Below are positions 1-64,000 of a DNA stretch of 64,000 nt, piece after piece (position 1 is the stretch's first letter; each line of letters starts with the position of its first letter). The notes beneath the pieces are model-generated. The model saw only the letters and a program-made list of their open reading frames with translations, was not told the origin of the DNA and made no database searches. The translations under genes and the position numbers were made by a program. The DNA lies in NCBI GenBank assembly GCA_964016885.1, contig OZ024740.1, positions 416,950,001-417,014,000 of the forward strand. The letters run 5' to 3'. This DNA is from Eledone cirrhosa (Eukaryota).

Positions 1-3000
1 GTGTTGGTAGAGTATAGTTTGTTGTGATGTGTTGGTGGTGTTGGTAGAATATAGTTTGTTGTGATGTGTTGGTGGTGTTTGCACAGTATAGTTTGTTGTG
101 ATGTGTTGGTGGTGTTCGTAGAGTATAGTTTGTTGTGATGTGTTGGTGGTGTTGACACAGTATAGTTTGTTGTGATGTGTTGGTGGTGTTGGTACAGTAT
201 AGTTTGTTGTGATGTGTTGGTGGTGTTGGGAGAGTATAGTTTGTTGTGATGTGTTGGTGGTGTTGGCACAGTATAGTTTGTTGTGATGTGTTGGTGGTGT
301 TGGTAGAGTATAGTTTGTTGTGATGTGTTGGTGGTGTTGACACAGTATAGTTTGTTGTGATGTGTTGGTGGTGTTGGTAGAGTATAGTTTGTTGTGATGT
401 GTTGGTAGTGTTGGTACAGTATAGTTTGTTGTGATGTGTTGGTGGTGTTGGTACAGTGTAGTTTGTGGTCATGTGTTGGTGGTGTTGGCACAGTATAGTT
501 TGTTGTCATGTGTTGGTCGTGTTGGTACATTATAGGTTGTTGTGATGTGTTGGTATTGTTGATACAGTATAGTTTGTTGTGATGTGTTGGTGGTGTTGGC
601 ACAGTATAGTTTGTTGTGATGTGGTGGTGGTGTTGGTAGTGTATAGTTTGTTGTGATGTGTTGGTGGTGTTGGTAGAGTATAGTTTGTTATGATGTGTTG
701 GTGGTGTTGGTAGAGAATAGTTTGTTGTGATGTGTTGGTGGTGTTGGTAGAGTATAGTTTGTTGTGATGTGTTGGTGGTGTTGGCACAGTATAGTTTGTT
801 GTGATGTGTTGGTGGTGTTGGTAGAGTATAGTTTGTTGTGATGTGTTGGTGGTGTTGGCACAGTATAGTTTGCTGTGATGTGTTGGTGGTGTTGGTAGAG
901 TATAGTTTGTTATGATGTGTTGGTGGTGTTGGTAGAGTATAGTTTGTTGTGATGTGTTGGTGGTGTTGGTAGAGTATAGTTTGTTGTGATGTGTTGGCAC
1001 AGTAGATTTTGTTGTGATGTGTTGGTGGTGTTGGTAGAGTATAGTTTGTTGTGATGTGTTGGTGGTGTTGGCACAGTATAGTTTGTTGTGATGTGTTGGT
1101 GGTGTTGGCACAGTATAGTTTGTTGTGATGTGTTGGTGGTGTTGGTACAGTATAGTTTGTTGTGATGTGTTGGTGGTGTTGGTAGATTATAGTTTGTTGT
1201 GATGTGTTGGTGGTGTTGGCACAGTATAGTTTGTTGTGATGTGTTGGTGGTGTTGGTAGAGTATAGTTTGTTGTGATGTGTTGGTGGTGTTGGTAGAGTA
1301 TAGTTTGTTGTGATGTGTTGGTGGTGTTGGTACAGTATAGTTTGTTGTGATGTGTTGATGGTGTTGGTAGAGTATAGTTTGTTGTGATGTGTTGGTGGTG
1401 TTGGTACAGTATAGTTTGTTGTGATGTGTTGCTGGTGTTGATACAGTATAGTTTGTTGTGATGTGTTGGTGGTGTTGGTACAGTATAATTTGTTGTGATG
1501 TGTTGGTGGTGTTGGCACGGCATAGTTTGTTGTGATGTGTTGGTGGTGTTGGTACAGTATAGTTTATTGTGATGTGTTGGTGGTGTTGGCACAGTATAGT
1601 TTGTTGTGATGTGTTGGTGGTGTTGGTAGAGTATAGTTTGTTGTGATGAGTTGGTGGTGTTGGTAGAGTATAGTTTGTTGTGATGTGTTGGTGGTGTTGG
1701 TAGAGGATAGTTTGTTGTGATGTGTTGGTGGTGTTGACACAGTATAGTTTGTTGTGATGTGTTGGTGGTGTTCGTACAGTATAGTTTGTTGTGATGTGTT
1801 GGTGGTGTTGGTACAGTATAGTTTGTTGTGATGTGTTGGTGGTGTTGGTACAGTATAGTTTGTTGTCATGTGTTGGTGGTGTTGGCACAGTATAGTTTGT
1901 TGTGATGTGTTGGTGATGTTGGTAGAGTATAGTTTGTTGTGATGTGTCGGTGGTGTTGGTACATTATAGTTTGTTGTGATGTGTTGGTGGTGTTGGTAGA
2001 GTATAGTTTGTTGTGATGTGTTGGTGGTGTTGGTACATTATAGTTTGTTGTGATGTGTTGCTGGTGTTGATACAGTATAGTTTGTTGTGATGTGTTGGTG
2101 GTGTTGGTAGAGTATAGTTTATTGTGATGTGTTGGTGGTGTTGGCACAGTATAGTTTGTTGTGATGTGTTGGTGGTGTTGGTAGAGTATAGTTTGTTGTG
2201 ATGTGTTGGTGGTGTTGGTAGAGTATAGTTTGTTGTGATGTGTTGGTGGTGTTGGTAGAATATAGTTTGTTGTGATGTGTTGGTGGTGTTTGCACAGTAT
2301 AGTTTGTTGTGATGTGTTGGTGGTGTTCGTAGAGTATAGTTTGTTGTGATGTGTTGGTGGTGTTGACACAGTATAGTTTGTTGTGATGTTTTGTTGGTGT
2401 TGGTACAGTATAGTTTGTTGTGATGTGTTGGTGGTGTTGGGAGAGTATAGTTTGTTGTGATGTGTTGGTGGTGTTGGCACAGTATAGTTTGTTGTGATGT
2501 GTTGGTGGTGTTGGTAGAGTATAGTTTGTTGTGATGTGTTGGTGGTGTTGACACAGTATAGTTTGTTGTGATGTGTTGGTGGTGTTGGTAGAGTATAGTT
2601 TGTTGTGATGTGTTGGTAGTTTTGGTACAGTATAGTTTGTTGTGATGTGTTGGTGGTGTTGGTACAGTGTAGTTTGTGGTCATGTGTTGGTGGTGTTGGC
2701 ACAGTATAGTTTGTTGTCATGTGTTGGTCGTGTTGGTACATTATAGGTTGTTGTGATGTGTTGGTATTGTTGATACAGTATAGTTTGTTGTGATGTGTTG
2801 GTGGTGTTGGCACAGTATAGTTTGTTGTGATGTGGTGGTGGTGTTGGTAGTGTATAATTTGTTGTGATGTGTTGGTGGTGTTGGTAGAGTATAGTTTGTT
2901 ATGATGTGTTGGTGGTGTTGGTAGAGAATAGTTTGTTGTGATGTGTTGGTGGTGTTGGTAGAGTATAGTTTGTTGTGATGTGTTGGTGGTGTTGGCACAG

Positions 3001-6000
3001 TATAGTTTGTTGTGATGTGTTGGTGGTGTTGGTAGAGTATAGTTTGTTGTGATGTGTTGGTGGTGTTGGCACAGTATAGTTTGCTGTGATGTGTTGGTGG
3101 TGTTGGTAGAGTATAGTTTGTTACGATGTGTTGGTGGTGTTGGTAGAGTATAGTTTGTTGTGATGTGTTGGTGGTGTTGGTAGAGTATAGTTTGTTGTGA
3201 TGTGTTGGCACAGTATAGTTTGTTGTGATGTGTTGGTGGTGTTGGTAGAGTATAGTTTGTTGTGATGTGTTGGTGGTGTTGGCACAGTATAGTTTGTTGT
3301 GATGTGTTGGTGGTGTTGGCACAGTATAGTTTGTTGTGATGTGTTGGTGGTGTTGGTACAGTATAGTTTGTTGTGATGTGTTGGTGGTGTTGGTAGAGTA
3401 TAGTTTGTTGTGATGTGTTGGTGGTGTTGGCACAGTATAGTTTGTTGTGATGTGTTGGTGGTGTTGGTAGAGTATAGTTTGTTGTGATGTGTTGGTGGTG
3501 TTGGCACAGTATAGTTTGTTGTGATGTGTTGGTGGTGTTGGCACAGTATAGTTTGTTGTGATGTGTTGGTGGTGTTGGCACAGTATAGTTTGTTGTGATG
3601 TGTTGGTGGTGTTGGTAGAGTATAGTTTGTTGTGATGTGTTGGTGGTGTTGGTAGAGTATAGTTTGTTGTGATGTGTTGGTGGTGTTGGTACAGTATAGT
3701 TTGTTGTGATGTGTTGGTGGTGTTGGTAGAGTATAGTTTGTTGTGATGTGTTGGTGGTGTTGGTAGAGTATAGTTTGTTGTGATGTGTTGATGGTGTTGG
3801 TAGAGTATAGTTTGGTGTGATGTGTTGATGGTGTTGGTACAGTATAGTTTGTTGTGATGTGTTGGTGGTGTTGGTACAGTATAGTTTGTTGTGATGTGTT
3901 GGTGCTGTTGGCACAGTATAGTTTGTTGTGATGTGTTGGGGATGTTGGTAGAGTATACTTTGTTGTGATGTGTTGGTGGTGTTGGTACAGTATAGTTTGT
4001 TGTGATGTGTTGGTGGTGTTGGCACAGTATAATTTGTTGTGATGTGTTGGTGATGTTGGTACAGTATAGTTTGTTGGTGGTGTTAGTAGAGTATAGTTTA
4101 TTGTGATGTGTTGGTGGTGTTGGCACAGTATAGTTTGTTGTGATGTGTTGGTGGTGTTGGTAGAGTATAGTTTGTTGTGATGTGTTGGTGGTGTTGGTAG
4201 AGTATAGTTTGTTGTGATGTGTTGGTGGTGTTGGTAGAATATAGTTTGTTGTGATGTGTTGGTGGTGTTTGCACAGTATAGTTTGTTGTGATGTGTTGGT
4301 GGTGTTCGTAGAGTATTCTTTGTTGTGATGTGTTGGTGGTGTTGACACAGTATAGTTTGTTGTGATGTGTTGGTGGTGTTGGTACAGTATAGTTTGTTGT
4401 GATGTGTTGGTGGTGTTGGGAGAGTATACTTTGTTGTGATGTGTTGGTGGTGTTGGCACAGTATAGTTTGTTGTGATGTGTTGGTGGTGTTGGTAGAGTA
4501 TAGTTTGTTGTGATGTGTTGGTGGTGTTGACACAGTATAGTTTGTTGTGATGTGTTGGTGGTGTTGGTAGAGTATAGTTTGTTGTGATGTGTTGGTGGTG
4601 TTGGTACAGTATAGTTTGTTGTGATGTGTTGGTGGTGTTGGTACAGTATAATTTATTGTGATGTGTTGGTGCTGTTGGTGCAGTATAGTTTGTTGTGATG
4701 TGTTGGTGATGTTGGTACAGTAAAGTTTGTTGTGATGTGTTGGTGGTGTTGGTACAGTATAATTTGTTGTGATGTGTTGGTGGTGTTGGCACGGCATAGT
4801 TTGTTGTGATGTGTTGGTGGTGTTGGTACAGTATATTTTATTGTGATGTGTTGGTGGTGTTGGCACAGTATAGTTTGTTGTGATGTGTTGGTGGTGTTGG
4901 TAGAGTATAGTTTGTTGTGATGAGTTGGTGGTGTTGGTAGAGTATAGTTTGTTGTGATGTGTTGGTGGTGTTGATAGAGGATAGTTTGTTGTGATGTGTT
5001 GGTGGTGTTGACACAGTATAGTTTGTTGTGATGTGTTGGTGGTGTTCGTACAGTATAGTTTGTTGTGATGTGTTGGTGGTGTTGGTACAGTATAGTTTGT
5101 TGTGATGTGTTGGTGGTGTTGGTACAGTATAGTTTGTTGTGATGTGTTGGTGGTGTTGGCACAGTATAGTTTGTTGTGATGTGTTGGTGATGTTGGTAGA
5201 GTATAGTTTGTTGTGATGTGTCGGTGGTGTTGGTACATTATAGTTTGTTGTGATGTGTTGGTGGTGTTGGTAGAGTATAGTTTGTTGTGATGTGTTGGTG
5301 GTGTTGGTACATTATAGTTTGTTGTGATGTGTTGCTGGTGTTGATACAGTATAGTTTGTTGTGATGTGTTGGTGGTGTTGGTAGAGTATAGTTTGTTGTG
5401 ATGTGTTGGTGGTGTTGGTACAGTATAGTTTGTTGTGATGTGTTGGTGGTGTTGGCACAGTATAATTTGTTGTGATGTGTTGGTGATGTTGGTACAGTAT
5501 AGTTTGTTGGTGGTGTTGGTAGAGTATAGTTTATTGTGATGTGTTGGTGGTGTTGGCACAGTATAGTTTGTTGTGATGTGTTGGTGGTGTTGGTAGAGTA
5601 TAGTTTGTTGTGATGTGTTGGTGGTGTTGGTAGAGTATAGTTTGTTGTGATGTGTTGGTGGTGTTGGTAGAGTATAGTTTGTTGTGATGTGTTGGTGGTT
5701 TTGGCACAGTATAGTTTGTTGTGATGTGTTGGTGGTGTTGGTAGAGTATAGTTTGTTGTGATGTGTTGGTGGTGTTGGTACAGTATAGTTTGTTGTGATG
5801 TGTTGGTGGTGTTGGTACAGTATAATTTGTTGTGATGTGTTGGTGCTGTTGGTACAGTATAGTTTGTTGTGATGTGTTGGTGATGTTGGTACAGTATAGT
5901 TTGTTGTGATGTGTTGGTGGTGTTGGTACAGTATAATTTGTTGTGATGTGTTGGTGGTGTTGGTACAGTATAGTTTATTGTGATGTGTTGGTGGTGTTGG

Positions 6001-9000
6001 CACAGTATAGTTTGTTGTGATGTGTTGGTAGTGTTGGTAGAGTATAGTTTGTTGTGATGTGTTGGTGGTGTTGGTAGAGTATAGTTTGTTGTGATGTGTT
6101 GGTGGTGTTGGTAGAGTATAGTTTGTTGTGATGTGTTGGTGGTGTTGGCACAGTATAGTTTGTTGTGATGTGTTGGTGGTGTTGGTACAGTATAATTTGT
6201 TGTGATGTGTTGGTGCTGTTGGTACAGTATAGTTTGTTGTGATGTGTTGGTGATGTTGGTACAGTATAGTTTGTTGTGATGTGTTGGTGGTGTTGGTACA
6301 GTATAATTTGTTGTGATGTGTTGGTGGTGTTGGTACAGTATAGTTTATTGTGATGTGTTGGTGGTGTTGGCACAGTATAGTTTGTTGTGATGTGTTGGTA
6401 GTGTTGGTAGAGTATAGTTTGTTGTGATGTGTTGGTGGTGTTGGTAGAGTATAGTTTGTTGTGATGTGTTGGTGGTGTTGGTAGAGTATAGTTTGTTGTG
6501 ATGTGTTGGTGGTGTTGGTAGAGTATAGTTTGTTGTGATGTGTTGGTGGTGTTGACACAGTATAGTTTGTTGTGATGTGTTGGTGGTGTTGGTAGAGTAT
6601 AGTTTGTTGTGATGTGTTGGTAGTGTTGGTACAGTATAGTTTGTTGTGATGTGTTGGTGGTGTTGGTACAGTGTAGTTTGTGGTGATGTGTTGGTGGTGT
6701 TGGCACAGTATAGTTTGTTGTCATGTGTTGGTGGTGTTGGTAGAGTATAGTTTGTTGTGATGTCTTGGTGGTGTTGGTACATTATAGTTTGTTGTGATGT
6801 GTTGGTAGTGTTGATACAGTATAGTTTGTTGTGATGTGTTGGTGGTGTTGGCACAGTATAGTTTGTTGTGATGTGGTGGTGGTGTTGGTAGTGTATAGTT
6901 TGTTGTGATGTGTTGGTGGTGTTGGTAGAGTATAGTTTGTTATGATGTGTTGGTGGTGTTGGTAGAGTATAGTTTGTTGTGATGTGTTGGTGGTGTTGGT
7001 ACAGTATAGTTTGTTGTGATGTGTTGGTGGTGTTGGTACAGTATAGTTTGTTGTGATGTGTTGATGGTGTTGGTAGAGTATAGTTTGTTGTGATGTGTTG
7101 GTGGTGTTGGTACAGTATAGTTTGTTGTGATGTGTTGGTGGTGTTGGTAGAGTTTAGTTTGTTGTGATGTGTTGATGGTGTTGGTAGAGTATAGTTTGGT
7201 GTGATGTGTTGATGGTGTTGGTACAGTATAGTTTGTTGTGATGTGTTGGTGCTGTTGGCACAGTATAGTTTGTTGTGATGTGTTGGTGATGTTGGTAGAG
7301 TATAGTTTGTTGTGATGTGTTGGTGGTGTTGGTACATTATAGTTTGTTGTGATGTGTTGGTGGTGTTGATACAGTATAGTTTGTTGTGATGTGTTGGTGA
7401 TGTTGTTAGAGTATAGTTTGTTGTGATGTGTTGGTGGTGTTGGTAGAGTATAGTTTGTTGTTATGTGTTGGTGGTGTTGGTACAGTATAATTTGTTGTGA
7501 TGTGTTGGTGCTGTTGGCACGGCATAGTTTGTTGTGATGTGTTGGTCGTGTTGGTACAGTATAGTTTATTGTGATGTGTTGGTGGTGTTGGCACAGTATA
7601 GATTGTTGTGATGTGTTGGTGGTGTTGGTACAGTATAGTTTGTTGTGATGAGTTGGTGGTGTTGGTAGAGTATAGTTTGTTGTGATGTGTTGGTGGTGTT
7701 GGTAGAGTATAGTTTGTTGTGATGTGTTGGTGGTGTTGACACAGTATAGTTTGTTGTGATGTGTTGGTGGTGTTGGTACAGTATAGTTTGTTGTGATGTG
7801 TTGGTGGTGTTGGTTCAGTATAGTTTGTTGTTATGTGTTGGTGGTGTTGGTACAGTATAGTTTGTTGTGATGTGTAGGTGGTGTTGGCACAGTATAGTTT
7901 GTTGTGATGTGTTGGTGATGTTGGTAGAGTATAGTTTGTTGTGATGTGTCGGTGGTGTTGGTACATTATAGTTTGTTGTGATGTGTTGGTGGTGTTGGTA
8001 GAGTATAATTTGTTGTGATGTGTTGGTGGTGTTGGTACATTATAGTTTGTTGTGATGTGTTGCTGGTGTTGGCACAGTATAGTTTGTTGTGATGTGTTGG
8101 TGATGTTGGTAGACTATAGTTTGTTGTGATGTGTCGGTGGTGTTGGTACATTATAGTTTGTTGTGATGTGTTGGTGGTGTTGGTACAGTATAGTTTGTTG
8201 TGATGTGTTGGTGGTGTTGGCACAGTATAGTTTGTTGTGATGTGTTGGTGATGTTGGTAGAGTATAGTTTGTTGTGATGTGTCGGTGGTGTTGGTACATT
8301 ATAGTTTGTTGTGATGTTTTGGTGGTGTTGGTAGAGTATAGTTTGTTGTGATGTGTTGGTGGTGTTGGTACATTATAGTTTGTTGTGATGTGTTGAAGGT
8401 GTTGGTAGAGTATAGTTTGTTGTGATGTGTTGGTGGTGTTGGTACAGTATAGTTTGTTGTGATGTGTTTGTGGTGTTGGCACAGTATAGTTTGTTGTGAT
8501 GTGTTGGTGGTGTTGGTACAGTATAGTTTGTTGTGATGTGTTGGTGGTGTTGGTACAGTATAGTTTGTTGTGATGTGTTGGTGGTGTTGGTACAGTATAA
8601 TTTGTTGTGATGTGTTGGTGCTGTTGGTATAGTATAGTTTGTTGTGATGTGTTGGTGATGTTGGTACAGTATAGTTTGTTGTGATGTGTTGGTGGTGTTG
8701 GTACAGTATAATTTGTTGTGATGTGTTGGTGGTGTTGGCACGGCATAGTTTGTTGTGATGTGTTGGTCGTGTTGGTAGAGTATAGTTTATTGTGATGTGT
8801 TGGTGGTGTTGGCACAGTATAGTTTGTTGTGATGTGTTGGTGGTGTTGGTAGAGTATAGTTTGTTGTGATGAGTTGGTGGTGTTGGTAGAGTATAGTTTG
8901 TTGTGATGTGTTGGTGGTGTTGGTACAGTATAGTTTGTTGTGATGTGTTGGTGGTGTTGGTTCAGTATAGTTTGTTGTTATGTGTTGGTGGTGTTGGTAC

Positions 9001-12000
9001 AGTATAGTTTGTTGTGATGTGTTGGTGGTGTTGGCACAGTATAGTTTGTTGTGATGTGTTGGTGATGTTGGTAGAGTATAGTTTGTTGTGATGTGTCGGT
9101 GGTGTTGGTACATTATAGTTTGTTGTGATGTGTTGGTGGTGTTGGTAGAGTATAGTTTGTTGTGATGTGTTGGTGGTGTTGGTACATTATAGTTTGTTGT
9201 GATGTGTTGCTGGTGTTGGCACAGTATAGTTTGTTGTGATGTGTTGGTGATGTTGGTAGACTATAGTTTGTTGTGATGTGTCGGTGGTGTTGGTACATTA
9301 TAGTTTGTTGTGATGTGTTGGTGGTGTTGGTACAGTATAGTTTGTTGTGATGTGTTGGTGGTGTTGGCACAGTATAGTTTGTTGTGATGTGTTGGTGATG
9401 TTGGTAGAGTATAGTTTGTTGTGATGTGTCGGTGGTGTTGGTACATTATAGTTTGTTGTGATGTGTTGGTGGTGTTGGTAGAGTATAGTTTGTTGTGATG
9501 TGTTGGTGGTGTTGGTACATTATAGTTTGTTGTGATGTGTTGATGGTGTTGGTAGAGTATAGTTTGTTGTGATGTGTTGGTGGTGTTGGTACAGTATAGT
9601 TTGTTGTGATGTGTTTGTGGTGTTGGCACAGTATAGTTTGTTGTGATGTGTTGGTGGTGTTGGTACAGTATAGTTTGTTGTGATGTGTTGGTGGTGTTGG
9701 TACAGTATAATTTGTTGTGATGTGTTGGTGGTGTTGGTACAGTATAATTTGTTGTGATGTGTTGGTGCTGTTGGTACAGTATAGTTTGTTGTGATGTGTT
9801 GGTGATGTTGGTACAGTATAGTTTGTTGTGATGTGTTGGTGGTGTTGGTACAGTATAATTTGTTGTGATGTGTTGGTGGTGTTGGCACGGCATAGTTTGT
9901 TGTGATGTGTTGGTCGTGTTGGTAGAGTATAGTTTATTGTGATGTGTTGGTGGTGTTGGCACAGTATAGTTTGTTGTGATGTGTTGGTGGTGTTGGTAGA
10001 GTATAGTTTGTTGTGATGAGTTGGTGGTGTTGGTAGAGTATAGTTTGTTGTGATGTGTTGGTGGTGTTGACACAGTATAGTTTGTTGTGATGTGTTGGTG
10101 ATGTTGGTAGAGTATAGTTTGTTGTGATGTGTTGGTGGTGTTGGTACAGTATAGTTTGTTGTGATGTGTTGGTGGTGTTGGTACAGTATAGTTTGTTGTG
10201 ATGTGTTGGTGGTGTTGGTACAGTATAGTTTGTTGTGATGTGTTGGTGGTGTTGGCACAGTATAGTTTGTTGTGATGTGCTGGTGATGTTGGTACAGTAT
10301 AGTTTGTTGTGATGTGTTGGTGGTGTTGGTACAGTATAGTTTGTTGTGATGTGTTGGTGGTGTTGGCACAGTATAGTTTGTTGTGATGTGCTGGTGATGT
10401 TGGTAGAGTATAGTTTGTTGTGATGTGTCAGTGGTGTTGGTACATTATAGTTTGTTGTGATGTGTTGGTGGTGTTGGTAGAGTATAGTTTGTTGTGATGT
10501 GTTGGTGGTGTTGGTACATTATAGTTTGTTGTGATGTGTTGCTGGTGTTGGCACAGTATAGTTTGTTGTGATGTGTTGCTGATGTTGGTAGAGTATAGTT
10601 TGTTGTGATGTGTCAGTGGTGTTGGTACATTATAGTTTGTTGTGATGTGTTGGTGGTGTTGGTAGAGTATAGTTTGTTGTGATGTGTTGGTGGTGTTGGT
10701 ACAGTATAGTTTGTTGTGATGTGTTGGTGGTGTTGGCACAATATAGTTTGTTGTGATGTGTTGGTGGTGTTGGTACAGTATAGTTTGTTGTGATGTGTTG
10801 GTAGTGTTTGTACAGTATAGTTTGTTGTGATGTGTTGGTGGTGTTGGTACAGTATAATTTGTTGTGATGTGTTGGTGATGTTGGTACAGTATAGTTTGTT
10901 GGTGGTGTTGGTAGAGTATAGTTTATTGTGATGTGTTGGTGGTGTTGGCACAGTATAGTTTGTTGTGATGTGTTGGTGGTGTTGGTAGAGTATAGTTTGT
11001 TGTGATGTGTTGGTGGTGTTGGTAGAGTATAGTTTGTTGTGATGTGTTGGTGGTGTTGGTAGAGTATAGTTTGTTGTGATGTGTTGGTGGTGTTGGCACA
11101 GTATAGTTTGTTGTGATGTGTTGGTGGTGTTGGTAGAGTATAGTTTGTTGTGATGTGTTGGTGGTGTTGACACAGTATAGTTTGTTGTGATGTGTTGGTG
11201 GTGTTGGTAGAGTATAGTTTGTTGTGATGTGTTGGTAGTGTTGGTACAGTATAGTTTGTTGTGATGTGTTGGTGGTGTTGGTACAGTGTAGTTTGTGGTG
11301 ATGTGTTGGTGGTGTTGGCACAGTATAGCTTGTTGTCATGTGTTGGTGGTGTTGGTAGAGTATAGTTCGTTGTGATGTCTTGGTGGTGTTGGTACTTTAT
11401 AGTTTGTTGTGATGTGTTGGTAGTGTTGATACAGTATAGTTTGTTGTGATGTGTTGGTGGTGTTGGCACAGTATAGTTTGTTGTGATGTGGTGGTGGTGT
11501 TGGTAGAGTATAGTTTGTTGTGATGTGTTGGTGGTGTTGGTAGAGTATAGTCTGTTATGATGTGTTGGTGGTGTTGGTAGAGTATAGTTTGTTGTGATGT
11601 GTTGGTGGTGTTGGTACAGTATAGTTTGTTGTGATGTGTTGGTGGTGTTGGTAGAGTTTAGTTTGTTGTGATGTGTTGATGGTGTTGGTAGAGTATAGTT
11701 TGGTGTGATGTGTTGATGGTGTTGGTACAGTATAGTTTGTTGTGATGTGTTGGTGCTGTTGGCACAGTATAGTTTGTTGTGATGTGTTGGTGATGTTGGT
11801 AGAGTATAGTTTGTTGTGATGTGTTGGTGGTGTTGGTACATTATAGTTTGTTGTGATGTGTTGGTGGTGTTGATACAGTATAGTTTGTTGTGATGTGTTG
11901 GTGATGTTGGTAGAGTATAGTATGTTGTGATGTGTTGGTGGTGTTGGTAGAGTATAGTTTGTTGTTATGTGTTGGTGGTGTTGGCACAGTATAGTTTGTT

Positions 12001-15000
12001 GTGATGTGTTGGTCGTGTTGGTACAGTATAGTTTATTGTGATGTGTTGGTGGTGTTGGCACAGTATAGTTTGTTGTGATGTGTTGGTGGTGTTGGTACAG
12101 TATAGTTTGTTGTGATGAGTTGGTGGTGTTGGTAGAGTATAGTTTGTTGTGATGTGTTGGTGGTGTTGACACAGTATAGTTTGTTGTGATGTGTTGGTGG
12201 TGTTGGTAGAGTATAGTTTGTTGTGATGTGTTGGTGGTGTTGGTACAGTATAGTTTGTTGTGATGTGTTGGTGGTGTTGGTTCAGTATAGTTTGTTGTTA
12301 TGTGTTGGTGGTGTTGGTACAGTATAGTTTGTTGTGATGTGTTGGTGGTGTTGGCACAGTATAGTTTGTTGTGATGTGTTGGTGATGTTGGTAGAGTATA
12401 GTTTGTTGTGATGTGTCGGTGGTGTTGGTACATTATAGTTTGTTGTGATGTGTTGGTGGTGTTGGTAGAGTATAGTTTGTTGTGATGTGTTGGTGGTGTT
12501 GGTACATTATAGTTTGTTGTGATGTGTTGCTGGTGTTGGCACAGTATAGTTTGTTGTGATGTGTTGGTGATGTTGGTAGACTATAGTTTGTTGTGATGTG
12601 TCGGTGGTGTTGGTACAGTATAGTTTGTTGTGATGTGTTGGTGGTGTTGGTTCAGTATAGTTTGTTGTTATGTGTTGGTGGTGTTGGTACAGTATAGTTT
12701 GTTGTGATGTGTTGGTGGTGTTGGCACAGTATAGTTTGTTGTGATGTGTTGGTGATGTTGGTAGAGTATAGTTTGTTGTGATGTGTCGGTGGTGTTGGTA
12801 CATTATAGTTTGTTGTGATGTGTTGGTGGTGTTGGTAGAGTATAGTTTGTTGTGATGTGTTGGTGGTGTTGGTACATTATAGTTTGTTGTGATGTGTTGC
12901 TGGTGTTGGCACAGTATAGTTTGTTGTGATGTGTTGGTGATGTTGGTAGACTATAGTTTGTTGTGATGTGTCGGTGGTGTTGGTACATTATAGTTTGTTG
13001 TGATGTGTTGGTGGTGTTGGTACAGTATAGTTTGTTGTGATGTGTTGGTGGTGTTGGCACAGTATAGGTTGTTGTGATGTGTTGGTGATGTTGGTAGAGT
13101 ATAGTTTGTTGTGATGTGTCGGTGGTGTTGGTACATTATAGTTTGTTGTGATGTGTTGGTGGTGTTGGTAGAGTATAGTTGGTTGTGATGTGTTGGTGGT
13201 GTTGGTACATTATAGTTTGTTGTGATGTGTTGATGGTGTTGGTTCAGTATAGTTTGTTGTGATGTGTTGGTGGTGTTGGTACAGTATAGTTTGTTGTGAT
13301 GTGTTTGTGGTGTTGGCACAGTATAGTTTGTTGTGATGTGTTGGTGGTGTTGGTACAGTATAGTTTGTTGTGATGTGTTGGTGGTGTTGGTACAGTATAG
13401 TTTGTTGTGATGTGTTGGTGGTGTTGGTACAGTATAATTTGTTGTGATGTGTTGGTGATGTTGGTACAGTATAGTTTGTTGGTGGTGTTGGTAGAGTATA
13501 GTTTATTGTGATGTGTTGGTGGTGTTGGCACAGTATAGGTTGTTGTGATGTGTTGGTGATGTTGGTAGAGTATAGTTTGTTGTGATGTGTTTGTGGTGTT
13601 GGCACAGTATAGTTTGTTGTGATGTGTTGGTGTTGTTGGTACAGTATAGTTTGTTGTGATGTGTTTGTGGTGTTGGCACAGTATAGTTTGTTGTGATGTG
13701 TTGGTGGTGTTGGCACAGTATAGTTTGTTGTGATGTGTTGGTGGTGTTGGTAGAGTATAGTTTGTTGTGATGTGTTGGTGGTGTTGGTAGAGTATAGTTT
13801 GTTGTGATGTGTTGGTGGTGTTGGTAGAATATAGTTTGTTGTGATGTGTTGGTGGTGTTTGCACAGTATAGTTTGTTGTGATGTGTTGGTGGTGTTCGTA
13901 GAGTATAGTTTGTTGTGATGTGTTGGTGGTGTTGACACAGTATAGTTTGTTGTGATGTGTTGGTGGTGTTGGCACAGTATAGTTTGTTGTGATGTGTTGG
14001 TGCTGTTGGTACAGTATATTCTGTTGTGATGTGTTGGTGGTTTTGGTACATTCTAGTTTGTTGTGATATGTTGGTGGTGTTGATACAGTATAGTTTGTTG
14101 TGATGTGTTGGTGGTGTTGGTAGAGTATAGTTTGTTGTGATGTGTTGGTGGTGTTGGTAGAGTATAGTTTGTTGTGATGTGTTGGTGGTGTTGGTACATT
14201 ATAGTTTGTTGTGATGTGTTGCTGGTGTTGGCACAGTATAGTTTGTTGTGATGTGTTGGTGATGTTGGTAGACTATAGTTTGTTGTGATGTGTCGGTGGT
14301 GTTGGTACAGTATAGTTTGTTGTGATGTGTTGGTGGTGTTGGTTCAGTATAGTTTGTTGTTATGTGTTGGTGGTGTTGGTACAGTATAGTTTGTTGTGAT
14401 GTGTTGGTGGTGTTGGCACAGTATAGTTTGTTGTGATGTGTTGGTGATGTTGGTAGAGTATAGTTTGTTGTGATGTCTCGGTGGTGTTGGTACATTATAG
14501 TTTGTTGTGATGTGTTGGTGGTGTTGGTAGAGTATAGTTTGTTGTGATGTGTTGGTGGTGTTGGTACATTATAGTTTGTTGTGATGTGTTGCTGGTGTTG
14601 GCACAGTATAGTTTGTTGTGATGTGTTGGTGATGTTGGTAGACTATAGTTTGTTGTGATGTGTCGGTGGTGTTGGTACATTATAGTTTGTTGTGATGTGT
14701 TGGTGGTGTTGGTACAGTATAGTTTGTTGTGATGTGTTGGTGGTGTTGGCACAGTATAGGTTGTTGTGATGTGTTGGTGATGTTGGTAGAGTATAGTTTG
14801 TTGTGATGTGTCGGTGGTGTTGGTACATTATAGTTTGTTGTGATGTGTTGGTGGTGTTGGTAGAGTATAGTTGGTTGTGATGTGTTGGTGGTGTTGGTAC
14901 ATTATAGTTTGTTGTGATGTGTTGATGGTGTTGGTTCAGTATAGTTTGTTGTGATGTGTTGGTGGTGTTGGTACAGTATAGTTTGTTGTGATGTGTTTGT

Positions 15001-18000
15001 GGTGTTGGCACAGTATAGTTTGTTGTGATGTGTTGGTGGTGTTGGTACAGTATAGTTTGTTGTGATGTGTTGGTGGTGTTGGTACAGTATAGTTTGTTGT
15101 GATGTGTTGGTGGTGTTGGTACAGTATAATTTGTTGTGATGTGTTGGTGATGTTGGTACAGTATAGTTTGTTGGTGGTGTTGGTAGAGTATAGTTTATTG
15201 TGATGTGTTGGTGGTGTTGGCACAGTATAGGTTGTTGTGATGTGTTGGTGATGTTGGTAGAGTATAGTTTGTTGTGATGTGTTTGTGGTGTTGGCACAGT
15301 ATAGTTTGTTGTGATGTGTTGGTGTTGTTGGTACAGTATAGTTTGTTGTGATGTGTTTGTGGTGTTGGCACAGTATAGTTTGTTGTGATGTGTTGGTGGT
15401 GTTGGCACAGTATAGTTTGTTGTGATGTGTTGGTGGTGTTGGTAGAGTATAGTTTGTTGTGATGTGTTGGTGGTGTTGGTAGAGTATAGTTTGTTGTGAT
15501 GTGTTGGTGGTGTTGGTAGAATATAGTTTGTTGTGATGTGTTGGTGGTGTTTGCACAGTATAGTTTGTTGTGATGTGTTGGTGGTGTTCGTAGAGTATAG
15601 TTTGTTGTGATGTGTTGGTGGTGTTGACACAGTATAGTTTGTTGTGATGTGTTGGTGGTGTTGGCACAGTATAGTTTGTTGTGATGTGTTGGTGCTGTTG
15701 GTACAGTATATTCTGTTCTGATGTGTTGGTGGTTTTGGTACATTCTAGTTTGTTGTGATATGTTGGTGGTGTTGATACAGTATAGTTTGTTGTGATGTGT
15801 TGGTGGTGTTGGTAGAGTATAGTTTGTTGTGATGTGTTGGTGGTGTTGGTAGAGTATAGTTTGTTGTGATGTGTCGGTGGTGTTGGTACAGTATAGTTTG
15901 TTGTGATGTGTTTGTGGTGTTGGTACAGTATAGTTTGTTGTGATGTGTTGGTGGTGTTGGTACAGTATAGTTTGTTGTGATGTGTTGGTGGTGTTGGTAC
16001 AGTATAATTTGTTGTGATGTGTTGGTGATGTTGGTACAGTATAGTTTGTTGGTGGTGTTGGTAGAGAATAGTTTATTGTGATGTGTTGGTGGTGTTGGCA
16101 CAGTATAGTTTGTTGTGATGTGTTGGTGGTGTTGGTAGAGTATAGTTTGTTGTGATGTGTTGGTGGTGTTGGTAGAGTATAGTTTGTTGTGATGTGTTGG
16201 TGGTGTTGGTAGAGTTTAGTTTGTTGTGATGTGTTGATGGTGTTGGTAGAGTATAGTTTGGTGTGATGTGTTGATGGTGTTGGTACAGTATAGTTTGTTG
16301 TGATGTGTTGGTGCTGTTGGCACAGTATAGTTTGTTGTGATGTGTTGGTGATGTTGGTAGAGTATAGTTTGTTGCGATGTGTTGGTGGTGTTGGTACATT
16401 ATAGTTTGTTGTGATGTGTTGGTGGTGTTGATACAGTATAGTTTGTTGTGATGTGTTGGTGATGTTGGTAGAGTATAGTTTGTTGTGATGTGTTGGTGGT
16501 GTTGGTAGAGTATAGTTTGTTGTTATGTGTTGGTGGTGTTGGCACCGTATAGTTTGTTGTGATGTGTTGGTGGTGTTGGTACAGTATAATTTGTTGTGAT
16601 GTGTTGGTGCTGTTGGCACGGCATAGTTTGTTGTGATGTGTTGGTCGTGTTGGTACAGTATAGTTTATTGTGATGTGTTGGTGGTGTTGGCACAGTATAG
16701 TTTGTTGTGATGTGTTGGTGGTGTTGGTAGAGTATAGTTTGTTGTGATGAGTTGGTGGTGTTGGTAGAGTATAGTTTGTTGTGATGTGTTGGTGGTGTTG
16801 GTAGAGTATAGTTTGTTGTGATGTGTTGGTGGTGTTGACACAGTATAGTTTGTTGTGATGTGTTGGTGGTGTTGGTACAGTATATTTTGTTGTGATGTGT
16901 TGGTGGTGTTGGTTCAGTATAGTTTGTTGTGATGTGTTGGTGGTGTTGGTACAGTATAGTTTGTTGTGATGTGTTGGTGGTGTTGGCACAGTATAGTTTG
17001 TTGTGATGTGTTGGTGATGTTGGTAGAGTATAGTTTGTTGTGATGTGTCGGTGGTGTTGGTACATTATAGTTTGTTGTGATGTGTTGGTGGTGTTGGTAG
17101 AGTATAGTTTGTTGTGATGTGTTGGTGGTGTTGGTACATTATAGTTTGTTGTGATGTGTTGCTGGTGTTGGCACAGTATAGTTTGTTGTGATGTGTTGGT
17201 GATGTTGGTAGAGTATAGTTTGTTGTGATGTGTCGGTGGTGTTGGTACATTATAGTTTGTTGTGATGTGTTGGTGGTGTTGGTACAGTATAGTTTGTTCT
17301 GATGTGTTGGTGGTGTTGGTACATTATAGTTTGTTGTGATGTGTTGATGGTGTTGGTAGAGTATAGTTTGTTGTGATGTGTTGGTGGTGTTGGTACAGTA
17401 TAGTTTGTTGTGATGTGTTTGTGGTGTTGGCACAGTATAGTTTGTTGTGATGTGTTGGTGGTGTTGGTACAGTATAGTTTGTTGTGATGTGTTGGTGGTG
17501 TTGGTACAGTATAGTTTGTTGTGCTGTGTTGGTGGTGTTGGTACAGTATAATTTGTTGTGATGTGTTGGTGATGTTGGTACAGTATAGTTTGTTGGTGGT
17601 GTTGGTAGAGTATAGTTTATTGTGATGTGTTGGTGGTGTTGGCACAGTATAGTTTGTTGTGATGTGTTGGTGGTGTTGGTAGAGTATAGTTTGTTGTGAT
17701 GTGTTGGTGGTGTTGGTAGAGTATAGTTTGTTGTGATGTGTTGGTGGTGTTGGTAGAATATAGTTTGTTGTGATGTGTTGCTGGTGTTTGCACAGTATAG
17801 TTTGTTGTGATGTGTTGGTGGTGTTCGTAGAGTATAGTTTGTTGTGATGTGTTGGTGGTGTTGACACAGTATAGTTTGTTGTGATGTGTTGGTGGTGTTG
17901 GCACAGTATAGTTTGTTGTGATGTGTTGGTGCTGTTGGTACAGTATATTCTGTTGTGATGTGTTGGTGGTTTTGGTACATTCTAGTTTGTTGTGATATGT

Positions 18001-19567
18001 TGGTGGTGTTGATACAGTATAGTTTGTTGTGATGTGTTGGTGGTGTTGGTAGAGTATAGTTTGTTGTGATGTGTTGGTGGTGTTGGTAGAGTATAGTTTG
18101 TTGTGATGTGTTGGTGGTGTTGGTACAGTATAGTTTGTTGTGATGTGTTTGTGGTGTTGGTACAGTATAGTTTGTTGTGATGTGTTGGTGGTGTTGGTAC
18201 AGTATAGTTTGTTGTGATGTGTTGGTGGTGTTGGTACAGTATAATTTGTTGTGATGTGTTGGTGATGTTGGTACAGTATAGTTTGTTGGTGGTGTTGGTA
18301 GAGTATAGTTTATTGTGATGTGTTGGTGGTGTTGGCACAGTATAGTTTGTTGTGATGTGTTGGTGGTGTTGGTAGAGTATAGTTTGTTGTGATGTGTTGG
18401 TGGTGTTGGTAGAGTATAGTTTGTTGTGATGTGTTGGTGGTGTTGGTAGAATATAGTTTGTTGTGATGTGTTGGTGGTGTTTGCACAGTATAGTTTGTTG
18501 TGATGTGTTGGTGGTGTTCGTAGAGTATAGTTTGTTGTGATGTGTTGGTGGTGTTGACACAGTATAGTTTGTTGTGATGTGTTGGTGGTGTTGGCACAGT
18601 ATAGTTTGTTGTGATGTGTTGGTGCTGTTGGTACAGTATAGTCTGTTGTGATGTGTTGGTGGTGTTGGTACATTATAGTTTGTTGTGATATGTTGGTGGT
18701 GTTGATACAGTATAGTTTGTTGTGATGTGTTGGTGGTGTTGGTAGAGTATAGTTTGTTGTGATGTGTTGGTGGTGTTGGTAGAGTATAGTTTGTTGTGAT
18801 GTGTTGGTGGTGTTGGTACAGTATAGTTTGTTGTGATGTGTTGGTGGTGTTGGTAGAGTATAGTTTGTTGTGATGTGTTGGTGGTGTTGGTAGAGTATAG
18901 TTTGTTGTGATGTGTTGGTGGTGTTGGTAGAGTATAGTTTGTTGTGATGTGTTGGTGGTGTTGGTAGAGTATAGTTTGTTGTGATGTGTTGGTGGTGTTT
19001 GCACAGTATAGTTTGTTGTGATGTGTTGGTGGTGTTGGCACAGTATAGTTTGTTGTGATGTGTTGGTGGTGTTGGCACAGTATAGTTTGTTGTGATGTGT
19101 TGGTGGTGTTGGTAGAGTATAGTTTGTTGTAATGTGTTGGTAGTGTTGGTAGAGTATAGTTTGTTGTGATGTGTTGGTGGTGTTGGTAGAGTATAGTTTG
19201 TTGTGATGTGTTGGTTGTGTTGGCACAGTATAGTTTGTTGTGATGTGTTGGTGGTGTTGGCACAGTATAGTTTGTTGTGATGTGTTGGTGGTGTTGGCAC
19301 AGTATAGTTTGTTGTGATGTGTTGGTGGTGCTGGTACAGTATAGTTTGTTGTGATGTGTTGGTGATGTTGGTAGAGTATAGTTTGTTGTGATGTGTTCGT
19401 GGTGTTGGTAGAGTATAGTTTGTTGTGATGTGTTGGTGGTGTTTGCACAGTATAGTTTGTTGTGATGTGTTGGTGGTGTTGGCACAGTATAGTTAGTTGT
19501 GATGTGTTGGTGCTGTTGGCACAGTATAGTTTGTTGTAATGTGTTGGTGGTGTTGGTACAGTATAGT
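1..19567. repeat. 37-bp satellite array, roughly 530 copies, intronic, runs off the left edge
   Basis: Unit GTGTTGGTAGAGTATAGTTTGTTGTGATGTGTTGGTG with variants (GGCACAG, GGTACAG, GACACAG, GGTACATT) and occasional 9-10 bp deletions. Confidence 0.99.
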
Positions 19568-19579
19568 GATGTGTTGTTA

Positions 19580-19711
19580 TTTATTATGTTGTTATTTATT
19601 ATGAGAACAATACCTTAATGTCTGTATGAGCAGTCAGTTACAGCCATTTTGAACAGAAAGAGTTAAAAGGATTCTGGCCAGATATGGCCGGTTTAAATGC
19701 TAAAGGTTTAA
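19580..19711. mobile_element. Right half of a piggyBac-like MITE, abutting the satellite
   Basis: Matches the right half of the 41313-41597 copy and ends TAAATGCTAAAGGT-TTAA. Confidence 0.75.
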
Positions 19712-19730
19712 AGCTATAAATTTCACTTAC

Positions 19731-19840
19731 TCTACTTGGTGAGAGACACTTCTGAGTATCAAGATCAATCTCACATGCTTCCCCAGTATACTGAGATTGG
19801 CATTTACATTTGCCACAGACACATTTTCCGTGGGTAATAC
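19731..19840 (-). CDS. Integrin beta-like coding exon 13 (I-EGF3/4); last exon in the window
   Basis: (G)ITHGKCVCGKCKCQSQYTGEACEIDLDTQKCLSPSR; ATTTCAG acceptor, GTAAGT donor; no stop codon, so the gene continues past position 1. Confidence 0.95.
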
Positions 19841-22800
19841 CTGAAATAATTAAAGGTAAACTTAATTAAAGGTAAACATAATTAAAGGTAAACATATTAT
19901 GTCAAGAAATCACATGTATACATACACATATTTATATTTCGTCATACTGGGGTTGCTTTCTAGTCATTAGACAAAGCAAAATATATGTTTACCTTTGGCA
20001 CAGGTATGAAAGAAGAAGACATACATACATACATGATGGCTGCAACTCGATTTTGAGTAATACCATCGCTTGATACTTACTTAAGCATGAGCATCACGGA
20101 TGCAGCTTTTTAGTCCTGCTAGGAACTTGCCTATCGCCAGCAATGCCATGCATCGCAAAAAATGTCACATAACATGCGATGCCTGTGCTTAAAGCTTTTT
20201 TTAAGTGAGAAAAGGCTTTGCACAGGACCAATCCCACTTTATGGTCATCAAATGCATTTACCCAAAAAGAAGAACTGGTCTACATCATGCAAATGAAGTC
20301 GCAGGTTTTATATCAGAGTGGACTTCTCCAAGAGAGATGTCTTAATGAAGACCAGGAGCCTCTCGCTCCAGAAAAAAAAAATACATACATACATACATAT
20401 ATTAATGCTAAGATAATGTGAAGACAGTAGCATCATCATCATCACCGTTTTACGTCCGTTCTTCCATGCTAGCATGGGTTAAACTGGTTGTCCTGTTGTG
20501 CGCAGTGTCCAGTCGGCTGACTTTGTCTTGCTCATACGGGAACTGATTCTGGCTTGATTTCTACAGCTGGATGCCCTTCCTAACACCAACCTCATTTACA
20601 GTGAATGCTCGGAGCTTTTTTCCGTGGCGCCCGCACGTCCACTTTACAGTGGGAGGGGGTGGGGGCATATTGTCTATATGCTTTAGCTTCGGTTTGTACC
20701 CATGGGAAGTCGGGTCTTCTGTATTACTGCGTGACGCCAGAAGTCACGGTCGTGTATCATCACCCTTGAGAGGTGCAATTGGGTAAGGTCGGCTTTTATC
20801 ACCTCATCCCTGGTCTTCTTGGGTCTCCCCACTCCACGGCATAGATTAACTAAAAACTGATCCAACCAAGAACTTAACCCTAGCTGGAGAAATTACTGCA
20901 GGTAAATCTAATTAAAATTAATCAAAGAAGAGATATCCAGGTAATAACTTACCTCCACACAAAGAGTTATTATATTTCCTGCAACCCATTCTATTACATT
21001 CACAATATTTCCCAGTGTATTGGTCTCTTTTCAGCTACAACACAAATATAAACTTGCAATAATATCACAGTTGGTCAAATTATATATACATTTGAATGAC
21101 TTCCATCCTTCCATCAGACACTAGAGATGACTGAGGAAGGAAGGGGTGATGACGTGATGCACTAGAGATGACTGAGGAAGGAAGGGGTGATGACGTCACG
21201 CACTAGAGATGACTGAGGAAGGAAGGAAGGGGTGATGACGTGATGCACTAGAGATGATGTCACACACTAGAGATGACTGAGGAAGGAAGGGGTGATGATG
21301 TCACACACTAGAGATGATTGAGAAAGGAAGGAGTGATGATGTCACACACTAGAGATAACTGAGGAAGGAAGGAGTGATCATGTGATGCACTAGAGATGAT
21401 TGAGAAAGGAAGGGGTGATGACGTCAGACACTAGAGATGACTGAGGAAGGAAGGAAGGGGGTGATAACGTCAGACACTAGAGATGATTGAGAAAGGAAGG
21501 GGTTATGATGTGATGCCCTAGAGATGACCGAGGAAGGAAGGGGTGATGATGTCACACACTAGAGATGACTGAGGAAGGAAGGGGTGCTGACGTCACACAC
21601 TAGAGATGACTGAGGAAGGAAGGGGTGCTGACGTCACACACTAGAGATGACTGAGGAAGGAAGGGGTGATGATGTCAGGCACTAGAGATGACTGAGGAAG
21701 GAAGGGGTGATGACGTCAGACACTAGAGATGACTGAGGAAGGAAGGGGTGATGATGTCACACACTAGATGTAACTGAGGAAGGAAGAGGTGATGTCGTCA
21801 CATACTACAGATAACTGAGGAAGGAAGGGGTGATGACGTCACACACTACAGGTAACTGAGGAAGGAAGGGGTGATGACGTCAGACACTACAGGTAACTGA
21901 GGAAGGAAGAGGTGATAACGTCACACACTACAGGTAACTGAGGAAGGAAGGGGTGATGACGTCACACACTACAGATAACTGAGGAAGGAAGGGGTGATGA
22001 CGTCAGACACTAGAGATGACTGAAGAAGGAAGGGGTGCTGACGTCATGCACTAGAAATGATTGAGAAAGGAAGGGGTGATGATGTGATGCCCTAGAGATG
22101 ACTGAGGAAGGAAGGGTGCTGACGTCACACACTAGAGATGACTGAGGAAGGAAGGGGTGATGACGTCAGACACTAGAGATGACTGAGGAAGGAAGGGGTG
22201 ATGACGTCACGGTGGTGGTGGCAACAGCACCACCACCAACAACAACAACTGCAGCAACAACAACAGCACCACCAACAACAACAGCAACTGCAGCAGCACC
22301 ACCACCAACAACACCACCACAACCACAACAGCAACAACAACAGCAACAATAACAGCATCAACAACAACAACAACAACAACTACTACTCTAAACATAATCT
22401 GCAACATTATAACTTTCCAGCCTAGTTACGCCCCTTTACAGTCTGAGTTCAAATCCCGCCGAGGTTAACTTTGCCTTTCATCCTTACGGGGTCGATAAAA
22501 TAAAGTACCAGTAATGTACTGGGTAATTGCTGGCCTTGTGCCTAAAGTAGAAACAATTATAACTCTGAACATTAATGTAGAAATGTGAGAAAGTGTTGCT
22601 ATAGTTATTATATATTTACAATATCAGGTGAACAGTTGCAGGATCCACAGTGACACTTCCCTCGTCCAGAACAAACAAACTGGTCACCACTAGAAAAGAA
22701 AAACAACATTGAAAGATATGTGTTTACCTCCAACATAAGAGCAACAATGATGGGGTCATTCTACTGAAATGGCTTTAAAGAGGCTGTCTGCATAATTGCA

Positions 22801-23535
22801 AACAAATCAAATATTATTATTAATATTTCAAAAGGTGGAGGTGGATTGGCAGTATCGATAGAGAGTTGGACACTATGCTTTGTAGCATAGCGTTACAGCC
22901 CTTTATGATCTGCGTTCAAATCCCACCGAGGTTAACTTTACCTTTCATCCTTATGGGGTCGATAAAACAAAGTACCAGTAATACACTAGATAATTGCTGG
23001 CCTTGTGCCAAAAGTAGAAAGAAGTATTTATATTCGAAAAACTCAGATTACATTTATTGTATTCAGCCATGTAGAGTGATAAACTATTTGTTTGTTATTT
23101 AAATAATAATAGTGATTTCTACTATAGACACAAGGCCATGAGGATGAAAGCAAAGCTAACCTCAACAGGATTTGATCTCAAAATGTAAAAGGACATAACT
23201 CTATGCTGTGAAGCGTGTTGTCCAATGCTCTATCGATACTGCCAATCTACCACCCTTCATACAATAATAATAATAATAATGAAAATTATTGTGTACAGTG
23301 CTCAGGTGCACTGCAATCTCATATATATATATATAATAATAATAAATGTGAAGACTAAAATCCAGAGAGGGCTTGATAAGGATAAATATATATCAAATAT
23401 ACATTTTCAGAAGATCCCATTAAGGGTGAAAGCAGCGATTCTTTGCTTAATCTTTAATCTGTTATTTTAATATATGTATATATATCATCCCACCCTTGCA
23501 AGAAGGGAAAAGCGGACGTAAAATGATGATGATGA

Positions 23536-23582
<47 letters not shown>

Positions 23583-26500
23583 TGCATATATTCATGCATA
23601 TATTCATCCATGTGAAGGTGCATGGCTTAGTGGTTAGAGCATTGGCCTTGCAATCGAAGGTTGTGAGTTCAATTCTCAGACTGGGTGATGTGTTGTTTCC
23701 TTGAGCAACACACTTTATTTCACATTGCTCCAGTTTACTCAGCTGTAGAAATGAGATGATAGGACTGGAGTCCCTATCATTCCACTGCAAAGTGGTCGTG
23801 GAGGTGCCACAGCAAAAAGCACCCAGCCCACAATGTAAAGTGGACGTGTAGGCGGCACAGAAAAAAGCACCCAGCACTCACTGTAAATGAGGTTGGTGTT
23901 AAGAAGAGCATCCAGCTGTAGAAATCAAGCCAGAATCAGTTCCCATATAAGCAAGACATGGTCAGCCAACCGGGCACTGCCCACAACAGGACAACCCGTC
24001 TAACCCATGCTAGCATGGAAGAATGGACGTAAAACGGTGATGATGATGATGATGATGATCAGAAATGACAAGAAAAACACAGCAATGCAAAAACACAAAT
24101 TCTTATTAGTATCATATATATATAAATAGTTGGATTATGTGTTAAAAGATGAAGGTGACTAAATGAGATGAGAAATGGAAATGAATGTGGAAGAAAGAGA
24201 AGACACAGAGAGAAATGGTTAAAGATGATGGGAGAGGAAATGAAAGTTTGGGGTTGAGACAGTGTACTCCTCTTCTTTGCTATACACAACTGACACCTTT
24301 TAGACTTATTTGAATAGGCCAGGATCTTCTCAAGATGTTATATTTGATGGAGAAATGTGTGTTGCTATCCTTAAACCTCCAGATGTGACTGGCAAGTTTA
24401 GTATTGGATCACTTGTTTGAGTACCTGAAGGTCATCTTGTAGTTTAGGAATTTTTTTTTTAAAACTGCTTTTTGATATTCTCACGTAAGTCTTGACTTGT
24501 TGTTTGTTTGGTAGGGTTGAGATGACCTCAGCCTTGTATATCACAGATGCTACATTTCATGTTCTATCAAGGAGGCATACCTCCAATCTGTTGCATGAGT
24601 CAATCTGGTGTGGAGATCTTGGGTTTGTTGATGAAATAAGATCTAGCATTTCCACCACAGGAATAACTGGCCATTTTCTGTTAAATATCTTTCTATATTT
24701 ATGGCCGACAGGGACATGCTTGTCTATAAGAGTTAAGAACCTTTTTCTGGCATTAGTTTTAACATTTAGTGAGAAGCAGCATATAAAGCATATAATTTTT
24801 CTAGATCTATTTTTATTATTTTTAGTATCATAAAGGCAGTGAATTAGCAGTATCGGTAGAGGGTTGGACGCCATGCTTTCTAGCATAGTTACGTCCCCTT
24901 ACAGACTGAGTTCAAATCCTGCCAAGGTTAATTTTGCCTTTCATCCTTACGGGGTCGATAAAATAAAGTACCAGTAATGCACTGGGTAATTGCTGGCCTT
25001 GTGCCAAAAGTAGAAACAATTATTTCTAGTATCATATGATATATATGGTATGGTATTGTAACCTCTGATGGAGTCATAGAGTCACCTTATTGACATACCG
25101 CATTTCTTAGGCATTTAAAGCCTGGCAGAGCCCCTCTCCTCTCCAGGTCTACATTTTGTTCTCTTTAATCATATCTTGTGATGACAATTGTTGATGAGCA
25201 AAACAAAAGCAAAGCACATTCATAAAAAAATAGTAAATTTCTGTTAAAACACAGCACAAACATTTTATTTTGGTGTTGTTTAAAACAATAGGATAAAACT
25301 GTTAAATAAAGAATATGACTTACGGTTTCATACAATTTCTCTCATCAATGTTCTGAGATTTTGGACATTCACAATTTTTTCCATGCATTTGCTTTGAACA
25401 TTCACATTGTCCACATACAATTTTACCATTTCCATTGCAATGAAATTCACTGTTATTCTGAAAACAAGAGATATAAAAATATATGGGTCATTAAGAGAAT
25501 ACATGTGTAAGAGTATGTTATTGTTTTTACATATAATAGATTTGGGATTTATAAAAAATTTATTAGTTTTTACTATGTATTTTGTATTTATTTCTATCTT
25601 TTTTCTTTATTTTCTAGATGTTTTCTTTGTGTTTGTTAGAAACATCCAGAGAATGATTCATTATGAACATTCCTGGAATTAAATGGTAAACTAGATAAAA
25701 ACTGTGATTTCAAGCAAGACTAAACACAATTAGTCCAATTAAGTATTGCTACAACCTTCTTACTATTTTAATTTCTTGATTGATTGCACACCTGGTGTGA
25801 ACTTAAATGACAAACTATTTGAATTCTGTTTCAAAAAAAGAGGTAGAAGTGTTTTTTGGACTAAAATTAGTTGAAATAAAGTCTTGTTGTTGTTTTTGTT
25901 TCTTTGTTTTAATGTAATTAGAACTAAATTATTCATTTTGAAAAAACAACAGCAACATACCTTTTGAAAAATAAGTACTTTTAATTGTTGTTTAATTCCA
26001 GGTCAGCCCGGTTAGAACAGACCTAGAATCAAAGGTATTCCTGAGTTAAAAGTCTAAAGTTTGTCTCAAGCCTGGAGGCTCATCAGGCCAGTATTTATCT
26101 CAGTTTCTGTGGTGTGAAGTGACTAAAAGTACAAGACTTCCCTCTGGACAAGCCGTCACTCCATCATAGGGTTAAATTCACAGCCTCTACTAGTATTTAT
26201 TTTCAGCTGAGTATACTGGATCAACGAGAAATGAAGTGTTTTGCTCAAGAACTCAACAAGTGAACCCATGACATTATGATCATAAGTCCAACACCCTTAC
26301 CACTAGGCCACATGTCTCCACATTCCAGCCATAAACAGTTACACATTGTTTTTGAAGATATCTAGAACTACATTATCTAATGTAAGACTTCTTTTATTTT
26401 TAAGATGATGAGCAATCAAGAGATCACAGCTCTGATAATATGGATATGAGGCTAGAATGTCTAAGGAAAAAATTGCTGAACAGATTTTATGGGCAAAGCC

Positions 26501-29500
26501 AACTGGCAGGAGACCCAGAGGTAAACCATGAGCAAGATGGTTGGATAACATCCTCGTGCTCAGGTGGTTTGGCTTGGGGATCCAGCTGTATCATTTGGAG
26601 ATGGTTGCTTCTGACATGACTCTCAGGTACGTGTGTCTGAGGACTCTTCCCCAGCAGCCCTCCCAGGAATAAGAGGGCCAGAAGAATAAGGGGGAGGTGG
26701 GAATGATTTGAGGAAAGTTTTACTGCTATTTCTAACATACTGAACCATAATTTAAAGCAGCAGTTCCCAAACTTTTTTTTTTTTACTCATGGCACTCTTT
26801 AAAACAAGTAATAATATTTTGGCTCACATAGCATCTAAATTTGGAAATCCATTCAAAAGAGGCATTTATATATATTAGCATAACATGAAGTAGAAATATG
26901 GTAAGGTCCATGGCACAAAAAAGTTGGGGACTGCTGGCTTATAGTACATAAATGAAAGACAGAAAACACATTTAAATTTGAGAATAATGTGAAATTATAC
27001 TTAACTGTTGGTTTCTTTAATTCACAATCACAGTGGCATTTAGTTTTGACATATATAATCATTTGGGGTTTCTTGATGCCTTTAACAAAAACTTTGATCC
27101 TAGAAAAAAATATAATTTGAGAATTATAATTATAATACAGAAGGAAAATGTTTCTTTTTAAAAAGATAAGTCATATCAGTCATATATCTTTTCCTTCTCT
27201 ACTCACTTATTCCTGAGAGGGTTGTGAGGTCAGAGTCCTCAAACACTCCTTGCAGTTGGCCCTGTCAGAAGCAACTCTCTTCAACTGATCTGGCTGGATC
27301 TCCAAGCGAGAGCAGCCAAGCTCATATATGTTATCCAACCATCTTGCTCGGGGTCTACTCCTGGGTCTCCTGCCGGTTGATTTTGCCCATAAAACCTGTC
27401 CAGTGATTCTTTCCTGAGACAGTCTAACCCCATGTCCGTAATATCAGAGCTGTGATCTCTCAATTTGGAGAAGTGGCTTTACCTGGAGTGTTTGACAAAG
27501 TGAGTGACCAGTAAACTACTGAACTAAATGTTGAGTTTAAAAAGAAATATTAAATAATAAAACTATCATAAAAATGAAAACATTTGGCAAACTTACAATT
27601 TTTTCTTGGTGAAACACAATTCTGTGCTGATTATGAATGAGAATGTTACCTGAAATGAGAAAAATTATGGATGGCAGTAATTCTTCAAACACCGAACCTG
27701 ACCAAGATAGTCTCATGGAAAGACCAAATGAGATTTATTTTTCAACATAGTCCCTAACTATGAAGGAGCGATGCTAGAGCTGTGGAATCTTGCATGCATT
27801 AATTTCAACTCTTCTTATTAATAAATAGATTGTTTCTTTCTAGGGACTATTTATTAATAAGAAGAGTTGAAATGAATGCATGCAAGATTACACAGCTCTA
27901 GCATCGCTCCTTCATAGTCAGGGATTATGTTGAAAAATAAATCTCATTTGGTCTTTCTATGAGAGTATCTTGGTCAGGTTATGAACTTCTCAGCTGACCT
28001 CTATATCTTTCAATCTCTCTCCATAATAGTCCTCATCTTTAAATTAAATCTCCTTCAACACTAAACATCAACCTTGAGGAAATACTCCAAAAGGGAGCTC
28101 TAATGAAACTAAACAGATAGGGATGCAGTTCTAATGACTTCAAGGTCTGTAAACAAATAAAACAAAGGATCCTTATTTATTCTCTTCACAATCTCTATTT
28201 TCACATTGAGATTCAGTGAGTGAATTTTCATCCAAAGTTTAACCCTTTAGCATTTAAACCGGCCGTATCTGGCCAGAATTCTCTCACCTCTTTCTGTTCA
28301 AACTGGCCCCAACTGACCCCTCAGACCAACTTTAAGGTGTTGTTCTTAAAATAAATAATATCAAAATACCATATATTCAATAGTATGTAAGATATTATGT
28401 AAGATAAAGCCTTTACTGTGAAAATATAATAGTTTATATAGAGTAATGTAAATGCTAAAGGGTTAAACATTTCAAAGGATTTCACTTACTCCTAGCCCAT
28501 CATGGATGCCATAACAAGAGGATGTTTCTATTTGTGATTGATACCTAGAAAATGAGAAAAACTCCATTAATGATAAATATTATTTTCATGCTCAGAATTG
28601 AAATAGAAACTGAAGCTTCACCGTAACATTCACTAAATAATTGTTTCTACTTTAGGCACAAGGCCATCAATTATTCCAGTGCATTACTGGTACTTGTGAA
28701 GGTGCATGGCTTAGTGGTTAGAGCATTGGGCTTGCAATCAAAAGGTTGTAAGTTCTTGGACTGGGTGATGTGTTGTTTCCTTGAGCAAGACACTTTATTT
28801 CACGTTGCTCAGCTGTAGAAATGAGATAATAGGGACTGGGGTCCCTATCATTAAATTACCCAAGACACCTCCAACGAGAGGCCAGCTAAACCTGCATAGG
28901 TGTGAGCTGTCACACACGTGCATTACTGGTACTTTATTATATAAACTCCATAAGGATGAAAGGCAAAGCTAACCTCGGTGGGATTTTAACTCAGATCGTA
29001 AAGGGCCGTAACTCTATGCTGCAAAGCATGGCGTCCAACCATATACCGATACTGCCAATCCACGACCTTGCCAATTGGTTTATGATTTAGGCAGAAGGTC
29101 AACAATTTTGAAGGAGGGGAAAGTCGACTAAATCGACCCCTGGGACATATAAACCCACTGAACGCCCCATTATTAGACTATATTATTTAGTCAATGTTAC
29201 AGTGAAGCTTCTATTTCTATTTCCTCACTCACCACATTCCAAACATACTTCTTTTATTTTCATACTGTTTTACATCCAATTTTCCATTATAATATTGGCA
29301 GGAAAGGTTACAACAGAGTTCTTTTGTTGGAACTACTGATAGAAGAGCAGAACTTCTTTGTCAACCAGACTAATTGAGTTAAGTAGAATTATTGTTTTAC
29401 AAAATTTTGGTTATAAGTTGTCAAATTACTGCTCATGGTGATATGGTTAGTAGTCCAATATATTTATTTCATAGTCATTATACTTTATATTCATCATCAT

Positions 29501-32500
29501 TGTCATTTTTACATCCATGTTTACATGCTGTTGGATGTGTTGGATATATTGTTTGGAGACAATGTTTTACAGTCAGATGCCCTTCCTGATGTCAGGCCTT
29601 TAGTTGCCTCATACATGCAAGGATATGATGTACATATTCTAAAAAACAGCATATTCAAATTTTTATAATAAACTTTGTGATTTATTTTATTTTAGCAAAT
29701 GTGTAAACATGAAATATACAGGAAATTTGATTTGAAAATCATTTCAAATGACAAAACAAAAAAGCAGTATAATAAAATAGATTGTACTTACTTCTTATTG
29801 CAGTCACTTTTCATTATTACTTTCAGAGGTTTTGGAGCATTAGCAAGCAAGGAGATATCCTTTGTAAAGGAATAAAACAAGATACATTTTCTACTAAATT
29901 TTGATTTCAAAAGTTATTGTTAAAAAGAGGTTTTCAAATTCAACAAAATATTAAGATGTTTTGAGAACTGTTCAAATATATAACTGTATTTGATGACTGT
30001 TAAAATATATAACTGTATTTGAATACTGTTAAAATATATAACTGTATTTGATAACTGTTAAAATATATAACTGTATTTGATGACTGTTAAAATATATAAC
30101 TGTATTTGATAACTTAAAATATATAACTGTATTTAGTAACTGTTAAAATATATAACTGTATTTGATAACTGTTAAAATATATAACTGTATTTGATAACTG
30201 TTAAAATATATAACTGTATTTGATAACTGTTAAAATATATAACTGTATTTGATAACTTAAAATATATAAATGTATTTAGTAACTGTTAAAATATATAACT
30301 GTATTTGATTACTGTTAAAATATATAACTGTATTTGATAACTGTTAAAATATATAACTGTATTTGATAACTGTTAAAATATATAACTGTATTTGATAACT
30401 GTTAAAATATATAATTGTGAATTTATAGAATTTTATTTACAGTTTTATAAATAACATTACAAATTGTTTATAATTCTAACAGAATGAAAATATAAAGTAT
30501 AAACACAAATAATTGTTTCTACTTTAGGCACAAGGCCAGCAATTACCCAGTGCATTACTGGTACTTTATTTTATCGACCCCGTAAGGATGAAAGGCAAAG
30601 TCAACCTCGGCGGGATTTGAACTCAGATCGTAAAGGGACGTAACTATGCTGGAAAGCATGGCATCCGAACCTCTACCGATACTGCCAATCCACCCGTATA
30701 AACACAAATAATGGTTTCTGATTCAGGCACAAGGTCATCAATTTTGGCGGGAGGGGAAGTCGATTAAATCGACCCTAGTGCATGACTGGTACTTTATTTT
30801 ATCAACCTTGTAAGGATGAAAGGCAAAGCTACCCTCACCAAGATTTGAACTCATAACAAAGTGCCATAACTATGCCGCAAAGCATGTTATCCAATGCTCT
30901 ACCGATACTGTCAATCCACCGAAAATAAACACAAATAATAAATACAATTAATTATTGCTAGGAACCTCACAAATATAATGCACAAAAATATAACGCACAA
31001 ATATAATGCACAAAAATATAACGCACAAATATAACGCACAAAAATATACGATCAAAACGAGAGAAAGAAAAACAAACAAAAACAGCCATCAATTCACCAC
31101 CAAGTGTGACAATCGGCCACGCATCACAAGGGTCAATGGAAATTTTTGAAGCAATGAATATATTATTTTAACCCTTTAGCATTTACATTACTCTATATTT
31201 ACTATTGTTTTTTCGTGGTAAAGGCTTTATCTCACAAAATATCTCACATATTATCGAATATATGAGATTTTTATATTATTTATTTTGAGAAAACTACATT
31301 AACATCACTATGAGTGGCCAGTTACTACCAGTTTGAACAGAAAGAGGTGAGATAATTCTGACTGGATATGGCCAGTTTAAATGCTAAAGGGTTAAAGTAA
31401 ATAAAATAAATACTGGGGTCAATTTAATCGACCCTACTCTCAATATAAATATGTGGTCTTGTGCTAAAGTCAGAAAACATTATTTTAAAATAGAAATACA
31501 TGTTATAATAGAACCATATATATAGAACTTATATATAAGTTACAATTGCAATATCCATTATCAAAGATTTACTGCACTAATTCTTAACATCCTGTACCCA
31601 GGGCTGGATTTAAAAGGGGGCAAAGGGAGCAGTTGACCTGGGGCCCTTGTGGTAAGGGGCACAAGCGATGGCCATAGCAATTTATTTGTGCCCTCAGCTG
31701 GACTTTTTAGTTTTATGATGGTTAGATTTTTTTAATTTAATACCTGTATGTATAACTTTTTAATTCCAATTACTTACGCCAAGCTAACTTTGATATGTAA
31801 AATTAGAGGTTTGTTGTGCATGTTACTTTTTTTCTGTATGAAATCCCCCCCCACCCCCCCCCCCACCCCAAAAAAAAACATGAAACACCCTGCGCCCTTC
31901 AATGTCTAAATCTGGCTCTTCCTGTACCACATGAAACCGCATTAGCAAGACATTCTTTAAAAAGTACAAAACAGCCTTTTGAATAAATCTTTACATTAGT
32001 TTAGAGCAAATTTTCACCAACATCTTTCCACTAATAATTGTTTTTACTTTTGGCACAAGGCCAGCATTTGCTAGTGTATTACTGGTACTTTATTTTATCG
32101 ATCCTGTAAGGAGGAAAGGCAAAGTTAACCTCGGCGGGATTTGAACACAGAATGGCAAGGGCCATAACTCTAAGTGTCAAAGCATGGCATCCAACCCTCT
32201 ACCTATACTGCCAATAATGATACTATAAACATTGAATTAACAAATACATTTTAAAATATTTTCTGATTAATCATTTCGAGTTATTAAGAGTTAATGAGAA
32301 GACTAGCAAAAGTGGTGTATGTTATTGTTGTTGTTGTTGTTTAGCCTCAGGTCAACATGGGTAAACTTATGATGAAAAGTGTTCCAGTTGTGACCATCCC
32401 AATTTCACTGACTATGTTATTTGATCTTTCCTTTTCTTTGTTTCATTTAAGATATCCAATAAAGTGTTGCATTACATCTCTTCGTGCCAAAAAGGTAAAA

Positions 32501-35500
32501 CTTAGCCGTATGATAAACTGAGATTGATAAAATAAATATTAGGGTTGAGATAATCAATTAAAACCCATGAAGGTGTTGCTCCAGCATAGCCACAGTCAAA
32601 GATTATTAACCATCTTTCCAACAACAACCCTGAGCATCTTTTTGAATTCCATATGCCAAACACCCGTGGACATGCCTTCAAAGTCAGGAAATAGCACAAC
32701 TTCCATGACTTTCAGAAATATTTTTTCACTCTCAGAGTTGCTGGAGCATGGAACAAACTACCTGCATCAGTTGTTAACTGTTGAAACACTGCATCCTTCA
32801 AAACTTCCATGCTTCCCGAAATTTGCCAACATTACATTTGATATTCCCCACGCATGTGTTTGTGTGTCTGTGTGTGTATTATTGATTCATACACTGTTCA
32901 CTTTCCTGATATTTGTACATTATTTTATGTACTATACATGCACTTTGATGAGTTGTAGTGCACCTGAGTACTGTACACAATAATTTTCATTATTAAATCA
33001 TTAAAACCAGTAAAACAATACAACAATAAAGGAATATTAGTGAAAACAGTTTTTACTTACAGCTCCTAAATGGTTGTTGGTATCTTTTGGGATTAAAAAT
33101 CCTTTTACAGGCAAAACATAACCAGTGTCTAGAAAATATGTTAATATAACTGTTAAATAGACAGACAGGTAGATATAGATAGATAGATGTCTTGCATGAA
33201 AAACAGATTAAAAAATTTTGTGTCTAAATTAGGAAGAATTATGAACCTGTTCTTATATTGTTCATTTCAAATTGATGAAAGGCAGGGGCAGGTTTTAAAC
33301 TCAGACATTCAACCAAATACAACTGTAAAGTAATTATTCTATTTCTTTACCTCATTTTAATTATCATAATGAAAAAAAAAGAGAGAAACTTACTGGGTAC
33401 AAGTTGCAGAAAAACTCTTTGAGGTTTCAGAATTCTTTTCTTTGAAATTCTTCTATTCTGCAAAATAAAGAACAAAAAAATCTCTAACAAAAAGAAACTA
33501 TAAATTTCTCTTTTTTTTTTATTTTTAATAAGTTAGTGAAGAAAAGAGAGCCATGCTCTTGAACTTTCCAAATTTTCCTTAATGGTGGGATTTCCTTAGA
33601 GGCTGATGTTTGCAGAGGGAAAATTGTCTAAAAGTCTAAAATCTGCCTCAGGCTTGGAGGTTCACCAGGCCGGTGCTTATCCTGGTTTCTGTAGCATGAA
33701 GTGACTGAGAGTACAAGACTCCCCGCTAGACAGAACACCAGTCCATTGCAAGGTTAAACCCCCAGCCACTTCTGGTACTCATTTTCAGCTGAGTATACTG
33801 GAGCAACATGTGATGCAGTGTTTTGCTCAAGAACACAACACACAACCTAGTCCAGGAATCAAACGCATGACATTATGATTGTAAGTCCAACACCCTTACC
33901 AGTAGGCCATGTGTCTCCACTATGAAAATCTAGAGGCAAGAAGAAATTTCAGAGCGTTGTAGTTCTGGAGTGCAAGAACTGGGGAAAATGTTTTGTGCAG
34001 ATTCTGGAGACCAGTAAAGAGGAAGAGAAATGGAGAGAGAGGGTGGGCCTGGGTGGAGAGGATATATAGAACCAGTTAATGGGGGGGGGGGTAGAAGCAT
34101 TTTTTACTAGCTTAACCAGAAGGGCCATCTCTGAGACTGGTGGGAGGGATAGGAGTGGAGTTATCTTCAGTCCTAACCCAAATGCTTGCAAGTGAGTGGA
34201 CTCTACTAAAAGCACCCAAAGGCTAGGTGGTGGTTGGATTTCTTGTTGGTAGGATTCAAGCAACATATTAAGTCTACCATCTTGCAACTGTATTTTCCCT
34301 CTGACAGGATTCTACTATGTTTCTCCTCCATTAACCAAATTTGCTTGATTGACCTGTGGCTATAGTAGAAGACACTAACCCAAAGTTTCCCAACCTGGGT
34401 AATATTGCCTACCAGTGGATGATTCAACTGTTGGGTGGGTGATAAGCAGCTGGACATAAAATGGTGGGCAGTTGAAAATTTTGGTGGACAATATAGAATT
34501 TTGAGTATTAAGAAAAAATATTCAAAGGAGATATGCAAAGAACCTGTATAAAACAAAACAGGAGGCTAAATAGGAATAACAAACCGGTAACAAACTTTTA
34601 CTAAACATATTTGGTATGCTTTTGAATATTACTATATAGATGAAAGGTTGTCAATGTGAAAGTGAGCGATGACATAAAAATGGTTGGGAAGCCCTGTACT
34701 AACCCAAAGTGCCAGGTAGTGAGGTTGGACCCAAAACAACTTAACTGCAAATCAAATGTCTTAAACACACAATCATTGTAAAGATAAAATGATTGTTGCA
34801 TGTTGGTGAAAGAATCAATGTAAATCAGTTAAACAACATTTAATATAAAATACAGTGCAGTATATTTGTGGTCTTACTTGAGCTTTGTAGTCTTCAACTG
34901 TTCATGGTTTATTTTCTGGCCTTAGACTTTGTAACCTAATCTTTGTGGTGAAATTTTGACAATATTACAAATGTAGGACCACCATTAGAGATCATCATAG
35001 ATTTTGATAACTAGATTTTGTGACACCTTTGATGTTTTATTTAAGAGTGTGCAGATGTGTAATAGATTTCACTGGTTGGCACTGGATGGTCTTTGTGGTG
35101 TCCCAGTGTCTCAGTGTCTGTTTGGTATGTCACTCAGTGAACTAATGATGCGTAATATATGCTCATTCAAGCTGAGCACCTAGCTTCTCTCAGTTAGAAG
35201 ACTGACCTGCCAACATGTGGTGAAAAGCCACATGCTACATGAAGTACCTCTGCTATCATAGGAAAATCTAGTAGAACAGGTCAGATCTAAAAGAGTAAAC
35301 CTCAATAAAAAATCCTGTTTGTCTGATATTTATGTATTTAGATAGAAATATTTGGCCTGATAATTAGCTTTATGTAGAATCTCTTTCACTCACCTTCCGT
35401 AAATGAGCTTCATTCACAGACTGGTAAATTGAACTTTCAGAACAGCCTTCTCTAAGTAGAGTTCCTTTCGTTTCACATCTTGAGCTACCATGGAAATCCT

Positions 35501-35569
35501 TGAATTTGAATAATAAAATGATTAAGTATGGACAATGGCAGAATGATATGCAGCCTAGAATGGAAATGT

Positions 35570-35616
<47 letters not shown>

Positions 35617-38600
35617 GTGTGTGCAAGCAAGATGTAAGCTTCAATATGGGAAGGCAGGTCTTCTGCATTACTGCATATGCAAAAAGTAAACAGAAATAAT
35701 AAAGTAAACGACACAGTACAATGAAGAAATATATTAGTTTAACACTTGATAAAGTAAGAAAAGAGTCTTAAAGTTTCAGAAACTAGCCTTTCATCAGAAT
35801 ATAGAATGAGAAATAAAATATAAAACAGAAAGATAGGAAGTGAGAAGCGGATGGAATGGAAAACATTTGTGCATTCAGTCAGCAATTTTGAAGGAAAAAC
35901 TATATTCCTTTTCATTCTTCTGTTTTCTAACGCAAACAAATGATGAAACACCCTTAGCTTTTATGATTTCAAATACCTTTTAATGGAATATTTTACAAAA
36001 AAAGCACCCAGTCCACTCTGTAAAGTGGTCGTGTAGGCACCACAGTAAAAAGCACCCAGTTCTCACTGTAAATGAGGTTGGTGTTAGGAAGGTCATCCAA
36101 CTGTAGACATCAAGCCAGAATCAGTTCTGTATGAACAAGACATGGTCACCTGACCTGGCATTGCCCACAACAGAACAACCCGTCTAACCCATGCTAGCAT
36201 GGAAGAATGGACATAAAACGATGATGATGATGATGACTAGCATAACAGTTTTTTTTTAAATCCTTTAAGTTAATTAAAAAAATCATTAATATCTTAAAAG
36301 AGTTTACAATATTATTTAATGAATGGGGGCTGCTACCATGTTGAATAAGTCCCAGTTATACACAAACAGTGAGGATTATAGGATATTTACTAGAATAAAT
36401 GTGTTAGTGGTGTTCTCTGTAGAAACTTGAATAAAGAAAATATATCTTAGTGTAAAGAAAGGAAGTGAAGTTTAGAATTGAAATAGAAATAGGGGCTTTG
36501 CCATAATAGTTTTTACTATAATATAGTCTAATAATGGGGTGTATAAATATACTGAACAGAAAAAGATGGGTATCAGCACAGATGGGAGTCGAACCCACAC
36601 CTCTTGTTTTCCAGATGAATGTGCTAACATTAATTTTACTTCATTCGGAGAGTAAAACTATGGAGGAAAGTAGATTCTCTGAGAGTCTAGTACATATTTT
36701 TATTTCTTATAACTATTTCATGCTGTACCACACATTGGACCATCGTTGGATGATTTCAGTAGCATATCAGTTCTTCTGAGAGAAGAAATTGCTAGCTCCT
36801 CACTCTACCATCCTCTATTTCTGGAGAGAGGGAGACACTGAGTTGTCTCCCATGTCACCTTCTTAAGATGCAGCATAGTTGATTCTGAGAGGGGGGGGAG
36901 AAAGAGAGAAAGATAGGGAGAGAGAAGAAGAAACACTGGTAACTTGACTGACATTATATTTATCCCCCCCCCCCCCCACTTCACCCCCCAAATGGACGAA
37001 AGACAATGTTGACCTTGGCAAGATTTTTAATCTGAGGACCTTGCGATTTTCAGAGTCAGGTTCGATCATCACATCGATCGTGCCTCGAGCTGGTCGCCAG
37101 AGAAACGATTGTAATATGTCCAATAAATTCCATTCGTCACAACACTGATTCTCTTTTTTTCTGTGATATCATACTCTGCTCTATGAGAGCATCGAGTGCT
37201 CATATGGTCTACCGCATACGGACGCTTTAAGCATCCTACACCAATTATATATATATATATTTTTAAAAAAATAACTTACTAGAGGCGACAGATGAGGTCT
37301 GTGGCTGGAGTAAGACCACAAGCAGGAGGAGAGTGACTTGGTGGTGGAACAATAAGGTAGATGAGGCAGTTAAGGCCAAGAGACAGGCAAGGAAAGAATG
37401 GAAGAATGGGGGGAGCAGGGTACATTACATAGAGACCAAGAGGGAAGCTAGGCGACAAGTATACTTAGCTAGGAGGGAAGCAGAGGATAGAAAATTCAAG
37501 CATGTTTTGCAACTTGAGGACCAGAAACAGGAGGTGTTCAAGATTGCGAGGCAGTGTGTCAGAGAGAATTGTGATGTCATTGGAGAGAAGTGTATCTGGA
37601 ATGATAAAGGTGAGCTTGCCCTCACAAGTGCTGAGAAGAAAGATGCATGGAAGAGTCATTATGATAGATTACTAAATGAGGAGAATGCATGGGAAGAAGA
37701 GACCCTACCCCAAGTAGACCCTATAGAGGGGCCAGCAGTACAAGTCAGCAGCAGCGTAGTAAGTAAGGCAATCAAAGATATGAAGATGGGGAAGGCAACC
37801 GGTCCATCGGGTATAGCTGCCAAGCTGCTGAAGGCATCTGGGTCTGTAGGTCACACTATAACCACACGTATTGTTAACCAGGTAATACTAGAAGGTGTCA
37901 TACCAAAAGATTGGTGCAGTAGCATTATTGTCAACTGCTACAAAGGTAAAGGTGATGCACTCGATAGAGGAAACTATAGAGGTATAAAGCTGATGGACCA
38001 GGTCATGAAAGTAACAGAAAGAGTTATAGCACAGTTGATTAGGGACCGGGTGAAACTAGATGAGATGCAATTTGGGTTTGTACCAGGAAGAGGCACCACA
38101 GATGCCTTCTTCCTTGTGAGGCAGTTACAGGAAAAGTACCTAGCTAAAAGTAAGCCACTCTACCTGGCATTTGTCGACCTTGAGAAAGCCTTTGACAGAG
38201 TTCCACGTGCTGTAATCTGGTGGGCTCTTAGAAAACTAGGAGTAGATGGCTTGTGAAAGCTGTACAAGCCATGTATAGGGGAGCAGTCAGCAAAGTTAGG
38301 ATTAGCAATGAGTATAGCGAGGAATTTAGCATACAGGTTGGGGTCCACCAGGGCTCTGTTCTTAGCCCTCTCCTGTTCATCATAGTCCTGCAGGCAATAA
38401 CGGAGGAGTTTAAGACCGGATGCCCATGGGAACTCCTGTATGCTGATGACCTCGCACTCATAGCTGAATCTATGGTAGAACTAGAGAAGAAATTCCAAAC
38501 TTGGAAGCAGGGACTAGAAAGATAGAAAACAGAACCCAGATCCCCTCAGGGAAATGGCCTTGCTCAGCATGTAGGAAAGGTGTAGGTAGGAACTCCATTC

Positions 38601-41600
38601 TCTGCCCCAAATGCAAACAATGGGTACACAAGAGATGTAGCGGGATCTCAGGAAGCTTAATTAAGAATGTAGGCTTCACATGCAGCAGCTGTACTGGGAC
38701 AGCAAGCAGCAAACAGCCACAGGAAACAAGTACCACCAATCTCGGGGGGGGGGGGGGGGGGGGGGCTCTGTAGAGACAGTAGACAGCTTCTGCTACCTAG
38801 GTGACCGAATTAGCAGCGGAGGTGGGTGTTCAGAAAGTACAATAACTAGGGTAAGAACGGGATGGAAGAAGTTCAGGGAACTACTACCACTGCTAGCTGC
38901 AAAAGGCTTCTCCCTCAAAATGAAAGGCAGACTGTATGATGCGTGTATCCGAACAGCGATGTTGCATGGTAGTGAGACCTGGGCGCTGAAGGTGGAAGAC
39001 TTCCGTAGATTAGAGAGAAACGAAGCCTGCATGCTCCGATGGATGTGTAATAGTAATATACGCGAACGACAAAGCATAAATGAATTGAGAGAGAGACTGA
39101 GCATAAGAGGAATCAAATGCTGTGTGCAGGAGAGGCGGTTGCGCTGGTATGGACATGTGATGCATATGCAGGATGACAGCTGCATAAAAAGGTGCAGAGC
39201 ACTAGAAGTCGATGGAAACCGCGAAGTGGGGAGACCCAAGATGACCTGGGATGAGGTGATAAAAGCCGACCTTACCCAATTACACCTCTCAAAGGCGATG
39301 ACACACGACCATGACCTCTGGCGTCACGCAGTAATACAGAGTACCCGACCTCCCATGGGTACAAGCTGAAGCATATAGACAATATGCCCCCACACCCTCC
39401 CACTGTAAGGTGGTTGTGGAGGTGCCATGGCAAAAAAGCACCCAGCCCACACTGTAAAGTGGACGTGTAGGCGCCACGAAAAAGCACCCAGCACTCACTG
39501 TAAATGAGGTTGGTGTTAGGAAGGGCATCCAGCTGTAGAAATCAAGCCAAATCAGTTCCTGTATGAGCAAGGCATGGTCAGCCGACCAGACACTGCCCAC
39601 AACAGGACAACCCGTCTAACCCATGCTAGCGTGGAAGAACGGACGTAAAACGGTGATGATGATGATGATGATGATATATATATATATATATATATATATG
39701 ATATAATATTTATTTATGTTCATACATGGAACAAAGGTTTCAAAAACCTAAGGTTTCAAGGTACAAATTTGACCATACCTCCAGAATACAAGAGACATCA
39801 AAATAGTGACCTTTCTTCAGGTGCTAATACAAGTTTATTTGGTTATTTTTAAATTTAATAAAAAAAATTTCAAGTTTTGATGTATAGCATAAAACCCATG
39901 CAGTGACTTACTGGAGAAAGACACCAGCTACATGTTCCATTACGTTGTATACAACTCCCACATGTCTTCACATTTCTGCAGTCATTGCCAGCAACTGAAG
40001 TGAAAGAAGATATGACAAAAATATATATTGTTAATTATTTATAAATTTATTTTTAATTCAAAAGTCTTCATACATCAGCAATTGACAGAAATCTTACCAA
40101 ATCATTCATCATCATCATCATCAACATTTAACGCCTACTTTCCCTCCTAGTAAGGGTTGGACAGGTCTACATAAACCAAGTCAGTTCTGAAGTAGGGCTA
40201 CTGATCTTCCAGACAGGCTGAGAGGTCAGTATTCTGCTTACATATGGTCATATCCCATACAGAGTAGAAGTTTTGTGTCTTTTGATAAAAATTGAAGAGT
40301 CTTCTCAACCCCTTGTTTGGCAACATTCTATGACTAGATGCCCTTCATAACACCAACCACTTTACAGTATGCATTGGGTACTTTTATTGTGTAGGTCAAC
40401 CATACTAGGGAGATTGTCATGTCCTTGACACAACTAAAGGGTCCTCCCAACCCTTTGTATGGCAAACTTTCTATGGCTATATTCCCTTCATAATACCAAC
40501 CACGTTACAGCATTTACTGGGTGATTTTAGTGTGTAGATCACCAATTGTGTCTTTGACACAACCAAAGGATCCTCCAAATACTTTTATTCATAGTTTCTA
40601 TTGCGGTGTGTTCTTCCTGGTAATTATGTTGTTAACAATAGTGGGGTGAGTTTTAAAGATAATCTCAACTGGATTTGGACTTGGTATCTTACCAGATAGC
40701 AAGATGACTTCATCACCACGACATTCATATCTTTCTCATAAAAGAGAAGTAACTGAAATAGCTACAACCAAGAACCAAACCAAGGTCATTGACCTCAGTT
40801 TTGGGGGTCTTTACTATTTAAAATTGCCACTCATAATTAACAATAGAGATTAGAATGTTGAATATATGGTACAATGACAGAAATTTGGGTATAACGAATA
40901 TAGCTGAAGGAATCTAATTAGAAAGTAAAGGGATGTAACCAGAGGCGTAACTAAGGAAAATAGCGCCTATGGTAACCAGTGAAATTGTGCCCCTGTTCAA
41001 ACATCTGACAGATAACCACAAAATCAGCTCAAAAATACCAATCACATTCATTGATTTTATTTGAAAACAATATCTATGGGCCTAATGATTTATATAAATG
41101 GTTTAATAATCCAGCCACCATAATGCTTCTCCCCCATGATAATCAAAGACAGATCATACATCTGAATAAGTTTCTTTTCTCACTCTCTGATGATAGCTTA
41201 TCTGATGATAGCTCATCCTTGCCATACTCTAGTACACTTCTAGATGTAACTAAATATTATAGTTGTTTGGTCATCCCATGACTAATTCTGCCAATCCACC
41301 ATTCTCATTAGCTTAACCCTTTAGCATTTACATTACTCTATATTTACTATTATATTTTCATGGTAAAGGCTTTATCTCACATAATATCTCACATAACATT
41401 TACATTACTCTATATTTACTATTATATTTTCATGGTAAAGGCTTTATCTCACATAATATCAAATCTATAAGATTTTGATATTTATTTTGAGAACAATACC
41501 TTAACATCAGTATGAGTGGCCGGTTACAGCCTGTTTGAACAGAAAGAGGTGAGAGAATTCTGGCCGGATACGGCCGGTTTAAATGCTATAGGGTTAAACA

Positions 41601-41672
41601 GTAAACATAAAACTTACCGTTATATACAAGAAGGCATATTAGCAAAAGACAAAAGCTTAGTTGGTTTGACAT
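19731..41672 (-). CDS. ITGB: Integrin beta subunit-like gene, 13 coding exons, 3'-incomplete in this window; signal peptide-PSI-hybrid-I-EGF1-3(4), apparently lacking the beta-I domain
   Basis: Manual join (minus strand) of 41618-41672, 39912-39994, 35394-35498, 33394-33457, 33061-33128, 29792-29859, 28490-28544, 27597-27649, 27006-27099, 25324-25457, 22620-22689, 20953-21034, 19731-19840. All introns are GT-AG with matching phases. Protein: MSNQLSFCLLLICLLVYNVAGNDCRNVKTCGSCIQRNGTCSWCLSPDFHGSSRCETKGTLLREGCSESSIYQSVNEAHLRKNRRISKKRILKPQRVFLQLVPNTGYVLPVKGFLIPKDTNNHLGADISLLANAPKPLKVIMKSDCNKKYQSQIETSSCYGIHDGLGVTFSFIISTELCFTKKKLIKVFVKGIKKPQMIIYVKTKCHCDCELKKPTNNSEFHCNGNGKIVCGQCECSKQMHGKNCECPKSQNIDERNCMKPGDQFVCSGRGKCHCGSCNCSPDILKRDQYTGKYCECNRMGCRKYNNSLCGGITHGKCVCGKCKCQSQYTGEACEIDLDTQKCLSPSR. 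The symbol is family-level only. Confidence 0.92.
20432..20835 (-). mobile_element. 3' fragment of the RTE LINE family
   Basis: Reverse complement of the 39225-39673 region; encodes VGRPKKTRDEVIKADLTQLHLS and has the (GAT)n tail. Confidence 0.9.
20953..21034 (-). CDS. Integrin beta-like coding exon 12 (I-EGF2/3)
   Basis: LKRDQYTGKYCECNRMGCRKYNNSLCG(G), the classic GKYCEC...C...CGG motif; TTGTAG acceptor, GTAAGT donor. Confidence 0.95.
21119..22211. repeat. 41-bp minisatellite, about 26 copies
   Basis: Unit CACTAGAGATGACTGAGGAAGGAAGGGGTGATGACGTCACA. Confidence 0.97.
22212..22387. repeat. (CAA/CAG/CAC)n microsatellite
   Basis: Imperfect trinucleotide run; the poly-Q/N ORF here is an artefact. 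Confidence 0.9.
22620..22689 (-). CDS. Integrin beta-like coding exon 11 (I-EGF2)
   Basis: (P)GDQFVCSGRGKCHCGSCNCSPDI, the classic CSGRGxCxCGxCxC motif; TTTTCTAG acceptor, GTAAAT donor. Confidence 0.95.
22837..23022 (+). mobile_element. tRNA-derived SINE, family A (partial copy also at about 22425-22560)
   Basis: A box TGGCAGTATCG, B box GTTCAAATCC, core CCTTTCATCCTTA.GGGGTCGATAAA. Confidence 0.85.
23613..24058 (+). mobile_element. tRNA-derived SINE, family B, with RTE-derived 3' tail
   Basis: A box TGGCTTAGTGG, B box GAGTTCAATTC, CCTTGAGCAA core; tail matches the RTE 3' UTR at 39400-39673 and ends in (GAT)n. Confidence 0.9.
24330..25200 (-). mobile_element. Degenerate Penelope-like retroelement fragment (RT to GIY-YIG linker), interrupted by a family A SINE at about 24835-25020
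   Basis: [33 protein letters not shown] and downstream VIYKAEV resemble the conserved Penelope linker upstream of the GIY-YIG endonuclease; stops and frameshifts are present. Boundaries are approximate. Confidence 0.7.
25324..25457 (-). CDS. Integrin beta-like coding exon 10 (I-EGF1/2)
   Basis: NNSEFHCNGNGKIVCGQCECSKQMHGKNCECPKSQNIDERNCMK; TTTTCAG acceptor, GTAAGT donor. Confidence 0.95.
26052..26322 (-). mobile_element. tRNA-derived SINE, family C (also about 33632-33920 minus, 42005-42275 plus, 56155-56445 minus)
   Basis: Head TGTGGCCTAGTGG and TTCTTGAGCAAAACAC core; distinct 3' end GGCCTGATGAGCCTC...TTTAGACTTT. Confidence 0.75.
26410..26690 (+). mobile_element. Degenerate RTE-type LINE 3' end
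   Basis: Translates with stops to RSQL..YGY..RM...EQILWAKPTGRRPRGKP..RWLD. Confidence 0.7.
27006..27099 (-). CDS. Integrin beta-like coding exon 9 (hybrid end, CxCxC)
   Basis: TTTTTCTAG acceptor; (L)IKVFVKGIKKPQMIIYVKTKCHCDCELKKPT. The donor GTTAAG is weak and was chosen because it gives the required phase 0. Confidence 0.85.
27205..27490 (-). mobile_element. Degenerate RTE-type LINE 3' end, inverted relative to 26410-26690
   Basis: Reverse complement shares GAGATCACAGCTCTGATA and GGGCAAA.CAACCGGCAGGAGACCCAG with the 26410 copy. Confidence 0.7.
27597..27649 (-). CDS. Integrin beta-like coding exon 8 (hybrid)
   Basis: ATTTCAG acceptor; VTFSFIISTELCFTKKK with the VxFxxxxxxxxC pattern; donor GTAAGT. 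Confidence 0.88.
27695..27980. repeat. 134-bp-arm inverted repeat built from a mariner-type MITE sequence
   Basis: Arms 27695-27828 and 27847-27980, 6 mismatches by manual alignment, 18-nt loop; related sequence at about 44620-44945, 57050-57110 and 58530-58925. Confidence 0.93.
28239..28466. mobile_element. piggyBac-like MITE
   Basis: TTAA-CCCTTTAGCATTTA ... TAAATGCTAAAGGG-TTAA: terminal inverted repeats with TTAA target duplication. Confidence 0.88.
28490..28544 (-). CDS. Integrin beta-like coding exon 7 (hybrid)
   Basis: TTTTCTAG acceptor; (K)YQSQIETSSCYGIHDGLG; donor GTAAGT. Confidence 0.88.
28638..29062. mobile_element. Family A SINE (minus) with a family B SINE (plus, 28696-28917) nested inside
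   Basis: The insert is flanked by a 17-bp duplication GTGCATTACTGGTACTT (28679-28695 and 28918-28934). Confidence 0.88.
29792..29859 (-). CDS. Integrin beta-like coding exon 6 (hybrid C-half)
   Basis: Polypyrimidine tract then AAG acceptor; DISLLANAPKPLKVIMKSDCNK; donor GTAAGT, phase 2. Confidence 0.88.
29966..30416. repeat. 29-bp AT-rich minisatellite, about 15 copies
   Basis: Unit AACTGTTAAAATATATAACTGTATTTGAT. Confidence 0.96.
30508..30920 (-). mobile_element. Two tandem family A SINEs
   Basis: Reverse-complement copies of the GGATTGGCAGTATCGGTAGAG...GAGTTCAAATC...GCCTTTCATCC family. Confidence 0.88.
31168..31395. mobile_element. piggyBac-like MITE
   Basis: Same TTAA-CCCTTTAGCATTTA terminal inverted repeats. 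Confidence 0.88.
31599..31920. mobile_element. hAT-type MITE
   Basis: Perfect 8-bp target duplication CCTGTACC (31591-31598 and 31921-31928); imperfect inverted termini CAGGGCTGGATTTA / TAAATCTGGCTCTT. Confidence 0.8.
32033..32215 (-). mobile_element. Family A SINE
   Basis: Same head and core as the other family A copies. Confidence 0.85.
32600..32995 (+). mobile_element. CR1-group LINE 3' fragment
   Basis: Translates TRGHAFKVRK*...YFFTLRVAGAWNKLPASVV, the typical CR1 ORF2 C-terminus, followed by a 3' UTR. Confidence 0.8.
33061..33128 (-). CDS. Integrin beta-like coding exon 5 (end of hybrid N-half plus short linker where beta-I normally starts)
   Basis: TTTTCTAG acceptor; (N)TGYVLPVKGFLIPKDTNNHLGA; donor GTAAGT; phase 1-0 fits both neighbours. 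Confidence 0.85.
33394..33457 (-). CDS. Integrin beta-like coding exon 4 (hybrid domain, first strands)
   Basis: TTTTGCAG acceptor; NRRISKKRILKPQRVFLQLVP corresponds to the QxxPQxxxLxLRxG motif; donor GTAAGT. Confidence 0.9.
35394..35498 (-). CDS. Integrin beta-like coding exon 3 (PSI domain, C-terminal part)
   Basis: DFHGSSRCETKGTLLREGCSESSIYQSVNEAHLRK matches RCxxxxxLxxxGC of integrin beta PSI; AAG acceptor; donor AAG|GTGAGT; phase 0-0. Confidence 0.92.
36000..36236 (+). mobile_element. RTE 3'-UTR tail fragment (also 55040-55235; diverged copy at about 54620-54990)
   Basis: AAAAGCACCCAG...AACCCATGCTAGCATGGAAG...(GAT)n. Confidence 0.85.
37275..39673 (+). mobile_element. 5'-truncated RTE-clade LINE, frameshifted; reverse transcriptase plus PHD-like finger
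   Basis: RT motifs KGKGD...NYRGI, QFGF, FVDLEKAFDRVP, GVHQGSVLSP, LLYADD; C-terminal RRLRWYGHV; frameshifts near 38250, 38520 and in the poly-G at 38744-38765; (GAT)n tail; flanked by (TA)n. Antisense within an integrin intron. Confidence 0.96.
39912..39994 (-). CDS. Integrin beta-like coding exon 2 (PSI domain, N-terminal part)
   Basis: TTCACTTCAG acceptor; (V)AGNDCRNVKTCGSCIQRNGTCSWCLSP with the CxxC...CxWC PSI signature; donor GTAAGT. Confidence 0.93.
41313..41597. mobile_element. piggyBac-like MITE with an internal duplication of about 70 bp
   Basis: TTAA-CCCTTTAGC ... GCTATAGGG-TTAA; the block CATTTACATTACTC...CACATAATATC occurs twice. Confidence 0.88.
41618..41672 (-). CDS. Integrin beta-like coding exon 1 (start codon, signal peptide)
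   Basis: GGAACCATGT start context; MSNQLSFCLLLICLLVYN hydrophobic core; donor G|GTAAGT, phase 1. The exon probably extends as 5' UTR to an acceptor at 41922 (TTTTATTTTCAG). Confidence 0.85.
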
Positions 41673-42849
41673 GGTTCCTTAAATTGCAGAAACAGCAGAA
41701 ATGGATGAAATATAGAACCAACCACTATACTTTAATAGAAGTTAGATCCAATCACAAACTATAGACTTTATTGAATATCATAAAGTCTTCTAGCAAGAAT
41801 ATATTTCAAACGCTTACAAGTGAATCAACAAATGACACTAAAGTAATGTTTTGATGCTTTAAAATGTTTCTTGTTTTGGGGGATTTAATTTGGTAATATT
41901 CCTGATTTCAAGCTGGTTGAACCTGAAAATAAAAGAAAAAAAGAATTTATAAAAAAAAGTTGATATTTTTCAAGAATCACATAAATTTTTATGGCTTCTT
42001 TTTAATGCGTGGCCTAGTTGTAACTGTGTTGGACTTATGATCCTAATGTTGTGGGTTTGATTCCTGGACTGGGTTGTGTGTTGCGTTCTTGAGCAAAACA
42101 CTCGATTTCAGTATACTCAGCTGGGAGTGAATACCAGCAATAGCTGATAGTTTAACCCTGTGGTGGACTAGCATCCTGTCCAGAGGTAGCTTTATACTCT
42201 CAGTTGCTTCTCGCCATGGCAACTGGTATAAGCACTGGCCTGATGAGCCTCTGGACTTGAGACAAACTTTAGACTTTTTTAATTATTTAACTGAGTTTCA
42301 GGTTTTTGTAACAATAAACAGACGAGAGACTATTCTTCCTTAGAGTAAGTCATCTGTTTATCACAGCTAATTTCCCCAGAAAATTGCCTGATATCTTTAT
42401 TCTCCGTAGTTAGATGGATTGAAATGGTTTTTGGTTTAGGTACAACACCAGAAATTGTTGAGGAAAAGAAAGTTAATTAAATTGATACCAGTACTTGACT
42501 GGTAGTTTACTTTATGAACCCTGGAAAGGTGAAAGGCAAAATTGACCTTGACGGGATTTGAACTTAAAATGTAAAGAGCTGGATCATATACTGCAATAGC
42601 ATTTAATGCTCTACCATAGATGAATTGATAATACAATTTGTATATTGATAATACTATTTGTTTTGTACTGAAACATAATGAAACACCAACACTGGTTATG
42701 ATACTGTGACCTTGGACAGTGTAATGTATCAAGACAAAACTCTGTATACTATATCAGTGATCCCAACTACTAGGTTATTGAACCATTTGATAACAGAGCT
42801 GCACAGAAAAAATAAAACCTTTTCTTCCATTTTATTGACTATCGTGGTT

Positions 42850-43218
42850 TACCTAATGTTGAGTTGAGTCTGACTTATGTTGAGTTGAGTCTACCTTATG
42901 TTGAGCTGAGTCTGACTTATGTTGAATTGAGTCTACCTAATGTTGAGTCTACATCATATTGAGTTGAGTCTATCTTATGTTGAGTCTATCTTATGTTGAG
43001 CTGAGTCTACCTTATGTTGAGTTGAGTCTGACTTACGTTGAGTTGAGTCTGACTTACGTTGAGTCGAGTCTGACTTACGTTGAGTTGAGTCTGACTTATG
43101 TTGAGTTGAATCTGACTTATGTTGAGTTGAGTCTGACTTTCATTGAGTTGAGTCTGACTTATGTTGAGTTGAGTCTGATTTATGTCGAGTCGAGTCTACC
43201 TTATGTTGAGCTGAGTCA
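42850..43218. repeat. 21-bp minisatellite
   Basis: Unit TTATGTTGAGTTGAGTCTGAC. Confidence 0.93.
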
Positions 43219-43246
43219 CATTTACAATATAAATGTAATTAAATTA

Positions 43247-43690
43247 ATAATTGTTTCTACTTTTGGCACAAGGCCAGCAATTACCCAGTGTACTACTGGT
43301 ACTTTATTTTATCGACCTTATAAGGATGAAAGGCAAAGTTAACCTCGGCGGGATTTGAACTCAGAATGGCAAGGGCCGTAACTCTATGCGTCAAAGCATG
43401 GCGTCCAACCCTCTACTGATACTGCCAATCCACCGCCATCCACTGTAATTAAATTAATAATTGTTTCTACTTTAGGCACAAGGCCAGCAATTACTCAGTG
43501 CATTACTGGTACTTTATTTTATCGACCCCGTAAGGATGAAAGGCAAAGTCAACCTCGGCGGGATTTGAACTCAGATCGTAAAGGGACGTAACTATGCTGG
43601 AAAGCATGGCGTCCGACCCTCTACCAATACTGCCAATCCACCGCCCTGTAATTAAATTAATAATGATTTCTAGTATAGGCACAAGGGCAT
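43247..43690 (-). mobile_element. Tandem family A SINEs, two full and one stub
   Basis: Copies separated by a repeated TGTAATTAAATTAATAA. Confidence 0.88.
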
Positions 43691-43834
43691 TAAATTAATA
43701 ATAAAATTATACAATATATAATATTCCCTTTATTGTGTTATGTTATGCCCATGACTGACACCCTCACCTCTTGGTATATGGAGAAATTGTCTTGCATGTC
43801 ACCTATGGTACAAAAAGATTGGGGTCTGCTGTAC

Positions 43835-44095
43835 TATCTTTAGGTCGGGTAAAATTCCCGAGATCCATGTACGAGTTCTCTCCAGCGGTCTCTGTCCCTC
43901 ATTATCGCTGCCATGTCCTGCATCTCCAAGAGACCAGTGTCTGTCCTTAGGGCATCAACATATGTTAACCTTGGTTTTCCTCTTCTAGTGTGTCCATGCA
44001 GGGGCTCCCACAGGAGCACTGAGTGTAGTGTCCACTCTGGATGTCGGTGAGCATGTCCAGCTAACCTTAATCTCCTCTGTGCTACCCTCGAGCTG
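43835..44095 (-). mobile_element. RTE/RTE-X-type LINE 3' fragment
   Basis: Translates RRLRLAGHAHRHPE...VLLWEPLHGHTRRGKPRLTYVDAL...MRDRDRWRELV. Confidence 0.85.
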
Positions 44096-44326
44096 TACTA
44101 TATGATGTCATATATCCCTTTTATGTTGACATTACTCTAGATATGTTAGGGTTGATGTAACTAACCCAGTACAGTCTGGCTGTGTAGTTTAGGGTGGAAT
44201 TAGTCTGATACACATCAATGGACATTTCTTTTTTTTAAAAGAAAATTCTTATTTATTTAAAGAATATAAATAAATAAATAAATATACATATATAATAGTT
44301 TTGAATTATTTTGTAAATGTGTTTAC

Positions 44327-44555
44327 TTAACCCTTTAGCATATAAACCGGCCATATCTGGCCAGAATTCTCTCCCCTCTTTCTGTTCGAACTGGTTGTAA
44401 TAGGCTGCTCATACCAATATTAAGGTATTGTTCTCGAAATAAATAACATCAAAATCTCGTAGATTTGATATTATGTGAGATAATTATGTGAGGTAAAGTC
44501 TTTACCACAAAAACATAATAATATATAGAGAGTAATATAAATGCTAAAGAGTTAA
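44327..44555. mobile_element. piggyBac-like MITE
   Basis: TTAA-CCCTTTAGCAT ... ATGCTAAAGAG-TTAA. Confidence 0.85.
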
Positions 44556-45339
44556 ATCCACTTAAAATTGAAATGAATAATATCAGTAAAAAGAACATTA
44601 ATATATGCTGGTCAGCGGAATAGTTCAAGGGTTGACCAAGATACTCTCATGGAATGACCAAATGAGGTTTATTTTTTACATAGTCCCTGAAATGAAACAT
44701 TTAATAAGAGTTGAAATTAATGTTTGCAAGATTTCCCAGCTCTAGCATCACTCCATAATCAGAAATATATTGGCTGAGCAAGATACTCTCATGGAATGAC
44801 CAAATGAGGTTTATTTTTTACATAGTCCCTGGAATGAAACAATGCAGTTATTAATAAGAAGTGTTGAAATTAATGCATGCAAAATTTCACAGTTCTAGCA
44901 TCACTCCTTCATAGTCCGACTATGAACTGTTCAGTCGACCCTCATTTGTTATAAACAGTAATATCATCATCACAAAAGATTTTAGTCTATAAAAAAAGGG
45001 AAATAAGAAGGGAAATGGAGACTGGCTCAGTTCACAACACAGGCAACCCATCTAGGAGACTGTTAACTCCGAAATAAAACTGATAGAAGGTAGAGGAGAT
45101 TCATTAGTCCTGCTACAGATATCTCTCGTGTTTGTGGCATGATAAAATGTATTCAGTCTACACCATAAAATTATCAGCCATATAAAGGACTGTAAGAATC
45201 GTGAACAGGGAAAAAGGAAAGATGACCTACACAGCAAGAAATATGGTGGATTTCTATGTTGTTATGTGGATGGGTTAGATGAGGAAGGGCTGAAATATGA
45301 TACATATATCTCATGACAGCGGGGAAACAGAGGATGATG

Positions 45340-45474
45340 GGGATGATAGTGTTGACAAAGATGATGATGATGAAGATAATGATGATGATGGTGATGACAA
45401 TGAAGGCAACAATGATAATGATGACAATGATGATGATAATGAGGATGATGATAATGATGATGACAATGATGATA

Positions 45475-45530
<56 letters not shown>

Positions 45531-48500
45531 AATGATGATGATGATTACAATGATGACGATGGCAATGATGATAATGGTGATGATGATGGCAATGATGGTG
45601 ACAATGATGGTGGCAATGATGGTGACAATGATGATGGTGACAATGATGGTGACAATGATGGTGACAATGATGTTGACAATGATGGTGGCAATGATGGTGA
45701 TAATGATGGTGACAATGATGGTGACAATGATGGTGGCAATGATGATGATGACAATGATGGTGACAATGATGGTGACAATGATGGTGACAATGATGGTGAC
45801 AATCATGGTGACAATGATGGTGACAATGATGATGGTGGCAATGATGGTGACAATGATGGTGACAATGATGATGGTGACAAAGATGGTGGTGACAATGATG
45901 GTGACAATGATGATGGTGACAATGATGGTGACAATGATGGTGACAATGATGGTGGCAAAGATGATGATGACAATGATGGTGACAATGATGGTGACAATGA
46001 TGGTGACAATGATGGTGACAATGATGGTGACAATGATGATGGTGGCAATGATGGTGACAATGATGGTGACAATGATGATGGTGACAATGATGGTGACAAT
46101 GATGGTGACAATGATGGTGGCAATGATGGTGACAATGATGATGGTGACAATGATGGTGACAATGATGGTGATGACAATGATGGTGACAATGATGGACACA
46201 ATGATGGTGGCAATGATGGTGGCAATGATGGTGACAATGATGGTGGCAATGATGGTGGCAATGATGGTGACAATGATGGTGGCAATGATGATGATGACAA
46301 TGATGGTGACAATGATGGACACAATGATGGTGGCAATGATGGTGGCAATGATGGTGGTGACAATGATGGTGACAATGATGGTGACAATGATGGTGACAAT
46401 GATGGTGGCAATGATGATGGTGGCAAAGAATATGATGATGGTGATAATGATGGTGACAATGATGGTGGATATGATGGTGACAATGATGGTGACAATGATG
46501 GTGACAATGATGGTGACAATGATGGTGACAATGATGGTGACAATGATGGTGGCAATGATGGTGACAATGATGGTGACAATGATGGTGGCAATGATGGTGA
46601 CAATGATGGTGACAATGATGGTGACAATGATGGTGACAATGAGGATGATGGCAATGATGGTGACAATGATGGTGACAATGATGATGGTGGCAATGATGGT
46701 GACAATGATGGTGGCAATGATGGTGACAATGTTGATGATAGCAATGATGGTGACAATGATGGTGACAATGATGGTGGCAATGATGGTGACAATGATGGGG
46801 ACAATGATGGTGGCAATGATGGTGACAATGATGGTGACAATGATGGTGGCAATGATGGTGGCAATGATGGTGGCAATGATGGTGATAATGATGGTGACAA
46901 TGATGGTGGCAATGATGGTGGCAATGATGGTGACAATGATGGTGACAATGATGGTGGCAATGATGGTGACAATTATGGTGACAATGATGGTGACAATGAT
47001 GGTGACAATGATGGTGACAATGATGATGGTGACAATGATGGTGACAATGATGGTGACAATGATGGTGACAATGATGGTGGATATGATGGTGACAATGATG
47101 GTGACAATGATGGTGACAATGATGATGACAATGATGATGATGGCAATGATGGTGACAATGATGGTGACAATGATGGTGACAATGATGGTGACAATGATGG
47201 TGGCAATGATGGTGACAATGATGGTGACAATGATGGTGGCAATGATGGTGACAATGATGGTGACAATGATGGTGACAATGATGGTGACAATGATGGTGAC
47301 AATGATGGTGACAATGATGATGATGGCAATGATGGTGACAATGATGGTGACAATGATGATGGTGGCAATGATGGTGACAATGATGGTGGCAATGATGGTG
47401 ACAATGATGGTGACAATGATGGTGTCAATGATGGTGATAATGATGATGACAATGATGATGGTGGCAATGATGGTGACAATGATGGTGACAATGATGGTGA
47501 CAATGATGGTGACAATGATGGTGACAATGATGGTGACAATGATGGTGACAATGATGGTGGCAATGATGGTGGCAATGATGGTAATAATGATGGTGACAAT
47601 GATGGTGGCAATGATGGTGGCAATGATGGTGACAATGATGGTGGCAATGATGGTGACAATGATGGTGACAATGATGATGACAATGATGGTGACAATGATG
47701 GTGGCAATGATGGTGACAATGATGATGGTGACAATGATGATGGTGGCAATGATGGTGATAATGATGATGGTGACAATGATGGTGACAATGATGATGACAA
47801 TGATGGTGACAATGATGGTGACAATGATGGTGGCAATGATGATGGTGACAATGATGGTGGCAATGATGATGGTGACAATGATGATGACAATGATGGTGAC
47901 GATGATGGTGACAATGATGGTGGTGACAATGATGGTGACAATGATGGTGACAATGATGGTGACAATGATGGTGGCAATGATGGTGGCAATGATGGTGGCA
48001 ATGATGGTGACAATGATGGTGACAATGATGGTGACAATGATGGGGACAATGATGGTGACAATGTAGGTGACAATGATGGTGACAATGATGGTGACAATGA
48101 TGATGGTGACAATGATGGTGGCAATGATGGTGACATTGATGGTGACAATGATGGTGACAATGATGATGGTGGCAATGATGGTGACAATGATGATGACAAT
48201 GATGGTGGCAATGATGATGGTGACAATGATGGTGACAATGATGATGATGGCAATGATGGTGACAATGATGGAGACAATGATGGTGGCAATGATGATGGTG
48301 GCAATGATGGTGACAATGATGATGATAGCAATGATGGTGACAATGATGGTGACAATGATGGTGGCAATGATGGTGACAATGATGGGGACAATGATGGTGG
48401 CAATGATGGTGACAATGATGGTGACAATGATGGTGGCAATGATGGTGGCAATGATGGTGGCAATGATGGTGATAATGATGGTGACAATGATGGTGGCAAT

Positions 48501-50417
48501 GATGGTGGCAATGATGGTGACAATGATGGTGACAATGATGGTGGCAATGATGGTGACAATGATGGTGACAATGATGGTGACAATGATGGTGACAATGATG
48601 GTGACAATGATGATGGTGACAATGATGGTGACAATGATGGTGACAATGATGGTGACAATGATGGTGGATATGATGGTGACAATGATGGTGACAATGATGG
48701 TGACAATGATGATGACAATGATGATGATGGCAATGATGGTGACAATGATGGTGACAATGATGGTGACAATGATGGTGACAATGATGGTGGCAATGATGGT
48801 GACAATGATGGTGACAATGATGGTGGCAATGATGGTGGCAATGATGATGATGGCAATGATGGTGACAATGATGGTGACAATGATGGTGACAATGATGGTG
48901 ACAATGATGATGGTGACAATGATGGTGACAATGATGGTGACAATGATGGTGACAATGATGGTGACAATGATGGTGACAATGATGGTGACAATGATGATGA
49001 CAATGATGATGATGGCAATGATGGTGACAATGATGGTGACAATGATGGTGACAATGATGGTGACAATGATGATGGTGACAATGATGGTGACAATGATGGT
49101 GACAATGATGGTGACAATGATGGTGACAATGATGGTGACAATGATGGTGACAATGATGGTGACAATGATGATGATGGCAATGATGGTGACAATGATGGTG
49201 ACAATGATGATGGTGGCAATGATGGTGACAATGATGGTGGCAATGATGGTGACAATGATGGTGACAATGATGGTGTCAATGATGGTGATAATGATGATGA
49301 CAATGATGATGGTGGCAATGATGGTGACAATGATGGTGACAATGATGGTGACAATGATGGTGACAATGATGGTGACAATGATGGTGACAATGATGGTGAC
49401 AATGATGGTGGCAATGATGGTGGCAATGATGGTAATAATGATGGTGACAATGATGGTGGCAATGATGGTGGCAATGATGGTGACAATGATGGTGGCAATG
49501 ATGGTGACAATGATGGTGACAATGATGATGACAATGATGGTGACAATGATGGTGGCAATGATGGTGACAATGATGATGGTGACAATGATGATGGTGGCAA
49601 TGATGGTGATAATGATGATGGTGACAATGATGGTGACAATGATGATGACAATGATGGTGACAATGATGGTGACAATGATGGTGGCAATGATGATGGTGAC
49701 AATGATGGTGGCAATGATGATGGTGACAATGATGATGACAATGATGGTGACGATGATGGTGACAATGATGGTGGTGACAATGATGGTGACAATGATGGTG
49801 ACAATGATGGTGGCAATGATGGTGACAATGATGGTGACAATGATGGTGGCAATGATGGTGGCAATGATGGTGGCAATGATGGTGACAATGATGGTGACAA
49901 TGATGGTGACAATGATGGGGACAATGATGGTGACAATGTAGGTGACAATGATGGTGACAATGATGGTGACAATGATGATGGTGACAATGATGGTGGCAAT
50001 GATGGTGACATTGATGGTGACAATGATGGTGACAATGATGATGGTGGCAATGATGGTGACAATGATGATGACAATGATGGTGGCAATGATGATGGTGACA
50101 ATGATGGTGACAATGATGATGATGGCAATGATGGTGGCAATGATGATGGTGACAATGATGGTGACAATGATGGAGACAATGATGGTGACAATGATGGAGA
50201 CAATGATGGTGACAATGATGGAGACAATGATGGTGATAATGATGGTGAAAATGATGGTGACAATGATGGTGACAATGATGATGACAATGATGGTGGCAAT
50301 GATGGTGACAATGATGATGGTGACAATGATGGTGATGACAATGATGATGATGACAATGATGGTGGCAATGATGATGGTGACAATGATGGTGATGACAATG
50401 ATGATGATGATGGTGAT
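45340..50417. repeat. 5-kb trinucleotide-module repeat, mainly the 12-mer GATGGTGACAAT
   Basis: Begins as (GAT)n and shifts to GATGGTGACAAT / GATGGTGGCAAT units with kb-scale internal duplications. Confidence 0.98.
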
Positions 50418-50634
50418 TTAATTATTTTTTATCAGACTTTAGTCCACCTAATACATTCTCTTGTGAAAGTTTTATAATTTAATAAACTTGGTCTTTTATT
50501 TATTTTTAATAGTTTACTTTTGTTGCTAATGTATTGCTTTAAGTTATTTTTAAGTTAATTAAATTTATTTTTTTGTAATATTATACAGAAATTTGATGTA
50601 AGTAATGATGCATAATAATAATAATAATAATAAT

Positions 50635-51032
50635 AATTGTTTCTACTTTTGGCACAAGGCCATCAATTATCCCAGTACATTACTGGTACTTTATTTTATC
50701 GACCCCGTAACGATGAAAGGCAAAGTCAACCTCGGCGGGATTTGAACTCAGACCGTAAAGGGACATAACTGTGCTGGAAAGCATGGCATCCGACCCTTTA
50801 CCGATACTGCCAATCAAACGCCCCACTGCCAATTCAACAATGGTTTCTACTAAAGGCACAAGGCCAGCAATTTGAAGGGGAGAGGAAAGTTAATTAAATC
50901 AACCTCAGTGCATTACTGGTACTTTATTTTATCGACCCCGTAAGGATGAAAGGCAAAGTTAACCATAGCGGGATTTGAACTCAGAACCTAAAGGGCTATA
51001 ACTACGCTCTACCAATTCTGCCAATCCACCAC
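50635..51032 (-). mobile_element. Two tandem family A SINEs
   Basis: Same head and core as the other copies; (AAT)n run at the 3' end. Confidence 0.87.
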
Positions 51033-51047
51033 CCTAATAATAATAAT

Positions 51048-51426
51048 ATTATTGACAATGATGATGCAAAGATCCTGTGGGACTTTGTGATACAGTGTGA
51101 CCATGAGATTGAACCCAGGAGACCAGATATTGTATTAATTGAGAAAGTGTTGGATCATAGATATAGGCTGTCCAGCTGATAACAAGGTATGTGATAAAGA
51201 AGGAAATAAAATTGATAGATATGACAGGTTAGCTTGGGAGGTTAAGCAGTTGTGGTCCCTGTAAAAGATGGTGGTAATATTAATAATAGTTGGAGTCTTA
51301 GGAACAGTGAGTAGAGATCTTGAGAAGTACATTAAACAAATAAGGATTGCAATATGGATGGAACACTTACAAAAAACAGTATTGCTGGGAATAGCTTGAA
51401 TACTCCGGAGGGTAGTGGAAAAATAA
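51048..51426 (+). mobile_element. Dong/R4-like non-LTR retroelement 3' fragment (restriction-like endonuclease)
   Basis: Translates KILWDFVIQCDHEIEPRRPDIV...IIDIGCP...K..RYDRL...IIVGVLG...LQKTVLLG with stops; flanked by (TAA)n, the known Dong target. Confidence 0.85.
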
Positions 51427-51866
51427 GGGGTGTTACCTCAGTTCACTGGTAGTGAATAGCTGACACTGTAAGACATCTCCAGTGTTAGAAGCTGAGACAA
51501 GGGGTGTTACCTCAGTTCACTGGTAGTGAATAGCTGACACTGTAATACATCTCCAGTGTTAGAAGCTGAGACAAGGGGTGTTACCTCAGTTCACTGGTAG
51601 TGAATAGCTGACACTGTAATACATCTCCAGTGTTAGAAGCTGAGACAAGGGGTGTTACCTCAGTTCACTGGTAGTGAATAGCTGACACTGTAATACATCT
51701 CCAGTGTTAGAAGCTGAGACAAGGGGTGTTACCTCAGTTCACTGGTAGTGAATAGCTGACACTGTAATACATCTCCAGTGTTAGAAGCTGAGACAAGGGG
51801 TGTTACCTCAGTTCACTGGTAGTGAACAGCTGACACTGTAATACATCTCCAGTGTTAGAAGCTGAG
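51427..51866 (+). repeat. 74-bp tandem repeat, 6 copies (amplified 3' UTR of the Dong-like element)
   Basis: Units start at 51427, 51501, 51575, 51649, 51723 and 51797 and are near-identical. Confidence 0.97.
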
Positions 51867-52059
51867 TGAAGAAACAATAATAATAAATAAATGAGACAAA
51901 ATAAACCAAGAAATAAGAAATGCACTAATTGTATATATTGTGGAGTTGTTCTAAAGTCTACTGGTTTAGATGTGTCAGAACATGTAAGACACTAGTTGGA
52001 ATTGAATTATGATGAATGTTATTTCAAACAAAACTAGGCTTCAACAGTAAGTGTCTGTA

Positions 52060-52529
52060 ATGTATATATATATATATATACGTACACATATATATACACA
52101 CATATATATATATATACGCACATATATACACGCACATATATATACACACACATATATATACACACGCATATATATACACACACATATATGCACATATATA
52201 TATACGCATATATATATGTATATACACACACATATATACACACACACATATATACACACATATACATACACATATATACACACATATACATGCACACATA
52301 TACATACACACATATACATATGCATACGCACATGCACATATGCACATACACATACACACATGCACACAGACACACACACACACAGACATGCACACACAGA
52401 CATATACATAGACATATACATACATACATAACACATACATGCACATACATACATATACACACACATACACATATATATACACATATATATACATATATAC
52501 ACATATATATAAATATATATATATATATA
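52060..52529. repeat. (AT)n/(AC)n compound microsatellite
   Basis: Alternating purine-pyrimidine run of about 470 bp. Confidence 0.95.
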
Positions 52530-52530
52530 A

Positions 52531-52873
52531 TGGAGGCACATGGCTTAGTGGTTAGAGCATTGGCCTTGCAATCGAAAGGTTGTGAGTTCAATTCTCAGAC
52601 CGGGTGATGTGTTGTTTCCTTGAGCAAGACACTTTATTTCACATTGCTCCAGTTTACTCAGCTGTAGAAATGAGATGATAGGGACTGGGGTCCATATCAT
52701 TCCACTGCAAAGTGGTCGTGGAGGTGCCACGGCAAAAAAGCACCCAGCACTCACTGTAAATGAGGTTGGTGTTAGGAAGGGCATCCAGCTGTAGAAATCA
52801 AGCCAGAATCAGTTCCCATCCCACCCTTGCAAGCAGGGAATAGCGGACGTAAAATGATGATGATGATGATGAT
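52531..52873 (+). mobile_element. Family B SINE with RTE-type tail
   Basis: Same head and core as 23613; (GAT)n end. Confidence 0.9.
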
Positions 52874-53282
52874 CTTTATGTTTGTCAGAACATTACACTT
52901 TTTGTTATAAAATACACTTTGTCACCATGGTAATTAAAAAAAGTCTGTTTCTCAACATGAAAAACTATCTCAAATATAATTATGAGGTTTATGTTTTGTT
53001 TTTTGATACTTTCCAATTCATCTTAGTCATTATATTCTAATTTCTGCCTATATCGCTTTACTTTGCTAAACTTTAACACATGTCGTAAATATATCAACCA
53101 TTTCATTTATGCTTATCTGTGTGTCTAAATCGTTCTTTTTTTTTTTTTAAACTTAAATCTGTTTAAATTTAAAGTGATACAGGGTGTATTTCGATATGCA
53201 TAAAACAAATATGTGTCTGTGCTTCTAACAATTTTTGTTTCACGCCATCACCCGAGGCAATGCTGCGAATGTGCTGGCTTAC

Positions 53283-53375
53283 CTCAAAAATAATTTGAGA
53301 GGTTGCCCGGTACTCCTCGCAATGCTGCTGTCTTTTGCTCTGGTGTTGGCTTGGTTGTCCACCCCTTCCTTTATA
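53283..53375 (-). promoter_or_regulatory. Candidate TATA promoter and non-coding first exon of the integrin beta-like gene
   Basis: Minus strand has TATAAA (53375-53370), then a short GC-richer unique segment ending in a strong donor GAG|GTAAGC at 53283. The ATG exon has an acceptor, so an upstream exon is needed. Confidence 0.4.
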
Positions 53376-53714
53376 TTTTCTTTAATATTGCAACATTAAA
53401 AGAATATATCCTTCTGAAAGAATCGCAAGCAATTTATAATGTTATCTAAGCATTCGTAATGTTATTTATGTATATAGATTACTGTAGTGTCATAGAGTAT
53501 ACAAGATAAGAGAGAATAAAGATGAGAAAAGAAAAGGAATGAACAAAAAAAAATGAATTGGTGTGTTGCTATATAAATGCATAAGCAATTGAATTGAATC
53601 CAATCCAGGGGTTTCTCACTCCTGTTGAGGGACCTGTATTTGGTTGACCTCCACCACTTTGTGGTTTTGTCAGAGGTGTAGGTACTCACCATGCTTGACC
53701 AATTGTGCTTTAGT

Positions 53715-53972
53715 GAAGGCACATGGCTTAATGGTTAGAGCATTGGGCTTGTAATCGAAAGGCTGTGAGTTCAATTCTCGGACCGGGTGATGTGTTGTTT
53801 CCTTGAGCAAGACACTCTATTTCACGTTGCTCCAGTTTACTCTGCTGTAGAAACGAGATGATAGGACTGGAGTCCCTATCATTAAATCACCCAAGACACC
53901 TCCAACGAGATATACCTTGGAGGAGGCCAGCTAAACCTGTATAGGTGTGAGCTGACACACACACACACACAC
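53715..53972 (+). mobile_element. Family B SINE with the alternative (CA)n-ending tail
   Basis: Same head and core; tail AAATCACCCAAGACACC...GTGTGAGCTG(AC)n as in 28696-28917. Confidence 0.87.
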
Positions 53973-55339
53973 AATTGGGCTTTAGTAAGGAGTTGGTTAC
54001 CCGCAGGGCTAAGCCTCTCGAGCTGGAATGGTTCTTCCAACATGTTTCCCCTCACCATCCTCTGGGGAAACACCATCTCTAGTCTGTCTGCTGGGCCGTG
54101 GGGCAGGCAGTGTGTAGGTCCCCATTTGTTTATAATAGTGAGAGATGGGGAGAGCAGGAGAGATGGAGGCAGTGACTATACCAACATTGCTGAAGTATTT
54201 TGTAAGAGTTAGAAATTATGCTTTAAACTTTGGTGACTGAAAACCATTGAGATGGATGGCCTTTGACTGTGAGGAGTTCATCCATTTTAACAGCTTTTGT
54301 TTTTTATGCTGCTGGGGTTCCAGTTACCCTCCTCACCAAACCAAAGTCTGGTGGGGGAGCCAGTTTAGTTGCTGATCACTTGACTGTGAAGCAGTTTGTA
54401 CTAAATTACATGGTACCAGTAGCAGGCAGCCTGACCCAAACAACTCTAATATAAATGAAGGAAAATATGAACAAAATGTATTTCTTAGATTATTGATGTA
54501 ACTTGCTCTATGACATGGTTTACTCTGTGTCTTATATGACTCAGATAGAAGACAGAGTTAGTCACACCATAAGTTGGCTCCAGCAATTGTAATATTATCT
54601 TAATACTGGGTGACAAATAGCACTTAGTCCACCCTGTAAGGCGATTGTGTTCGTGACACAACAAAAATTTCCCAGTTCACCCTGTAAGGTGGTCGTTTCA
54701 GTGCCACAATAAAAAGCACCCGGCCTACCCTGTAAGGTGGTCATATAGGTCACATGAGAAAAAGCACTCAGTCCAACCTGTCAGGTGGTCGTTTCAGTGC
54801 TGTGATAAAAAGTACCCAGTTCACCCTGTAATATGGTTGATGTTAGGAAGGACATCCAGCTGAAGAAACCAAGCCAAAATACAGATCCACATGAGTAAGA
54901 TATGGTCTCTGGACCTGAGTTGTCTCATAACGTGACAACCCATCTAACCCATGAAAGTGTGGAATATAGACGTTAAATGATGATGATGAGGAGGAGTATA
55001 AGTCAGGGTGAGCAAGAGCTAAAATATATTACCACAGAAAAAAAGCACCCAGCACTCACTGTAAATGAGGTTGGTGTTAGGAAGGGAATCCAGCTGTAGA
55101 AAGCGAGCCAGAATCAGTTCCCGTAGGAGCAAGACAAGGTCAGCCAACTGGATACTGCCCACAACAGGACAACCCGTCTAACCCATGCTAGCATGGAAGA
55201 ACGGACGTAAAATGGTGAGGATGATGATGATGATTAATGACTAAAAATATGGATTTCTCCCTTTAGTATATGAGCAATACTTTATAGGAGTTCATAGGCA
55301 ATTGTATTCTCCCAGTACATAACTAACATTTATTTTATT

Positions 55340-56100
55340 GAGGGTGTTGATGTTGATGGTGATGGTGGTGATGATGATATTGATGATGATGTTGATGATG
55401 ATGATGTTGTTGATGATGTTGATGTTGATGATGTTGATGTTGATGTTGATGGTGATGATGGTGATGATGGTGATGGTGGTGGTGATGATGATGGTGGTGA
55501 TGGTGGTGATGGTGGTGGTGGTGGTGATGGTGGTGATGGTGGTGATGGTGATGTTGATGATGATGGTGGTGATGATGGTGATGATGGTGATGGTGGTGAT
55601 GGTGATGGTGGTGATGGTGGTGGTGATGATGTAGATGATGATGATGTTGATGGTGATGGTGGTGATGGTGATGGTGATGGTGATGGTGGTGATGGTGGTG
55701 GTGATGATGTAGATGATGATGATGTTGATGATGGTGGTGATGATGGTGATGGTGGTGATGGTGGTGATGATAGTGATGGTGGTGGTGATGTTGATGTTGA
55801 TGATGATGATGGTGATGTTGATGGTGATGATGGTGATGATGGTGATGGTGGTGATGGTGATGGTGGTGGTGATGTTGATGTTGATGATGATGATGTTGAT
55901 GTTGATGGTGATGATGGTGATGGTGGTGATGGTGATGGTGGTGATGGTGGTGATGGTGGTGATGGTGGTGATGATGATATTGATGATAACGGTGATGATG
56001 TTGATGATGTTGGTGGTGATGTTGGTGATGGTGGTGATGATGACGGTGATGATGATGGTGATGATGATGTTGATGTTGATGATGATGCTGACGACGATGA
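55340..56100. repeat. (GAT/GGT/GTT)n microsatellite
   Basis: Imperfect trinucleotide run. Confidence 0.96.
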
Positions 56101-56849
56101 CTCTTACATCGTTTTCAACAATAAATATTCAATTGTTAAATCAACTCAACTAAAAAGTCTGAAGTCTGCCACAAGCCAGGATGCCCATCAGGCCGGTGTT
56201 TGTCCCGGTTTTGGTGGTGTTAAGTAGCTGAGAGTACAAAACTCACCCCTGGACAATACACCAACCCATTGTGGGGTAAATTAAACCCCCAGTTATTACT
56301 GGTACTCATTTTCAGCTGAGTATACTGGAGCAATCTGAAATGAAGTGTGTTACTCAACAGAACAGAACACACAACCCAGTCCAGGAATCAAACCCACAAC
56401 ATTATGATTGTAAGTCCAACTCACTTACCACTAAGCCACACACTCTTTAAATTAACTTCCAAGTGGCTGAGTATTCCACAGACATGTTGTGCCCTTGATG
56501 GAATTCCCGTGCCAAATCAGCATGGCACAGCACATGACAGGGCTTTGAATTTCAAGTGAAGTTCATCTGTTAGGCTTCCACATAGTTTCTGTCTGCCCCG
56601 TTTCACTCACAAAGTTTGAGTCAACCCAAAGATATGGTAAAAGACACTTCCCAAAGATGCTATGTTGTGGGATTGACCAAACATTTTTAAAGCAAAATTT
56701 TTAACCACATGGCCATGAAAGGCAAGTGTGAGCTATCACAGGATTTATAACCAGAACGTAGCGTGTGGGGTATGGTGAGGTGGTGGTGGGGAGGTAAAAC
56801 TAATTACTGTGAGATATGCATTGCAGCCCCTCATTATTTCTGTATAAAG

Positions 56850-57038
56850 GGCGGTGGATTGGCAGTATCGGTAGAGGGTCGGACCAATGCTTTGATGCAT
56901 AGAGTTACGGGCCTTTATGATCTGAGTTCAAATCCTGCCGAGGTTAACTTTGCCTTTCATCCTTACAGGTCAATAAAATAAAGTACCAGTAATCTACTGG
57001 GTAATTGCTAGCCTTGTGCCAAAAGTAGAAACAATTAT
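56850..57038 (+). mobile_element. Family A SINE (another copy at about 60213-60400)
   Basis: GGCGGTGGATTGGCAGTATCGGTAGAG head with B box and core. Confidence 0.88.
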
Positions 57039-57619
57039 TTCTGTATAATCCTCATTTGATCATTCCATGAGAGTATCTTGGTCAATCTATGAACTTTTCA
57101 GCTGACCCATGTATGTAGTGAGTTGAACTGATAGAAATAAAGAAATTCCTATTAAATCATATTGTACTTAATCTGGGGTTTTTTTGACATAGTAAAAAGA
57201 AGGGCAGCACCCATCAACCTTTTTAGGGCTTACAAGAGTAGTGGAAGAAAGGAAGAAAGAATTACTGGAGATCTAAACTGAAAGCTTGTAAACAGAATGG
57301 ACTTCACTTAGGTTATGGTGGTAAACATCAGTATCTAGAAAGAGAAAGCTATACATGGAAATGTATTATGCCTGGTGGTCTATCTATCTAATACCTTTCA
57401 GAACTGTATAACTCACAAATATTGAGTCAACAAGGAAACCGCTATGTGGTCACTCAACTTACTAGAAATAGCAGCAGTCACATCTCTTTCAAATCTCACT
57501 CTACTCTCTTAAAAAAAAGAAGGGCACTTTGGATATTAAAGTCGTAGATATACAAAAAGACAAATGATGGTCAGAGTAGAAATCGGTTTTATTACAGATT
57601 TGCTCTGTGATGTCTTAAG

Positions 57620-58225
57620 GAGTAACAACATACCTGTTTTGAGGGTAACAAGTAACAGATATACCTGACTTGAGGGATAACAAGCAGTAGATATACCTGA
57701 CTTGAGGGCTAACAAGCAGTAGATATACCTGTCTTGAGGGCTAACAAGCAACAGATATACCAGTCTTAAGGCCTAACAATATACCTGCCTTAAGGGCTAA
57801 CAAGTAACAGATATACCAGTCTTAAGGGCTAACAATATACCTGTCTTAAGGGCTAACAAGTAACATATATACCTGTCTTGAAGGCTAACAAGTAACAGAT
57901 ATACCCGTCTTGAGGACTAACAATATACCTGGCTTGAGGGCTAACAAGCAACAGATATACCTGTCTTGCGAGCTAACAAGCAATGCATATACCAGACTTG
58001 AGGGCTAACAAGCAACACATATACTGTCTTGTGGGCTAACAAACAACACATATACTGTCTTGTGGGCTAACAAGCAACACATGATTATCTTAAGGGCTAA
58101 CAAGCAACACATGATTATCTTAAGGGCTAACAAGCAACACATGATTATCTTAAGAGCTAACAAGCAACACATGATTGCCTTAAGGGCTAACAATATACCT
58201 GTCTTGAGGACTAACAAGCAACACT
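57620..58225. repeat. Degenerate 30-32 bp minisatellite
   Basis: Unit approximately GGGCTAACAAGCAACAGATATACCTGTCTTGA, with shorter variants. Confidence 0.9.
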
Positions 58226-58527
58226 TAACCTATCAAATACATAGTTTATGTAAAACAAAAACAAAGTAAAAGATAGCTGTATGCCAGGAGCAGTGTTTAG
58301 TGTGCCTGCTTCATTGTTAAACTAATATGAATGGTTTCATATATTTGTCATCTAATTTCTTCTTTGATGTGACATTCCTCACACATAATTAACCAGGAAA
58401 ATAGAAATGATTTGAGATCAGTTAGGAAGTGTTGGCTGCTGTCAACATAGGTTATCATTAATTTGTCTGTAGCCTTTCTACCAAACAGTCTGCCCTCGAG
58501 GTAAACAACTGCGACTGGTGTTATACA

Positions 58528-58925
58528 ATACGGCGGTTGGATGAGAAAGTTTATAAGCTGACCAAGATACTCTCATGGAATGACTAAATGAGGTTTATTT
58601 TTCAACAAATGAGGGTTGGTTGAAAAGGTTCATAGGCTAAACATATAAAAGAAACAACGCAGTTATTAATAAGTTGAAATTAATGCATGCAAGATTTCAA
58701 AGCACTAGCATCAGTACAATATACAAGGGTCGGCTGAAAAGTTCATAGGCTGACCAAGATACTCTCGTGGAATGACCAAAGGAGGTGTTATTTTTCAACA
58801 TAGTCCCTGGAAAGAAACAATGCAGTTATTAATAAGTAGAGTTGAAATTAAGCATGCAATATTTCACAGCTTTAGCATCACTCCTTCATAGGCTGACCAA
58901 GATACTCTCATGGAATGACCAATGT
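58528..58925. mobile_element. Cluster of Tc1/mariner-type MITE fragments (also about 44605-44945)
   Basis: TA-CAAGGGTCGGCTGAAAAGTTCATAGGCTGACCAAGATACTCTC termini repeated several times. Confidence 0.65.
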
Positions 58926-59139
58926 ACACTTCATACTGGTTCAGATTTATGAGAAAGTAAAGAATTAAAACATTAAAACATTACAAGTCTGCCAGTTGGT
59001 CATGGTTGGACATTCAGTATTTCATATTTTAGATTTTACTGCAACATTTTTAATCGGGAAAATTTGCATTTTAAACATTTTAAATTTTCCATCAAAAATA
59101 TAATTAGACATAAATTCAATCAGCATCAACCTCATATTC

Positions 59140-59340
59140 TGCTGCCATCATCATTATCATCAATATCATTATTGCCACCACCACCACCAACAACACTATT
59201 ATCATCAGTATCACCACCAACAACAACAACACTGTTAACAACAATACTGTTACCAACAACAACACTACCCTCATCAGCAACAACAATACTACACTCACAC
59301 ACACCCACCACGACCACCAATAACAACAAAAACAATAATA
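59140..59340. repeat. (CAT/CAC/CAA)n low-complexity run
   Basis: Degenerate trinucleotide repeat. Confidence 0.8.
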
Positions 59341-59342
59341 AA

Positions 59343-59548
59343 ACCAGCTAGAATTGACTGCCAAATATCTATGAAACCCCTTGACCAGCTAAAATTGACT
59401 GCCAAATATCTATGAAACTCCTTGACCAGTTAAAATTGACTGCCAAATATCTATGAAACCCCTTGACCAGTTAAAATTGAGTGCCAAATATCTATCAAAA
59501 CCCTTGACCAGCTAGAATTGACTGCCAAATAGCCATGAAATCCCTTAC
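59343..59548. repeat. 41-bp minisatellite, 5 copies
   Basis: Unit ACCAGCTAGAATTGACTGCCAAATATCTATGAAACCCCTTG. Confidence 0.95.
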
Positions 59549-59869
59549 TACCATTTAAAATGAAAGGACATACTACATACATTATACCAGGAAACAAATG
59601 AGCTAGGGCTAAACAACAGTATCTGCACTAACAATCTTACTTCTATCTTCAAGTAGTTGTATTATTAAAACAATCTCTATCCTCATCAAATTTTAAATAC
59701 TTTCTCTATTCACATCAATGACTAAATTTAGATCTTGGTTGGGGCACTGGGCAGTTTAAGTTGGCCCCTCATATCACACACACACATACACACACACATA
59801 CACACATACATACATACATTGTGCCTGTCTCTTCTGAGTTTTCTGTTTCCTGCATTTGTCTCATGAATT

Positions 59870-59907
<38 letters not shown>

Positions 59908-60639
59908 GTGTGTGTGTATGTGTGTACACATAAGCAGGAAGAAAGAGAGAGAGATAAGGAAGGGCCCTGTTAAGAGAGGGGGGACTCTGCTGAAGAGGGC
60001 CCGGGCATTTACCCCTACTGTCACGCAATAAATACAGCACTGTCCATATCTACCTCCAGCCTATAGGATCACACATAAATGTGTTCATCCTCAAGAAAGG
60101 GAATCTCTCACATCTCAGAGGGGATGACAGTAACTGTAAATAAACTACCACCACTTTCACCATTTTGAATCTTTTTACTCAGTGACCAGCAGTTCTTTCT
60201 TACCATTATTATTGGATTGGCAGTATCGGTAGAGGGTCTGACGCCATGCTTTGCAGCATAGAGTTACGGCCCTTTACGGTCTGAGCTCAAATTCCGCCGA
60301 GGTTACCTTTGCCTTTCATCCTTACAGGGGTCGATAAAATAAAGTACCAGTAATACACTGAGTAATTGGTGGTCTTGTGCCAAAAGTAGAAACAATTATT
60401 ATGCCTGGCATCAACAAACTCTATTAGAACCTCCTCACAAATCTATCCCATCTCTTGCTAATCTATTCCCATATTTTAACTCTGGTGTTGCCCACGATTC
60501 AATTATGTCTGTTGCACACTTAGATTTTTTTACATTAACCCATTTCTTGATATTATTTCTGACCATTATAAGAACCTGCTGCTTTAAACATATGATACCA
60601 CCCTTCATTCCATTTTACACAAGTGTTGGTAATGCATAA

Positions 60640-63600
60640 CATATACTCCTCACTAGATAACACTACCTCAATGATCATAGCATATACTCCTCACTAGATA
60701 ACACTACCTCAATGATCATAGCATATACTCCTCACTAGATAACACTACCTCAATGATCATAGCATATACTCCTCACTAGATAACACTACTACAATGATCA
60801 TAGCATATACTCCTCACTAGATAACACTACCTCAATGATCATAGCATATACTCCTCACTAGATAACACTACCTCAATGATCATAGCATATACTCCTCACT
60901 ATATAACACTACTACAATGATCATAGCATATACTCCTCACTAGATAACACTACCTCAATGATCATAGCATATACTCCTCACTAGATAACACTACCTCAAT
61001 GAAAGCATATACTCCTCACTAGATAACACTACCTCAATGAAAGCATATACTCCTCACTAGATAACACTACCTCAATGATCATAGCATATACTCCTTACTA
61101 GATAACACTACCTCAATGATCATAGCATATGCTCCTCACTAGATAACACTACCTCAATGAAAGCATATACTCCTCACTAGATAACACTACCTCAATGAAA
61201 GCATATACTCCTCACTAGATAACACTACCTCAATGATCATAGCATATACTCCTTACTACATAACACTACCTCAATGATCATAGCATATACTCCTCACTAG
61301 ATAACACTACCTCAATGATCATAGCATATACTCCTCACTAGATAACACTACCTCAATGATCATAGCATATACTCCTCACTAGATTACACTACCTCAATGA
61401 TCATATCATATACTCCTCACTAGATAACACTACCTCAATGATCATAACATATACTCCTCACTAGATAACACTACCTCAATGATCATAGCATATACTCCTC
61501 ACTAGATAACACTACCTCAATGATCATAGCATATACTCCTCACTAGATAACACTACCTCAATGATCATAGCATATACTCCTCACTAGATAACACTACTAC
61601 GATGATCATAGCATATACTCCTCACTAGATAACACTACCTCAATGATCATAGCATATACTCCTTACTAGATAACACTACCTCAATGATCATAGCATATAC
61701 TCCTCACTAGATAACACTACCTCAATGATCATAGCATATACTCCTCACTAGATAACACTACCTCAATGATCATAGCATATACTCCTCACTAGATAACACT
61801 ACCTCAATGATCATAGCATATACTCCTCACTAGATAACACTACCTCAATGATCATAACATATACTCCTCACTAGATAACACTACCTCAATGATCATAGCA
61901 TATACTCCTTACTAGATAACACTACCTCAATGATCATAGCATATACTCCTCACTAGATAACACTACCTCAATGATCATAGCATATACTCCTCACTAGATA
62001 ATACTTCTACAATGATCATATCATATACTCCTCACTAGATAACACTACTACAATGATCATATCATATACTCCTCACTAGATAACACTACCTCAATGATCA
62101 TATCATATACTCCTCACTAGATAACTCTACCTCAATGATCATATCATATACTCCTCACGAGATGACACTACTACAATGATCATATCATATACTCCTCACT
62201 AGATAACACTACTACAATGATCATATCATATACTCCTCACTAGATAACACTACTACAATGATCATATCATATACTCCTCACTAGATAACACTACCTCAAT
62301 GATCATAGCATATACTCCTTACTAGATAACACTACCTCAATGATCATAGCATATACTCCTCACTAGATAACACTACCTCAATGATCATAGCATATACTCC
62401 TCAATAGATAACACTACTACAATGATCATAGCATATACTCCTCAATAGATAACACTACTACAATGATCATAGCATATACTCCTCACTAGATAACACTACC
62501 TCAATGATCATATCATATACTCCTCACTAGATAACACTACCTCAATGATCATAGCATATACTCCTCACTAGATAACACTACCTCAATGATCATAGCATAT
62601 ACTCCTCACTAGATAACACTACCTCAATGATCATAGCATATACTCCTCACTAGATAACACTACTACAATGATCATAGCATATACTCCTTACTAGATAACA
62701 CTACCTCAATGATCATAGCATATACTCCTCACTAGATAACACTACCTCAATGATCATGGCATATACTCCTCACTAGATAACACTACTACAATGATCATAT
62801 CTTATACTCCTTACTAGATAACACTACCTCAATGAAAGCATATACTCCTCACTAGATAACACTACCTCAATGATCATGGCATATACTCCTCACTAGATAA
62901 CACTACCTCAATGATCATAGCATATACTCCTCACTAGATAACACTACCTCAATGATCATAGCATATACTCCTCACTAGATAACACTACCTCAATAATCAT
63001 ATCATATACTCCTCACTAGATAACACTACTACAATGATCATATCATATACACCTCACTAGATAACACTACTACAATGATCATATCATATACTCCTCACTA
63101 GATAACACTACCTCAATAATCATGGCATATACCTCTCACTAGATAACACTACCTCAATAATCATGGCATATACTCCTCACTAGATAACACTACCTCAATA
63201 ATCATGGCATATACTCCTCACTAGATAACACTACCTCAATAATCATGGCATATACTCCTCACTAGATAACACTACCTCAATAATCATGGCATATACTCCT
63301 CACTAGATAACACTACCTCAATAATCATGGCATATACTCCTCACTAGATAACACTACCTCAATAATCATGGCATATACTCCTCACTAGATAACACTACTA
63401 CAATGATCATACCATATACTCCTCACTAGATAACACTACTACAATGATCATATCTTATACTCCTTACTAGATAACACTACCTCAATAATCATATCATATA
63501 CTCCATACTAGATAACACTTCTACAATGATCATAGCATATACTCCTCACTAGATAACACTACCTCAATGATCATAGCATATACTCCTCACTAGATAACAC

Positions 63601-64000
63601 TACCTCAATGATCATAGCATATACTCCTTACTAGATAACACTACCTCAATGATCATAGCATATACTCCTCAATAGATAACACTACTACAATGATCATAGC
63701 ATATACTCCTCAATAGATAACACTACCTCAATGATCATATCATATACTCCTCACTAGATAACACTACCTCAATGATCATATCATATACTCCTCACTAGAT
63801 AACACTACCTCAATGATCATAGCATATACTCCTTACTAGATAACACTACCTCAATGATCAAAGCATATACTCCTTACTAGATAACACTACCTCAATGATC
63901 ATGGCATATACTCCTCACTAGATAACACTACTACAATGATCATATCTTATACTCCTTACTAGATAACACTACCTCAATGATCATAGCATATACTCCTCAC
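60640..64000. repeat. 41-bp satellite, about 82 copies, runs off the right edge
   Basis: Unit ATATACTCCTCACTAGATAACACTACCTCAATGATCATAGC, some units with a 3-bp deletion. Confidence 0.99.

Follow-up and report, generated by a model that had tools for sequence, protein, structure and literature searches.

A conserved beta-I-less integrin beta derivative, predicted to be secreted, in the cephalopod Eledone cirrhosa

The beta-I domain supplies both the Mg-dependent ligand binding of integrins and the pairing of the beta subunit with the alpha propeller. Integrin beta is customarily defined by this domain, and surveys of the family select on it. A 64,000-nucleotide stretch of the Eledone cirrhosa genome (GCA_964016885.1, contig OZ024740.1, positions 416,950,001 to 417,014,000; henceforth the window) carries a gene in which a first-pass annotation, made from the letters of the sequence, had read an integrin beta subunit without this domain. 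This raises the question of whether such a headless gene is a genuine and intact member of the family and, if so, what kind of protein it might specify.

The gene has 37 coding exons spread over ~214 kb, with 173 kb of it lying beyond the window edge, and a single open frame across these exons predicts a product of 977 aa, bearing out the intact frame claimed earlier. The 13 exons within the window (41672 to 19731, minus strand; Table 1) join without a stop and have GT/AG ends in every case. The motifs quoted in the first-pass annotation all lie on the minus strand where it had placed them, the seven PSI cysteines and the hybrid cysteines are kept as it claimed, and the 29-bp repeat that it named in intron 5 is real. 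The domain order runs from a signal peptide (a hydrophobic N-terminus, called by judgement) through PSI, a closed hybrid and 16 I-EGF domains to a beta-tail and then the stop, with an EGF2-3-4 module present five times in the I-EGF array. All 132 Cys residues are common with O. vulgaris, and the cysteines are canonical in every leg domain save one I-EGF4 disulfide, both cysteines of which are lost together—a loss common to chiton and limpet. No RGD motif occurs in the window protein. A search of the E. cirrhosa genome for additional paralogues lacking beta-I, with exon 10 as the query, gave one match, and the same genome has at least five canonical integrin beta loci.

Table 1. Features of the headless integrin beta gene, in window coordinates except for exons 14-37.
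Feature	Position	Strand	Remarks
Exon 1: start codon and signal peptide	41618..41672	-	78% identity to O. vulgaris N-terminus
Exon 2: PSI first part, 5 Cys	39912..39994	-	matches beta3/beta2 PSI in PDB profile search
Exon 3: PSI second part, 2 Cys	35394..35498	-	
Exon 4: first hybrid strands (PQ strand)	33394..33457	-	end phase 1; intron at matching place in canonical paralogue
Exon 5: hybrid strand and short linker	33061..33128	-	end phase 0, GTAAGT donor
Intron 5, 3.2 kb, rich in repeats	29860..33060	-	beta-I remnant absent
29-bp tandem repeat, 16.5 copies, within intron 5	29945..30418	.	
Exon 6: start of second hybrid half	29792..29859	-	AAG acceptor, phase-0 start
Exon 7: hybrid domain	28490..28544	-	
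Exon 8: hybrid domain	27597..27649	-	
Exon 9: hybrid end and CxCxC link to I-EGF1	27006..27099	-	
Exon 10: I-EGF1	25324..25457	-	
Exon 11 (70 nt): I-EGF2, opens repeat module 1	22620..22689	-	
Exon 12 (82 nt): I-EGF2/3	20953..21034	-	
Exon 13 (110 nt): I-EGF3/4, final in-window exon	19731..19840	-	
Intron 13, 5' part	1..19730	-	~97 kb in total; nearly all 37-bp satellite
Exons 14-37, outside window	C1 416872482 to 416776889		remainder of module 1, then four further modules, beta-tail and stop

The junction between the two halves of the hybrid domain is where the beta-I domain is missing. Exon 5 is homologous to the canonical exon that continues into the beta-I domain (DYPVDLYY...), but in the headless copy it stops after ~23 codons, and exon 6 has the phase-0 start of the canonical post-beta-I exon, but ~4 codons further in; the direct phase-0 splice between them (33061 to 29859), as originally read, was confirmed. 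In canonical betas six further beta-I exons occupy the place of intron 5. A beta-I HMM derived from 43 canonical betas found no match in this intron, agreeing with the earlier claim that beta-I exons are missing from it, and over 384 kb (the window with 280 kb on its downstream and 40 kb on its upstream side) it returned only one noise match, at E 8.7 inside the 37-bp satellite; as a positive control, the same HMM recovers 7/7 beta-I exons of the canonical paralogue on C19. With nothing beyond this noise match from the HMM in these 384 kb, the relocation of the beta-I domain to a nearby position was rejected.

In the cephalopod headless proteins, 53 aa separate the PQ strand and the first hybrid cysteine, compared with 247-301 aa in the 43 canonical betas and 48 aa in an engineered beta-I-deleted human beta2 fragment. 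The Pfam profile PF00362 (beta-I/VWA with the DxSxS MIDAS) does not score on P0001, P0002 and P0003, with the control P0032 at E 5e-108. Thus, of the Pfam outcome expected in the first-pass annotation, the absence of PF00362 held, whereas the anticipated PSI_integrin match did not, this profile being silent on the cephalopod proteins; it scores on the Solemya, Liolophura, Tachypleus and Trichinella relatives, and in the PDB profile search the PSI and hybrid match those of beta3/beta2. DNA contigs from three runs of one sample cover both splice flanks (32966-33687 and 29565-30022); none spans all of intron 5, the contigs being short and the joints dominated by repeats. Judged by its sequence, the gene is genuine and intact, an integrin beta derivative without beta-I that is unable to use a MIDAS.

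The opposite end of the protein also departs from the canonical plan. Exon 36 closes in phase 1, and the stop comes four codons into exon 37; at this intron the canonical C19 paralogue continues into its TM exon instead. The two genes also agree in the positions of the introns flanking beta-I and of the one that precedes the TM exon. The beta-tail aligns to beta3 and beta1 as far as the last Cys in the PDB profile search, and Pfam Integrin_B_tail gives no score on the cephalopod copies. Following the suggestion that TM and NPxY exons be sought beyond the window, we found neither a TM helix nor an NPxY tail anywhere in the gene, including its outlying exons. Orthologues in three other genera have the same C-terminal end, with a maximal 19-residue hydropathy beyond residue 60 of no more than 1.2 in orthologues. 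Because the stop sits where canonical betas start the TM helix, the gene product is most likely a long secreted rod, not a receptor. A membrane receptor was rejected on this ground, and the 'stand-alone receptor' that had been offered as one option fails with it.

The orthologues, which the first-pass annotation had proposed to look for, were recovered from Octopus, Argonauta and cuttlefish, together with relatives from other molluscs. Junction and end are identical in the proteins of O. vulgaris, O. sinensis, Argonauta and cuttlefish, and the junction recurs across four genera whose assemblies are independent. At the protein level, at which conservation was measured, the head (residues 22-210) is more conserved than the stalk, with head versus whole-protein identities of 82 vs 76%, 73 vs 64% and 60 vs 48%. 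A cuttlefish cluster comprises seven full-length 983-aa sequences on 117 Logan contigs, each of at most 3,972 bases; these mRNA-sized contigs show a spliced transcript for the orthologue in cuttlefish, not in E. cirrhosa, for whose stretch no RNA data set was listed, a blank that counts neither for nor against expression. A 128-aa member of the cluster runs into an intron exactly at the exon 5-6 junction. In the databases, the O. sinensis copy is automatically labeled tenascin-X, and the C-terminal half of the O. bimaculoides protein and the Haliotis and Mytilus relatives carry the label ITGBL1.

An AF2 model of the N-terminal 379 aa of the O. bimaculoides orthologue (pLDDT 92; 85-88 at the junction) has the closed hybrid sandwich that had been anticipated. 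It matches beta-I-deleted beta2 legs with no large gap in Foldseek (5E6V, TM 0.78 by target; 2P26, 0.71), a fold match that is not independent of the solved structures because the AF2 alignment contained canonical betas and the engineered beta2 fragment. At the level of the model, a PSI-hybrid head is shown to be foldable with a closed hybrid. The full 976-aa protein, modeled from a 4-row alignment, reached pLDDT 36, and this model was not used. The hybrid carries a net charge of +8 to +18 in eight of the nine mollusc beta-I-less rows, of -3 to +3 in the 12 non-mollusc beta-I-less rows, and of -8 to +8, with a median of +1, in the 62 canonical ones; these rows are not independent of each other. 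P0026, which has a beta-I domain, was counted among the canonical rows, and P0025, an engineered beta2 construct, is a control and not a natural relative. The basic charge cannot explain the whole beta-I-less class because it is absent in the non-molluscs and weak in Solemya (+3 only).

Beta-I-less relatives were found in chitons, bivalves, gastropods, nematodes, the horseshoe crab and the sardine, and a TM helix and tail is present in none of 18 beta-I-less proteins. On present sequences the headless architecture spans the molluscs and turns up again in other phyla, with the PSI, hybrid and beta-tail surfaces kept throughout the mollusc classes. ESM Atlas searches returned I-EGF-type clusters only, and the Atlas cluster of the nematode proteins has 103 members. 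A single origin of all beta-I-less proteins was rejected, a rejection that does not extend to the mollusc-nematode pair; the trees are quick trees and leave out P0187 (Mercenaria), which has I-EGF and beta-tail repeats without a PSI-hybrid. It is possible, though short of an even chance, that a 'headless and footless' integrin beta arose repeatedly through coupled loss of the beta-I domain and the TM-tail, at least in molluscs, nematodes, chelicerates, insects and fish, that the mollusc family is one, dating from before the chiton-conchiferan split and bearing a basic ligand-binding hybrid tip, and that these proteins are overlooked natural integrin modulators.

Comparison with known systems places the headless protein more precisely. 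It shares the PSI-hybrid-I-EGF-beta-tail order and nearly all cysteines with canonical betas (beta1, beta2, beta3, betaPS, PAT-3), and its best PDB sequence matches are beta3, beta1 and beta2. Unlike them, it is without the beta-I domain, MIDAS, TM helix and NPxY tail, and has 16 I-EGF domains instead of 4, one I-EGF4 disulfide fewer and a basic hybrid. The engineered beta2 legs (2P26, 5E6V, 5E6W) have the same PSI-hybrid-I-EGF layout, with the hybrid halves joined by a short linker, and match the headless protein in a single stretch by both sequence and structure, but they are laboratory constructs, whereas the headless gene is natural and conserved. Vertebrate ITGBL1/TIED, a secreted, beta-I-less and TM-less integrin beta derivative with an expanded I-EGF array, resembles it in all of these traits, secretion of the headless protein being predicted; to our knowledge, ITGBL1 lacks a PSI, hybrid or beta-tail. 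Compared by description, ITGBL1 has ten I-EGF repeats, whereas the headless protein has those three domains and EGF2-3-4 triplet repeats. The contrast initially drawn with ITGBL1 holds for these domains but is smaller than stated, both proteins being stand-alone legs with expanded I-EGF arrays, ITGBL1 secreted and the headless protein predicted to be so. The sequence searches brought up no vertebrate entry bearing the name ITGBL1, and orthology of the mollusc gene to vertebrate ITGBL1 appears unlikely.

The nematode 'integrin beta-like' proteins (e.g., the Trichinella 'putative integrin beta-like protein', and C05D9.3, which we take to be the database name of the C. elegans representative) likewise have PSI-hybrid-I-EGF with no beta-I domain or cytoplasmic tail. 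They differ in having no beta-tail, a hybrid that is not basic, and an acidic or S/T-rich stalk at the end, with a terminal hydrophobic run that by eye resembles a GPI signal. The TM and tail are also missing from the zebrafish integrin beta1 paralogues beta1tr-1/2/3, in which the PSI and hybrid are well conserved and the A domain is degenerating (Mould et al. 2006, PMC1538996); they differ from the headless protein in keeping the beta-I (A) domain with MIDAS residues, in having no beta-tail and in having four I-EGF domains. The beta1tr state is a plausible intermediate toward the headless form.

We propose, with a probability of roughly 0.45, that the gene encodes a matrix-tethered, ITGBL1-like secreted integrin leg that damps canonical integrin adhesion through a basic polyanion-binding tip. 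An integrin beta gene would have been duplicated, and the copy would have lost its beta-I exons and acquired a stop at the beginning of the TM exon; later, in coleoid cephalopods, the five-exon I-EGF2-3-4 module would have been repeated to five. The product would be a secreted disulfide-rich rod, extended over some tens of nm, with the PSI and closed hybrid at one end, 16 I-EGF domains, and the beta-tail opposite. Mg-dependent ligand binding and normal alpha-propeller pairing would be absent because the beta-I domain supplies both. The freed, strongly basic PSI-hybrid tip may bind polyanions such as heparan sulfate, retaining the protein within the matrix or on cell surfaces, where this long beta-leg mimic could damp adhesion by canonical integrins as reported for ITGBL1, described as a secreted integrin inhibitor (PMC8921176). 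The likeness to ITGBL1 is one of analogy only; the ITGBL1 repeats are not the PSI-hybrid tip of the headless protein.

Other readings have to be weighed against this proposal. The same secreted rod might act independently of integrins, as a haemolymph opsonin or as a matrix component with a structural or adhesive role, its basic tip binding acidic matrix or microbial surfaces and its I-EGF array serving as a spacer as in tenascins. The basic head, the lack of an integrin-binding motif in the protein, the fivefold stalk extension, which suits a spacer, and the automatic tenascin-X annotation in O. sinensis make this a reading to be taken seriously, if a rather doubtful one; the surfaces of the PSI, hybrid and beta-tail kept across mollusc classes, however, fit integrin-leg contacts as well as a structural role. 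Leg-leg pairing with an integrin alpha, in which the hybrid, I-EGF and beta-tail would contact the thigh and calf, making the protein a dominant-negative partner or export chaperone in a non-signalling complex, seems improbable. All leg domains are kept with their canonical cysteines except the I-EGF4 pair, and the canonical beta loci in the genome, at least five, imply that alpha partners are present, but the principal alpha-beta interface, beta-I against propeller, and the TM clasp are both missing, and, with its 16 EGF domains, the leg is four times too long to match an alpha subunit.

It is barely credible that the locus is an artefact or relic, whether a normal integrin beta shortened by a deletion in the assembly, modelled with exons skipped, or decaying as a pseudogene. 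Such an account could draw on the lack of a DNA contig across the whole of intron 5 and on certain other beta-I-less entries in the databases (the fish and insect-like rows) that could be faulty models. Against it stand the junction itself, seen identically in separate assemblies from four genera and on cuttlefish contigs of mRNA size, the open 37-exon frame, the conservation of the head above the stalk, and the paired I-EGF4 cysteine loss common to chiton and limpet. A pseudogene or assembly artefact is thus largely refuted by the shared junction, open frame and conserved head, and the original judgement that this is no pseudogene stands.

We found no description in the literature of a natural PSI-hybrid-I-EGF protein without a beta-I domain; an earlier mention is possible, especially for nematodes, as subscription journals and supplements were thinly covered. 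The headless class would have been invisible to an oyster integrin survey, because candidates were screened with PF00362 and those without a TM were discarded (PMC7390872). Further, the annotations 'pat-3', 'tenascin-X', 'beta-2' and 'ITGB1', corrected here, inflate or mislabel cephalopod integrin counts. Stand-alone beta legs had been known as engineered constructs and, minus the PSI and hybrid, in the form of ITGBL1. The headless genes show that evolution can use the PSI-hybrid-I-EGF-beta-tail leg as a unit in its own right, and they would provide a natural tool for asking what the beta leg binds in the absence of the head. They also suggest a route by which ITGBL1-like proteins may have arisen, from a canonical beta through TM loss, as in zebrafish beta1tr, to beta-I loss and then EGF expansion.

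The motifs named in the first-pass annotation lie on the minus strand at the positions it claimed, and splicing the window's 13 exons (41672 to 19731), all bounded by GT/AG, preserves the reading frame. Its claim that the 3.2-kb intron 5 holds no exons for beta-I, the ligand-binding VWA domain (PF00362) set between the two hybrid halves of canonical integrin betas, was borne out: a beta-I HMM derived from 43 canonical betas had no match there, and gave a single noise match (E 8.7) over the window and its flanks (280 kb downstream, 40 kb upstream). As a positive control, this HMM recovered 7/7 beta-I exons of the canonical paralogue on contig C19, a normal E. cirrhosa integrin beta gene; blastn of these exons against intron 5 returned only chance matches of 9-22 bases. 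A PF00362 search of the E. cirrhosa genome gave at least 11 matches at a minimum of five loci, on C2, C13, C19 (two loci) and C26, and none on C1, the contig of the gene under study, among the matches listed. At G000 C19:1.86-1.88 Mb (L049-L051) lies a divergent canonical beta with a TM helix, whose MIDAS motif is DISKT instead of DxSxS, resembling the database protein P0073; its ligand binding is possibly altered.

Features of the window around the beta-I-less integrin beta gene
Feature	Window position	Strand	Remarks
Exon 5	33128-33061	-	ends in phase 0
Exon 6	29859-29792	-	start of the second half of the hybrid domain
37-bp satellite	1-19567		intron 13; takes up the window's first 19.5 kb
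41-bp minisatellite	21119-22210		intron 11; about 27 copies in two arrays
Broken LINE-type reverse transcriptase ORFs	37267-39366	+	intron 2; pieces of 329 and 234 aa, antisense to the gene
Likely 5' UTR stretch	41673-41920	-	good splice acceptor at about 41921
21-bp minisatellite	42856-43217		upstream of exon 1; about 18 copies

The acceptor beyond the likely 5' UTR leads us to expect a non-coding first exon further upstream. The satellite in intron 13, an intron of about 97 kb, is the source of long spurious minus-strand ORFs. At 33071, in the linker part of exon 5, three runs from one sample each include one contig with C instead of T. By hand translation this turns the linker His into Arg, the residue of all aligned orthologues; the difference is probably allelic.

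Tracing the gene outside the window (G000:C1:416950001-417014000) on neighbouring stretches, with the O. vulgaris orthologue as guide, gave 37 coding exons (G000:C1 416991672 to 416776889) that together encode 977 aa, 132 of them cysteines, in a single open frame. The domain order is signal peptide, PSI, hybrid, I-EGF1, repeat modules and beta-tail. Each module, made of exons of about 70/82/110/87/38 nt, encodes I-EGF2-3-4 and a linker, and is present five times, the last copy lacking the linker, for 16 I-EGF in all. Behind two beta-tail exons, the terminal exon contributes four codons before its stop; the corresponding phase-1 intron of the canonical C19 paralogue precedes an exon continuing into the TM helix. 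Since a motif scan of the next 107 kb also revealed no TM or NPxY exon, the product is predicted to be secreted, and the stand-alone receptor offered earlier as one option falls away.

Orthologues of 976 aa (O. vulgaris and O. sinensis) and 983 aa (Argonauta and a cuttlefish cluster that includes a Sepia pharaonis fragment) share the junction and end a few residues from the last cysteine; the O. bimaculoides annotation is in two pieces of 379 and 604 aa. As anticipated, none of the three proteins scanned scored on PF00362. Identity to O. vulgaris, Argonauta and cuttlefish is 76%, 64% and 48% over the whole protein, as would fit an octopod, and higher in the head (82%, 73% and 60%). The seven full-length sequences of the cuttlefish cluster come from 117 Logan contigs, each of at most 3,972 bases and too short to hold the introns, which thus represent spliced transcripts. 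In a 128-aa member the sequence leaves for V-S directly after the linker, as expected if it reads into the GTAAGT donor at the exon 5-6 junction.

The architecture reaches beyond cephalopods, further than first supposed. A phmmer search of 1.84 billion representatives with a 275-aa cuttlefish head fragment gave 278 matches, of which 150 were listed; 22 of these were chosen for a continuous PSI-to-EGF match, and names were obtained for 10. They come from the molluscs Solemya, Liolophura (two genes), Haliotis rubra, Mytilus and Lottia, and from Tachypleus, Auanema, Trichinella and Sardina. The Mytilus relative is backed by models of five species and mRNA-sized contigs, that of Tachypleus by RefSeq isoforms and a 1.7-kb contig. 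From PQ strand to cysteine, 26 beta-I-less rows span 45-58 aa and 43 canonical ones 247-301 aa. Both anchor motifs were present in 67 of the 150 listed matches; among these 67, a TM helix followed by at least 30 residues was found in 0/18 beta-I-less proteins (P0021 and P0084 among them look cut short and are uninformative) versus 36/49 beta-I-bearing ones, the 13 canonical misses being taken as scored. By eye, the nematode and Tachypleus members have a short C-terminal hydrophobic run resembling a GPI signal. Bivalves show other rearrangements of the integrin leg: P0187 (Mercenaria, 771 aa) has repeated I-EGF/beta-tail units but neither PSI-hybrid nor TM, while a duplicated I-EGF4/beta-tail unit occurs in P0035 (Mytilus, 619 aa). 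I-EGF-bearing ESM Atlas clusters whose most frequent phylum is Chordata (345 aa, 53 members; 622 aa, 98 members) or Arthropoda (446 aa, 128 members) may hold further beta-I-less families; the two Chordata clusters persist once PF00362 clusters are removed.

In trees based on the shared leg columns minus the junction, nine mollusc rows fell on one side of a branch with SH-aLRT 96 (83 rows, LG+G4), and seven on one side of a branch with support 93 (34 rows). A mixture model (44 rows) put the support of the mollusc branch at 86, the branch then enclosing one long canonical row, and two mollusc rows were flagged for composition bias. We therefore regard mollusc monophyly as likely but short of proof; it is backed by two derived characters. 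One I-EGF4 disulfide has lost both cysteines in 6/9 mollusc rows and is kept in 61/62 canonical rows; Haliotis lacks the first cysteine, the second lying beyond its trimmed row; both are retained in Solemya and Mytilus, and both are missing in Tachypleus too. The hybrid net charge is +8 to +18 in 8/9 mollusc rows versus -8 to +8 in 62 canonical rows. A mollusc plus nematode grouping (support 83) is neither shown nor rejected. Beta-I-less rows from fish group within fish beta1, and the insect-like ones with insect betaPS; these could include gene-model errors. A single origin of all 16 beta-I-less rows was rejected (constrained grouping, p-AU 6e-80).

An AF2 model of the N-terminal 379 aa of the O. 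bimaculoides orthologue (69-row alignment; pLDDT 92, pTM 0.74) places a short loop between strands 104-113 and 125-132 at the junction (pLDDT 85-88). In Foldseek, this predicted head matches the engineered beta-I-deleted beta2 legs 5E6V (233 columns, TM 0.78 by target, rmsd 3.5) and 2P26 (TM 0.71) with no large gap, in line with the closed hybrid domain foreseen earlier; full integrin ectodomains need about 600 columns. As the input alignment held canonical betas and the engineered fragment, this indicates compatibility with the fold, not independent proof. In the canonical C19 paralogue, one exon holds the last hybrid strand and the beta-I start, six more complete the domain, and a phase-0 intron, present at five canonical loci, follows helix alpha7. 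Exon 5 matches the first canonical beta-I exon in start position and phase but ends after about 23 codons, and exon 6 is the counterpart of the post-beta-I exon, with its start shifted inward by about four codons. Most simply, the domain would have been lost through a deletion from within the first beta-I exon up to the phase-0 intron; from the sequences, the short linker could be assigned with no confidence to either end of beta-I.

Our literature search found no description of a natural beta-I-less PSI-hybrid-I-EGF architecture, while databases already contain such proteins under automatic names, e.g., 'integrin beta-like'. In zebrafish, the beta1tr paralogues have neither TM nor tail, and their A domain is degenerate whereas PSI and hybrid are conserved (PMC1538996); C05D9.3 is entered in a localisation table with its domains not described (PMC3096668). 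PMC7390872, PMC3531407 and PMC4030831 were also consulted. The gene product resembles ITGBL1, which is reported to interfere with canonical integrins (PMC8921176), in general plan, but keeps PSI, hybrid and beta-tail. By function it is not a canonical integrin beta, as two defining features are absent, while its descent from the family stands.

Beta-I contains the MIDAS as well as the main interface with alpha; talin and kindlin bind to the integrin beta tail. Lacking both, the protein cannot act as an integrin receptor, and the observed pairing of the two losses agrees with this reasoning. Residual pairing with an integrin alpha leg, by a product without the main alpha interface, seems improbable. 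An artefact is hardly credible beside the open frame, the junction common to other genera and the cuttlefish spliced transcripts, which uphold the earlier view of a real, conserved gene. An integrin-independent structural or opsonic role is a tangible possibility for what both losses would leave, a secreted leg. Our preferred reading, to which we give a probability of roughly 0.45, is that this leg may be a matrix-tethered integrin modulator; we infer all its functional steps.

The gene is real, conserved and more widespread than first thought, and its predicted product is a secreted leg, not a receptor. As a modulator, its basic tip would bind polyanions and so tether it to the matrix, where the leg would interfere with canonical integrins, as reported for ITGBL1.
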